Below, piece after piece: positions 1 through 64,000 of a stretch of 64,000 nt of DNA. The notes under the pieces are model-generated. The model was not told the DNA's origin, made no database searches, and was given only the letters and a program-made list of their open reading frames with translations. Made by a program: the position numbers and the translations under genes. Every line of letters begins with the position of its first letter. Positions within the stretch are counted from its first letter, which is position 1. The DNA comes from Phoronis australis. Taxonomy: Eukaryota; Animalia; Phoronida. The stretch lies in NCBI GenBank assembly GCA_002633005.1, contig NMRA01000090.1, positions 46,756-110,755 of the forward strand, written 5' to 3'.

Positions 1-136
1 TGCAAAACAGGCTTTTAAAGGCCGCATCTCGTAGACCGCCGACCAACGTCGGACCAACGTCAAAAAACCGACCGCGACCAATCGACCTTGAGCCAACGAA
101 TGGCGACGTCGGCCCAACGTAGTGATGCTATCTGGG
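1..136. mobile_element. Right end of an EnSpm/CMC-like non-autonomous DNA transposon
   Basis: Subterminal CCAACGTCGG repeats ending TGCTATCTGGG followed by TA. Confidence 0.5.
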
Positions 137-1074
137 TAAGCATTGCAATGTCAATTGTCAATGACGTCGTAACGGTGGTAGGCTACTTGTCTAAACAAAC
201 GGTTGGTCAACAAAATGCCGGATTACAAGTACATTTTAAAATTCAACTCATACCTGGTATCGTTAATCACCTGTAATGCATGGTGTTCTTACGTACACAC
301 GTAAATTCATCAAATGCTCACAGGAACGTCTCGATCGTCCACATACCACTGGCTTCCCCTACAACCGGAAGTTTCCCTGGACTAAGTTAATGATCGGGGT
401 ACGAAAGGGTGAAAAACTTCTTACCTATCTTCTCATTTTATCTTTATCCAGATATCAGTTTCACAACACTTTACTGTATCATATAAACGATAGGTATGAG
501 ATGTTAATATTTTATAAAATTACCAACTGCTTTTAACCGATCATTGTTTGTGTCTTGTCATTCATCCCTCATAATTTTTGAACTGTTCTAAAGCACTCGA
601 CAGCGGCATGTGAAGTCTTCACTGAATCATTCGGCATGAGCTGACTCACACAAGTTAGTGCGAGGGAATCCGTGTTTTTCGAAATCGACAAATTTCAACA
701 GAGCATGTTATGAACTGCCACTAAATTGACATAATCTGTAAAGATTTGCATATCTACTTCTATGACGGTGCTGCATAATCTTGCTAAGTGACCGCAGGGA
801 GAGTTCTTCATTCAAATCCACAAGACCAGGCACAAGCAGCAAGGCAGCGGGAGTAATTTTGTAGCCGTTCATAGGCTCGTAGTCTATTCACAGACGGGTT
901 ACGTATCTAGCTCTAGGCGCTACCAGTAAGACGTTTGGTTTAGGCCTACGTGGAGGAAATATTGCCTTATTGGTGAGTTCTTTTTGCTGTGCCTAAACTT
1001 TTGATTGAATTGATATAAATAAAGATTCTTCTTTCAATGTCGGCAATTGATCGTGAACAAAATAAAAGTGAAAG

Positions 1075-1845
1075 CGTTCTGCAGTATAGACAATTGAATT
1101 ACCACTATTTCTAGCTGGCCAGTTGAGACCAGGGGCGGATCCAGGACTTTAAGTTGGGGGAGGGGGGTGTGGGGGCAGCTCAGAGTATTACTAATACTCT
1201 GAGCTGCCTGTCAGGCATTCACACCCCTGAATTGTCAAATGAAATCTGGGGGAATTTGGTGGGGGGAGGGTGCCCCCTTGGCCAGTTGGCCTCCCCTTAA
1301 ATCCGTCACTGGATATAGGAGCTTCATATGCTGGAAGCTTCTCGGCAAATTATGCCTGACACTGATTAAAACTTTAAAGTCACATTGTTATAACTACCTT
1401 TTGTGCACAGAGGCCGGGGCACCTTAGGAGGCCGTTGATGTTTTTTTAGGTCCTTCCAACTCGAACAAATTGTCCAGTTTCTTCGAGCAGTCCTTCGTTC
1501 AGTTCACTAAATCATGAACTGCCCATTTTTAACACTGCGCGTGACAGGTGGTTTGACGTTATATGCCCTGGCCTGAGTTTCTGATTTTGGGAATTCACCG
1601 AAGGACGGCTCAAAGACTGAAAAAGTTTGATTACGGGAGTATTTGCTGGAGTTGGAAGGAAGTTAAGACATCGAGGGCCTCTTAAGGTGTCCCTCTATGC
1701 GCAAAAGGTAACAACACGACTTTGATGTTTTAATCTTTGGCAGACATAATTCGCCTACAACTACAAGCTTCCGGCTCCTAAAGGAGCTTCTCCGTCTCTA
1801 CTGGCTAGCTAGAGAAGGTGGTCACTGTGTATCTGCAGTAGAGCA
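1075..1845. repeat. Diverged foldback/MITE with ~250-bp inverted arms
   Basis: e.g. CTAGCTGGCCAGTTGAGAC vs GTCTCTACTGGCTAGCTAG; CACCTTAGGAGGCC vs GGCCTCTTAAGGTG; TCCTTCCAACTC vs GAGTTGGAAGGA. Confidence 0.7.
1130..1311. mobile_element. hAT-type MITE nested in the left arm of the foldback
   Basis: CAGGGGCGGATCC ... AAATCCGTCACTG termini, G/C runs; no clear TSD. Confidence 0.65.
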
Positions 1846-1967
1846 TCGGAGCGTGGTTGGTATCTGTTAGAACCCCAAGTATCAGAGCATTATACCGTGT
1901 ACTAAGTAAGTAGCCTAATAAGGGAATACTGTGCATGCTACACTGAGATAAATGACGCTATTAGAAT

Positions 1968-4413
1968 TGCCAGGTCGCATTTTGCGATCTAGCTAGAATC
2001 CCAGGTCGCATTTCCAAAATCCAGCGCGCATTCATAAATACCAGGTTGCAAAATTTTCCCGCCATTTTTACGCGCCAAAACTGATTTTAGATCAATGAGA
2101 AAATATTTAGATGCTCTTACCTGCAGCATTAAATACTCACAAATTTCAGATCCCAAAACTGACTTCGTTCATGCAGGTACGGCATTACTGTACTTCATGA
2201 CCGCCATTGAAAGTCTCTAGAGCGCAAGGCAAGTTGCCGACGTGAAAGTTGAATTAGTGCTCTCTAACTAACACGTACATTCGAGTAGATAAGTTTGCGA
2301 TGTGTAAAGGGAGAAAATGCCCGTTGAAAAAGTATCCGGGATTTTGCTAGGCCTGACCTGCTACTGGCTGTCATGAAAGTCGTTAAAGATTCAAACTAAC
2401 TTCGAGGGCAAATTCCCTCCGCTTTTTGTTCGCAGCCCAAATTTTGCAACTTAACTCATGTTTGAAAAACATCTGTCGAAAAAAATCCATGAAACGATGC
2501 CCTAACCGAATAAAAAATTCAGTGCAAATTTCACAACAAAAATGTGGTACTTATGCTGTTTACGTACTCAACAACTAAATTCCATGAAGTGAATAGCCTC
2601 CAAATAATTCCTCACTCCCTCCGTGCGGGTTTCCATCAAGTAATGGCAAGTTTGCTCCTCAATTCCTTCCAAGTACGGGAATAATAGGTCAGTCACAAAA
2701 CGACATGCATGTCACAAGTGTTAACTTTTTTTCTGAGGTTTAAAACAAAGCCGGGATTTGGTTTTTACATATTGAGAAAAGACGTTTTTTGAAAACGGAA
2801 TTTGTTGTGTAAAATGAGACTGACACACCATATAGGCTGCTTGTCAATTTTAAACCACGCGTGGTCTTTTGTAGTGCGCTGTGATGGGTGCTAGCCTGAA
2901 CTGAAGGCGCTTAATTGGAAATTCTCAAAAGTTGAAGGGAAACGCTTAGTAGATCAGTGAGCGCTTATTGTGAAACGCTTCAAAGGTAGGGAGTAGGCTT
3001 GTGCGTTAGCAAAGTCGTTAACCTGAGTGTTTGCGGTAATAAGGTATTAAAAGACTACAATGGTAGGAAACATTATAATAATACGATTTTGCGAGGCAAA
3101 CTCCATTTAGTTGGGGTGACTTTCTGGATATCGTTACCACTTACAATGTACCCTTTTTAGCCACCCAGAATAAGTTTGTTTTAATTGTCCGCTTCAGCCG
3201 GAACATGATTGTTTCTATTGGAGTCTGAACATTTTTACAGCAGTGGTGGTCCGAGGAGTGAAAAGTTGTCGGAGNGGGGGGGGGGGCTGAGGGGAGGTGT
3301 ATGAAGAGAAGAATAAAAAGTTCGCTAACCACAATTTCGCATCTAGCACCCCTTGCAATACCTGGCTACGGGCATATAAGGTTTAGAGAACATTGACCTC
3401 GAGAAACATCGGAACTGGAAAATATCAGTTCTGGGTTATATCCGTCCCTTGGAATATCATATCATCAGGTCTTTTATAACCGCCGGGAATCTATGAGTTC
3501 ATTTTCAAATAAACCATTGGCACCCAGGTGCTTAACAGAGCCAAGCCGCTATACTCTTTCATTTAGGACTTCCGCTGTTCTCTTTTGATGTGCAGCTTTG
3601 AACTGGTGCGCACGTGTGAGTTCACGCACTTGAATCGCTGGAATAGGCCTACACTTTAAGTTGGCAACAACGTGTGAAAGACAAATCATATTTCGCATAC
3701 ATAGTCCCAGAAACAAGTAATGGGGTTTCAGGATTTTTTGGCAACTGAAAGTAAAGATTTGATCGTCGTTTGGGGACTAACAGGGTTGTCATTTCACTTT
3801 GGCTGTCTTATGGGATAAAAACGAGGCGCACATCTCTAAGTCACGACTGTCTGCCGGGACCGCTTGCACGCTAACAACGGGACCGATCAGTGCCGCACTG
3901 CGATATCAGGAATATTGCCGTGGATATTTGGAACATATAATAACCACATCTTAAACGAAAAACAAACATATTTGTTCACCACAAAGTTTGATAAGTTGAT
4001 TGCTTAAGAATTAATAGAAACACCGCTGTTTAGTGAGATTTTATTACGTGTTATGTGGCCCGAAACTTTCTTCGTCAAATCCGGAAATTTTCAAAAGTGG
4101 CCGAAAATGAAATGCGTCAAAGATTGATTCTGCATATCCCATGTTCACGCAACTTGCTTACATGTCATCAGGAGGTGTGTTCTCAGTTAGTGTTCATTTG
4201 AACTTGGATTTGCAACAACCAAATAATGGTCAGATTAACAAGAGTTGCTTTATATTTGCCAGGTATCTGCCAAGAAGTGTAAAAACTCAGCTCACATTCG
4301 TTGGAAATTCCAGGTCGCATTTTGCGACTTGATATGAGCTGACAAAAATCTGAGCTCGCATTTCCAGATTTCAGGTCGCAAATGCGACCTTCAGCTCGTT
4401 ATGTCGAGCCCTG
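1968..4413. mobile_element. hAT-like element remnant with CAGGTCGCA subterminal repeats
   Basis: CAGGTCGCA clusters at 1970-2050 and 4310-4390; right end TCGAGCCCTG; left TIR not seen. Confidence 0.45.
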
Positions 4414-5529
4414 CCTAAAAATCGGGGGTGGGCGGTTAACCGAACATGGGCACTTATTACGACAGACAACTGCCCTGGGCAGTTAATCGTACCTCGTGAT
4501 CTAAGTCCCCACACAACACACGTACTCGAAACGTGTAGCACTTTTCAAAGAGCTTTATCGTCACGTCGCCAAATGACGGTAAAAACTTCATAACAGCGGA
4601 TGATCCCAACAAAGGTTCTGTTGCCATCAGATTAGTCATTCACAATTCAATCAAAAAAAAATACTGAGTAATAGACCTGTGCCATCATGCGGTCTTGTTA
4701 GTTTGTTATAACCGTAGTGCGCAGACGACCAGTGACGACGCAGTGCTCCACTTGGATTGCAAGCGGTGACACTGCAAAAGTGCGCGTGTGCAAACTTCAC
4801 ATGTTGCAGAGGTCACAGCTGACATCAAGGTTATAGTCCCGTGCTAGCTTTCAAGTTTTCAGGTTCTGAGTCAGATGCAGTTTTAAAATTATTAAAGTTT
4901 GAAAAACTAATTCAAGTGTTTTTTGTGTTTGAGACGTTTATAGTCGACACTCCGTGACTCTATAACATTTTCACTTCCTGTTGCGCGAAACATGCTCAGC
5001 AAAGAAGTAAGACAAGAATCGGGAGGGATAAGGGGACGTGAGCCAGTTGTCAATCAACAAGAAAAGTTCGAACCACGGCATGAATATGTGATAAAACGTC
5101 ATAAAACAGTGATGTTTCAATTAATTTTTAAATGACCACCTTACCCAACTTTGTTGTGGAAAACACATTTATTTTACATGCAAGATGTCCAGATTATATC
5201 CTATTATAATATCACCTACACTATTGCACTGCGTCACTGGTCGGCCCCGGCAGGCAATCTTGACTTGGGAACAGGACAGCGTTTTCCTGTTCAGTGACTT
5301 TACCAGAGGAAGGGGGTTCTGAGCGTGTGATAACATCTAGCTTCTTTGTTAGCTGCCAAGCACAGTCTTTTGTCTGTTATGAAAGCAGGCACTCCAGTTA
5401 TCTACCAGGCTTATTATAGACCACATATGAACACTGTCAAACCCGCCAGAGGAAATTGATACATTCTGAAAGAATAGATTATCGTAACTTCGGTTGCAGT
5501 TGGGCAATTTTGGCGATTCCAAAACTAAA

Positions 5530-6936
5530 CAGTATTCTTCCATGAAATACAGACAAGAGAACCTAGATCTTTTTTTAGGCTTGTGATTTTTTTGAGTTCT
5601 AAACACACAAAACGCTTGTTATCCCGGCCAGTGGCTCGGAACCAGATCAGGCTCGTCGCGGCCGGACTGACTCGTTATCCTAGCCAGTGTCTCGGAACCT
5701 GGTCAGGGACTGGCACGAACATATTAACCAGCTTGAGTTGGAAACTAAACCTCCAGTCACGAAAAGATTGTAATAGTCAGTGCTGTAGTGATAAACGTAG
5801 AGGTAAGTATGCGCCGAAAGCCCACTGTATCACCTTGAGCACTGAACGTAACTTACGGTGCATAGCCGCTACCTTCAAATGCCAAAAGGTGGTTGCCTGG
5901 GCCTACGTGCGTGTACGCCCCACTACAACACTGATAACAGTGAGCCAAAGAAATAATGTGCACGTAATTATTTACATGAATTAGCCACGAAACTGAAAAT
6001 CTACGGGGGGCCGCGAAGTCGGGCTCCTCTTCCACAGACCGTCATGGCAAAGGTTGTAGGTTATTTGAATAGTGTATTTGTATTTCTAAATAAAGATTCC
6101 CCTAACATGTGCCATAGCATTTAAAATCAAGTAATTGTTTCACAACAACTTTCCGTCAGCAAACACTGAATTAGCATGTGCTCACACGGCCTCGATGCCC
6201 GGTCAATTACCTTCATTGCCGGCATCAAAAGCGGGTAACACAGTGGTTTATTCATTGCTGGCTTCTCAACATTTGCACTCACAAATACTGCGAAGGCATT
6301 ACAAATTGTATCTAATGAAACAGACTTTGTTTCAGTTTTATATAAGCATTGGTTAGGATGAGAATAATTAATTTTGAAACAACGCAGAATACATGGCAAC
6401 TCATCCGGCGCCAATCCCGACTTGGTGAAGGGCTCATCCAACGAAGACTTCACGGGTTGGATCATTAGGTTTCACAGGCTATCTGTTCGAACCGGAATAC
6501 ACTGATCAAGAAATACTAGAGAGGCACCGTGAACATGCACAGACAACGGAAGGTATGGATAGTTCTTTGGTAAGCCAGAATTCTTCAGAGAAATCACTGT
6601 CGACGAAATACCGGCCACAGACACGGAGATGTTTCACGGCCTCATACTTGCTATTAACAGCATACCTTCCTAAGCATTTCGGACTCGAGGAAGTCGAAAA
6701 AACGACATACCCGCTTTCTTCGCAGCTTCATAGTTCGGACAAGCGGGAACAATTCACCGCAATGTAGCGTATTAACTCTGCAGACGAACCACTGACGACG
6801 CTGCATCGTTTCTCACCTTCCTCACAGGTTAACGCAACACCTCTCGGCAAGGTGAGGTCGACCGTGTAGGTGGCAATGTGGATATATACCGATTAAGACA
6901 GTAAAAAAGACAAATTAAATCGGGTGGCATTCTGCT
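5530..6936 (-). mobile_element. Second, partial, inverted copy of the same Kolobok-type element
   Basis: Diverged reverse-complement similarity to 7594-8885 along its length; ends GGGTGGCATTCTGCT-TTAT. Confidence 0.8.
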
Positions 6937-7593
6937 TTATGATCATGTTTTGAATAAATATCCACATTTCAACGAGAGCATCTTCCGTGGAATCGTTCCA
7001 AGCCATAGACATCACATTGTGATGATGTCTATGGTCCAAACATTTGCCATTTTGTTGTGTTTTAGTGTAAAATTTGGCCATGTGACCATCACGTGGTTGT
7101 TAAAAGGTCACCACTAGTTGCAGTGAGGTGTAGAGCGGGGTAAACCAGTGAAACTGAGTGGAATTCGTAGCGAGAAAGTAGAACATGTGCAACTGACGGC
7201 AACCGAGCGTTCAGCTGTACGCTGCCAGTGGTAAGGCCAGTGGTAAGAAGACGCACATTGGCCAAGCTTGCAAAATGATCAGTTTCTGTCCCATGCTCTC
7301 AGCTGTCGGTAACCTGTTTACATCTGGTTGCGTTCAGTTTTAAGACCGATATAAGCTAGGCTTGATATTGATGGCTGTAAGTTGTAGTATTGCAGAGATC
7401 ACTCTATCCGGGAATTGAACCAGCGACTTCGTTAAAACGGGTAAACATGATAACCATTTGGCTAAATTATAGGTTATATACTCATTAGTGAATGGCTAAC
7501 AGAGGCTCATATCCGATGTATGATTCATCAGAAGCATGTCTATAACATCATCCCTTTCCTACAGAGCAGGCACTCAACCAGTGAAAACCTTAA

Positions 7594-9269
7594 AGGAGAA
7601 TGCCACCCAATTTAATTAGTCTTTTTTGCCGTCGTAATCGTTCTATATCCACATTGCCTCACATGTGGTCGATCTTACCTTGCCGAGAACCTCTTGGCAA
7701 GGTAAGTTGTGTCGCGTTAACCTGTGAGGAAGGTGAGAAATGACGCAGTGACATCAGTGGTTCATTTGCAAAGTGAATGCCGCTATGTTGCGGTACATCG
7801 TTCCCGCTTGTCCGAACTATGCAGCTGCGATAAAAAGCGGGTATACTGTTTTTTTTTTTTTGACTTCCTCGAGAATTTGAAATGCCTAGGAAGTGGCTCG
7901 CGGTAGTGAAGAATGAAAAGTACGCTGTAAATAGCAGGTATGAGGCCATGAAACATCTCCGTGTCTGTGACCTGTAGCCGTCGACAATGCCCGACGAATG
8001 CTGGCTTACCAAATAACTATCCATACGCTCCATTGTCTGAGCTTGTTCACGGCGCCTCTCTAGTATTTCACTGTATTCCGGTTCGAACTGATAGCCTGTG
8101 AAACTTAACAATCCACCTGCGAAGTCTTCGTTCGGATGAGCTCTCGTCTAAGTCGGGATTACGAGTTGCCATGTTGACGTTTATTACTGAGCGTTCTGTT
8201 TCAAAATAAATTATTCTCATCCTAACCAATACCTTTTTGGTATATCAAACTGAAACAAAGTTTGTCTCATTAGATGCACTTGTAATGCCTATGGAGTGCC
8301 TGTGAGTGCAAATGATTTGAGAAGCCAGCAATGAATAAATCACTGCGTTACTGGCTTTAGGTGCAATAAAACTAGCTGACGGGACACCGAGGCCATGTGA
8401 GCGCATGCTAATTCAGTGTTTGCTGACAGAAACTGTTGCGAAACAACTTGATTTTCTATCCCACGGCCAGGTGTAAGGGGAATATTTATTTACATTTACA
8501 TTTACATTATTCAAATAATGATTGTCAAAAATTGTACAACTTCTGCCCTGACGGTTCCTTGGCCAAAGCGGAACCTGAATTCGCGGCCCCTGATGAGTAA
8601 GTAGATTTGCAGTTTGATGGCTAATTCACCAACATAATCACATGCACATTACTTCTTTAGCTCACTAGTAAAGTATTTTGTTGACTGGAAGTTGCCGCGA
8701 CGACCCTGATCGGTTTCCGAGCCACTGGCTGCGATAACGAGTCAGTCCGGCCGCGACGGGCCTGATCGGGCTCCGAGCATCTTAATCCAGGATAACAGCG
8801 TTTTGTGTGTTTAGAACTCAAAAAATCACAAGTCTAAACAACACAGATCTAGGTTCTTCTGTCTGTATCTCACGAAAAAATACTTCGAATTTATCTCCTA
8901 ACAGACTCCAAACTCCTGTTACGGGTAATATTGGCATGCCGAACTTTGTAGGCTATGGTGTGTCCAAATACCAATGAATCCGTAACAGCGAAATAAAACA
9001 ACACGTTTTTATGACAACTTGATGTATTTTTAAAGGGAAGTTTGATGATTTATTGCTGTTAAACGATGAATTCAAGTGATAAGCTGACACCAGTAACCAG
9101 TGTTGTGAACTGCTGAACAGACTGCGTGTGAAACCAATTACGTCATTGGATAATTTCAATACCTCCGTCTGCCGTCAAGTGTCAGATAACGCAGCCGTAG
9201 GTCTGTTATCGAGAACTACTCGTTCTAAATTGATACAAATTAGGTTGTTTTTTTGGGTGGCATGCTCCT
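7594..9269 (+). mobile_element. Non-autonomous Kolobok-type DNA transposon, complete
   Basis: TTAA on both sides (7590-7593, 9270-9273); TIR AGGAGAATGCCACCCAA / TTGGGTGGCATGCTCCT (16/17). AG terminus plus TTAA TSD is the Kolobok signature. Confidence 0.8.
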
Positions 9270-9274
9270 TTAAC

Positions 9275-9582
9275 CAGATTGTCTCTCTCACAAGGTTGTC
9301 TGTCGTACAGGGCCTCCAATCTTGGAGTTTATACCACCACTACACGATGCATGCTATCTGAGGTCAGCGAGTGCTAGCCAACAGAGCTTCATTGGCATAT
9401 CATCTTATTGTCAGCTATGCCAATTGTAGTAATTGGTGAGATCGCTTGACCCAGGAGTTGAACCAGCGACCTCGATAAAACTGCCAGCAACGGTGCTAAC
9501 CAATGCCATTCGCCTAATAGGGAGTTGCAAATTAGTGAGCACTTGCAGAGGCTCATATGATTCACTGGAAGCATGTCTATAA
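9275..9582 (-). mobile_element. tRNA-related SINE-like repeat (second, more diverged copy at ~7330-7547)
   Basis: Minus strand TGGTTAGCACCG...GAGGTCGCTGGTTCAACTCCTGG (B box); TTGAACCAGCGAC and GAAGCATGTCTATAACA shared by both copies. Confidence 0.55.
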
Positions 9583-10559
9583 CACTGTGATTGGCTGTTA
9601 CTTGACCTTCAATCGGGGTCATTCATTGTCTAATTTGTCGCATGGTTTCTATTCTTGACATGGGTTCCATAGGATGTGAGAACCTCATAAAATGCAAGAT
9701 CTCTTAAGACTTTGTGAGATATCACCATATAATACTAGCTTCCTTAGAGAGATTCTAGCGGTATGGAACTCATCCCAGGTTGAAGTGTTGTATTTTGGCT
9801 GACTATTGTTGTGTGGGACTTAAACAATATATTAGGACTTGCGATCAGATATTCTGTCTCAAACTTTTTGTTAGAAGTTGGTAATGTTTGGCTTTCAAGA
9901 TGGTTTTTTTAAAGGGCTTTGGAACAACAAGCAGTTCATTTGGTAATACCCTTGTATAATTTATTGATGCATTTACGTGTCGTTCAAAAATGTATTCCAT
10001 TTCTTTATGAGATTTCTATCAAAGGTGTTTTTCTATATGTGTTACTGGCTTTATAAATTATTTCATTTGACTGGTTGACCTGTCATTCCTATTCCAACTT
10101 GTAACAGCTCAGTCACTACTATCTCTATGATAAGATAATTTCACACACTGATCAAAATACATGTGCACAGTTCACTCATGCAAGCTGTGAAGCTGTAAGT
10201 AGGACCTACTCTATCTCTTGAGTCTATAGTGGTGTGGGTGTGGAAGTGGAGGCAATTTGATGACACAGTAACAAAGCTCATTTACCTACTACTTTTTTTC
10301 ACCTTCAACTACAAGTGCTAAAATTTATAACCTCTGACAATTTCCTGTAGTTTCTGTAGCAATGTTTTGTCAAAATGGTAATCCCAACCTACGTTTCTGT
10401 TATGGTAGCTGCTTACCATTCCTGGTTTTTGAAAGGAGCATAGATCTTAGAATTGCAGCCGCCAGGTGATATAGGAATCTTTACCTGGTGCATTCATTTA
10501 CTAGCAGTTCTGTTTCAAATATCCTTTGTAATGTCGTAGAAACGAAATAACAGAAAACC

Positions 10560-10589
10560 ACATACACGCACACACAGACACACACGCAC

Positions 10590-10631
<42 letters not shown>

Positions 10632-10633
10632 AC
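10560..10633. repeat. (CA)n microsatellite
   Basis: Direct observation. Confidence 0.95.
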
Positions 10634-10945
10634 CAGCTCATTAAAGAATGGATGTGAAATATGCTTCTCAATAGGGCTGTCTTGGATTACACAGCCACAG
10701 AACTAGATCTTTCTCCCATAACCATTGGGTAACCTGTGGTAACTGTTGGTAACAAAATGAAATAACATTCCAGTCTTTCTTTTGGTTAGGTGTTGAGAAA
10801 CGCCTGTGATGTAAATGGCTTCTGCAACTACAACAAACTAATTTCACACATGTTCTATGACTCACACTTGATAGATAATAAGAGGCAAGTAGAGCAGTAG
10901 CATATTAACTGAGTGGCTCATGTGTCTCAAGTGGTGCACGCACAT

Positions 10946-10946
<1 letters not shown>

Positions 10947-10991
<45 letters not shown>

Positions 10992-10998
10992 TCACACA
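10947..10998. repeat. (CA)n microsatellite
   Basis: Direct observation. Confidence 0.95.
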
Positions 10999-12155
10999 TA
11001 CGCAGAATTCTGGGTGTCAATTCATTGTCTTTTCACATGGCGAGAGATAGCACTGAGACAAAGGTGAGTTGGTTTGTTGTCCAGCAGGTAATGCATCACG
11101 TTCTGGACCATGGCGAAAGCGACAAAGTATCTGTCACATGATTATAAAGCAAGTAAAAAGTCCTGATGATTGCTACACCTGTGATACAGGACGTACACTG
11201 AGGTCACAAACAAATATGTTGTCTGGATGCAGAAATATACCTGATTACAACCGTATTCTGATTAAAATGAGATCATGTGACGGAATCATTGTAAATCTAT
11301 CAAATGCTCTGGAATAAGAGGGACAGTTGAACTGAAAAAACGGAATTGAAGGGACAAATTAGGAACAAAAGGTCAGAACTAACAGAATTGGATTGCAAAT
11401 TGCAAAACAGCAATTCATGCCATTATGTATGTGTATTAAATGGTTGGTATATTGTCCCTTAGCACTTGTCTTGGCTGAAATTCATGTCTGGTCTGACTGT
11501 CTAGGTACCTAATCCCTTCTGTGATGTGCTAACATTATGTCTGGTGTTTTAAAACTTGAGCATAGACTGAACAGCACATTTCAGACATTCCTTTCTAAAA
11601 TGAAGTTTAAAAGGTCAGTGGTTTGAAAAACAATGTATTTAGGGATTTGGGCCAAAGTCAGATTTCAGCTAAAGGACCTTGGTCATCCAGACATATTGTT
11701 TAAATAAACAGCTATTCAGCCTGAGATCAGTTATATTACACTCTTGGGGCTTGTTTGACCTTGTATTTTGTCTAGGATTTGAGAGTTTGGTCCTTTCTGC
11801 CTGTTAAAATCAGTTGCTTAGCCAGTAAGTTGAGACTTTTTATGAGATTTTATATTTATGACTTCGTCTAGAAATAGTTCCTGTGTGGTTAAGTTTTGAG
11901 TAGAAATTCTCAAACTATTGATGTATTTTGTGTGTTGGTGTGTGTTGCCATGTGTGCATGGGTATGGGTGTATTGTAAACACATAGTGGGGGACTATCAC
12001 AAGGTCTTTTTATACTGACTTAACTCCAGGTATTGGCATGTGTTTATGGCAGGTTTTCACGGATAATTAGCTTAGGTATTTACTGTACATGTTCAGTTTA
12101 AAGTTATTAATTGTTACCTCTTGACATATATTTACAAATCATCCCAGCCCTAGCT

Positions 12156-12562
12156 CAAGGTACCTAAACTACACGTCAACGGACTCATAAACACGGGGCA
12201 CGGAGGCATGAACACGACTCACGGACCTGCAAACACTGTCCACTGACTCACAAACACGGGAACGGACTCACATTCACGAGGTAACACGGTTAACGGACCG
12301 CCAACACGGGTCACGGACTCATCGGCTTCCTGGGTCAGCTGACATCTCCATTGTGTCCTTGACCCATGTTTGGCGGTCCGTTAACCGTGTTTCCTCGGGA
12401 ATATGAGTCCGTGTCCGGTGTATTTGGCTGAGTGGATCGTGTTTTATGAGTCCGTTCCCATGTTTGTGAGTCATTGGACGGTGTTTGCAGGTCTGTGAGT
12501 CGTGTTCATGTGTCCGTGCCCCGTGTTTATGAGTCCGTTGACCATGTAGTTTACGTACCTTG
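12156..12562. mobile_element. MITE with long TIRs and 5-bp TSD (TAGCT)
   Basis: TAGCT|CAAGGTACCTAAACTACA ... TGTAGTTTACGTACCTTG|TAGCT; arms built of ACGGACTCA/AACACG motifs. Confidence 0.85.
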
Positions 12563-13219
12563 TAGCTAGTTTTATATTTGACGTGCATTCTGATTGGTCA
12601 AATAGGTTCACTTGCATGTTATATGTTATATCCTTATACTATCTCACCAGTAGCTTTTATACATAATACCGATCACAAGCATTTTTCTCTTCGAACCACC
12701 TCGGGTTTTATTCATACACAATATAACCCACACCAGGTTTAAGTGGAGCATCCAGGTTAACTGCGAAGTTAAGTGAAGAAGTTGAACTGAACCATTGATA
12801 CTGGCTTCGGTAGTTAAACAAACATCAAAGTAAACGGTAGATGACGCTGTTGTCATCGAAGTAATCACAAGGTAGTGCTGCACGCAAAATTTTTTTTTAA
12901 TTTGACAATTTGAAAACATTTACATGTGCTAATTGACGTAAAATTTATTTTTAATTCGATTGGTCATTATTCGAGCAAAATATAAGCAACTATTAGTGAC
13001 TACACTACCCTTAAATTGTTGATGGTAACAGTGGTCCCTGGTGATAACTTCAATGGTTCTGAACTTGGCCATTCATACTGCACTGCAGCGTCAACTGTGC
13101 ACTGTTAAATCCACCTGTTATTACTGCGATGTTTTGGAGCTGTTAAGTCCGATCCAGGACCGAAGTTAAGCGTTCATACTGACCGCAAGTCCCCAAACCA
13201 TCGACGCGTCGACGTCAGT

Positions 13220-13735
13220 CAGGGCTTGGAATTTTCCGCGGAAACGCGGATTTCCGCTTTTTTCAAATGTGCTGTCCGCTTTTTTTATAATATTTCCGCG
13301 TAAAAAAAATCGGATTTGATATAAAATTTCCGCGGCAAATTCCTTACTTACCGCGGCGTCGCAGACGACATTCACCTCGAAAAGCGGAAGTTGCTCTTTA
13401 TGTTTCGGAGGAACGTAAATTGTCAACATTGCCGGGGCACCTGGGACAGCGTGGTGGGATTTTCAATGGCGTCTCGTGTTATTGTTAAGTGCAGCGACAA
13501 ATACTACCGCTCTGCAGCCAAAAACGTGTGGGGTTGGGAGTGCGGACGGGCGAGCTAAGAGCTAAAAGGACGCAGACGCAAGCTACTGATGGTGGTAACG
13601 TTTTTTTTTTTATTTTTTTTTTTTTTTTTAGTCCTCCCGATTTGTGTCGAGGAAGGGTTCACATTGACCATTTCCAGGCATGATTTGGGCCGTAAAAGTT
13701 TCCGCGTTTTTTGTCATTGGTCATTCCAAGCCCTG
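13220..13735. mobile_element. hAT-type MITE, 13-bp perfect TIR, 6-bp flanking duplication GTCAGT
   Basis: CAGGGCTTGGAAT ... ATTCCAAGCCCTG; TTTCCGCG subterminal repeats. Confidence 0.85.
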
Positions 13736-16700
13736 GTCAGTATAAAAAGCCCTATATTGGCACTCTCTACAGTAATGATAGTGTGAAAATGACTTCCGAT
13801 TGATGGTTTGGCCGTCAGAAATTCAATTAGGCCCTACTATATAATGGGTCATTAATTTTAAAGCAGAGGAATAAATTCCACTGTCAGCTCCTGCTGTTTC
13901 TAAGAGCTTGTACACTCTAATAATTCGTACATCACCTTTGAAACGCTGTATTTCTCTGTAATAGTTTGTACAGTAGGTGTCTGTGGAACGAATGGTTTGT
14001 ACACATATCTGCATCAGTAAAAATAATTCGTAGACGAAGCACCAACTCTACGAGTAATCGTCATCCGTGGTTTGCTGCACGACTAAACACAGTAGTAACG
14101 ATCTCTAACAGAGTGTCCTCACTGAGTTCATGAATGTCTGTGTTGTCCAGCATTCGACTTAAAAGCTGTAGGTTTTGTTTGCAACCTAAAATTTTGAAAT
14201 GGGAGCTGATATTTTTGTCAGCTGTTATAAAATTTGCACCGTTTATTACACAGTTGGCAGACATAAAGCAACTCATGTGAATCCGGCCATAATTTGGTTG
14301 TAGGCAAATCAAGTTCAAATGAATAGTAATTATGAACAACTCTCGCTGTCTTGCAAACATGTCGTGAACATGGGATAATTCAGAATCGATGTTTCATGTG
14401 TTTCAAGGGTAAATGTTTTCAGATCACAAAACAGCAATGTTTCTACAAATTTTTATGCAATCAACTTACCAAACTTTGTACTGCAAAAACATTTTTATTT
14501 TTCACGTAAGATGGCCTGCGTATCCAATAACAATACCACCGACAATGTCGCACTTCGGCACTGGTCGGTCCCGCTGTTTGTACGCAAGGTCCTGGCAGAC
14601 GGTCATGACTTGGAAATGTTGTCAAGTAGCACCTTGTTTCAATGTGCGTCTCGTTTTTATTGCAAAAGACAACAAACATGAAATTGACAACCCTATTAAT
14701 CGCCAAACAATGAGTTGTCGTTCAGCAGAGATGTCGGAGAAATTCTTGAGCTCTTGCAGGGTTTGATGCTTAACTAAACGCCAAGTCTTATTTGGTGACC
14801 TGGAAAAAACAGTATCTCAATATTGCTTTATTACAGAACATGGTGTAACCACTGCAAAAATTGAAACACTAAAAACTCTTTGATTTGATATTTTGAGTCG
14901 TCTGCTCAAATCTGTTTCGTCCCTGTCATAATTCTTCTGCTGTTAGTGTCTAAGAAAAAGCTCTCTTTGTTTTCTCTTCAAACAGTTGCTATGATTCATG
15001 ATTTTCCTCATTTGTCTGCCTGACTTGACTTATCTCGATAAACATTTCATTGTTTGATTGAATTCCTATCTGCCAGGCTGTGCAAATAGAAACTTAATTT
15101 TTTTGTAATGATACACCACTCAGTTTAATACGAAACAAAGCATTTGTGCTTTAGTCACAAAATGTTGATTCTCTGTGCAGATATTTGCTCTATGTAAAAT
15201 GCTGATGAGTACTCAATACCATAGTAATTGATTAAAATTTTCTATCAAAATACTCAGGTAAGCTTTTGTATTACATATCTTGTGTGAAGTTGGGCTTTTC
15301 TGGTGTATGACTGCACTGGTTGTGACCTAAAACTGAAAATCAGTTGACATACAACATCATTTAGTTCATGGGAGATTGGATTTGTGCTTGCATAACTTCC
15401 AATATTTGTAACACTGGTGCAAGCTAGAAGATGCTATTTTACAGAAAAAGTTCTATAATTTGGGACAGTGAAAATTTTGTAATTTTTGTTCAAGGTCAGA
15501 GCTTATCCAAATTCTAGAAATAGGCAAGCATTGGCCATCCCAAATTCAAGAATCGCCATAACGATGCAAAATTACTACTCTAGATTGAAAACACATTATC
15601 TGAGATTTGAGAAATATTATGAACGCCAGAATCTGCCCTTGAAATTTATTTTGGATAGTGTTAACCAGTGCTAGTTTGGCCTTGGGGGCATGATCAGAAC
15701 TTGGTATCCTAACTTTTCAGCTAGGCCCCTTGCAAAAAATACAGTTGAGTCTGCCTCCGGGATCAGTCAAGACCCCACTCCGATGGATACTTAAGTCTTG
15801 TATCGCCTCTCCACTTGCAACAAGTACTGTGATAGCTGATGCTATGCTATGAGAACAGGAAATACCCCACTATAACTATTTATCTCAAGCTGCGTGCTGC
15901 TTGTTCAAATAGAAATACTTGTGAGATTGCCCAAGATCCTGTTTCCAAAAAGGATGCTTTAACATAGAATTTTTGAAAAGTCAGGATATAAAATGTTTTC
16001 ATCTATCAGGAAGATTGTTGAACAGAGCAATAATTCAGGAGGCTCTATTGCTAAATCAGACGTTTGACAAGTGTGGTATTTTGTAAGGACACCACACGAA
16101 CAAGACAAATCGATAAATTATCAAAATCATATGTGACAATATTAATAATAGGTAGTAAAACTCAATAAACTGATGACTCTTTATAAATAAACTGATGACT
16201 CTTTATAGAACATTCATTAAATATAAACTATACTGGGCTGATGTTAGTTGCCAGTCTTGATAAAGTGCTAAAATAGTGGGAAAATTATACATAACTAACA
16301 AATTCTCTTGAAGATGCGTATCCTCTTTTGGCTTTCACCTAAAGTATCAGAGTTTGTCATGTTGAAATTATTTGTGATTCATTTGGTGATTCATTACCCA
16401 TTAACTATGATTTACCCATCAATGCCTGTGTATTACTTCAGGGGATGGATATGATATTTGATCAATAGTTCCCTACATCTGTTGTGTGTGAAATGACCTT
16501 ATTAGGATTTGAATCTGTGGTTGGGGTATTGTGTTTCAATGCTTTGTTGTGTCAGTTGTCTGGTGTTGGTCAAATAGTGTTCATTGTAGTTTATACATAT
16601 GGCAAATTTTTACATTACAAAAACTATTAATGAGACCTTATTCAGTTACAAGTGGATGGTGGGCTTGGCTTCAATCTACGACCATGTTCACTTGACTCTT

Positions 16701-19700
16701 TTGTATACCAATTTGCATATTACAGCCAGACAGTTCTTCTCATGGTTTTGCTGTGATCACATTGTACCGTATCTTAACACTGATGTCAGACAGTGTAGCT
16801 GCTGCACTGTGATATGTTGCTTAAAAAACAGAATCTTGAACTGGGATAAAGAGCCTATTTGCATTTGCTTAAACATTGATCAAATTCCTTGAGGAATGTT
16901 TTTGGCATTTGTTATTTGTATGTTCCTCTTGAAGAGGGCATGGCTGGTTGAGATTACGTAATACAAATCCCCTTGTGGAAATTTAGGACTTCTTTTTTAT
17001 GTTTTAATTTCTAACAAGTTCCTTCAATAAATTTGACTTAAAAATATCTCAAACCTTATTCACAAAATTATTTCAAATATGTCTAACAGAATACCTCATC
17101 ATCATTCTTAGGCGAATTGTTTTGTTTACTGCTTATCCGAGGTCAAAGGTTACAGGGCTGTCATTCCAATCAAATCTCCCGCCAGGCACGACCAGTTCTG
17201 TATGTACCCTCAGTCTTATTTCACCCAGTCGTCATACCGAGTCAAAGAGGTGTACGTAGACTTGAAAGATGCTGAGGAAAACAAAGACAAAATGTAGCTT
17301 TGATCTTAAGGGAGTTGTGCGTCTGCTTGCAAACGACCGTTGAGAAAGAATGCACCAAGTCCAGAGTGGCTCTGCACCGCCTCTGTTTTCACGAACACAG
17401 CAAGTTTTGTAAATATATAAATCCTCACTCAAATTTATTGATTTGATCGGTGATTTGAGATTTCACTGTTTGATCTTGTGCTCACAACATGCTTTAACCA
17501 CCGATACCTACTCAACAGCTGACCCTGCCTTGTCATCTTGCTTCACTAGAGGCACATTCACAATTTTTTGTGTAATTGATGCATTCACCACCACAGCAGT
17601 AAGCACACATTAAAACTGTCCATTACTACTGTAAGTAAACAAACAAAAGTCTGGAATTGTTTGGCAAACATCTGTCAAGATCAATGAAATGCGCGTCCAG
17701 TGTACTCAATCATCTAAATCGTATCTCCATTCGAGGGCGGAGGAATTGAGTTAGTGAATGGTCCGGAAAAATTGAAATGGTGTGCGTAACTTTCCAGAGT
17801 CCGGGATGACCCTTTCTCATCGCCGAATTCAACGGCACTTTTGGTGACCTCAGATTTTTCTACCTAGGATTTCAGCCAAGTCACCGAATGCAACTTCGCA
17901 TTGAGTAAGTGTCAGGCGCTGTGAAGACTCGTGAGGCTTTCCTTTTTTTCTCGGCTTTGGCAAATTGACTTAACTTCTGATCAACTGGTCAACTCCATTT
18001 CTCGAAAATGGCTAAGCGAATTTCGCTGACACTTTCCAATTTTAATACTTACTTATCAGTCTCAAAAATACTGATAAGATTTTCCGTTTAAAGGCCTAGT
18101 TTTTGTGTAACGTAAGATAGACGAATACAGTCACAATTTTTTTACAAAAATACCTTACGTTTTGCGAGTTAATTTGGCTTAGAAATTAAACAGCATGTGT
18201 GATGTAAATTGAGGACTTGTCATTTAAAAATATTTGCATTAAAATTGACCATTAAAATTGAATATACCTAGTTCTTAAAAATGAAAATTTGACTTAAAAA
18301 TAGCATAAAATAATAGTAATAATGACGCATAAATATAAATGACATTTTTATAATTTCTGGTCTTTGTCTTTCAGAAAACATGTACTTTTATTAGTTGACA
18401 TTGCCTGTTTTTTGATATATGAGTTAGAATGAAGGTCGCTTAATAAGGTTTGAGATAACCTTAAAAATTTCTATAAAGAAAACGACAGCGTATGTCTACT
18501 TTCGGATGGATTTGGCCTTTTTGCATTGTCATGAAATCTGTGACATTCATGATACATATAATTCTTAGTATGTTAGTTTGATAGTGTTATTACTTATTGA
18601 TATTATTTCTTTGCTAGACAATTGTTTTTGTTTATAGAAACTTGTTTTGGCTGTTAGCTGAATCAGCGACCAACCCATCCGGTGCATCCACACATGTTTT
18701 GATGATCTGTGTAGTAAACAAGATTGCGTAATGGTCATTCACAGAAACATTGCCTAAAGACAGCTGACCATTACCATATATGGCAAACACAACAGAGTAG
18801 TTCAGATGATTGTTGTGAAAGTTTTTAGAGTTGCTTCCTGTTTTTTCCTGTAGGATATTGAATCATAAGGTTTAGTGCATGCAACCCACATACTTGTAAC
18901 TTGTATATAAATCGGTTCACTTGTCTAATAAAGACAGTCCTCATCTTGCTACTGCCAGTTGCATTACTAGTGTAATTGAGTGTTCCACACTTAGTTACTG
19001 AATACAACCATCTCACTGACGGACCGAGACTGTCCACAACACAACACAACGCTGCTACTAAGTCGAGTTATTCTCCACTATTCTACTACATGCATCTCCT
19101 CTAGTGTCTATTTTGGCATCTGCCTCAATAAATCTCTTGGACAATCATCATACTTGTCACATGACTAATTCTTTTAAAAGGGTCAGTATTAGTGTTACTG
19201 ATTTATGTTTGAAAATGGCTTTCAATGAGTGTCAGCAGTTTTCACTTAAATGCACTCATAGTAAAACTATAAACTTTCCTGACGATAGAAGTTTTGCTGT
19301 GGTGTTACAATAATTCCATGGGTGGCAGGATGCCCAGAGACATAAAATTATGGTAACACCACATCAAAAATTTCCAGGGAAGCGAATGAACGCTATTAAT
19401 CATTTTATTTTATTGTTACTGATTAGAGCTCAATAAGAGGAGCTTTCTTTTATTGGTTTGCAGAGTTTGTCAAAAATGGTCAATTGACTTCTAACAACGC
19501 AGCAAAATATTTAAAGTTTGCGCTGTCTTTCAGATTGTGACCAAGTCACTGAGTTTCATGACGAAAATGTCAAAACTGTCTTTCATGTTTAATGGTACCC
19601 CCAATACTCCATAAATTTTTCTTTTAACTTTTTGCTAATAACACTCACTGCTAAGTAGATTTTCATGGCAGGAGATGTAACTAGTCCCATGTGACCTGTC

Positions 19701-19817
19701 CAAATTGTTCTGCAAGTCACCCATTATGATAAAAGGGAGCAGTAACAACAAACTTGAATGTAGTCCTCAGCTTCCTATTTCACCAATTTTATGTCATTTG
19801 ATAATGTCTTTTAGAGA

Positions 19818-19952
19818 ATGGCTTTGCATCGAGGTGCCTATGAATTGCTGGAGAACAATGTTGGTGTCAGTGATGCTGTGCTGTTAGAACCCATGTCAGA
19901 AGACAAGTTCATAGACAACCTCAAGATCAGATTTGACCATGACCAGATCTAT
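19818..19952 (+). CDS. MYO1B: Myosin I coding exon 1 ([45 protein letters not shown])
   Basis: ttttag acceptor just upstream (19814), ATG at 19818, donor GTAAGT at 19953, 135 nt coding. Confidence 0.92.
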
Positions 19953-22900
19953 GTAAGTCGTATAAATTACTTCTGAAAATGATCTACAGCAAACAGCAGC
20001 AACATCAATGGTTTGAAATGCTGTTTGTTAATATCCTGTTCATATGGGTTAACACCCAAGGTACTTAAATGGTAAAATTAAAAAATTGGGGTGGGCACTG
20101 AGCAGTCTGTGTGCGGCTTTTAAATGGATATTTTTAGGGAATTAGAGGTGAGCTTTGACCTGAACACTGTGGGAGCTGTTTTTACTCTCTGGGGTCCATT
20201 TGAGCTACAAATCTCTCAGGGCTGTTCCAGCAAAAATGTATTGGAGGGGGGAAGGCACTTTTATTTCGTACCCACTGCCCATATTTTTCATTTATTTCTC
20301 CAACCCACGACCCATAATTTTTTAATTAATGGGTTAAAATATAAAATCCAACACTTGCAAACAAATTACCTCCAGGATGACCTGTTAAGAACTTAGATGA
20401 CTTCTTAAAACCGCTCCGAGGTGGTGGCGTATTACAACTATTATTAAAATCTCTTGGTCTATTTACACCGACCTCTTGTCATGGGGTTTCGGTCGGTCTC
20501 TTTTTTGGCCATCGTCAGGTGTTCCTGCGTTCTTAGAAGAAAGAGCATGGATACGTGGTACACTCATGGTGTAATTTTTTGTGCGAGGCAGGATTTGAAC
20601 CCACGACTTCTGAAACTACAGATAATTCGAGTCAGGATGAGTCGGATGACTCCGTGGTGTAGTGGTTAAGGTGCTGGGTGAGTTCAAATCCTGCCTCGCA
20701 CAAAAAAATCACACCATGAGTGTACCATGTATCCGTGCTCGTTCTTCGAAGAACGCGGGAACACCTGACGATGGCCGGAGAAGAGACCGACCAAAGCGTC
20801 GTGACAGTGTATATAGACTAGAGGTCGGTGTAAATAGACCAAGAGATTTTAATAATAGTTGTAAGAACTTAGATGATTTACAGACAAGAACTAGTTGTCT
20901 TGTCCAATATTGTCAAAAACTACAGTAACCAAGAGGGTGGTTGAATCAAAACAAAAATGACTTCTGTCAACGCATTCATCCCTGCTACATATTTTCGTGC
21001 CAAATTTCCAGTTGTGCCTAACACTTTTTGAGGTAATCAACCTGTCTTGTCAAAAACTTACAGGGTGCCACTGTAGTTGAATCCAGCGTCCAAATTGACT
21101 GTGTGATCAGTGAAGCAGTTTTTGAGATAATCAACATACAAGGAATGGCTTGTCAAAAACTAAAGTGACCAACGTGGAGTACCAAGGTTGTCAAACCTGC
21201 CCCGAAATCGACTGGTGCAGGCGCATCCTTGCCAAGTACCTCTATACCAAATTTCATCTTGATCCGCCAAGCGGTTCTTAAGATAATTGATGGACAAGAA
21301 ATAATAATGACAGATGGACCGACCACAAAGTTTTTGTGGGTGCAGAAAAATTCCATGTGAGATCACAACTCATATCAGTTACTAGAATCTTGCTTTTCAA
21401 AGATACCTGTTAGTAATACTTTTGGCAGCCTCTAGGTATCTCTGTTCACCATGTGTCTGTAATTTCAATAAGATTTTTTCAATTTCATGGATCTATGAAT
21501 CTCAAACTGTCTCCACAAATGCTTTTAGACTGCTATATGTCAAGTGAATATTGCAACTTGTCTGTCACCAATTTTCACCAGTTTAATGTTGCAGGAATTT
21601 TCATTCTAATATGACTGCAGTACCGTATGTGCTTGTAATCAGGTTGCCCATAACTTTATTAATGGCGTAGTGCACTCTGTACACTATCAACATGGGCTTG
21701 TTTTTTGTTTTGGGATATGCTTGGGTATTTGCCAAGTGAATATTTGGTGAGTTTTGAATTCTTTTGAGATGTGTTTGGCTGAAAATACTAACCTGTCAAC
21801 ATATACAGAAAAAAAAATACCACCCAATTTTAATGCTTAACTTCTTAGCAGAACAACTACCCATAATTTGAGTTTTTCTGAAGACCACCCCCATGAATTT
21901 TTATTTCACCTGTCTTCCCCCCTTCCCATACGCATTTTGCTGGAACAGCCCTCAACATATTGCGATGTATTTTGTGCTTGTTTATTTCAGACTTACATCG
22001 GGAGTGTTGTTGTCTCTGTCAACCCCTACAGAAAGCTTCCTTTATATACACAAGAGCTCATTGAAGAATACCGGAGCCGCAATATATATGAACTGCCACC
22101 CCACGTGTAAGTGATCATGGTGATAATTGTTTTGATTTATTTTTGCTAGCAGGGACAGGGCATCTATCCTTAATAATGAGGAGGATGAGGTACCATCCAC
22201 ATTCAAGTGAGGGTTCTTATGTAAAAATCCAATGGCTAAGAACTTCTCATTTATCCTAATCTGACATAATTCATCAAAACAGCAGCATCACATAGTTTGC
22301 GCCTGCCTTGTATGCCATAATTTTTACGGCATAAGAATTGACACAAGTGCCACAATGTAGTGCCATGTCAAGGAAATGTTATGTATCTGGATGCAAAATA
22401 AATATATAATTTCATTTAATATGCAAAATAAAGATATAATTTCATTGAATGAGTGAATGTTGCATTTGTTAAAAATCATGAAGGATGACGATTACCTGTC
22501 AAAATGTTATTTAATATTAATGAATCTTCCTTGGCACTTCCAGATATGCCATAGCAGATAGTGCCTACAGGTCCATGCGGGACAAAAATTTGGACCAGTG
22601 CGTGATCATATCAGGGGAAAGTGGGGCGGGCAAAACAGGTATGACTAGTTCTCAGAGGGCATGACAACAGAGTAGGTAACTGACAGCCTACGGGCCACAC
22701 CCTGCCTGCCTAACAATTTAGTAGAAGCCATATTTGTTTGGTCTTGGAACGGTTTCCCTCAATGCAAAAATTTTCGGCACCCGAGTTGTGCTTCGCACTT
22801 TTGCTGCCTTGCGTCACTGGCTGCAGCAAATGAAATAACTTTTTCCTGTGAGGTGACAACAGATTACAACTTTAAGGTGAATCCAAGTGCTGCTGTGGTA

Positions 22901-25900
22901 CCTAGTTACAATTTTCAGTTTTTGTCCTTCGTTGCATTTGAGCACGGGAAGAGGGACTACTATCCGACCAGTGTATCATGTGTATGATTGATCACTCTGT
23001 ACGGTGTGAAACAAGGATATGGTTGTAATGCTGTGAGCTGTTCTTAAGTAATTTGCACAACTTCTGCCCTTGTAAAACTATGAATTTCCAAAATGTGGCT
23101 AATTCTATTATCTCTCTTAAAACACACATGACCTTCTCCTGATAGCAGTGATGTGGTTGTATTTTATAATCGTGGTTTCAGAGGCGAGCAAGGTAATAAT
23201 GCAATATGTGGCCGCTGTATCCGGTAAAGGCAAACACATAGACAGGGTGAAGGAACAACTGTTGCAGTCTAATCCGGTGTTGGAAGGTGAGCTGAAATTT
23301 TTCGTGATCAGTAACTACAGTAAAAGGCATTTTTGGGGTTATTCATTCAATCAACCAATCAATATTATTTATTGTATTGTCTACACATTCATAAATACAT
23401 AAATTCAAATGTATATTCAGCTTATTTACACAGAGCAGTTCTTCTCTTAAAGTTTGAGCCTTCTGAATATACAATGCAAGGTGCTGGATACTGTCTTGGT
23501 TAGAATAACCTAACAAGAGAAAGAGTTAACATTTACAAGCTCTGGTAGAAGATTTTTTCTAAGGTCTCCAAGAACAGGGCATCGACACATGAAATGAGGC
23601 TCATCTTCAATTTAACCCAGATTGCAAATACCACATATTCTCTCACCTCTAGGAATACCCATATGTCTACCTTTCTCTATATTAAGTGAGTGACCTGAAC
23701 ATCGAAACTGTGCAAGTATTCTTTTCGAATAAGCGCTTAAACAATTCACATATTGCATGCTAACAAGATCACTTTTAATAAGACTAATATAGAAAATAAA
23801 TTTGAAACTAAATGATCCTCGTAAGGATACTAGTGCGTGGCGAAATGTAGAATGTATTACATATGTAAATAAAACAACAATTATAATGGATCAACTGAAC
23901 TTTTTGGATGTAATTACATCCTTTGTCAACAGAAACAAAAATAATGCGAAAGCAAACATGATATCACAAATGACATCTGATATTTGGCATAATGAACATG
24001 ATAGATGGGTGTGGAAAAAAGTAAAGGATATAATTTAAGAAGTCTTTATGTTTAATCCATTGGGTTCAAGTGTATCAAGGTTATCTATCCAAAATTGTTC
24101 TCTTTTAAGTCTGTTAGGGATACTGGGGTTTTGAAGTTTTTCTATAGTTTGTACAGAAAGATCTTTTAGATTATGGTTTTTGGAATTGCAGATTATCTAT
24201 AGTGTAAGAAATGTGTTTATGTATTATGTTAAATCTATGATTGCGAAACCAGTTTGTAGCTTATGTTGAGTTTGTCCTACGTATTGAATGGAACAATTTC
24301 TACATGTTCTTAGGTAAATGATGTTGGTGGTGCAGTCAGAATAATAGTTTGAGAATACTGGAAGAAAGTATTGTTGTTGAGAAAGTTACACATTTCGCAT
24401 ACGTCGTTTACATCAGATGAAGTAATTTATAGAACCAATAGCTTCGAGCCTCTACAAGAATCCCAAAGTGAAGGCAACCTGACTAAATTCAAAGCACCCA
24501 AGAACGACCACAATAATTTGAAATAAGTACGGCCCCACAAGACTAAAGGACAGAACAAATGCTCTAAGACCTTGACAATGACTTCATGTTGGCCAATGCC
24601 TACCACCATCTTTTACGGTCCTACAGATAATACCAACAAAACCATGAAAAAAATTAAACATAACAGAAGGTTCCGCAGACAAACCACTAAGAAAACAATA
24701 ACCTGCGAGACTAACAACATAGTTAATTTATCAAACCGTAACTTAACTGATAGTGAGGTTAGCCTACTTTCTGAAAGACTTAACTTCAGAGATCAGAACC
24801 CTCTAGTTCTTTGTGCAGGCTGTCCTTTAGCCTACCTTTCAGTGTGCTGCAATGGGCTGAAGTCATGGCTTTTACCACGAGTGAAACGTGATGCAACATT
24901 CTTAACCTCCACTTGTAGGCAACACATAGCCCCTCGGTTGGTTAATTAGGGGCTACAATACTTCCCATTGCTTTCTGTACTAACTTCTTTCCACTTTTTT
25001 GGTCATTGTTAACTTTTTCACTAAGCATGCGATAACCACAAAGTATTTCAACTGAGTCACGTGAGTTAGGTAAGAGACTGAGCGAAACGCGTGACCTGTC
25101 GTGTAACACCTGCGAAATAGCATGGTAAAATTTGTGAGATTTGTGTCCCTTGGGCTTTTTGTTCGTCAACAGGCGTGATTTCACGTAACTTCCTCAAAAT
25201 GACACCCAGTGAGAGACTTGAACGAACCGTGACAGATTCTCATTGATATATTCAAGTTAACAAAATTGTATCCAGAGTCATGATATGTGTTAATTATAAA
25301 TCTATGTGCATATAACGTATGTTTCATTTAATTTTATTTTCTGTATTTTGATATTTGTAACTTTTTATCGGGATGTTTTATTGCCGCTGTATGCTTGCAA
25401 AATTTTTGGCGATGCAATTCCCTACTCCACTAGTAGCAGTGCAGTAGTTTTGGTACTTATGAATACTATGTTGTTTTTTCACAGCCTTTGGTAATGCAAA
25501 GACATTCAGGAATGACAACTCTTCAAGATTTGTAAGTATTGATTGGAAGACACTGTCCTAACTTTTTTATGATGTGGTGATTTTGCCAAGTATATGATTT
25601 TGCTATGAAGTGGGTTTGCTTACATGTTTTTTTCGGTACAGGCCACATTTTTTCTTGATTGACACAAATCCTTGATTGAGCTATATGTATTGTTTCTGGT
25701 AGAAACTGGATACAGAATGGGAACTTAGTTGTCATTTTTTGTTGTTTTTTAGGGACCCATAAGTCTGCTTTCCTTCCAGTTATCTTTCTGAACTTTAAGA
25801 AATAGATAGATGCTTTCATTTCTCTCTATAATTGATCTAATTTCAAAATTTTCTGAAACTGTGCATTCATTGGTTGATTATTCTTGGCTTTCATGTTGAT

Positions 25901-28900
25901 TGACCCCTAAATCTTTGTTTCTTGATAACTTGTCATCTTTTCTGTGTAACGGTGTTTGTACACTAGTGTACGAACTGTTTTTTAACTTGAAAACTTCATG
26001 TACAAATTAATAGAGACAAAATTGGCCGTATGAACTATTAGAGAAAAAAATCTAGTGTTCAAATTATTAGAGATAAAGATCGACGATAACGAGTGCAGCG
26101 ATGGCCTCCAAGACGGTGGTTTGGCAATGTAAATTAAAATTAAGTTTTTTTCCTGGGTGATGCATTTACTTCAGAACATAATACTAGAAACTTCAAACTT
26201 CAGGAACTATGCCGTGTTCGGAACCTCTGCTTTCTGCAATGTCGTCTGCCGCACTTATTTTCTGACTGAAGTGCACTAGATAAAAGCATGTATTCTAAGA
26301 AATCAGGCCACAGAAATGTGACGGTGGTTTTGCCAACACTCCCAATTCGATTTAGAAGGGAAGCTCTTGGATTTTGAACAATCCTCATACCTCACGGAAA
26401 GGTGTCAAATTCTCCCTATTTTGATGGAATTTCCCCGACTTATTTTTCTGGAAATGTATTTTGCTGGGTTGCCGAGGATGCCATGGCGACGGAAAGGACA
26501 GTGTACCTCATAGGGTTAATTTGCTGCCTACATTACTGCGTATTTGTGTGTGATCTTGAAATAATAAAAACTGCAAGCCAGGTTTTGTTTTAGCAGATTT
26601 TATCAATGTCGCTGGCTGTTCTTGTTGTGTGCCCTGGTGCTTAATTGAAATTTCTCGAAGCTTAGCTTAGTAGAGCAGTAGTCGCTTACCGTATTTCCTA
26701 AAAAGTCAAAGGTGTTATAGGCGAATACTTTATGTGAATGTTTGCGGTAATACGAAATTAAATGACAGCAATAGTAAGAAGTGCTACGTTTTCTGTCGCC
26801 AAAAATGGCGATCTGAAAAACGACTTTTCGAGCTCTATGCTAGCGTAGTAAAGCAAATAACGAATTCCGATCGCCTGAATAGAATTGGCGCTTATTGATT
26901 TGTGTTCTTTTATTCGAATGAAAATTTCCATTTTACCTATCCAGAAAGCTTGTACGAATTATTTTTTCCGACGCAGATATGTGTATGAACTATTTTTCCC
27001 TCGGACGCCTACTGTACGAACTATTGGAGACAAGCGGCATGTTTCAAGGGTCCTGTACGAACTAATAGAGTGTACGAATTAATAGAGAAAACACCGTAGT
27101 TGCATCTTCACATTCATTGTCAATGTTGTTATCATCATCACAATCGATTATCGTTGTCATGACAATCACTGTCTTTTTTGTTAAAATTTCATGAAATATC
27201 ACTTACATTCAGGGTATGTGTTGAATATTGGTGTTCATGTTTCTACTGCTAAGAGGAAGGCTGATGATTTTTGGACAGCTTGGGCTATTGTGGCGCCTCC
27301 TTGTGGCATTTTTGCGTGTATAATTGTATCTCCCAAACCCTTAGCAAGATCATAAATTTGGCAAGTGTCTTTGTGTAAGGTTGGCAACAGACAATGACAA
27401 CATTTGGATGGAATGGATTACAACTATGGATGTTTGATTTTTTTCTGTTTGCCTTTGTATCTTTGGGGTTCTTTGGTGGATTTTCATAAAATTTGGCAAA
27501 TAATGTTGAGATACGATGATACCTTCCCATCTTTGGATGGGTTCAATATGTTCTGAGCCATCTATTGGCCATTTTTATGATACGAATATACATCCCTAGA
27601 AGTACACCATTTATGGCGGAGTCTTTAGTCAATGTCGCTAGCTTTGTTGTGACCTTGAAGATTGTCCTGGCATTGCCATTGGTGTAGCAGTTGTTAGCAT
27701 CTCTTTAATCGTCATCCTTATTTATTTTGATTTTGCCAAATGCCACTTCTTGGCGTGGTTTTACATTGTTAGATTAGAAGAGTACAACAAGAAAAATAGG
27801 TGATTATTTTTTTCTGTTGCCATAGGTTCACCTAAATATCAGTGTCAATTACTGTGACATGTTCTCTGACTTCTGAATATTTAATGGTTTAGCTAAAAAG
27901 TGCATTTAATACCCAAGACCCCAGTTAATGGTTTATTTCCTGACTTCAATTCACTCCTTAACTTAAAGAGGCCTGGAACGCAATCAACAGACTAAATTAC
28001 AATATTGCAAGTGGTTCTCTGAGAATTAAACGGAATTCAACCTGCTCACCAGGCATTTTTAGGATTTGTGCGTAAAAATTTTTCATTTCTGTTCGTATCA
28101 AAGCATTTTCCTTTACTTTCAAATTTCAAAAAACGATCTGTCAACTGCTCGCCATTTCGTCAATTTTTCTCCCTCAAAGCAAAACATGTATCCTTATTTG
28201 GTATGGTAAGACATAGACATAGACATAGACATAGCACATTTCCCTTATATGGAAAATGTGACTTTTGACCTCAAGCGACTTCAAGCTACTGACTGTGAGC
28301 GCATGGAAGGAGATTAGAAACTCTGTGGTAACCACAAAGTTTTTCCTTCGCAGGTATTCAAAAATTGTTAATTTTGTGATTTTTTGGAAATTTCCTCTCG
28401 GGGGAAACTAAATTAATTTGTACTAGACGTTGTGAGATGGTAATTTCTTCCGGAATTGTTTGAAAGATATTTTTGACTTGCTTTTGCGTTCCATGCCTCT
28501 TCAACATATTTCTGTAACAAACATTCTAAATGATACTGCCAGTGCTGTAGTGGGGGTAGGCGCAGCCAACCACCTTTTGTCATTTGAACGTAACGCCCAC
28601 TCACCATAAGTTACGTTCAGTGTTCAAGGTGATGCGGGAGGCTCTGGGCGCCTACTTACCTCTAATTTTATCACTACAGCTCTGGATACTGCTAGGTTAT
28701 CTGAAAACAAGCAAAATTAGTTACATTGATGCTGGTAACCTGCCTTCCGTCACAACTAATAACTTTTGCTTTAGACTGCATATTGTTATAAAATAGGTTT
28801 CAAATTGTTCCGAAGTCAAATTGAAGATGACTTCAGGTCTTACAAAGAACGCCCAGTTTATTATTGCTTGAAATAAGGCTCTCCAAGCTGTCATGCGCTG

Positions 28901-31900
28901 AGTATATTCTTAATGATATACTCTTATCTCTTTGCAAACCTGGATATCACTTCTCATCTAGATGAGGAACAAGTAAGTAGTCAAAATCAAAAGTTCACTT
29001 CTTGCACGCAATGCGGGTTTATACCTACTTTAGATAATTATTGATTTAAGTCAAAACATTTTTCTTTCAGGGAAAGTACATGGATATTGAGTTTGACTTC
29101 AAAGGTGATCCCATTGGAGGTGTCATCACAAATTGTAAGTTTTGCTAGTTATTTTAAAGTTTCCCAACTACAAAGATGCTCAACTTGTGTGTTGTCAGTG
29201 TGTCTGGGGTATTAAGGTTATGTAAGACCTTATTCTCAACTTTATGTATTTAGCCAAATATTTTAACTCAGTAAGAAACTTGAAAACTGGTGGAAATTGA
29301 TTGTTTACTTTTAGTTATAGCAATCTGCCATTGATTTTGTCATGCGACCTTTTTTTAGTTTAATTTAGAAAAATATATTCATAGGAAAAACTAGGATGTC
29401 AAGAACATGGTTAAATTTCGTTTGATGTAAAATGCTGCTAAAATTTTCTGAATTATCATTTTGTTATGCGCCCACATATTTATATGTGGACGCATTATGC
29501 CGTCATCTCCGTCCGTCCGTCCGTCCGTCCGTCCGGGCGGCGTCCTGCGTCTGGCGTCCGGCGTCCGCTGCTCTATCTCCAAAACCCTTTGACATACGTT
29601 CATGAAATTTGGCACATATGTTCCATTCATGAATGGGACGGCATGTGCGAACTTTCGGACGGATCCGACTACCGGTGTGCCCCCTAGTGGCAATTTTAGT
29701 TTTTTACGCTTACCTTTGTATCTTCAAAAGTATTGAACGGATTTTCATGAAATTTGGTATGTAGGCACCTATTAGTGAGATGACGCTATCCTACTGTTTT
29801 CAGATGGATTCGACGTAGTTTGCGCCACCTAGTGGCCATTTTTACTGTTTTCGAGTCTGTATTTTTGCGTCCACCCCTCTATCAACCAAACCGCTCAAAG
29901 GATGATTGTGAAAATTGGCGTGTATGTGCTTACTATAAGGAAGACAGCTGACAATGATTTTCAGACGATTTGGACTACTGTGGCGCCTCCTAGTGGCAGT
30001 TTTTTTTTTTTTGCGCCCATGGCTGTATCTCCCAAACCGTTTGCAGGATCTTTACTAAATTTAGCAAGTGTATTTATGTGATGTTGACAACGGACGATGA
30101 CGACTTTAGGATGATTCTGACTACCGGTATGCCTCTAGTGGCAATTTTAGTATTTGCCTCTAGTGGCAATTTTAGTATTTTACATTGACCTCTGTATTTT
30201 CATAGGTCTTCAGGTGTATACTTTGTGTTACTTCGTGACTATGAAGGAAAAGTTCCAAGTAGAAATTTGTTTCTGGCATTCTAATGCTGTGCTAATCTCG
30301 TATGTTGGTAAATTTGTTTTTAATTCTATGTTTCTGTGGTGCTTTAAGCAACTGGTGTATAGGATGTGCTTGTATTATGAAGATTACTCACATTTTGCCC
30401 CTAGCCTATTGAGGAGACAATGACCATGCCTTTCCATTTTGCTAAGTACAACATACTACATATATGCCCTCTACTGGCCACTTTATGGTACCAATAAACA
30501 ACCCTAGAAGGATACCGTATGCGGTGCAATTGTGGGCGCATTTCAACGCTCTGCGTTGCTCTTGTTTTTGTTTTATGGAATTTTTTATTTTCATCATAAA
30601 ATCATGGAAGTCCTATTTCTGATTGCCCCTCAAGCAAGGTAGGACAGTTGTTTCTGTCAGTGAGTTAATAATGTTGCGAAGTTTGTCAAATTTTCACATT
30701 TTTCTAGGGTTTTACACAACCTTAAAATAAACTGTGTGATGGAAACTTTATAAACAAACTGTCATTCTATGGTTTATATACACTGTCATTCTATGGTTTA
30801 TGTACACTAACTGTTATGTTCTATGGTTGATATACACGAACTGTCACATTCTATACTTTATATACACAACTGTCACATTCTATGATTTATGTACACAAAC
30901 TGTCACATTCTATGGTTTATGCAGTGCTACACAAACTGTCCCATTCTAATGTGTTTGTACACAAACTGTTGTGTGCTATGGTTTATGTACACAAACTGTC
31001 ACATTCTATGGTTTATATACACAAACTGTCACATTCTAGGATTTATGTACACAAACTGTCACATTCTATGGTTTATATACACAAACTGTCACATTCTATG
31101 GTTTATGTAGTGCTACACAAACTGTCCCATTCTAAGGTGTATGTACACAAACTGTTGTGTGCAGTGGTTTATGTACACAAACTGTCACATTCTATGATTT
31201 ATGTACACAAACTGTCACATTCTATGGTTTATGTAGTGCTACACAAACTGTCCCATTCCAAGGTGTATATACACAAACTGTTGTTTGCTATGGTTTATGT
31301 ATACAAACTGTCACATTCTATGGTTTATATACACAAACTGTCACATTCTATTGTTTATGTACACAAACTGTCACATTTTGTAGTTTATGTACGCAAACTT
31401 TCACATTCTATGGGATATATAATACACAAACTCATATTCTACCATTTATTTATCATGCAGTAGTGGTGATGCCTCAGGCTACAAGTGATCCTTATCAGTT
31501 ACCATATCCTTTCAGTGCCTGAAATGAGGCGACTGATGAATTATCATTTTAAAGTCTTTATATGCTGTGTATAGTCTATTTTACTTCTTGTAAAAATTTC
31601 CCACTGAGGCTACTTGAAAATCAGTGTTTTTTCACTGAAGTGGTCACGCAGTCTTTTAAAGAATTTTAAATAAATAAATAAATAGTCTTTCAGTTGGTAA
31701 ATGCTCATTATTATGCACTCACTGTGGGCGCATATTACTGTCATCTCTGTCAGGGCATCTGATGTCTGGCGTCTGCGGCTATATCTCCTAAACCCCTGAA
31801 GGATCTTATTGAAATTTAGTATGTGTGTTCCTATAGGGCTGACTACAGAAACTGACAAGTTTTGGGCCAACACAAATACCACTGTGCCCCCTTAGTGGCA

Positions 31901-34900
31901 ATTTATTTTTCATATTTGCCTCTGCATCTTCGAAGTGCCTTGATGCATTTTCATGAAATTGGGCAAATAGGTTTGTAATATGTAGGCGATGATGCTATTT
32001 TTTTAGATGGAGTCGACGGGTTATACGCCACCTTGTAGCCTTTTCTGTTATTTTGCTTCCTGTTTTCTGGCGTCCGCCATTCTATCTGCCGTACCACTCA
32101 CAGGATCATCGTGAAAATTTACAGATGTGTTGCTGATGAGAAGAAAAATTGATGATGACTTTCGGATGGTCCGGCTACTGTGTCACCCCTTAAGTGATTT
32201 TTTTGCATCTGTGGCCGAATCTCCTTAGCCCTTTGAAAGATCATAATGAGATTTTGCAGAATGATGTGTTCCTTTAAAGCTGACAAGTGACGACCACAAG
32301 ATTCGGACCTATTCAACTGTGGCTCTGCCCCCCTAGTGGCAATTTTAGTTTGGAGTTCCTGGATGGATTTGCATGAAGTTTGTCAAATAGGTTTCTAGTA
32401 AAGAGATGGCGACGTCTTCCTGTTTTCGGACATATTTGGTGTATTTTGTGCCTCCTGGTAGCAAAATTGAGTACATTTTTGACGTCCACCTTAAGTTTGT
32501 ATCTGCCAAATTTCTCAAAGGATTGTTATGAAAATTGGCATATGCATTTCTGATGAGTTCACTGTGGCTGACACTGATTTTCAGACAGGTTCGACTACTG
32601 TGGCAACCCCTAGAGGCATTTTTTGTGTCTGCGGCTGTATCTTCTTAACTCCAAGGATGATTTTGAAAATTGGCATTCATGTTTCTGCTGTGAAGAGGGT
32701 GGCTGATGATGATTTGTGGACACCTCGGACTAGTGTGGCACCTCCTAGTGGCAGGTTGTTTTGCATTTGTATTTCCAGAGTTTGTTTTTGTATATTCATG
32801 AAATTGACAGTCTGTTTCTATTAAGGAGACAACAACGCCTTCGCTTTTTGGACAGATCTGGTGTTTTCTGTGCCACCTGGTGGCCATTTAAAATTACGCT
32901 TTTGACATCTATCTCTCTATCTGCCAAACCACTCGACGGATCATTATGAAAATTGATGGGCCTTATTTTAGATCCCAATCTTAAATTTAATATGCACATA
33001 GATCATATCACAAAGAAATTATCAAAGAAAATCGGTGTACTTAAACGTCTAGGCAAATTTCTTAATGTCCGTACCCTTAAGACCCTTTACCATTGTATTA
33101 TTCAGCCTCATATTGATTATTGTTTACCGGTTTGGGGGCACACTAGTGACACACTTGTAAACAAAGTCCAAGTAATCCAAAATAGAGCCGCCAGGGCTAT
33201 CCTGGGTACTAAAATTAGGGACACTAGGGTTGACGACTTGTACTCCAAGCTGGGATTTATGAAAGTAAGACAAAGAAATAAATATCTCTCTGCCTGTTGT
33301 ATATACAGATGTATCAATGGCTTGGCTCCAGCATATCTCAGCAGTAAATTCAATAGCAGTCAGGCTGTTTATTCTACACGTTCTTCTGTTGCTGGCAATG
33401 TTTCTTCTAAAAAAATTAAAACCGAGACTGGCAAGAGATCTTTTATCTATGCAGCTGCTATAATATGGAATTCTTTTAGCCCAGAAATTAAACGGTCCAA
33501 CTCAATTACTACCTTTAAAGTTAATGTTAAAAAGTGGCTGTAATTTACTTAACCTTTTATACCCTGCCTATCTTAATCATGTCATTTTTTCATTGTCGTA
33601 AATACTCTCATTGTCTGGAGTCATCTCTTAATTTATTTCATCTGTCTTAGTTAATTTTTTACCATTAATTGTCATTTAGTTATTGTCTTAATTCTCAACC
33701 TTAACTGTTTTAATTGTATCTTTGTTACGTATATTTCATTGTTGTTTTATTACTTCATTGTATTATGTTACTGTTTTTCTTGTTGAGGGCCCTCTTGGAA
33801 AGCAGTGCTATCACTGAAGAGGCCACCCTCATTTTAAATATCACAATAATAAATAAATAAATAAATAATAAAGGTTGTGTTTCTGATACAAAGACCCCAC
33901 CTGACGTTGATTTTCGGATGTTTTTTGACTGTAGGGGCCATTTTTCTGCATTTACAGCTGTATCTTCTTAATCCTTTAAGGAATTTTTACGAAATTTGGC
34001 AGATGGGCGCCTCTAGACATGGCAACAGATAGCAATAATTTTCGACCAATCAGACTATAGCTGTGCCCCTATTGTTAATTGTTTTTTATGTTTATCTCTA
34101 AATTTTAGGAGTTCCTTGGCTTATTTTCATGAAATTTTGGAAAATTGGGTATTACAGAGACGGCACCCTTCAATGCGGATGGGTTGACACATTCTGCCCC
34201 ATCTAATGGCCATTTTTGTGATACTTAAAGCTCCGTAGAGGCATTCCGTTTGCAGTGCTGTCATGGGCGCAATTCAATGATCCACGTTGCTCTTGTTTTA
34301 TGTTCTGTTAGCAAGTTGTCCCAGAGTTTAAACCATTTTTGACGGTAACTCCTGACTTGCAACTCTGCATGTAGAACAATTTTCTGTAACTGTAGCCTTG
34401 TCATAACTCAATTTACAGTTTCGTTTGACATTTGATTCACCGTTTACATAAGCGTGTGACATGAAAATGGTTAATCTCATAAACTCACAGCAAATTTGAC
34501 TTAAAATTCATTAGTAACAGTCACCTTTGGGGTTGAAATTTACAAACTGAATGCCTGTGTATTTACAAACTGAATGTCTGTATTATTATTTACAGTGAAT
34601 GCCTCTAGTATATTTCTGCGCAATGTTCATGTAGGGGATTTAAACAATGGCATGCAACTTTGTGATCTGCTGATTTCTTGATGTTATAGTTATAGCAACA
34701 AGTTTACTTTTTTAGGTCACTGTTTTCATGTTAATCTTTGAGTCAATATTGAACTTATGGTTATACCAAACACTTTGTCTGTGTTGGATGATTCATTTCA
34801 TATTGAGACAGTATTGAATGTCAGTGTTCTGTATTATTGCAGTGAGCCTGATCTTCCTCTTTATTATTATTTTCTTTGTATAACAACTTGGCTTTAAAAC

Positions 34901-37900
34901 CTATGAGATGAAGTTGCCATTTGTATTACTTATTTAAAGTTATGACATGTTTTAGTTCACCATATGCTATGTAGAAATGTAATATTAACCTGAAAAACAA
35001 ACAAAATTAAAGTGGTACTTTCCTGACTGCAATTCAATTTTTTTACCAAGCCAAAAGGTCATGTAATGAACTTACCCAAGTTCTACTGTTATTTGTTCAA
35101 TTCTCACCTTTGAAACAATGACCACTTCCTAATCTTCAAAAGGTTTACTTTCAGCGAGCTGCATGACAGCCCAGTCTGTTGGTTTATTGAAAGATCCAAC
35201 AAAGTGTTTAAATGCAGTCACAACTGTTTCAGCACCAAAAATGCATGCAGTTTGATTAAAGGTTATTAACAGTCAATGAGGAAGGCTGAAGGAGGATCAT
35301 GGTATTGTCACTTGTCTAAACAATGAAAATGATGCCTACTGGCTCTGTAAGTGACAGTGTGGTTTTGTTTGTTGTATCTTTAATCATATTTAATTTTCTA
35401 ATTCCAGATTTGCTTGAAAAAGTAAGTATCCACTTATAATTGTTCATTAGTTTGTCTTTGAGTTAGAATGTTGGATCCTGACAAGTGATAGTTGATTTTA
35501 ATCCTCATTATGCAATGTTTTCATGAAAAATGTCAATCAATTATAATTTTGGTAATTCCAGTATTGCATTTTTACCCGAGTTCAAGTTTTGATCTCCTCA
35601 GGATATCTAAAATGCAAAAAGCTCTTAAAAAGCCACAAAGTTTAAAATGCAATTTGACTCAAAGTTGCAAAGGTTTACTCACAGCACCAGGTTGTGGCTT
35701 CATGTCACAAAATGAGTCCATTGAGGAAACTGAAAACAAAACTGTTTAACTTTCCTACTGGTTTACAAAAGAGTTCCTTTTGCAGTCTCGAGTAGCAGTG
35801 CACAGTCGAGGGGAGAGAAGTTTCCACATTTTCTATCAGTTGCTGTCTGGTGCCGATAACTGCTTGCTGGGTGAGTAGATGTCTGGGGTAGGCTATTGTG
35901 GCCATAAACATTAATACTATAGACCGGGCGCATGCGCTACTGCAGCTGACAACTTGACACCATATTGGAGAGTGCTACTAGTCACGTGACATGGCTAATT
36001 GCCGTGTAAACAATCGGGGTAAATTGTCCTTTTCAAAGCGCGATATCTAACAAAGAAAGAGACCGAAGAGTGTGATTTTTTCCAGAAACATGCAAAAACA
36101 TTTCATGTAGCACTTACATGCGTTTTTTAAGAGCGAATCAGTCGATAAGGAAAACATCAAACCATTAGAAGATCGCAACCAGTGGCAGATTCTCGGGTGG
36201 CCTGAGCGGCTGCATGCCTGTCAATCCACTACGAGCATCTTATTTTTTCGTTTTTTTCAAGAGAAACCACTATGATTGCGCAAATTTATCATTTAATCCG
36301 TGTCGCTCAATGCAAATACATTATATCCAGGAGACGTGCTGCTCACTGAGGATGTACTTTCGTAGTGCCCAAGTAGGCCTTTTCACTGCGTGTTGAACTG
36401 GCAATGACCCCGGGAAACTTTGTAAAATTAAAATATGACCCGGGTCACTTTTAATGGGGTCTAAATTTAATGTGAACTACAGCACTGTGAATAATGACCT
36501 CAGTTGGGGTCATATAAATAAAGGACAGGTTTCAAGTTCATTAGGGCGTTCTCCCGTTCAGTACAGTGGTTGTGAGTGTGTGATAGCATCTAGCTCCTAT
36601 GTTAACTGCCGAGCATAGTCTTTTGTCTGGTAGGACAACATGCAGATAAATTATATATGAGGCTTATAATCAGTCGCATGTGAACACAGTCAAACCCAGT
36701 ACCTTGGTACGAAGCTCGGACAGTATAGATTGTCTCAACTTCAGTTGTAGTTGAGCGATTTTGGCGATTCAAAACTATATATAAGCTTGATTGGTATTTG
36801 ATGGGCAATTCAGAAATTTCAATGGTTTATGTTCAAACAGTTTATAACTTAACTTGTTTTCAACAGCACAGCCAGTGAGGAGATAAGATACGATCCTATT
36901 GGAGATTAGAGCAATTATCGAACAAAAGAGAGCTGACCCTCCAACCCTAATTGCCAGAATGTCACTGAGTGTTAGACACTGGCTACAGGGGTCATCCGCA
37001 CAACTTGTTGTGATATACAACTTAACAAGTTAGACTCAACAGGAGAATGCCTTACGTAATGTAAAAGGCAAAGAACACAGACTCAGTTCCTTTCCTGTGC
37101 TTCGCTCAGAATTTCCAACGTACAAATATTCTTCTCTCATGCACGGTATTCCTCTCTCACGGATCTGCAGTCCCCCCGATCAAGCACCAGACAGTTGTTG
37201 GTGTTTTGTAGTATCCCCACACCGTGTAATGGTGTGCTCACAAAGAGATCAGCCCCGCTCCCACACATTATTTCGGTTCCTATCCATCCCCGCCCTTAAT
37301 CTGATATATGTATTGCGCGACCATCAGCCGAGAAATTTAAAAATAAATTCTCTCCATTGAATCAGGACAGGACAAGTTTTTACGGACTAGGGGTCATTTT
37401 TTCATGTGCTGAAAATTTTTCAAAATAAATTTAGACCCTGTGAAAAAACTATCGGGCTCATTTTTCACGGGTTCATAACTAATGCTTCATCGGTTCGGTT
37501 GGGTGTATTTCCATTCAGTTTCGAGTGGGAAATTCAGTATTTTGGGCAAAGCTTGGATGCGCATTTCATTCGTAGTGGTTTGGTATTTTGGTTGCTATGC
37601 ATTTTACTTTTGTGGGGTACACGGAAAAATGCGGTTCGACTGTGTACGAGGTGGTTTGTAGGAACAGAACAAGAGATGAGTCTTGACGAGTATATTGAAG
37701 ACTGCAAACAGTTACATAAGTAGGAACAACTCTCAATGTGGAGAAACAACTACTAAATCAACTTATGCTGAAGCTACTACATGAAATACAATTCACTTAG
37801 TGAAAGTGATATATATATTAGAGAGACTGGAGAAACTCGAATTAACCAATCAAATAAGACAAAGAAATTAGGGATGCAGAATTCTGACAAACAAACAGTT

Positions 37901-40900
37901 CTAGGAATGGGAAGTATTACTCATCTTCTGCTCTAAGAAAGCGGTGATCAACAACAACAGTAAGTGATGTAATACGATGACTAAACTAAATGATGCAAAA
38001 ACACAATAACACATTCTGCGACAACTTTTTGCGCAAGTTTCGTCACAAAACGGAGAGCTCGTAAGCAAGCAGTGCAAATCCAGTACAAAATTTCCAATAT
38101 CAACGTCACCATTAAGTACAGATTTTGCAGGGATTTGCTTGTTTTGATACAACAGAAAACATCTGATTTCGGAATACATATTAAGAAAATAAATGTGTTT
38201 TTAAAGCATTATATATTTCAATAGAGAATACACTATTTATTCACTTAGATGTACTGATTTCGATGGCTCAGTGGCGAGTAAATTCAAGGATGTTATTTTT
38301 CAGGACAAGTAAAAATACATATGATTGTCATTACTACCAAATATTTACTTAATAAGTATAATTAACAAACAGCATCATCATTGGATAACAGCATATGCTG
38401 GTCAATAATTATTTTTTTAATTGATCTTATATGGTCTCAATAACCAAGACTGATGTGAAAACCACGCATATAGTCGCTCCGCTTAAACTATGGTGGCAGA
38501 ACATAAAAACCTAGTTGCAGCATCACTAAACTCCATGGCTGAACCAAAAAACCTGTGACTTAAAGGCAGGACCAAAAATCTTAACTCTTTGGATGCAAGC
38601 ATAACACTGCGAGCCTGCCGATTTTCTGACTGATGCCGTAGAGCTCCCATTGTTTTCTGCCATTTTTGTCCTGTGTAGCGCTCTCTAATATGGTGTCATA
38701 TTGACAACGCGAGCTGCATAAATCTGAGTGGCGCGTGCCCGGTCTATGTGATGTCTATGATTGTGGTGGTCTTTACTTAAACTGCTCATACAAATTGAGG
38801 GTAAATATCAAGATAAAAAGACGAATGTGGTTCAAATTTGATTTAACCAGAACCTTCTGAGTATTGCGTTCTTTGTCAGCGTTAGATGACTGAGGAAATT
38901 AGGCTAAGTTGAACAATATTGTATGTGCCTTCGTACCACATTCATACGGTTAGAGTGGTGCTGCAAATGTCAAAGCCTGTCACTTGGAATTTCTGGCGTT
39001 GACACCACTGCACTTGCCTGTAAGCAACAGTTATGTAGTTTTAGAATGTTTTCACTGGACAGGGAAGTGGAACCCTTGCCAAACAGCATCTGCTGTGCCA
39101 GAATAGCGTTGAGTGGACTAATTACAATACATATTGGGTTCCAATCGGACTTCTGTATGCATGCATATGTGGGGGTGCTGATCATTTTGCAGCCATCTTT
39201 AATACGCAGCTTCATACAGGCAAGTTATTACTTGGTGAAATTTATTTTCTCCAAGTGTGTTACTCTGCCGTGAAGTGAGTTTGCTTCCTTGCTTGTTTGT
39301 TTTTTTGTTTGCATGATACAGGCTACATTTCTCGTCAGATTGACAAGAAAGTCATACACATCATGTTACTCAACTACTCGAGGCCTATCGTTTTGGTTGA
39401 AATCTGACATAAGGTGGCGCTGTGAATGGTCTAGCATTGTAGTTCATTGACAGATTCTTCTGAAACTTGGTGTGTAGCTAGATCTCGTCTAGTGCTCTCA
39501 GAATTGTGTCTTCTATGCTACGACCCTCTGTTCTTAATATTCTGGTTATTCAAGATTTTCCAATGACTTCTCATGGAATATCAATTGTGTCCTTTGACTA
39601 ATCTATCCGACACTGGGTACGCGAATAGATCTTGTCAGGTGTTACAATAAGCTAAGAGATAGTTTGTGGCTCCGACTTGGAATCATTTGAGATCACCGAT
39701 TACGCTTCTCGGGCTTCAGGGCAATCATACATGCGTCTCAGGGTTCAAGTACAGAATGGAATCTATACTCTTCCAGTTATTTGCATGGCTAATTGACAGG
39801 AAATTTACATACAGCATGTGCCTCGTTAATAATTCCTGGCCTAATGTTATTGGTTCAAATTGGATGCAAGATGGCACTGTGGCTACCGCTTTTTAAGTTT
39901 TCGGTTAATGGAGCGTTATCTCTGGTGTACGTGTGTGGAACTTTCTAAAATTTGGTATTTGAGTAGGTCTTGTCGAGTGCTTTCTGTATACCGTAGATCA
40001 TCTGTTTTTCACTACGACTTTCTTGAGTTATTCAATATTTTTTGATAACTTCTCTTTAATGTATTGGTTTTCCGTGCCATAACTTCTGCATCGTTTGACG
40101 GATATACCTGAAATTTGGTGGATAGATCCTGCCAGGTGCAATATGTGGCATTCATTTGGTTTCTTGCACTGTCTTACTGTTCTCCAGGTTTTTCAAGATT
40201 TATTGTTCGGATAATGAATTAAGTTTATTATTTTAGAATTGCATATTTGTTGATCTAATGTGCTACAGATCACTTTTTGTCCAATCAAATGAAAGTTATA
40301 CACAACATGTGTCCTGCTAAGAGCTGTGAAGGTGATGAGTGAAAGTGGAAGGCTGCCAACTACCATACTGTTAGTGAGAATGTCTGTGTATCAGGAATAG
40401 ACTGATACTGTTCCTAGTTTAATTATTGTGTTCTATTTTTCTGTTTGTGCACTAGCAGATAGGACTTGATTGACATGACCCATGAGATCAGGACAGCATG
40501 GTTGTGATTTGTTTACAATTGTATGGTAGGGAACATTCTGGAAGATTCTAAGGTGTTAGTGATTAATGTAGTCTGGAGCATTCTAGAGCCAACTATATGT
40601 TTGTAGAATGATGGAATAGATTCTGGGAAGTTCTAGAATGTGCTTGAATTGGTGAAAAATTGCAGAACATTGGAAGAGACTATAAATACCCAGGAATGGG
40701 GTAGTTGGAGTTGGAGTTAGTTAGTTACAATAGAGCTACAGTTGAGTTGCAGTGAAGAAAATCAAAAGTTACAGCGATTTTCAATAGAGAGCTTTAGAGA
40801 TATCAGGTTATTGAATCAACGAGTTGCTAGAAGTGTCTCAGATGTTCATCACAAGCCAAGGATTTGCAGCACTGGGTGGAGCACAGAACAGACAATACGT

Positions 40901-43900
40901 TGGACGTTTTGTTCGAGTAAGCTTGTGAACATACTGTCAAGATAAAGTGGTCAACTCGAACCAGTCTTCAGTTGCATTGATAGCTATTAGCACCGGTCCT
41001 TAACAACCTGCGCTCACTCACGCACCGCAAAAAATGTGACACAGTGTGGTATGTAAAGTCGTAGGGCAGCTGGTTAGCTTATTGTTAGTTAGTATCCTGT
41101 GTGTTGTGTGTGAAAGCAGAGGACAGCTGGTTACCTTATTGTTAGTAAGAATGCTTTTGTGGCGTGTGAAGGCACAGGTGGCTTCCCTACTGTTAGCGGA
41201 AATGCCAATGTGGTAGGTGAAGGCAGAAGGAAGCTGGCGTACCCAGGTGTTTGTGAGAATACTGTTGTGGCATGTGAAGACGATGCGGTATGTGAAGACG
41301 GTGTGGTATTTGAAGACGGAAAGCTAGTTACCCTGCTCTAGGACAATTGTTTACTTTTCTGGCTTATGTATGAATTATGTGCACTTGCTTGCTGTTGTAG
41401 GTTCACTCAACCTCAGTGGTGAACTTGATGACTATAATTACTTACGCAACAGTGGAGATGTCGTGGTGGATACAGTGGATGACAACAGAGATTTCCATGT
41501 TACAATGGTCAGTGGTCACAACCTTCACCCCTATGAGCTGAAAGTTCATGGCAATTGAAATTAAGTTATTATTTTCATTTCAGTGTTTTCATTACAGAGC
41601 TGTTTACCAATTGTTCAGTATTGTAACCGTTTCCAGAACAAAGCTCGTAGTACTCTGAATTTTTGCAAACAAGCTCTCCAAAATATGCTTACAGGCCTAT
41701 AGTCACAAAATTTTCTGCGTGTATACATGTGGACCTAGGCTGCTTTTGCAGGCACAATTAAGGTTTCCCAAAATGAGCATAGTCAATGAGTTTCAAACCA
41801 AAAATAGGCTTTTTGAGAAAATCTTTATATGTGCATTATGCTGTCATGCAAGTCCTTCCGGCATCTGTCCTTCCGGCATCTGTCCTTCCGGCGTACGTCT
41901 GGCGTCAGAACAACGTCCATCCGGCGTCAGAACGGCGTCCGTCTGGCATCCGCTGCCCTATATCCAAAACCCTTGGACATATGTTCATGAAATTTTGCAC
42001 ATTTTATCCTTTCATGGATGGGACGGTATGAGCAAATTTTCGGACGGATCTGAATACCAGTGTGCCCCCTAGTGGCAATTTTAGTTTTTTATGTTTACCT
42101 CAGTCTGTTTCTTCAAAGATCCTCAACGGATTATGAAATTTGACGTACAGGCATCTGTTGGTGAGGTGACGCTATCCTTTCGTTTTTGGATGGAATAAAG
42201 GTATTTTGTGCCACCTAGTGACCAATTTTACTGTTTTCGAGTCTGTTTTTGACATCCACCTCTGTCAACCAAACCATTCTAAGGACGATTTTAAAAATAG
42301 TGACTGTCGTATATGCTCTCAGTGTGAAGAGGACGGTTGCCGGTGATGACTTCCACTACTGTGGCGCCTCCTTGTAGTAGTTTTGTTTTGTTTTGCGCCC
42401 ATAGCTGTATCTCCAAAACCCACTGCACGATCTCTATTAAATTTACTAAGTATAATTATATGAAGCTGACAACAGCCGACGACTTTCAGGCAGGTACAAC
42501 GAATGCCGTGCCCCCTAGTGGCAATTTAATTTTTTTCCATTTACCCTTGTTTCACTGGAGTTCCTTGACAGATTTTTATGAGATTAGGTAAATAGCTTTC
42601 AATTAAAGAAGCAATGACATATTCCAGTTTTCAGATGGATTTGACGTTTTTGCGCCATCTAGTTGCCATTTTTGGGATGTAAATTAACAACCATAGAAGC
42701 ACACTGTTTGGGGTGCATTCGTGGGCACATTTCAAAGCTCAGCTTTTCTCTTGTTTCAGCATGTTTTCATAATGAATTGACAAAAAATTGTATTGTCATT
42801 GACCTAATTGCGAAATACTTGAGTTGAGATGTTTCTTCAAAAAACACATTTTTGAACATGGCACAGTGGCCTAAATCCGGGGATGTGCAGTTAAGAAGTT
42901 GTTACGTCTGTATGCTCCCAGAAATGACATTTTGAGGTGTCTTGCAGTCAGTATCTCATTTTGAGGGTCCATTTCATGAAACTGACTTCAGACAGAAATT
43001 CGGTCTTAAGCTCTCTCTTCACAGTTGCTGGATAAATGTTTAACCAAGTTATTGTGAGCACCTCACAGTCTAGAAATAATTTATAGAATTTATCCTAGTA
43101 GACAGTAGCAGTTATATGCATATTCTCATAGAGTTTGCCCTTTTGTTCAAGTTAAGGCTTTAACTATTTTACATAAGTAGATATGTGGAGCCAAAGACCA
43201 GATTTCTGTATTAAAGTCCTTATCTCATAGGGTAATCTCGTTCAAAAATATTTACCAAATAAGTAATATATAACATGTTATAATGCTCACCTCCATTTTG
43301 TTATCAAACTAAAAGCCTTTTTGAGCACAATTTTGTACCTCTGCCGAGATCAGAAAATCATCGACTATTCCTGTCTATTTTCATGACCTGTGCATCAGTT
43401 AAGGAACGATTCTTGAATGGCGGTCGTGTTGTCCTTGAAGATGTATTGATATCACTATGAGCGTAAATGCGTTGTTATTTTGTTTGAGTGTTTTTAATTC
43501 TCGTTTTGGTTCTCTTGATACAAAATTGACTTTTTACTGTGCGGATTTTGTTCCTTACATATGACGAGTGGTATGTATGCAGTCATTAGTTTGTGAAAAG
43601 GTGGCATCTCCCATAGCCAAGACTTGGTTACTGAGGTCGGCCCTGACTCATGGTGTGGGTATGTCAAATTTCAACAACAGTACCCATTCTGGATGTGAAT
43701 TAGAGGAAAACCCGTTCTAGATTAAGCGAATGTCAATCTTTATCTCCATATCGTGAAACTGAGCAATTGCTGGACGTGTGAGCACATTTCTGCGTACTTG
43801 GCAGCAAATTGGCATCAGCTTTACTGGCTGTTACAAATGCACGGCGATGTTTCAACAAATAAAAACATGTTTGATCTCGAAACAGAGTGCACTTCACTTC

Positions 43901-46900
43901 TGAATTGCAATAACACAGACCTGTGCGTGATTTTTGTTGCCTGGACAGAACAATCAGTGAAGTAATTTCACGACATTTGCTGTGTCACTTCGCCAGGAAA
44001 ATATTCACTAACTTGCTAGATTGGCATATGATTTACAATCTGTACCTCTGTTGTCTAATTATAAAAATTCGGGTGGAGTGTAGTATGTCAAATTGTTGTA
44101 TTTTTTAGTCTCTTTGTCACGTGACGTTCACCTTTTCAAGGCCCGTGGAGCTAAATAATGTGTTCATCTTGCACCGCGGAGCGCAGTGTCTTTGCTGGCC
44201 AGGCGACTTAGTAGCTTATACAAATATTTCAGACTGAATGGGAATTCTTTCTTTTACTTTAAACTTTTTTTACATTTGTGGCACTATACCAGGTTTTCTT
44301 TCTGGAGTTATTTTTGCCACCAGTTGGTATTCCGTCATTCATTTTTGGCCGTCATTCTACAAGTTCTTGGAGACCATCAGTATCTTAGTTTTCCTTGTCT
44401 ATCGATATTTTCGCAAGTTTATTCATCAAGATATTCTAACTGTAAAGCAATTTTATTCTTAATTATTTTGAATATTATTCCTGACCATGTTCATTGTTAT
44501 GTTTATACTGTTTCCCAGTCAGGGTTAATTACTTCCAGTAAAACATTTTTAGCCCAGTTCCAATAGTCGGCCTTATTATTCGAACATTCCTTGATGAATC
44601 TCACTTCCAACTTAGTGGCAAATCTAAATTGGCGAATTACCACTCAGTTCCAGTTCGTGACAAGTAAGGATTTTTATGAACTTTTGCATACGGATTTTGT
44701 GAGGATTAACCTGTAGGTACTGGTGGCTTCGTTATAACATGTCTTAACCTAAAAACATTGTGCTACTAGATCTTTAAGTGTTTAATAATTTTTCATGAAG
44801 CAGACCCCTGGTCCTTCCGTCTGTTCATCGTACCAGTCCATTTGTCCATCTGTCTTTGCTTTTCATTAATTCCATTAAAAATCTCTTGGCGAATTTTGAT
44901 GGAATTAGACACAGGGATATATGGTTGTGACAGTAGCATTTGATTTGTGCTTGGACTTGGCTTCCATAGCACTTCCCTGTGTCCATTTTGTGTTAAAATC
45001 TTGCCAACTTAGGACACAATATGGCGGACTATTAAAATTCATAAAGGATTAGTTGCATCAAATCAATACTTTGCTAATTTAAAATTTTGCACCATAGCTA
45101 CCATCAAACAATATTTTTGAAAAGCTATGACCATTCACAACATTGTTAGAAGCAATGTAAAATGAAAATTGGACAATTTTGGCAGTTTTTCATGATACCT
45201 TTTTGTTCATTATTATTGTTGTTGAAACTGTTTGACAGATTTTGGTGAAACAGGACCTTGGTCTTTTTGCTGGGATATGTCACAGCATTTGATTTTCAGC
45301 TTTGATGTCATATTGATCAAATTAGTCCAGTTGTATTCCATGAAATTAGTAAAACCTCTTAGAACCATAGTTTTTTGTTGTGGTGGGCACATTTCAGTAC
45401 TCATTACTCTTGTTGTTATACTAACATATCTGGAGATTTTGCTCGTTTTTCTGTATTTCAACTGCTCCCATATTCCTTGTGATTACGCTTAACACTTAGT
45501 TGATGTATTACAGCGAGCACTAGAGGTGATTGGTTTCACACCTCAGGAAATTTCTGCCATCCTCCAGTTGGTGGCTGCCATCTTGTTGCTGGGAAATGTG
45601 GAGTTTGAGCATGACACGGGCCTTGATGGAACAGACATGGCCAAAATGACACATAACTTGAGTAAGTCTTGGGAGCATTTTGTGTCCACAGTTGGCATGG
45701 TGATACTCTACCAAAAATTAAAAGTAAAATTGCTGATGTCCCCGAGGTGAACAGCAGTGTAACCAATGCTGTTTGCATCTGGAATTTTGTTTAATTTGAT
45801 GGCATGCTGTTTTTATCATCACAATTTTAAACAATTGACTAACATCTTAACAAAAATGTTGTTTAGTATTCAGTGACTTCATGCAGTAGCTGTCAAGCTT
45901 TTTCTCATTTGAGACTTGTGTGAAGTAGACTCTGTTACTTATCAGATGTACTGTTAAACATTTAACTGGAAATAAAACATAATAACTAAAGGCAGTTCCA
46001 CATTAATCTGGCATTTTTTCTAGCCCACTGCAGTAAGAGTTTACTATGTGCCCCAAATACAAAATAAGCTCAGCTCATAGCTCACATTTGTATAGCAAGG
46101 AACTGCAAATATTTTGCCTTCTGAGGCAGTGAGAGAAATGTAACGTAACGAGCGTAAATCCTTACAACATGCAGATGAGGTGAGTTAAGTTTTTGTCCAG
46201 TTACAATCTGTAGCCAATGACAATTAATTGTTTGCATATGCTCGCAGATTGTAATCATGTGTGCTACATTTATGCTGTTAATTATCAACGTGGTTTACAG
46301 GTCAGTGAGCATTTTACCTGGCTGTGTGTGGGTAACAATGACTTGAGGTACAGAGCTCAGCTCATAGATTTCCTTCTGTGCTGGCCCTAAACAGGAAGTG
46401 GTGTCAAAAAAGCTTTTATGTTTTTTCTGCACATTTTGGGCTTACGTTGTTGTACAGTTACATGACTTTGTATATTTATGTGTTGATACTCAGTTGATGT
46501 TACTTTGGACTTTCCCACAATTCCACTGTCCTTCAAGTTGTTTGGGAAGTTGAGTGTTGTGTTTTTGCTATGGCATTCTTGTTGATTTTTTTTCCCTTAA
46601 ATTGCCTGTCATGGTACCTGTAGTTAGTACAATGATGAATCCCATGGCTTATGGGCTGTAAATGGAGTCTAAGCTGGCCGCAGAGGCCATCTGTTTGTAA
46701 TGCATCATTGCTAGCTCATATCAGTGCCTTGTCTTCCGCTTCTGTGTTGTCACTCTCTGGTTGGCTTTACCATGCAGGTTTGAAGAACATCTGTGACCTT
46801 CTTCAGTGTTCTGAGAGCGATCTCATCAATGCCTTGACCAAGAAAACAGTGGAAGCGAAAGGTGAAAAGATGCAAGTCAATCTTTCTGGCACTGAGGTGA

Positions 46901-49900
46901 GTGAGACTTTGGATGCATTACATTTAAATAGGATGGTCTCTTCAGTTAATTATGCTGATCCTTGTGACTCAAATGTGTTTACGTGTATTGTGTGAAGGAT
47001 CGTCAATTTATTAAGGTTATACAAGCCCCTCATTAAAGATTCATCTTCATCTTGTATCATTGAAGTAACTACCTAGCTGTCAAGCCATTTCCGAATCTAG
47101 GAATCAATACAAATCAGATTCTATAGACATGTAATTCACAACACTGTCATTCTTGTGGTCACCATCAATATTAAGTCACATGACCATGTCTTTAGTAAAG
47201 TTTTGCTAAAAAGAAAGGAAGGTACATTCAAAGACAACCAATGGTATAAATAACGTGGGTGAATATCTTAAAATTGATTGTATACTCATTAGATATACTT
47301 GCTTTGCCATGCACGGATATGTCGGGCACAAATTGTCATATGACTGTATAGCTATACTTACCTTGCCTTGTATGGATATTATGTATGGCATAAAATGTCA
47401 CATGACTGTGGCAAGTGTGTCACTGCCTTGGGAACAGGTAAATAAAGCCGGAGTTTGGCTCTTAAGACAGTAAAAAAAGAGATTCTTTTGAAAAACAAAT
47501 TTGTTGTAGCGCGGAATAGGAGTCTGTGTATGATTGTGGTCTTGGTAAGTATCAATTTTCAACAACGCGGCTGTTTTCGATGTACTGGTGCTGAAGACTC
47601 TAACAGATTATGATATTCCAGGGTACGACCACAACTGAACTGTGACTCAAAACTGAAGCAGTTTCTGCATCGTCCCTTTACCGTTTTGAAAATTAGTTGT
47701 GTGCTGTCCCAGGAAGTAGGTGCTTAATCCAAAATTTTCTAAAGTAGGGGGTGGTGGCTTATCTCAGCAGTTTTGTTTGTTTTGTCATGTTTGGGTAGTG
47801 AGATGTCTTGTTTACTCTTTCTGAAGGTGTTTAAATGGCTGTTTTCTTCTTTTTTGTTTTTCATCTTCTTTTTCTTGTTAACTTAAAGCAGTTATTAAGA
47901 CATGCTCTGTCACAAAAAGCAATTGTATTTACACCACTTAATATAACCAAGTCTGTCTCAAATTGTTTCTTAGTCAAATGGATGTGCTTTCTGGGCTTGA
48001 AAAACCACTTGTCTGATAGTTTGTTTTTTGCTTGAGACTAGGCTCTACATGTCGACTGTACAGCGTTTCATGTTATTTGTCGAGCATGTTCTCTAGAAAT
48101 AACGAATTGTCAATTCTTTATAAGACCAAAAATCACTGCTCACCTGACTAAAGAACAAGTTGAGACCAATTTTATAGAGGAAAGCGATGTAAATAAAAAC
48201 TTTGTTCCTTCGACGAAGTTTTATAGCCTGTAAAAGTGTCTAAGAGAACAGTCAGAAAGTGGTGAATTGTAAACTATAGCTGTAGTTTGCAGTAATTAGT
48301 AAAATATTCTTCTGACAAAAAGATTTGGATTACCATACATGTTGGATGCCTTGTAACTTTGCTGTGGGTTATTCACATAAGCTATAAAGTGTGTTTTGTA
48401 ACATTATGGTCATCTCTTCACTCTTGTTTCAAAATAATTGAAAGGCTCATTATTTGGTGGTTCTGCTCAATTTTGTACCAATTTTTTTATGATAGCTCTC
48501 CAACTCAGACCATGGTACTGACCATGTAAATCACATTTAATTATTATTTTTTGTGTTTCAAGTAAATATTCATACCAGAATAATCATAACCTCTCTTTGG
48601 TAGGTGCTAATAAAGTGTTAATTTCACCGTTTCTCTATTCTATTTCAGGCCACTTATGCTCGAGATGCCCTTTGTAAAGCTATATACGCCAGTCTGTTCT
48701 CCTGGCTTGTGTCACGTATCAACAAGAGTATCTGTGTCGAAACAACAGGTCACCGCAAGGTTATGGGTGTGCTAGATATTTACGGATTTGAAATACTCGA
48801 AGTGAGTGGGGTGCTCTTCAGATATTTGTGTATACTTTTCACCTGTATCTCTGACATTTCTGCAAACGGTGGTGGCTTTTTCTTGGTGTTGCCAACAAAG
48901 TTTTGGTTAGAATTCAGTTGAGATTTTGAATGTGCCTTCCAGATACCAGCTACTGAAAAAAGGTGGGATAAAGTTGACAGACATCGGACCGTTTACAATG
49001 ATGTTAAGCCCTTCGCCTTCTTGACATCAATCAAGGGCTAGAAAATGCAGAGCAATTTTGTTAGGTTAATTTTGAACTGAACAGAATCTTCTTTCTTAAA
49101 AATACCTGTTCAATTCTGGTGCTTTTAAATGCTTGAAATTGTGAATATATCCATGGCCATACCGGACATCGATGGTTTCCAACGTGATGTGAGAAAAGTG
49201 TTCCTGACATTCCAAAAAGAGGCAATTAAAACAACACACCTTCGAGACAAAGAGTTCTGTTGTTGTGTAATCCGGGAGGATCCTATTGAGCTTTTACAAT
49301 CTTTCAGTGAGTCCTACTCATAAAATGCCATACAAGTGGACATAAAATTAATTAAATTAAATTATTGTTAGTAGCTACGACCATGCAACTCATTGTAAAC
49401 TGCTAATCTGCTGAGCATTGACAGTTGTCTGGGTAAGATCTCATGATGTTGTGTTTTTTGAGAAAGACGCGTCCATAGCAATTGTCATCATTTACTGTAC
49501 ACATCATCATGATCGTTTTTCACCATTCAAATTTGGCAGGTGTTGCTATCTTGAGGGCATTTGTAATTGTGCTTTTAGTTGACTGTCCTCTGGTACTCAG
49601 TGAGGTAAAGTCTTTTGCTTGGTTGGGTATCTTTTTATTCTTAATTATGATTAATAAAAGTAGCACAGAAACAGTCACTTATGTTTGATCAGATCAATGG
49701 TATGTTGTTATATTGCAGATCAATGGTATGTTGTTACATTGCAGATCAATGGTATGTTCACTTGTTACATTGCAGAAAAACAGTTTTGAACAGTTCATAA
49801 TAAACTACTGTAATGAAAAGCTCCAGCAGATATTCATTGAGATGACATTAAAAGACGAGCAGGCAGAGTATATTAAGGAAGGCATTGAATGGATTCATGT

Positions 49901-52900
49901 GGATTACTTCAACAACACTGTCATCTGTGAGCTGATTGAAAAGGTTTGTGCTTTATATGACTGGAAATTAATGAAAGTTTAAAGCGGAAGGCTTAGGAAA
50001 TATTTCTGCGTGAAAGCGGTGCTAATTGCCCATAAAATTCCATGAATCATTGGTTGACATGGATGCGCATGTGTGTCTGTACATATGATACACCGTGTTG
50101 ACTGTGTTCCACAGATTGTAACTTTCCTTAGTGCGATTTCAACCATCTATAGGCTGGCTTAAATAAAGTTCCAATATCCCGTCTATTTGGACTTTTGATA
50201 TAAAATACACCGATTTGTAAAAAAGACCACATAGCTGTAGAGTTGGTCTTGACTTGTACCTTTCTCAAGTGATATCTGAGCTTCTTTAGAACTTACAAGA
50301 TGTTGTTAAATCCTGAAGTTGGAATTCACAGGTGGTTCGATGGTCACTAGATAAAATATTTTTAATTTCTGTGTGTTTGGGTACCAACTTTGCATGAATT
50401 CCTGAAATAATAGAAAAGATTGGGAAATGCATTTCCATCCTAATCTTCTCCTTTTCTTCTTTAATTCACACAAAATTTTAAGACACTTGAAATATTTTTA
50501 TTGCCGTCAAATAGATGCAGATGTATTCATTTGATAATTAAATTTCCTACTATAACAACTGCTGGTCATGGCTTTCTTCAGTGCACACTTCATTTGAATA
50601 AATTTTGTTTTAAATTAAATAATTCATCTCCAAGGGAATTGTCATTCTTGCCTTGAATTCCAGCTTCAAATGAATGGTTATTTTTTGGCATTTCACATTT
50701 TTATTGATTACCTACACAGTCACATTAATATCATTTTTGTTGCATTGTACGCATTACTGTCATCAGTTTTTCTGCTGACATGAAAATATTTGTATTTTAC
50801 AATAATTTTTAATTAAAAGTCAAACTATATTTTTTATTTCCACCATTGGGACTGGCAAAATATTTGAGCTTTTACTGTGCCGGTTGCTAGCCAGACTTAT
50901 CAAAATTTCAGATTCCAACCTATGCTTGATTTGAAATCACAATTGCTGTATTGAGAATTTCAATCAAATGGCACAATTCGACCCCACCTGCCTTCCTATC
51001 CATTGTTGACTTGAGAAATACAAACAGCTCACTGTTTTGGTCCAAACTTAAGTTAGTAATTTGCAATGTAGAGTCTAGTTTTGGTCTGCCAGAATCTTAA
51101 TAACTCTCGGCTAATTTTACAAATTGCACAAAATTCTTTCATAGTCCGTCAAGAAGCAGGCAACTTTACTTCAAATGACGCTAGCTCAATTATCTTCAGC
51201 CATGAAATTCTAGGAGGGGCAATAGCTATTTGTCAATTGTATGGGACAGAAGATATGGTTGAAGAACTTCTCTTTAAGAAAAAAGCTGCAAAAAGTAATT
51301 ATGGAGTCCTGTAATATTGCTGACAGTTGTTGGACAAAAACATGAAAACACCCAGTTGAACACATGAATCTATACTATAATATCGGCCAGTACCTGTATG
51401 GGAAACTTGAGTGGATTTTTTTTCTAAAAATTGCTCATTTCACATATAGGCGTGGAACTAAGTATGCGTATACACAGCAACGCTATAAATATATCTCTGC
51501 AAGATGCTGCTCGATTGATTTTAAAATGACACAGTGTTTGTAATTGACGATAAACAGTCTTAACATTTTAAGTGTGTTATAAGAGTGACTGCACGAGAAA
51601 TTAGGCAAAAGTGGGAACATGACATCACAGATTTTTTGACATGTAGCTTGTTTGTTCACCTAAGTGGAATGATTAATAACTGGCATATTAATAGTTTTGA
51701 AAAATTATCGGTTTCTGCAAAATTGGCCCCCTTGCATTTTGAAGATAAAATCTGATGAGTGATGACGCCAATTTTAGCAAATTTTAGACGACTGTTGCAA
51801 AATACCAGTACAAGAAAGCTAATTAACATTTCTAGGGTGAATGTTTCTATCCTAGTGTCACGGGTTTGCGTTTCATAAATAAATAATAAGACCAGCGACT
51901 CAAGTTCAGTCATATATTGTACTTATACCAACGGTCACTCTTCCCAAACTCTTAGATTCAAGATTGACTCAAACGACGAGGTCTCCAGAAAACCCCCATG
52001 GATATTTGCCTATCAATGACTAGCCAACAAATAGCTTCAAGTAGGCGTCACAATGGACATCAGAATATGAATAGTAACTCGCGCTAATGGGTGAGAGCGT
52101 GTTCCGCCACACTAGATTAGTCAAGATACACAAAAACTTAATGTAAATTTTGTTGCAAGTCCTTCCTTTCAAACGGGTTTTAACCCTGGTTCTCGAGGGA
52201 TTATCTCACTGAGAATATAGGCTACGTTCAAACACGTGTGTACAGAGCACACAACATTCCACAGATTAATGTACACCACATTGGAAAGAGGGTTCTTTGG
52301 TGTAGCAGCTGAACAGATGTAAATTTTTCCATGGATTGTAACCTGTGCAGCCTGTGGCCACCAACTAAACATAACTACTGTTACCTAATGTGCGCTGGAC
52401 GGCAGGCGATGCGCTGGTTGTGATTTTCACGGCAAAATATCTAAAATTGCTTTCTAGTCAATAAACAAACTTGAAATACTTTAGGTAAACCACTTGAAAA
52501 TTAACCTTTGCGCTGGATGCAAAGCCAAAATTGATAGGGCGAATTCCACATTTGAAAGATTTTCTTGTCAAAATTCCAAAGAATATATTAATTGTTCTGC
52601 ACAGAATTACATTTCTTTACTCATTGAATAGAGCGTGATGTCTCAAGAGATGAACTACTCTCCTAAGGTTCTCTTCTGCCTACTGGGTTGGTTTGTTTCT
52701 GCTGGGCTGCCAGTCTTGTTTAGAGGTTGGCCACTCATCTGTCCGGTGGCAGTTCTCTCCTTAAAGATTGCCCGGCGTTGTCATTTGTCCTTTTGGAACA
52801 CCTTGTTCATTTCAGTGCCCAGCCCATGCTGAGAGTGGTTTTGCCTGGAGCTCACGCTGCTGGTAGCACCACAACAGCTGTAATGTGGGCTCAGTAAAAC

Positions 52901-55900
52901 CGGTGCATATCCAACAATATCCGTAATTCTCAAAAAAAAAAAACGCCCATGAAATCAAGTCATTGAAAAATGAGGTTATCAGCGCACACCTCACATGGGT
53001 CCGAGAAGGAAAAAGTGATCCGCTATTTGTACTTATTAACTAATAGATGACGTGTGCAGTGAGTCTAGTGTTTGCACAATTAGTTAACCCTCTCTGAACA
53101 AAGAAAACATTTGCCAACTGTTCATCAGCCGATTATTACATATGTGTCGCCAGTCAGTTAACCATATTTTGTAATTAATTGTGCATAGATTACAATTCGG
53201 TGATTTTTGTATTTTAGTTCCTCACCAGCTACTCAGTGTTTTGCAAACCATGGTTTGCTGCATGAACATCAAAACCCATGACATTATAGTTTGCAACATG
53301 GCGACTTACTTCAATCTGTACATACCTTTGCATACACCATAGGCACAGAACTAACTGAAGGAAGTAGTACGAAGGCCATTACAGTAACGTAGAAGCACAG
53401 CAAATCAAGATATACGTAGATGCACCAGAAGTCTGGCATGGTTCACAATCTCGCCAGGATGTGGCACAAGTGTCGACTGCTGTGATTGGCTGTTACTTAA
53501 CCTTCAATCAGGACTATTCATGGTTTGACCATGATTGAATGCTAAGCAGCAGTGAGATTGTGAACCTTGCCAGAGCTGCGCATTATCATGTGCGTATATT
53601 GTATACTAGACTAACTGAAGGTACAAATATGTTCTAATAGATCGGAATAAGCTCTAGTTTTCAAGAGTCAAGATTTAGTTGGAACATTTTGCCAAATATA
53701 ATATAAATATAAAAGGAAATGCTCAAAATTCGAGAATTTGATTGCAAAACATGTCAGAACTTACAGTCCAGATTTACCAGTGCAGTGACCAGTGTCAGAT
53801 TACCTGAACCAATCCATACATGTACACGAGACCGCCTGAAAATGTCCCTTGAAGTCTGTAAATTTAGTGGTCTACTGGAGACTTTCTCAAAAATGTACAG
53901 TCTGCTGAGATACAGCTCGATCATCTGTCAGTTGCCAATCTGAATTTACCATTCTGATGGAAGTTCTTGAGATACTACTCCATGCTGTTTCGTCAACTGA
54001 GCACAGGCAACAACTCGACGTTTTGATGAACATGAAAAGAGCTGCACGACAAGTCTTTCTGGAACGAGCAACGAACCTGTTGATACTCCACCATTGTCGC
54101 TGAAGAATGTGACCTAGTTTTTACTGGGTTAGAAGACCTTTTTATAAGCCTTTTTATAAGTGACGAAAATTAAATAATGCAGTGCTGATGTGCGATACCT
54201 ATCACAAACACCACAACAGCTGGCCATTTTTTACATGAAAGCTTCAAAAATCGTTGAGCAGTGAAACTTGAACAGCTTATGTGTCCCTTTTTGGCAGCAT
54301 TGATCTCTAGATAACAGTGTCAACTGCCTTCACATTACAAGAATTTGGACTGCGGACGAAAAAACCTGTATCCACGGAGATAAAAGTGGGCTGAAATTTT
54401 AAAGGCTCTATTCAGTGTTGCGTAGGGTTTTGACAAGACCTCTGAATTGAGCTTGTGCTCTCAATCAGAAGAAGAGGTAAACGAATCCAAGTAAAACATA
54501 AATCATACAAAAACTAAATGATTTACGTTAACTTTGATCTGTGGTGAATTGAGATGCATCAATGCAAATAGTGGTGTGTTCTTTGGTTTTTGTTCTGGTA
54601 TTTATTTGAAGATTTTTATTAAACCTGTAACTTGGCAAATTTTCTGAGCAAGAGTGGCGACATAGTTGAGACGAATTGCTTGTTTTTGTTTTGTTTTTTG
54701 TAAAGAGAGTCTTGACACAACAAATTTTCATTTTTTGGAGCTAGGTTTACCCAATAGATTATAGTAGGACACCAATTTCAAAATTTGTGACGAGTCTTGT
54801 TCCCAGATTACTGCTTTTTGCCGGAATTTATCCAAGCGGGCACTCATCAGACATATTGTTTACTGTTTTGTTATGACTGTTTGCTCTTCCTTTAGTTATT
54901 TTGTCAGTGTTAAAGAACCTTAACTTCTACAAACTGTCAAAATTATTCAGAACTAGATCAGTTATTGCGGACAAATGCAATTTCCTTTTTGTTAAAATTT
55001 TGTACAAAAATAACTTTTAAGGAAACTTTAATCGATTGTTAGCATGGTGTGTGGTAAAGATGTTACCAAAGATAATTCAGAAAAACTTTGAGCATTTAAT
55101 AGTCATTGATATTGTAAGCTTATGGAAATTATAGAACTTTACATCTGGTGTGGTTATCCACAATCTATCGATTGATTGATTGAGTTATTGATTTAAATCA
55201 GTATTACAGCAGCAGAACTTGATCATTCTCGCTTCAGAGCAACGTGGGTATTCTAGCAATGTTGGACGAAGAGTGTCTGCGTCCAGGCCATGTGTCTGAC
55301 TTGACTCTCCTGACAAAACTGAATGAGACGTGTTGTGCACATGAGCATTATGAGAGCCGTGGCTGTAAGAAGAATCAGTCGGATAAGTCACTGGCACACG
55401 ACACATTTCGACTGGTGCACTATGCTGGATCTGTGAGTAGATGAAGATTTTACATCTAGACATCTTTTGTGACTTCGTCACCGTCATGATAACCAAGAAT
55501 AATATTTAATGGTTTGCTTTTTGTAGCGTGATTGTTTTTGTTTTTTTTTTTGCTTCTCATCAGCTAAGGTTGATTCGTTGATTTGAACTTGAAATCTGAT
55601 TAGTGGTAAAATATTCTGTTGTTGAAAGTCAATTATGTTGGAGGTTTTAGTCAATGAGATTTGATAGGTACCATGTTGAAGTGTTTGTGCAAGACAATAC
55701 TTAATCAGGTCATGTGCGAATGGCACCCTACGGATCACTAGCTGATGATGGAAAACTTACTAAGATGGTACTTTTACACCGAAATGTGCATATAAAACGA
55801 GTTGTGTCTAATTGGACATACCTGTATGGTACATATTTGTTTGCAGTGTGCTGCATCTTAGAAAATGCAAGGTTTGTTTACACTAGATTAGATCCTAACT

Positions 55901-58900
55901 CAGGCTCGATGCAAAATTCACAAGTTGCCAAACGATAACGGAGGCTTAGCATCAGTGTTTCATGTGCTTGGTTAACACCGGGCGTGCGTTCAGTAGACGC
56001 CAGGACCTACGCTAGGACCTAGCTAGAACCTAGTCAAAGTCACGTGTTATCATTTAAAATACACGGCTATATCTCGCGTAATCTCGCGAAGTCTTGCTTT
56101 TTAGCGAGGTCCTAGCGTTACTGAACGGGAGGCAGTTTTCCCTTTTAGACAGAATATCCCACGCAGGCTCACTTAACATAACCTGTGCGTGACTTATGAA
56201 TGGGTCCTTTGCATTTTTATGCGCCCACATAATTATTTATTATGTGGGTGAATATTCCTGTCATCTCTGTCTGGGCATCTGCCGTCAGTTTTCCGGCGTC
56301 TGCAACTGTATCTGGTAAACTTCTTACGGGATCAAAGTATTAAGCACCACCTAGTGGCCATTTTTACTGTTTTCGAGTCTGTTTTTGGGCATCCGCCCCC
56401 CTATCAACCAAGCCACTCTAAGGATGATTGTGAAAATTGTTGTTAGTGTGAAGAGGACAGTTGACGATGATTTTCCGACGACTTTAACTACTGTGGCACC
56501 TCCTAGTGGCAGTTTTGTTCTTTTTGCGCCCATAGCTCTATCTCCTAAACCCACTGCAGGATCTTTATTAAATTTAGGAAGTATATTTATATGAAGTTGA
56601 CAACAGAAGATGACAACGGCTTTCAGACGGATACGACCAATGCTGTTCATTTTTTCCGTTTTTCTCAGTTTCTCTGAAGTTCCTTGACAGAATTTTATGA
56701 AATTTGATAGCTTTCTATTAAAGAAGCAACGACATGTTTTCATTTTTTGGATGGATTCAACATATTTTACACCACGTGGTGGCCATTTTCATGATAGACA
56801 TTAACACCCCTAGAAGCACACCATTTGCGGAGCAGTTGTGGGCGCATTTCACCACTTTGTGTTCTCTTGTTACAGAATGATACTGACTGTAAATGTTTAC
56901 GTGTCGTCTTCGTTGTGACCTGGGATTTTTACTAGGTTGCCAAACAAATTTTGAGGTTGCATTGGCGACCTGCCGGTCACCAAATTGAGTCCTGTAACTA
57001 TACTAGGAATAGATAAACAGCCTATCCACTTTTAATATCTTACCAATAACAGAATGCCTAGTTATGGATGATCAATTCTACTTGCACTCAACTTTCATGA
57101 TGAGTAATAAGAAATCCTTTCTTTTGACATGTGTTGTATATTATATTAACTACTTCATTTATGTGAAATGTTCCAAAAGTGTTTTAAGTTTGAAGGCACC
57201 CAGTACCACTTTGCAATATTTAAAAATGTATGATATGAAAGCAGTAAGCAGATGAAGTCATACAGGTTATCTTTACTACGCCATTGGCAGTATGGCCTTA
57301 TACCCATCTGCATGGTGTCAGTGTGGCCGATTACGATTTGCACCTTGCCAGTGTGCCCATTTACCATCTGCACCTTGTCAGTGTGGCTGTAAACCGTTTG
57401 CACCATGTCAGTGTGGCTGTATATCATCTGCATGGTGTCAGTGTGGCCATATACAGTTTGTACCTTGTCAGTGTGGCTGTAAACCGCCTGCATCATCTCA
57501 GTGTGGCCATGTGCTATCTGCACGGTTTCAATGTGGTCGTATGCTGTCTGCACCGTGTGATCGTGCCCACACACTGTTTGCACTGTGTCAGTGTTGCTGT
57601 ATACTGTCTGCACTATGCCAGTGTGGCCTTGTAGTGCCACTTGGTCCTGCACTTGTTTCACTTTGTTTTCACAAATTACTAACTTGGCATTGTTTGCTTC
57701 CAGGTGACCTACAATGTTGATGGCTTCATTGACAAAAACAATGACCTCCTATTTAGAGACTTGTCACGCCTCATGTACAACTGTGACCACCTGTTATGCA
57801 AGAAGCTGTTTCCTGAAGGTATAAGGTCAAACTCAGAATATTTTTATTATTTCACCTAAATTTAACATACTAATAGTATTAGCCTTATTGGAAAATGGCT
57901 GTCTGTGCAAGCTCTTCAGACATCAGTTTCTAAGTTTCATTTCTGTGAAGGAAATTAGGTAGGCAAAATAAAAATGAAGTACACAAGTGAAAGAAAATGT
58001 CCCATGTATGTTTTTTAATACCACCATTATGCAGTCTTTGCAATGACTGTTTCTAATAATTACAAATGACTTATTTTGTTGAAGACTTTATTTTGAGGGT
58101 CAAGTATTATTACTGATAAAAACAACCATTCATATTTTGTGTTCTTACTTCGTAATATAAACTAGTAACTATAACCACTCAAAACTGTAATCGCACTTTC
58201 TGTTTTAGCCCCTTATTTACAAAAAAGTTATCAGATGATAATGAACTGTACATTGATGCGTTTAGTGGGAAATTTTTGATAATTTGAGAATAATAAGTTC
58301 AACTTGGTTAATTTATGCAATACGGGTGGATGGTTTATCAAACATTGTAACTAAACATTATTCTATGAGTTTTCTCATAATTACTTATAAATTATTTTGC
58401 TCAAACATGTTGAGGTCATTGGCGTTTGATTGCCAGTATTTCAGACTTTGTGGTCAGGAGACATTGAATAAAATTTCCTTGTTTAGTGTTACAAATTTAA
58501 CAAACTTCAGAAGAAATGACAGCTTAATACATACTCACTCTGTACAATGATCTCCTATCTTCAGGCATGCAGCTATGTAGCAAAACATCGAGAAACATTA
58601 CAGACAAACACATTTTTCATTCAGCTCAGGAATTTCCTACTGAGCATATACTTGACTATGAATTATGCTAATACTTATCTCAATTTCCTGGAAATAAGGA
58701 GCAAAAATGAAGGCAACTTACTTTTTTATGCGCCCACATATTTATATGTGGACGCATTTTGCCATCATCATTAGCCGTCTGTCCGTCCGTCCGGGGTCCG
58801 GCGTCCGCTGCTCTATCTCCAAAACGCCTTGACGTATGTTCGTGAAATTTTGCATATGTGTTCCTTCCGTGGATAGGACAGCATGATCGAACGTTTGGAC

Positions 58901-61900
58901 GAATACGACTACCAGTGTGCCCCGTATTGGCAATTTTAGTTTTTTACGGTTACCTCTGTATCTCCTAAAATTCTGCACAGATTTTCATAAAATTTGGTAT
59001 ATATGCACCTATTAGTGAGATGACGCTATCCTCCCGTTTTCGGATGGATTCGACGTAGTTTGCGCCACCTAGTGGCCATTTTTACTGTTTTCGAGTCTGT
59101 TTTTGCATCCACCCCTCTGTCAACCAAACCGCTCAAAGGATGGTTGTGAAAATTGTCATATATGTTCTTATTATGAAGTGGACTGCTAACGATGATTTTC
59201 TGACTACTTCGACTACTGTGGCTCCTCCTAGTGGCAGTTTTTTTTGCGCCTATGGCTGTATCTTCTTAACTGTTCGCAGGATCTTTATGAAATATAGTAA
59301 TTAGTGTATATATATGATGATAACAAGGAAGGACGACGACTTTCAGATGGATCTGAATACTGGTGTGCCACCTAGTGGCAATTTTATTTTTTTACGTTTA
59401 CTCTGTATGTTCAAAGGTCCTCAACGTATTTTCATGAAATTTGGCATATAGGCATCTGTTAAGGAGGTGACCCTATCTCTATGTTTTCAGACGGATTTGA
59501 CCTAGTTTGCGCCACCTGGTGGCCATTTTTAATGTTTTTAAGTCTGTTTTTTGGCATCCACTCATCTATCACCCAAACCGCTTTCTGGATAATTGTGAAA
59601 ATTGGCATGTATTTTTTTACTATGAAGTGGACAGCTGACGATGCTTTTCCAATGATTTCAACTACAACGGCACCTCCTAGTGGCAGTTTTGTTTTTTTTG
59701 CGCTCATTGCTGTATCTATTAAACCTTTTGTGGGTTCTTTACTTAATTTAGCAAGTGTATTTATATGATGTTGACAATGGACAACGATGACTTTCGGACA
59801 GATCTGATTACTGGTGTGCCCCCTAGTGGCAATTTTTTTTTCTTACGTTAACCAGTCTGTATCTTCAAAGGTCCTCAACAGATTTTCATAAAATTTTGAA
59901 TCTAGGTAGCTATTGGTGAGATGACGTTATCATCCTGTTTTTGGATGGAATTGAGGTATTTTGCGCCACCTGGTGGCCATTTTTGCTGTTTTCAAATCTT
60001 GTTTTTGGCGTCCACCCCTCGATCAACCAAATCATTCTAGGGATGGTTTTGAATGCGTATATGTTTTCAGTGTGAAGAGGACGTTTGATGATGGCGACTG
60101 ACTACTGTGGCGCCTCCTAGTGGTAGTTTTGTTTTGTTTTGCGCCCATAGCTGTATCTCCAAAACCCACTGCAGGATCTTTACTAAATTTAGTAAGTGAA
60201 TTTATATGAAGATAATAGACGATGACTTTCAGGCGGATCGAACGGACGCTGTACCTACAAGTGGCAATTTCATTTTATTCTGTTTTCCTTTGTTTTTCTG
60301 AAGTTCCTTGACAGATTTTTATGAAATATGGCATGTTCCCGTTTATGGATGGGTTTTACTTTTTTGCGCCATCTAGTGGCCATTTTTATGATACAAATAA
60401 ATTACCCCAAAAGCACACCTTTTGCAATGCATTTGTGAGCGCATTTCAACGCTCCGCGTTGCTCTTGTTGAGTAGTTAAGTTATTTTAGTCTTCCCTATA
60501 TTGTCATTTCAGTGTCCCTAATTGACATGAAGTTGAATCTCTTATTTTTGTCTTTATGAGGACATGAACAGAAAAACAAGGCACACTAAGAATGAATGTG
60601 GTTCACTGTATGAGTTAATTTATTTAATAAGCCTTAAAATGGACACATTTGCGAGGCATACGATTGATAGATTTCAATTCTTGGCATACATTGTATTTGA
60701 ACAACAGTGCGTCATATCACATATCTCATTATAATTACTTGTACATGCATGTGCTTAGTGTAACCCTTAAGATGTTCTAGACAACATTTAATCACAGACT
60801 GTATCAAGTCATACCTTAAATCATACCTTAAAAGGCTGGACATGTAACACTTAATGTTGATAGGAAGCCCATCGTATGTCTCTCTGAAGAGACCAGCTAC
60901 CACAGGCAGCCAGTTCAAGTCTTCAGTGAGTCAGCTGATGAAGAACCTGTCATCTAAGTCACCTAACTACATCCGCTGTATCAAGCCCAACGATTACAAG
61001 AAAGGAAGGACATTTGATCAAAAACTGGTCATGCATCAAGTCAGATACCTTGGGTAGGCTTATTTCTGCGCATATTATTGTTTTCATTACAGTGATACCC
61101 TGAAAGAATATTTAATTAGCCAGTTGGATTTTCAGATGCACCCTGAGTTGTTTGGCATTAATTATTCACAAAGAGGTCGGAATAGGATAATAGAGACTTA
61201 GAGATTGCTGTTTTCCTGTTGAAATAAGACAAAGTGCAAATGAAACAGTGTCCATTAGTTACATATAGGTAAGCAACTTTTGGGGAACTAAATTTGTGTG
61301 AATTGTCTGGTCCCATGGAAAATAACTCTGTAGTGGGACTGAAAGCCACGTTGTTGCAAGCACAGCAAACACAGTGCTTCACCATTGTAAAAAACGTGAA
61401 AATATTGAGTTGTATCTCCAAAACCACACACAGATAATGTAAAGGGCTCATCAGTGGTCACTTGGGACAGCTGAAAACAAGCCAGTGGCTTAAAAGTAAT
61501 CTATGGCAATGCCTTCCAGTGTCTTGTGCATTCTAAGTAGTCATTCACAAGTCTTACTTCATATTCAAATACAGGGGTTTTATCACTTTCACGTAATTTA
61601 GTTTTGGTGTCATTTTTGTCTCTTGCGTTTCAGGTTAAAGCAACATCTTTTCATTTAGACCACATACTGTGTTTTGAAATTGGTCTCATAATGTTCCTTA
61701 GTTAAATTAAGAGTTTATTGCAGGGCTTCAAAGAACTGACGGTTTATTATTGGTTGAGACCAGGCTCTTCAAGATAGCTTGGCATGTCATTCATTTTAGT
61801 ATCCAAGCGTGGTCTCAAGGAATAACGAACTGTCAGTTCTTTGCAAATTCAGAAATCAATTCGCAGTCCGTATAAGGCCAATTTTATAGGTAAGTGGTCT

Positions 61901-62218
61901 AATTCAAAACCTCACTTCTTGGACAGAGTGTGGCTTTAAAGCCAATTTAACCTTTTAAAATTCTGGCAAATCACTAGAGTTAACCTATTATGTTTTCTCA
62001 GGTTGCTGGAGAATGTTCGCGTAAAACGCGCTGGCTATGCGTTCCGACAGCCCTACGAACAGTTCTTGTTCCGCTATAAGATGTTAGCCAAGCAAACATG
62101 GCCTAACTGGCATGGCCGTCTACAAGAAGGCATCGGGTACATCCTGCAGGCTCAGGGTGTTACAGACGATATGTATGCTTTTGGCAAGACCAAGCTGTTT
62201 GTGAAGAATCCACGAACT
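19818..62218 (+). CDS. MYO1B: Unconventional class I myosin heavy chain (MYO1A/MYO1B-like), motor domain; spliced gene, 17 coding exons in window, 3'-incomplete
   Basis: Joined exons give 2073 nt/691 aa with consistent phases. Motifs: N-terminal [11 protein letters not shown]-loop GESGAGKT, switch I NDNSSRFGK, class I switch [53 protein letters not shown]-terminus and DFKGDPIGG resemble vertebrate MYO1A/B (family knowledge; orthology not tested). Confidence 0.93.
20401..20861. mobile_element. Inverted-dimer non-autonomous retroelement: tRNA-type Pol III head plus hammerhead ribozyme core (PLE/retrozyme-like), 15-bp TSD
   Basis: Arms 20432-~20603 and ~20679-20864 are reverse complements. Direct repeat TAAGAACTTAGATGA at 20386-20400 and 20862-20876. 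A box TGGTGTAGTGG at 20655, B boxes GTTCAAATCC, CTGACGA...CCGACC-GAAA core. Confidence 0.75.
20762..20803 (+). ncRNA. Type I minimal hammerhead ribozyme (degenerate copy; second copy on minus strand at ~20478-20522)
   Basis: CAC-CUGACGA-U-GGCCGG/agaagaga/CCGACC-[AAAGC; GAAAC in the other arm]-GUC-GUG; stem I CAC/GUG. Confidence 0.6.
20890..21370 (-). mobile_element. Fragment of a second HINE-like family
   Basis: Minus strand GTCGGTCCATCTGTC...TATCTTAAGAACCGCTTGGCGGATCAAGATGAAATTTGGTATAGAGG, the typical HINE core block. Confidence 0.45.
21991..22106 (+). CDS. MYO1B: Myosin I exon 2 ([19 protein letters not shown]...ELPPHV)
   Basis: tttcag / GTAAGT; 116 nt; conserved myosin motif. Confidence 0.95.
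22544..22638 (+). CDS. MYO1B: Myosin I exon 3 ([31 protein letters not shown]), P-loop
   Basis: ttccag / GTATGA; 95 nt. Confidence 0.95.
23182..23286 (+). CDS. MYO1B: Myosin I exon 4 ([15 protein letters not shown]...LLQSNPVLE)
   Basis: tttcag / GTGAGC; 105 nt. Confidence 0.95.
23640..24790. mobile_element. Decayed Penelope-like element (Neptune-type): GIY-YIG 3' part on minus strand joined to ORF N-terminus on plus strand
   Basis: Minus 24035-24420 translates with frameshifts to CEMC...[19 protein letters not shown]...[14 protein letters not shown]...[18 protein letters not shown]. Plus ~24715-24788 reads [23 protein letters not shown], typical of PLE ORF starts. Outer boundaries approximate. 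Confidence 0.8.
25485..25531 (+). CDS. MYO1B: Myosin I exon 5 ([16 protein letters not shown]), switch I
   Basis: tcacag / GTAAGT; 47 nt. Confidence 0.95.
25950..27096. mobile_element. Tc1/pogo(Tigger)-type MITE
   Basis: CGGTGTTT ... AAACACCG-TA termini; repeated TGTACGAA(C/T)TA(A/T)TAGAG subterminal motifs at both ends. Confidence 0.65.
27180..27650 (+). mobile_element. Degenerate HINE-related fragment
   Basis: TGTGGCGCCTCCTTGTGGCA, GTATCTCCCAAACC and AAATTTGGCAAGTG blocks shared with the HINE subunits; different 3' end. Confidence 0.55.
29071..29134 (+). CDS. MYO1B: Myosin I exon 6 ([21 protein letters not shown])
   Basis: tttcag / GTAAGT; 64 nt. Confidence 0.95.
29464..30566 (+). mobile_element. 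Non-autonomous Helentron-associated element (HINE/DINE-1-like), copy A
   Basis: 5' subTIR ATGCGCCCAC in a hairpin (..ATATGTGGACGCAT), (GTCC)n microsatellite, ~145-160 bp internal repeats, 3' subTIR GTGGGCGCAT, terminal stem-loop CAACGC-TCT-GCGTTG, ends CTCTTGTT in T-rich context. Confidence 0.85.
30750..31440. repeat. ~30-bp minisatellite (ACACAAACTGTCACATTCTATGGTTTATGT)n with higher-order variants
   Basis: About 22 units; explains repetitive ORFs 30882-31463 etc. Confidence 0.95.
31709..34297 (+). mobile_element. HINE copy B (older, diverged), interrupted by a LINE 3' fragment
   Basis: Degenerate 5' hairpin, about 10 internal repeat units, 3' TGGGCGCAATTCAATGATCCACGTTGCTCTTGTT. Confidence 0.75.
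32957..33872 (+). mobile_element. 5'-truncated non-LTR retrotransposon (CR1/L2/Crack group): RT C-terminal ORF, 3' UTR, (TAAA)n tail
   Basis: ORF 32953-33543 [15 protein letters not shown]...[18 protein letters not shown]...QNRAARAI...IWNS; 3' stem-loop GAGGGCCCTCTT...AAGAGGCCACCCTC; TAAA tail. Confidence 0.9.
35408..35421 (+). CDS. MYO1B: Myosin I exon 7, 14-nt microexon (YLLEK)
   Basis: ttccag|ATTTGCTTGAAAAA|GTAAGT. Supplies the otherwise missing conserved YLLEK and joins phase 1 to phase 0. Confidence 0.9.
35786..35870 (+). CDS. MYO1B: Myosin I exon 8 ([28 protein letters not shown])
   Basis: ttgcag / GTGAGT; 85 nt. Confidence 0.93.
35919..38747. mobile_element. ~2.8-kb non-autonomous TIR DNA element (superfamily undetermined)
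   Basis: ATAGACCGGGCGCATGCGCTACT...TGACACCATATTGGAGAGTGCTAC at left is the inverted match of GTAGCGCTCTCTAATATGGTGTCA...AGTGGCGCGTGCCCGGTCTAT at right; no TSD seen. Confidence 0.6.
38840..39215 (-). pseudogene. Decayed RecQ-like SF2 helicase fragment (possibly transposon-borne)
   Basis: [14 protein letters not shown] (motif Ia), STPE (Ib), frameshifted VV..EAHTI (II), LTLTKNA (III-like), in the correct order. Confidence 0.4.
40315..41005 (+). mobile_element. Probable solo LTR
   Basis: TGCTAAG...CTTAACA ends, repeated TTCTAGA/TTCTGGA motifs, TATAAATA at 40681 followed by GAGTT repeats; no TSD, left edge uncertain. Confidence 0.5.
41040..41340. repeat. Degenerate tandem repeat (GTGTGAAGGCAGAGGACAGCTGGTTACCTTATTGTTAG-like, ~57 bp)
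   Basis: About 5 diverged units just upstream of exon 9. Confidence 0.6.
41401..41507 (+). CDS. MYO1B: Myosin I exon 9 ([18 protein letters not shown]...[11 protein letters not shown])
   Basis: ttgtag / GTCAGT; 107 nt; YNYL..VDD..DF motif. Confidence 0.9.
41825..42755 (+). mobile_element. HINE copy C (5' end degenerate)
   Basis: Same repeat subunits as copy A; 3' GTGGGCACATTTCAAAGCTCAGCTTTTCTCTTGTT. Confidence 0.8.
45514..45661 (+). CDS. MYO1B: Myosin I exon 10 (RALEVIGF...[11 protein letters not shown]...)
   Basis: ttacag / GTAAGT; 148 nt. Confidence 0.93.
46778..46896 (+). CDS. MYO1B: Myosin I exon 11 ([10 protein letters not shown]...[18 protein letters not shown])
   Basis: atgcag / GTGAGT; 119 nt. 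Confidence 0.9.
48649..48801 (+). CDS. MYO1B: Myosin I exon 12 ([13 protein letters not shown]...[12 protein letters not shown]), switch II
   Basis: tttcag / GTGAGT; 153 nt. Confidence 0.95.
49776..49943 (+). CDS. MYO1B: Myosin I exon 13 ([18 protein letters not shown]...ELIEK), relay helix
   Basis: ttgcag / GTTTGT; 168 nt. Confidence 0.93.
53432..53574. mobile_element. Small MITE
   Basis: TCTGGCATGGTTCACAATCTC / GAGATTGTGAACCTTGCCAGA inverted ends; core CTGTGATTGGCTGTTACTT also at 9585. Confidence 0.65.
55238..55432 (+). CDS. MYO1B: Myosin I exon 14 ([17 protein letters not shown]...FRLVHYAGS)
   Basis: cttcag / GTGAGT; 195 nt. Confidence 0.94.
55982..56133. mobile_element. Small MITE (Harbinger-like)
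   Basis: CGTTCAGTAGACGCCAGGACCT / AGGTCCTAGCGTTACTGAACG inverted ends. Confidence 0.55.
56215..56871 (+). mobile_element. HINE copy D (internally deleted)
   Basis: TTTTATGCGCCCAC start; GTGGGCGCATTTC...CTCTTGTT end. Confidence 0.82.
57290..57630. repeat. 30-bp minisatellite (TCTGCACCATGTCAGTGTGGCTGTATACCA-like)
   Basis: About 11 diverged units; explains repetitive CQCG/HTD ORFs. Confidence 0.92.
57704..57818 (+). CDS. MYO1B: Myosin I exon 15 ([20 protein letters not shown]...LFPE)
   Basis: ttccag / GTATAA; 115 nt. Confidence 0.94.
58724..60469 (+). mobile_element. HINE copy E with 11 internal repeat units
   Basis: Both termini essentially intact; subunits a-b-c repeated at ~450 bp period. 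Confidence 0.87.
60864..61053 (+). CDS. MYO1B: Myosin I exon 16 (...[11 protein letters not shown]...YIRCIKPN...QVRYLG)
   Basis: tgatag / GTAGGC; 190 nt. Confidence 0.94.
62002..62218 (+). CDS. MYO1B: Myosin I exon 17 ([16 protein letters not shown]...[12 protein letters not shown]), converter
   Basis: tctcag / GTAAGA; 217 nt. Confidence 0.95.
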
Positions 62219-62280
62219 GTAAGATCTTATGGAACATATTAAAACAAAGACCTTTAAAATTCAACTTGTTTTTAGCCGTT

Positions 62281-63514
62281 TTTATGCGCCCACATATTTA
62301 TATGTGGACGCATTATGCCGTCATCTTTATCCGTCCGGCGTTCATCCGGTGTCCGGCATCCGCTGCTCTATGTCCAAAACCCGTTGACGTACGTTCATGA
62401 AATTTTGCGTTTGTGTTTCTATCATGGACGGGACGGCATGAGCAAGCTTTGGGACGGATCCGAATACCGATGTGCCCCCTAGTGGCAATTTTAGTTTTTT
62501 ACGCTTACCTCAGCTATACCTTCAAAGGTCTTCAACATATTTTCATAAAATTTGGAATATAGGCACCTATTAGTGAGATGACGCTATCCTCCCGTTTTCG
62601 GATGTATTCAACGTAGTTTGCGCCACCTAGTGGCCATTTTTGCTGTTTTCAAGTCTGTTTTTTGGCGTCCACCTCTTTATCAACCAAACCGCTCTAAGGA
62701 TGATGACTGCTGTTGCGCCTCCTAGTGGCAGTTTTGTGTGTTTTTGTGCCCATGGCTGTATCTCCTAAACTGCTGGCAGGATCTTTCCTAAATTCTGCAA
62801 GTGTTTTATATTAAGTTGACAATGGATGACGACAACTTTCAGACGGATCTGACTACTGGTGTGCCCCTTATTGGCAATTTAATTTTATTACATTTACCTC
62901 TGTATCTTCAAAGGTCCTCAACGTATTTTCATAAAATTTGATGTATAGGCACCTATTAGTGAGATGAAGCTATCCTCCCATTTTCGGATGGACTTGACAT
63001 AGTTTGTGCCACTTAGTGGCCGTTTGTACTGTTTTATTGTTTTTTGGCGTCCACCCCGCTATCAACCAAACTGCACTAAGGATGAGTGTGAAAATGGCAT
63101 ATATGTTCTTACTATGAAGCTGACGATGATTTTGCAATGGTTTCGACTACTGTGGCGCCTCCTAGTGGCAGTTTTGTTTTGTTTTGCGCCAATAGCTGCA
63201 TCTCCTAAAGTCACTGCAGGATCTTTATAAAATTTAGCCGATATCTTTCTGGCGGATCCAATGAAGGCCATGTCCCATAGTGGCAATTTCATTTTTGTGT
63301 TTCCTTTGTTTCTCTGAAGTTCCTTTACAGATTTTTATGAAATTTGGTAAATAGCTTTCTATTAAAGAAGCAATGCCATGTTCCCATTTTCAGATGGATT
63401 GGACGTTTTTTCGCCCTCTGGTGGCTATTTTTATGAAACAAATAAACAACCATAGAAGCACTCCATTTGCGGTGCATTTGTGGGCACATTTCAATGCACT
63501 GCGTTGCTCTTGTT
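62281..63514 (+). mobile_element. HINE copy F with 8 internal repeat units
   Basis: Both termini present; starts about 60 nt after the exon 17 donor. Confidence 0.85.
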
Positions 63515-63576
63515 ATACAAGGAAAAATATTCATGGCGCGATTTGTCACGGTGCAATTTTCTCCACCTTAGTTGCA

Positions 63577-64000
63577 TTTATTTATTTATTTATTTATTTA
63601 TTATTGTGATATTTAAAATGAGGGTGGCCTCTTCAGTGATAGCACTGCTTTCCAAGAGGGCCCTCAACAAGAAAAACAGTAATACAATGAAGTAATAAAA
63701 CAACAATGAAATATACGTAACAAAGATACAATTAAAACAGTTAAGGTTGAGAATTAAGACAATAACTAAATGACAAATAATGGTAAAAAATTAACTAAGA
63801 CAGATGAAATAAATTAAGAGATGACTCTAGACAATGAGAGTATTTACGACAATGAAAAAATGACATGATTAAGATAGGCAGGGTACAAAAGGTTAAGTAA
63901 ATTACAGCCACTTTTTAACATTAACTTTAAAGGTAGTAATTGAGTTGGACCGTTTAATTTCTGGGCTAAAAGAATTCCATATTATAGCAGCTGCATAGAT
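63577..64000 (-). mobile_element. Second copy of the same LINE (3' end), runs off window
   Basis: Reverse complement of 33446-33870 with about 3 substitutions seen by eye. Confidence 0.93.

What the first reader, a model, noticed from the sequence alone, without database searches (positions are those of the whole stretch)
58724..60469. Helentron-type elements carry phased arrays of CTCF-consensus sites (one per ~145-160 bp repeat unit)
Seen: each internal repeat unit of the HINE family contains GTGCCCCCTAGTGGCAA (subunit a), GCGCCACCT(A/G)GTGGCCA (b) or GCGCCTCCTAGTGGCAG (c), or a decayed version. In this copy the motifs end at about 58930, 59075, 59234, 59378, 59522, 59683, 59829, 59976, 60123, 60264 and 60379. 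Copies A-F total roughly 40 units by hand count, some degenerate. The three subunits differ strongly from each other, yet this motif is among their best-kept segments. Established: the reverse complements (TTGCCACTAGGGGGCAC, TGGCCACTAGGTGGCGC) match the bilaterian CTCF core consensus TGGCCACCAGGGGGCGC, and TEs are known to spread single CTCF sites in mammals. Inference: a rolling-circle element that disperses and amplifies tandem, uni-directional, near-nucleosome-spaced CTCF arrays could act as a mobile insulator or loop-anchor cassette, or could use CTCF to protect itself from silencing. This is the best candidate for an undescribed system here.
Basis: partly seen in the sequence, partly recalled or inferred. 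Interest (0 to 1): 0.85.

Follow-up and report, generated by a model that had tools for sequence, protein, structure and literature searches.

The report
Rolling-circle transposons carrying CTCF-site arrays
A very common jumping element in a marine worm- or lamp-shell-like animal carries a row of 145-160-base repeats, nearly all with a well-preserved, same-direction match to the binding motif of the chromatin protein CTCF, which likely binds there and likely serves the element itself rather than anchoring chromosome loops; unrelated elements of the same kind from other sequence sets show the same design, but no binding has been measured.

Summary
Window 58723-60469 is a non-autonomous Helentron (DINE-1/HINE anatomy) in an intron of a myosin-I gene of a lophotrochozoan (groups with Lingula, 100/97). 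It has 11 monomers (abc x3 plus two terminal units); 9 carry strong CTCF-matrix matches. All 29 window hits at p<1e-5 (1.3 expected) lie in this family, on one strand. The motif is constrained: 8 singleton changes against 21.8 expected (P=0.0007), and differences between monomer classes spare the matrix score (P=0.001). Three complete elements from metagenome contigs, unrelated beyond the motif (146- and 38-bp monomers), carry CTCF arrays in the same polarity. The loop-anchor and nucleosome-phasing reading is poorly supported: the host is a protostome, 38-bp units do the same, and the motif's CpG decays like any other. Best reading: selection for CTCF recognition that benefits the element. Binding and a host CTCF gene were not tested, and the matrix was recalled. 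About 97% of family RNA reads come from one strand, unexplained. This scan earlier noted CTCF arrays in other transposon kinds, not this family. New variant of a known kind.

The parts
58723..60469 (+). Non-autonomous Helentron (HINE/DINE-1-like) copy F, whole element
   Evidence: 262 and 249 DNA contigs and 693 and 1203 RNA reads leave the alignment at exactly 58723 and 60469 into unlike, T-rich flanks (runs X1 and X6)
58728..58757 (+). 5' subterminal inverted repeat (58728-58741) with nested hairpin arm (58744-58757), preceded by a T run
   Evidence: (I9, I16)
58777..58812 (+). Degenerate GTCC-type microsatellite (bounds approximate)
   Evidence: sequence; pure (TCCG)7 in copy B at 29508-29535
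58915..58933 (-). CTCF-type site, first a unit, decayed (5.7 bits)
   Evidence: family majority has C at 58924
59060..59078 (-). CTCF-type site, b unit (23.4 bits)
59219..59237 (-). CTCF-type site, c unit (17.6 bits)
59363..59381 (-). CTCF-type site, a unit (20.6 bits)
59434..59449 (+). Example of 'box 1', a second AT-rich segment conserved between monomer classes but not depleted in singleton changes
59507..59525 (-). CTCF-type site, b unit (23.8 bits)
59668..59686 (-). CTCF-type site, c unit (16.3 bits)
59814..59832 (-). CTCF-type site, a unit (21.2 bits)
59961..59979 (-). CTCF-type site, b unit (23.8 bits)
60108..60126 (-). CTCF-type site, c unit (19.7 bits)
60249..60267 (-). CTCF-type site, terminal a2 unit, decayed (3.6 bits)
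   Evidence: family majority differs at 60253 and 60256
60364..60382 (-). CTCF-type site, terminal b2 unit (22.6 bits)
60431..60444 (+). 3' subterminal inverted repeat
   Evidence: (I16)
60447..60461 (+). 3' terminal stem-loop (6-bp stem, 3-nt loop), followed by a short pyrimidine-rich end and TT
57701..57820 (+). Upstream exon of the host class-I myosin gene
   Evidence: tblastn of the Lingula homologue P0044
60863..61054 (+). Downstream exon of the host class-I myosin gene; copy F lies in the intron between the two exons
27222..27650 (+). Family copy A, old fragment (bounds approximate)
29459..30568 (+). Family copy B, both ends present, internal part replaced
31707..34299 (+). Older copy in two segments, C (31707-32960) and C2 (about 33925-34299), probably one element split by a 0.9-kb insertion
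41820..42756 (+). Family copy D (5' bound approximate)
56213..56872 (+). Family copy E, internally deleted
62278..63515 (+). Family copy G, both ends present

Best explanation
This is an abundant non-autonomous Helentron whose internal monomers each carry a conserved, same-direction match to the CTCF motif; host CTCF likely binds these sites, and that binding likely benefits the element's own copying rather than anchoring loops for the host. Shown: the HINE anatomy, dispersed copies with sharp ends, the a-b-c higher-order repeat, the matrix matches, their depletion in substitutions, and the same design in three unrelated complete elements. Inferred step 1: one ancestral monomer held a CTCF site and was amplified into a trimer and then into multiples of the trimer. 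Inferred step 2: the site was kept while the monomers diverged to about 63% identity, because lineages with bindable sites left more copies. Inferred step 3 (weakest): CTCF occupancy every ~150 bp, next to short A/T tracts, keeps donor copies locally accessible for a Rep/helicase supplied in trans, in line with a promoter- or accessibility-type role of CTCF reported for an annelid. Mobilisation by an autonomous Helentron follows from established knowledge of HINEs; no partner was found here.
For: Anatomy and ends: matching the DINE-1/HINE description in PMC4067079 (passages). Motif strength. Constraint: mismatch to class consensus at G/C columns 0.115 in the motif against 0.258 elsewhere; 69 substitutions against 124 expected, and less damaging than random (P=0.003; distinct events P=0.02); singletons 8 against 21.8 expected (P=0.0007), lower than all 98 non-overlapping windows, while box 1 shows 15 against 16.6 (21 units from copies B, D, E, F, G). 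The four inner differences between class consensuses cost 0.83 bits on average against 4.32 under the null (P=0.001). Neutral divergence would keep all three classes at 20.4 bits or more with P about 1e-3. The a and c classes break the GCCAC/GTGGC palindrome of class b at the tolerant column, which argues for sequence readout rather than a hairpin. Genome-wide reads on one b unit: 2 of 10 non-CpG G/C motif positions have a listed variant against 11 of 18 outside (P=0.04). Recurrence: L006 (146-bp units), L023 and L040 (38-bp units) have different subTIRs, full HINE ends and the same motif polarity, with no similarity to this family beyond the motif. In an annelid, CTCF is present and its motif is the commonest one in open chromatin, mostly at promoters (10.1101/2020.05.07.078311, passages).
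Against: No binding or accessibility data, and the host's CTCF gene was not checked. The matrix is vertebrate and recalled. The motif's CpG decays like others (RNA shares 0.12 and 0.19 against a mean of 0.20 outside), and the score-lowering change (column 15) is the commoner one in both RNA and DNA (0.189 vs 0.119; 0.122 vs 0.059). Column 15 is also the most changed column in the window. Per-column change does not correlate significantly with information content in any of 5 profiles (rho -0.14 to -0.47, P 0.07-0.58). Terminal a2 and b2 units show no excess conservation. Class c carries the rare A at column 12. No upstream U/M2 word was found (best 4-5 of 9). Fly CTCF makes no nucleosome-free region on its own, which weakens step 3. 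Alignments were cut relative to the motif and copies share ancestry, so the P values are optimistic. Read depth peaks on the motif, which lowers variant shares there, and 19 of 59 variant rows were not shown. The singleton deficit could equally reflect host-level selection or a lower mutation rate.
Confidence: 0.45

Rival explanations
1. Host co-option: inserted arrays act as insulators, barriers or loop anchors, and the host keeps the sites intact copy by copy.
For: Singleton changes, which should be mostly post-insertion, are depleted in the motif but not in box 1. CTCF sites are reported enriched at TAD borders in a squid (PMC10658181, passage). Helitron minisatellites in C. elegans introns were co-opted as insulators by another mechanism (10.64898/2026.08.08.743475, abstract and sections 6 and 13). 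Tandem co-oriented CTCF sites insulate in mammals (recalled).
Against: Protostome host; no insulation or loop signal at CTCF motifs in the protostomes, echinoderms and amphioxus analysed in 10.64898/2026.10.19.760054 (section 5). Eight segments lie inside one transcribed gene, all in one orientation, so there is no convergent pair. The family is very abundant (41,238 contigs laid from one run), which makes a specific boundary role for most copies unlikely. The CpG in the motif is not protected.
Confidence: 0.17
2. The motif is a conserved box for something else (a transposase or recombination signal, or another zinc-finger protein), and its likeness to CTCF is incidental.
For: The monomer has other boxes kept between classes; box 1 ties with the motif at 13 of 15 columns. 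Oyster HINE monomers share motifs across divergent families, and transposase-recognised motifs have been proposed (PMC7492417, passages). The information-content correlations are not significant. No other motif library could be scanned.
Against: Scores reach 21-25 of a possible 26 bits in several unrelated families with 38- to 157-bp units. Class differences fall on tolerant columns (P=0.001-0.006). The palindrome is not kept.
Confidence: 0.2
3. Neutral carriage: a CTCF site was captured once and amplified with the monomer. Its apparent conservation comes from alignment and ascertainment bias or from a lower mutation rate under a bound protein, with no benefit to element or host.
For: Transposons spread single CTCF sites in lamprey and mammals (PMC5504073, passages). 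Tandem amplification alone explains number, spacing and shared orientation. Metagenome loci were found by requiring the motif, and no shuffled-motif control could be run in that collection. Fourteen of 43 window sites have decayed below 13.4 bits.
Against: Three classes at about 63% identity outside the motif all kept 20.4 bits or more (P about 1e-3). Windows next to the motif, aligned as well as the motif itself, show no comparable deficit (ratio 0.70 or more against 0.37). Changes are biased towards harmless ones.
Confidence: 0.18

Closest known systems
DINE-1 / HINE non-autonomous Helentrons (Thomas, Vadnagara and Pritham 2014, PMC4067079; passages read)
   Same: Subterminal inverted repeats, nested 5' inverted repeat, microsatellite, central tandem repeats, 3' stem-loop, T-rich insertion sites, no coding capacity.
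   Different: No host-factor motif array is described in the passages read. Here the 3' subTIR lies about 25 bp from the end, against 38-60 bp in the mite HINEs. No autonomous partner was found.
Cg_HINE elements of the Pacific oyster with satellite-like central repeats (PMC7492417; passages read)
   Same: Lophotrochozoan host, GTCC-type microsatellite, arrays in fixed orientation to the ends, motifs shared between divergent monomers.
   Different: No CTCF motif is mentioned in the passages read; oyster copies are said to integrate in both orientations in the assembly (gene-relative orientation not given there). The array here is an a-b-c higher-order repeat.
Caenorhabditis Helitrons carrying tandem heat-shock elements (Garrigues et al. 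2019, PMC6927752; passages read)
   Same: A rolling-circle element amplifies and disperses tandem binding sites of a conserved host factor.
   Different: The factor is HSF-1, binding is shown by ChIP-seq, and nearby genes are rewired. Here the factor is likely CTCF and nothing functional is shown.
Transposon-spread single CTCF sites (lamprey hAT-Tip100 repeat 274, PMC5504073, passages read; mammalian SINEs, recalled)
   Same: A mobile element carries canonical CTCF core motifs and spreads them widely.
   Different: Those are vertebrate hosts with ChIP-confirmed sites, and no tandem arrays are described in the passages read. Here there are up to 11 co-oriented sites per copy in a protostome, without the upstream U/M2 part.
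Helitron-derived PATC insulators of C. elegans (bioRxiv 10.64898/2026.08.08.743475; abstract and sections 6 and 13 read)
   Same: Rolling-circle element minisatellites in introns proposed to protect chromatin from silencing.
   Different: PATCs work by 10-bp DNA mechanics without a protein motif. AA/TT autocorrelation in this copy is at most 0.05 near lag 10, so it is not PATC-like.

Membership tests
HINE / DINE-1-like non-autonomous Helentron | Subterminal inverted repeats of about 11-15 bp, the 5' one a few bases from the end | tested here: met
   58728-58741 and 60431-60444, 14 nt, 86% complementary; kept across copies
HINE / DINE-1-like non-autonomous Helentron | 5' inverted repeat nested with the subTIR, or a palindromic subTIR | tested here: met
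   58728-58741 / 58744-58757, 93% complementary; fold -10.1 kcal/mol
HINE / DINE-1-like non-autonomous Helentron | Short stem-loop near the 3' end | tested here: met
   60447-60461
HINE / DINE-1-like non-autonomous Helentron | Microsatellite and central tandem repeats | tested here: met
   GTCC-type run; 454-bp trimer period, 2.5 copies by TRF
HINE / DINE-1-like non-autonomous Helentron | Dispersed copies in T-rich sites with sharp ends | tested here: met
   hundreds of unlike T-rich flanks at both ends
HINE / DINE-1-like non-autonomous Helentron | No target-site duplication, shown against an empty site | tested here: inconclusive
   no duplication seen in the flanks printed for 8 segments, but no empty site was available (no genome held)
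HINE / DINE-1-like non-autonomous Helentron | No coding capacity | tested here: met
   no Pfam family above its cut-off in element ORFs among the 149 longest ORFs scanned, of 337 ORFs of 55 aa or more; no Rfam match in 58000-64000
HINE / DINE-1-like non-autonomous Helentron | Autonomous Helentron with the same ends in the genome | not testable with these tools
   no genome held; no Rep/helicase hit among the 149 ORFs scanned
CTCF binding site | Strong match to the core matrix | tested here: met
   29 of 43 units at 13.4 bits or more with the recalled MA0139.1 matrix
CTCF binding site | Substitution pattern that respects the matrix | tested here: inconclusive
   score-based tests pass (P=0.001-0.03); per-column rank correlations do not; column 15 CpG change is common
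CTCF binding site | Upstream U/M2 motif (present in a subset of vertebrate sites) | tested here: not met
   best 4-5 of 9 matches to a recalled word in 9 sites; not required for a core site
CTCF binding site | Host encodes CTCF | not testable with these tools
   inferred only: host groups with Lingula; CTCF is described as bilaterian-wide and is present in an annelid
CTCF binding site | Occupancy in vivo or in vitro | not testable with these tools
   no ChIP or ATAC run among the 8 runs listed
Vertebrate-type CTCF loop anchor / insulator | Host lineage with CTCF-cohesin loop anchoring | tested here: inconclusive
   host is a protostome; one preprint finds no signal in protostomes but names no spiralian in its main text; a squid study points the other way
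Vertebrate-type CTCF loop anchor / insulator | Convergent site pairs or boundary position | tested here: not met
   all 29 strong sites in 64 kb point the same way and lie inside one gene
Vertebrate-type CTCF loop anchor / insulator | Insulation in Hi-C or an enhancer-blocking assay | not testable with these tools
   no data

The most novel reading that the evidence does not exclude
Non-autonomous Helentrons in several animal lineages have independently built their internal repeats around a CTCF site, always in the same polarity to the element's ends, and use host CTCF as a cofactor of their own spread. Because nearly all transcribed copies in this host lie sense to their transcripts, the family lays down a very large, strand-polarised set of intronic CTCF arrays that point against transcription: a selfish use of CTCF in a lineage where it may not anchor loops, and possibly the main source of CTCF sites in such genomes.
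Probability: 0.3. Interest if true: 0.8.

Novelty: new variant of a known kind. Interest (0 to 1): 0.58.

Why it matters
What CTCF does in protostomes, and why the motif stayed so constant where loop anchoring seems weak, is an open question. If rolling-circle elements select for and mass-produce CTCF arrays, part of the answer is selfish. Motif-based surveys of CTCF distribution and orientation in invertebrates would then be dominated by one repeat class and would need repeat-aware reanalysis. Thousands of copies with intact and decayed sites give a built-in test of binding, chromatin effect and selection. Five searches that paired CTCF with Helentron or Helitron terms, or with a recalled fish repeat name, listed no paper on this by title or abstract opening; subscription papers are mostly outside that library.

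Tried and rejected
No whole genome is held, so copy number, a family tree, empty sites, the autonomous partner and the host CTCF gene were not examined. The run search listed 5 holders and 3 same-species RNA runs, none ChIP or ATAC, and no RNA holder was listed. One search showed only 40 of 471 variant rows, mostly differences private to copy F, so it gave no conservation profile; one search showed 40 of 59 for one b unit. Rfam: no match in 58000-64000. Coding role: rejected. Hairpin or palindrome role of the motif: rejected because classes a and c break the stem. PATC-like 10-bp periodicity: not seen. U/M2 motif: not seen. Poly(A) signals as the cause of the strand bias: AATAAA occurs 0-1 times per copy on + and 0-2 times on -, no clear contrast. 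T-run target skew: T runs outnumber A runs only 1.2-1.9-fold in the gene, too little for 97:3. mis-placed box 1 in class b; one search is the corrected run and is the one quoted. The first homologue search scored only 20 candidates and did not place the host; searches did, at clade level only, with no nemertean, phoronid or bryozoan among the named rows. Of 25 metagenome loci tested for HINE ends, 3 were convincing (L006, L023, L040); the other script hits (L011, L012, L026, L029, L033, and L040 in reverse) had weak or internal hairpins and were not counted. Control in prokaryote genomes: 11 loci, none both AT-rich and non-coding, against 21 of 47 in metagenomes (flank lengths differed). This controls for chance in prokaryotes but not in eukaryotes without CTCF. 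The hosts of the metagenome loci were not determined. Look-ups of earlier scan notes by sequence, by place and by two word sets found nothing. Supplements of the two 2026 bioRxiv preprints could not be seen; the species list behind 'protostomes' may bear on the loop-anchor argument.

Full report
Observation. A 2-mismatch scan found 31 sites in the window, all on one strand, including 10 of the 11 listed ends; the eleventh, 60264, is a decayed unit in register. Scoring used the JASPAR MA0139.1 counts as I recall them; they were not fetched. This gave 29 sites at p<1e-5 against 1.28 expected, every one inside a copy of this family and on the - strand. A 14-mer pattern gave 28 matches against 0.13 in dinucleotide shuffles. 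In copy F the unit order is a b c a b c a b c a2 b2, with spacing 141-161 bp and 115 bp for the last unit; 9 of 11 sites are strong.

What the element is. Copy F runs from 58723 to 60469: hundreds of DNA contigs and RNA reads leave the alignment at exactly these points into unlike T-rich flanks. It has a 5' subterminal inverted repeat with a nested hairpin, a GTCC-type microsatellite, a 454-bp trimer repeat, a 3' subterminal repeat and a 3' stem-loop. This matches the DINE-1/HINE description (PMC4067079, passages). Eight family segments lie in the window, all on the + strand; C and C2 are probably one older copy split by an insertion. One DNA run laid 41,238 contigs on copy F, and 30,023 of 12.75 million RNA reads of run X6 fit it at 80% identity, so the family is very abundant; the tool gives no copy number. 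All segments lie in introns of a class-I myosin gene on the + strand. In a 27-row tree that protein groups with Lingula at 100/97 inside the lophotrochozoans. No nemertean, phoronid or bryozoan was among the named rows, so the placement is 'lophotrochozoan, nearest sampled relative a brachiopod'.

Is the motif constrained? Within classes, mismatch to consensus is 0.113 in the motif against 0.196 elsewhere, and 0.115 against 0.258 at G/C columns (three units with non-homologous 5' parts dropped). The motif window is the best for a, near best for b, and best for c when old copies are included (11 of 107 windows are as good without them); it is unremarkable for a2 and b2. In 32 a/b/c sites there are 69 substitutions against 124 expected, and they cost less score than random ones (P=0.003; P=0.02 on distinct events). 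The class consensuses are about 63% identical outside the site, yet all score 20.4-23.4 bits; neutral divergence would give that with P about 1e-3. Their four inner differences fall on tolerant columns (P=0.001). A second box is equally conserved between classes (13 of 15 columns), but only the motif is short of singleton changes: 8 against 21.8 expected (P=0.0007), box 1 15 against 16.6, and the motif beats all 98 non-overlapping windows (21 units of the five younger copies). Genome-wide reads on one b unit agree modestly: 2 of 10 non-CpG G/C motif positions carry a listed variant against 11 of 18 outside (P=0.04), and columns 4-7, 10 and 13 have none among the 40 of 59 rows shown.

Against. 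The family shows strong CpG decay, which implies germline methylation (inference), and the CpG inside the motif is not spared: RNA shares 0.119 and 0.189 against a mean of 0.20 outside, with the score-lowering change the commoner one in RNA and DNA. Two further score-lowering variants reach 7% in RNA (columns 9 and 14). Rank correlations between change and information content are negative but not significant in all 5 profiles. No upstream U/M2 word was found. Units were cut relative to the motif and share ancestry, so the P values are optimistic. By recall, the methylation-sensitive CpG of CTCF sites is at the 5' end of the core, where none of these classes has one; binding could therefore persist in methylated copies, but this was not tested.

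Beyond this genome. A scan of metagenome contigs for two exact motif copies 136-166 bp apart gave 47 loci; 25 are under 50% GC and 21 of those have no open frame across the match, whereas the same scan of 596 Gb of prokaryote genomes gave 11 loci and none of that kind. Of 25 loci tested, three are complete HINE-type elements with their own subTIRs and hairpins: L006 (146-bp units), L023 and L040 (38-bp units). All carry the motif in the same polarity to the ends as the window family; with four elements that agreement has a chance of 1 in 8. They share nothing with this family beyond the motif; L023 and L040 share their 38-bp monomer with each other. In these families the motif core is again about half as variable as the rest (0.042 vs 0.100; 0.101 vs 0.220), but the loci were found through the motif and units were chosen by score, their hosts are unknown, and no shuffled-motif control was possible in that collection.

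Strand bias. About 97% of family RNA pairs in X6 have the first mate on -; X7 is similar, and X8 shows about 99% on the b unit. Reads run through both ends into unlike flanks, and no start site piles up, so this is read-through from host transcripts. Under the usual library convention the element lies sense to those transcripts, as all eight segments do here; no exon control was run. T-run skew (1.2-1.9-fold) and poly(A) words do not explain it. The CTCF-type sites therefore likely point against transcription in nearly all transcribed copies. The cause is unexplained; strand-specific insertion or loss of the other orientation are both open.

Mechanism. The constraint follows the CTCF matrix better than a hairpin or a generic box, so recognition by CTCF is the likeliest cause (about 0.65-0.7). 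Who benefits is less clear. A loop-anchor role fits poorly: the host is a protostome, all sites point one way inside one gene, and a preprint finds neutral insulation and loop scores at CTCF motifs in protostomes, echinoderms and amphioxus, and no autonomous nucleosome phasing by fly CTCF (10.64898/2026.10.19.760054; abstract, passages and sections 5 and 11). Its main text names no spiralian, and a review cites CTCF enrichment at squid TAD borders (PMC10658181, passages), so the question is open for this clade. A 145-161-bp period is shorter than typical nucleosome repeat lengths (recalled) and leaves no room for a full nucleosome between two occupied sites, and 38-bp units carry the same motif, so 'phased' spacing is probably just monomer length. 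In an annelid the CTCF motif is the top motif in open chromatin, mostly at promoters (10.1101/2020.05.07.078311, passages). I therefore favour an element-level benefit, likely accessibility of donor copies (0.45), over host insulation (0.17), another function of the box (0.20) and neutral carriage (0.18).

Comparison and verdict. The element meets the testable structural features of a HINE; an empty site and an autonomous partner could not be tested. It works like the Helitron-borne heat-shock-element arrays of Caenorhabditis (PMC6927752, passages) and extends transposon-spread CTCF sites (PMC5504073, passages) to tandem arrays in a protostome rolling-circle element. Oyster HINEs with satellite-like arrays are the closest structural relatives (PMC7492417, passages). 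Searches listed nothing on Helentron-borne CTCF arrays by title or abstract opening; the other searches supplied background only. Earlier notes of this scan describe CTCF-type arrays in other transposon kinds in other genomes; they are unchecked leads. Verdict: a real feature and a new variant of a known kind, with recurrence in unrelated elements and an unexplained strand bias; function untested. Interest 0.58.

Noticed in passing
window 58723-60469 (reads) and all eight family segments 27222-63515: About 97-99% of RNA read pairs that fit the family come from one strand and run through both element ends from unlike flanks; all eight segments here are sense to the myosin gene. T-run skew and poly(A) words do not explain so strong a bias.
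   Followed up: partly
window 19818-62221: Class-I myosin (Myo1a/b-like) gene on the + strand, 16 exon matches, nearest named homologue Lingula (72% identity); it continues beyond the window.
   Followed up: yes
window 32950-33870: A 197-aa open frame followed by a (TAAA)n tail splits the older copy C/C2. It resembles the end of a non-LTR retrotransposon ORF by recall; Pfam did not name it.
   Followed up: no
window 59434-59449 and equivalents: 'Box 1', an AT-rich segment kept between the a, b and c monomers as well as the CTCF-type site is, with a look-alike in the unrelated L006 monomer; it may be an element-level signal.
   Followed up: partly
L006:126-1312 (element on the - strand; 26-1212 of the reverse complement), L036: Complete unrelated HINE-type element with a 16-bp 5' hairpin and seven 146-bp monomers, six scoring 20.5-24.0 bits; L036 is a second copy (88% identity).
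   Followed up: partly
L023:1235-1955, L040:1170-2190, L012, L017, L019, L025, L038, L045: A 38-bp minisatellite that is half CTCF-type site (up to 25.2 bits), carried by at least two HINE-type elements with different ends.
   Followed up: partly
L033:815-1150: A 157-bp tandem unit holding a CTCF-type site together with words that resemble YY1 and CRE sites (names recalled); element ends not identified.
   Followed up: no
L011, L014, L030, L035, L028, L001, L002, L020, L015: Further tandem or paired CTCF-type sites in non-coding-looking repeats with periods of 34-158 bp; no HINE ends found in those tested (L015 and L020 were not tested), hosts unknown.
   Followed up: partly
window 30754-31432 and 57284-57633: Two intronic 30-bp minisatellite arrays with higher-order periods (126/186 and 60/90/120 bp), each near a family copy.
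   Followed up: no
window 30130-30180: A 25-bp local duplication in copy B doubles the 3' half of a motif just where the element's internal part is replaced by other sequence.
   Followed up: no
window 1-19800: No family copy lies in the first 19.8 kb although T runs exceed A runs there too; all eight segments are in the following 44 kb.
   Followed up: no
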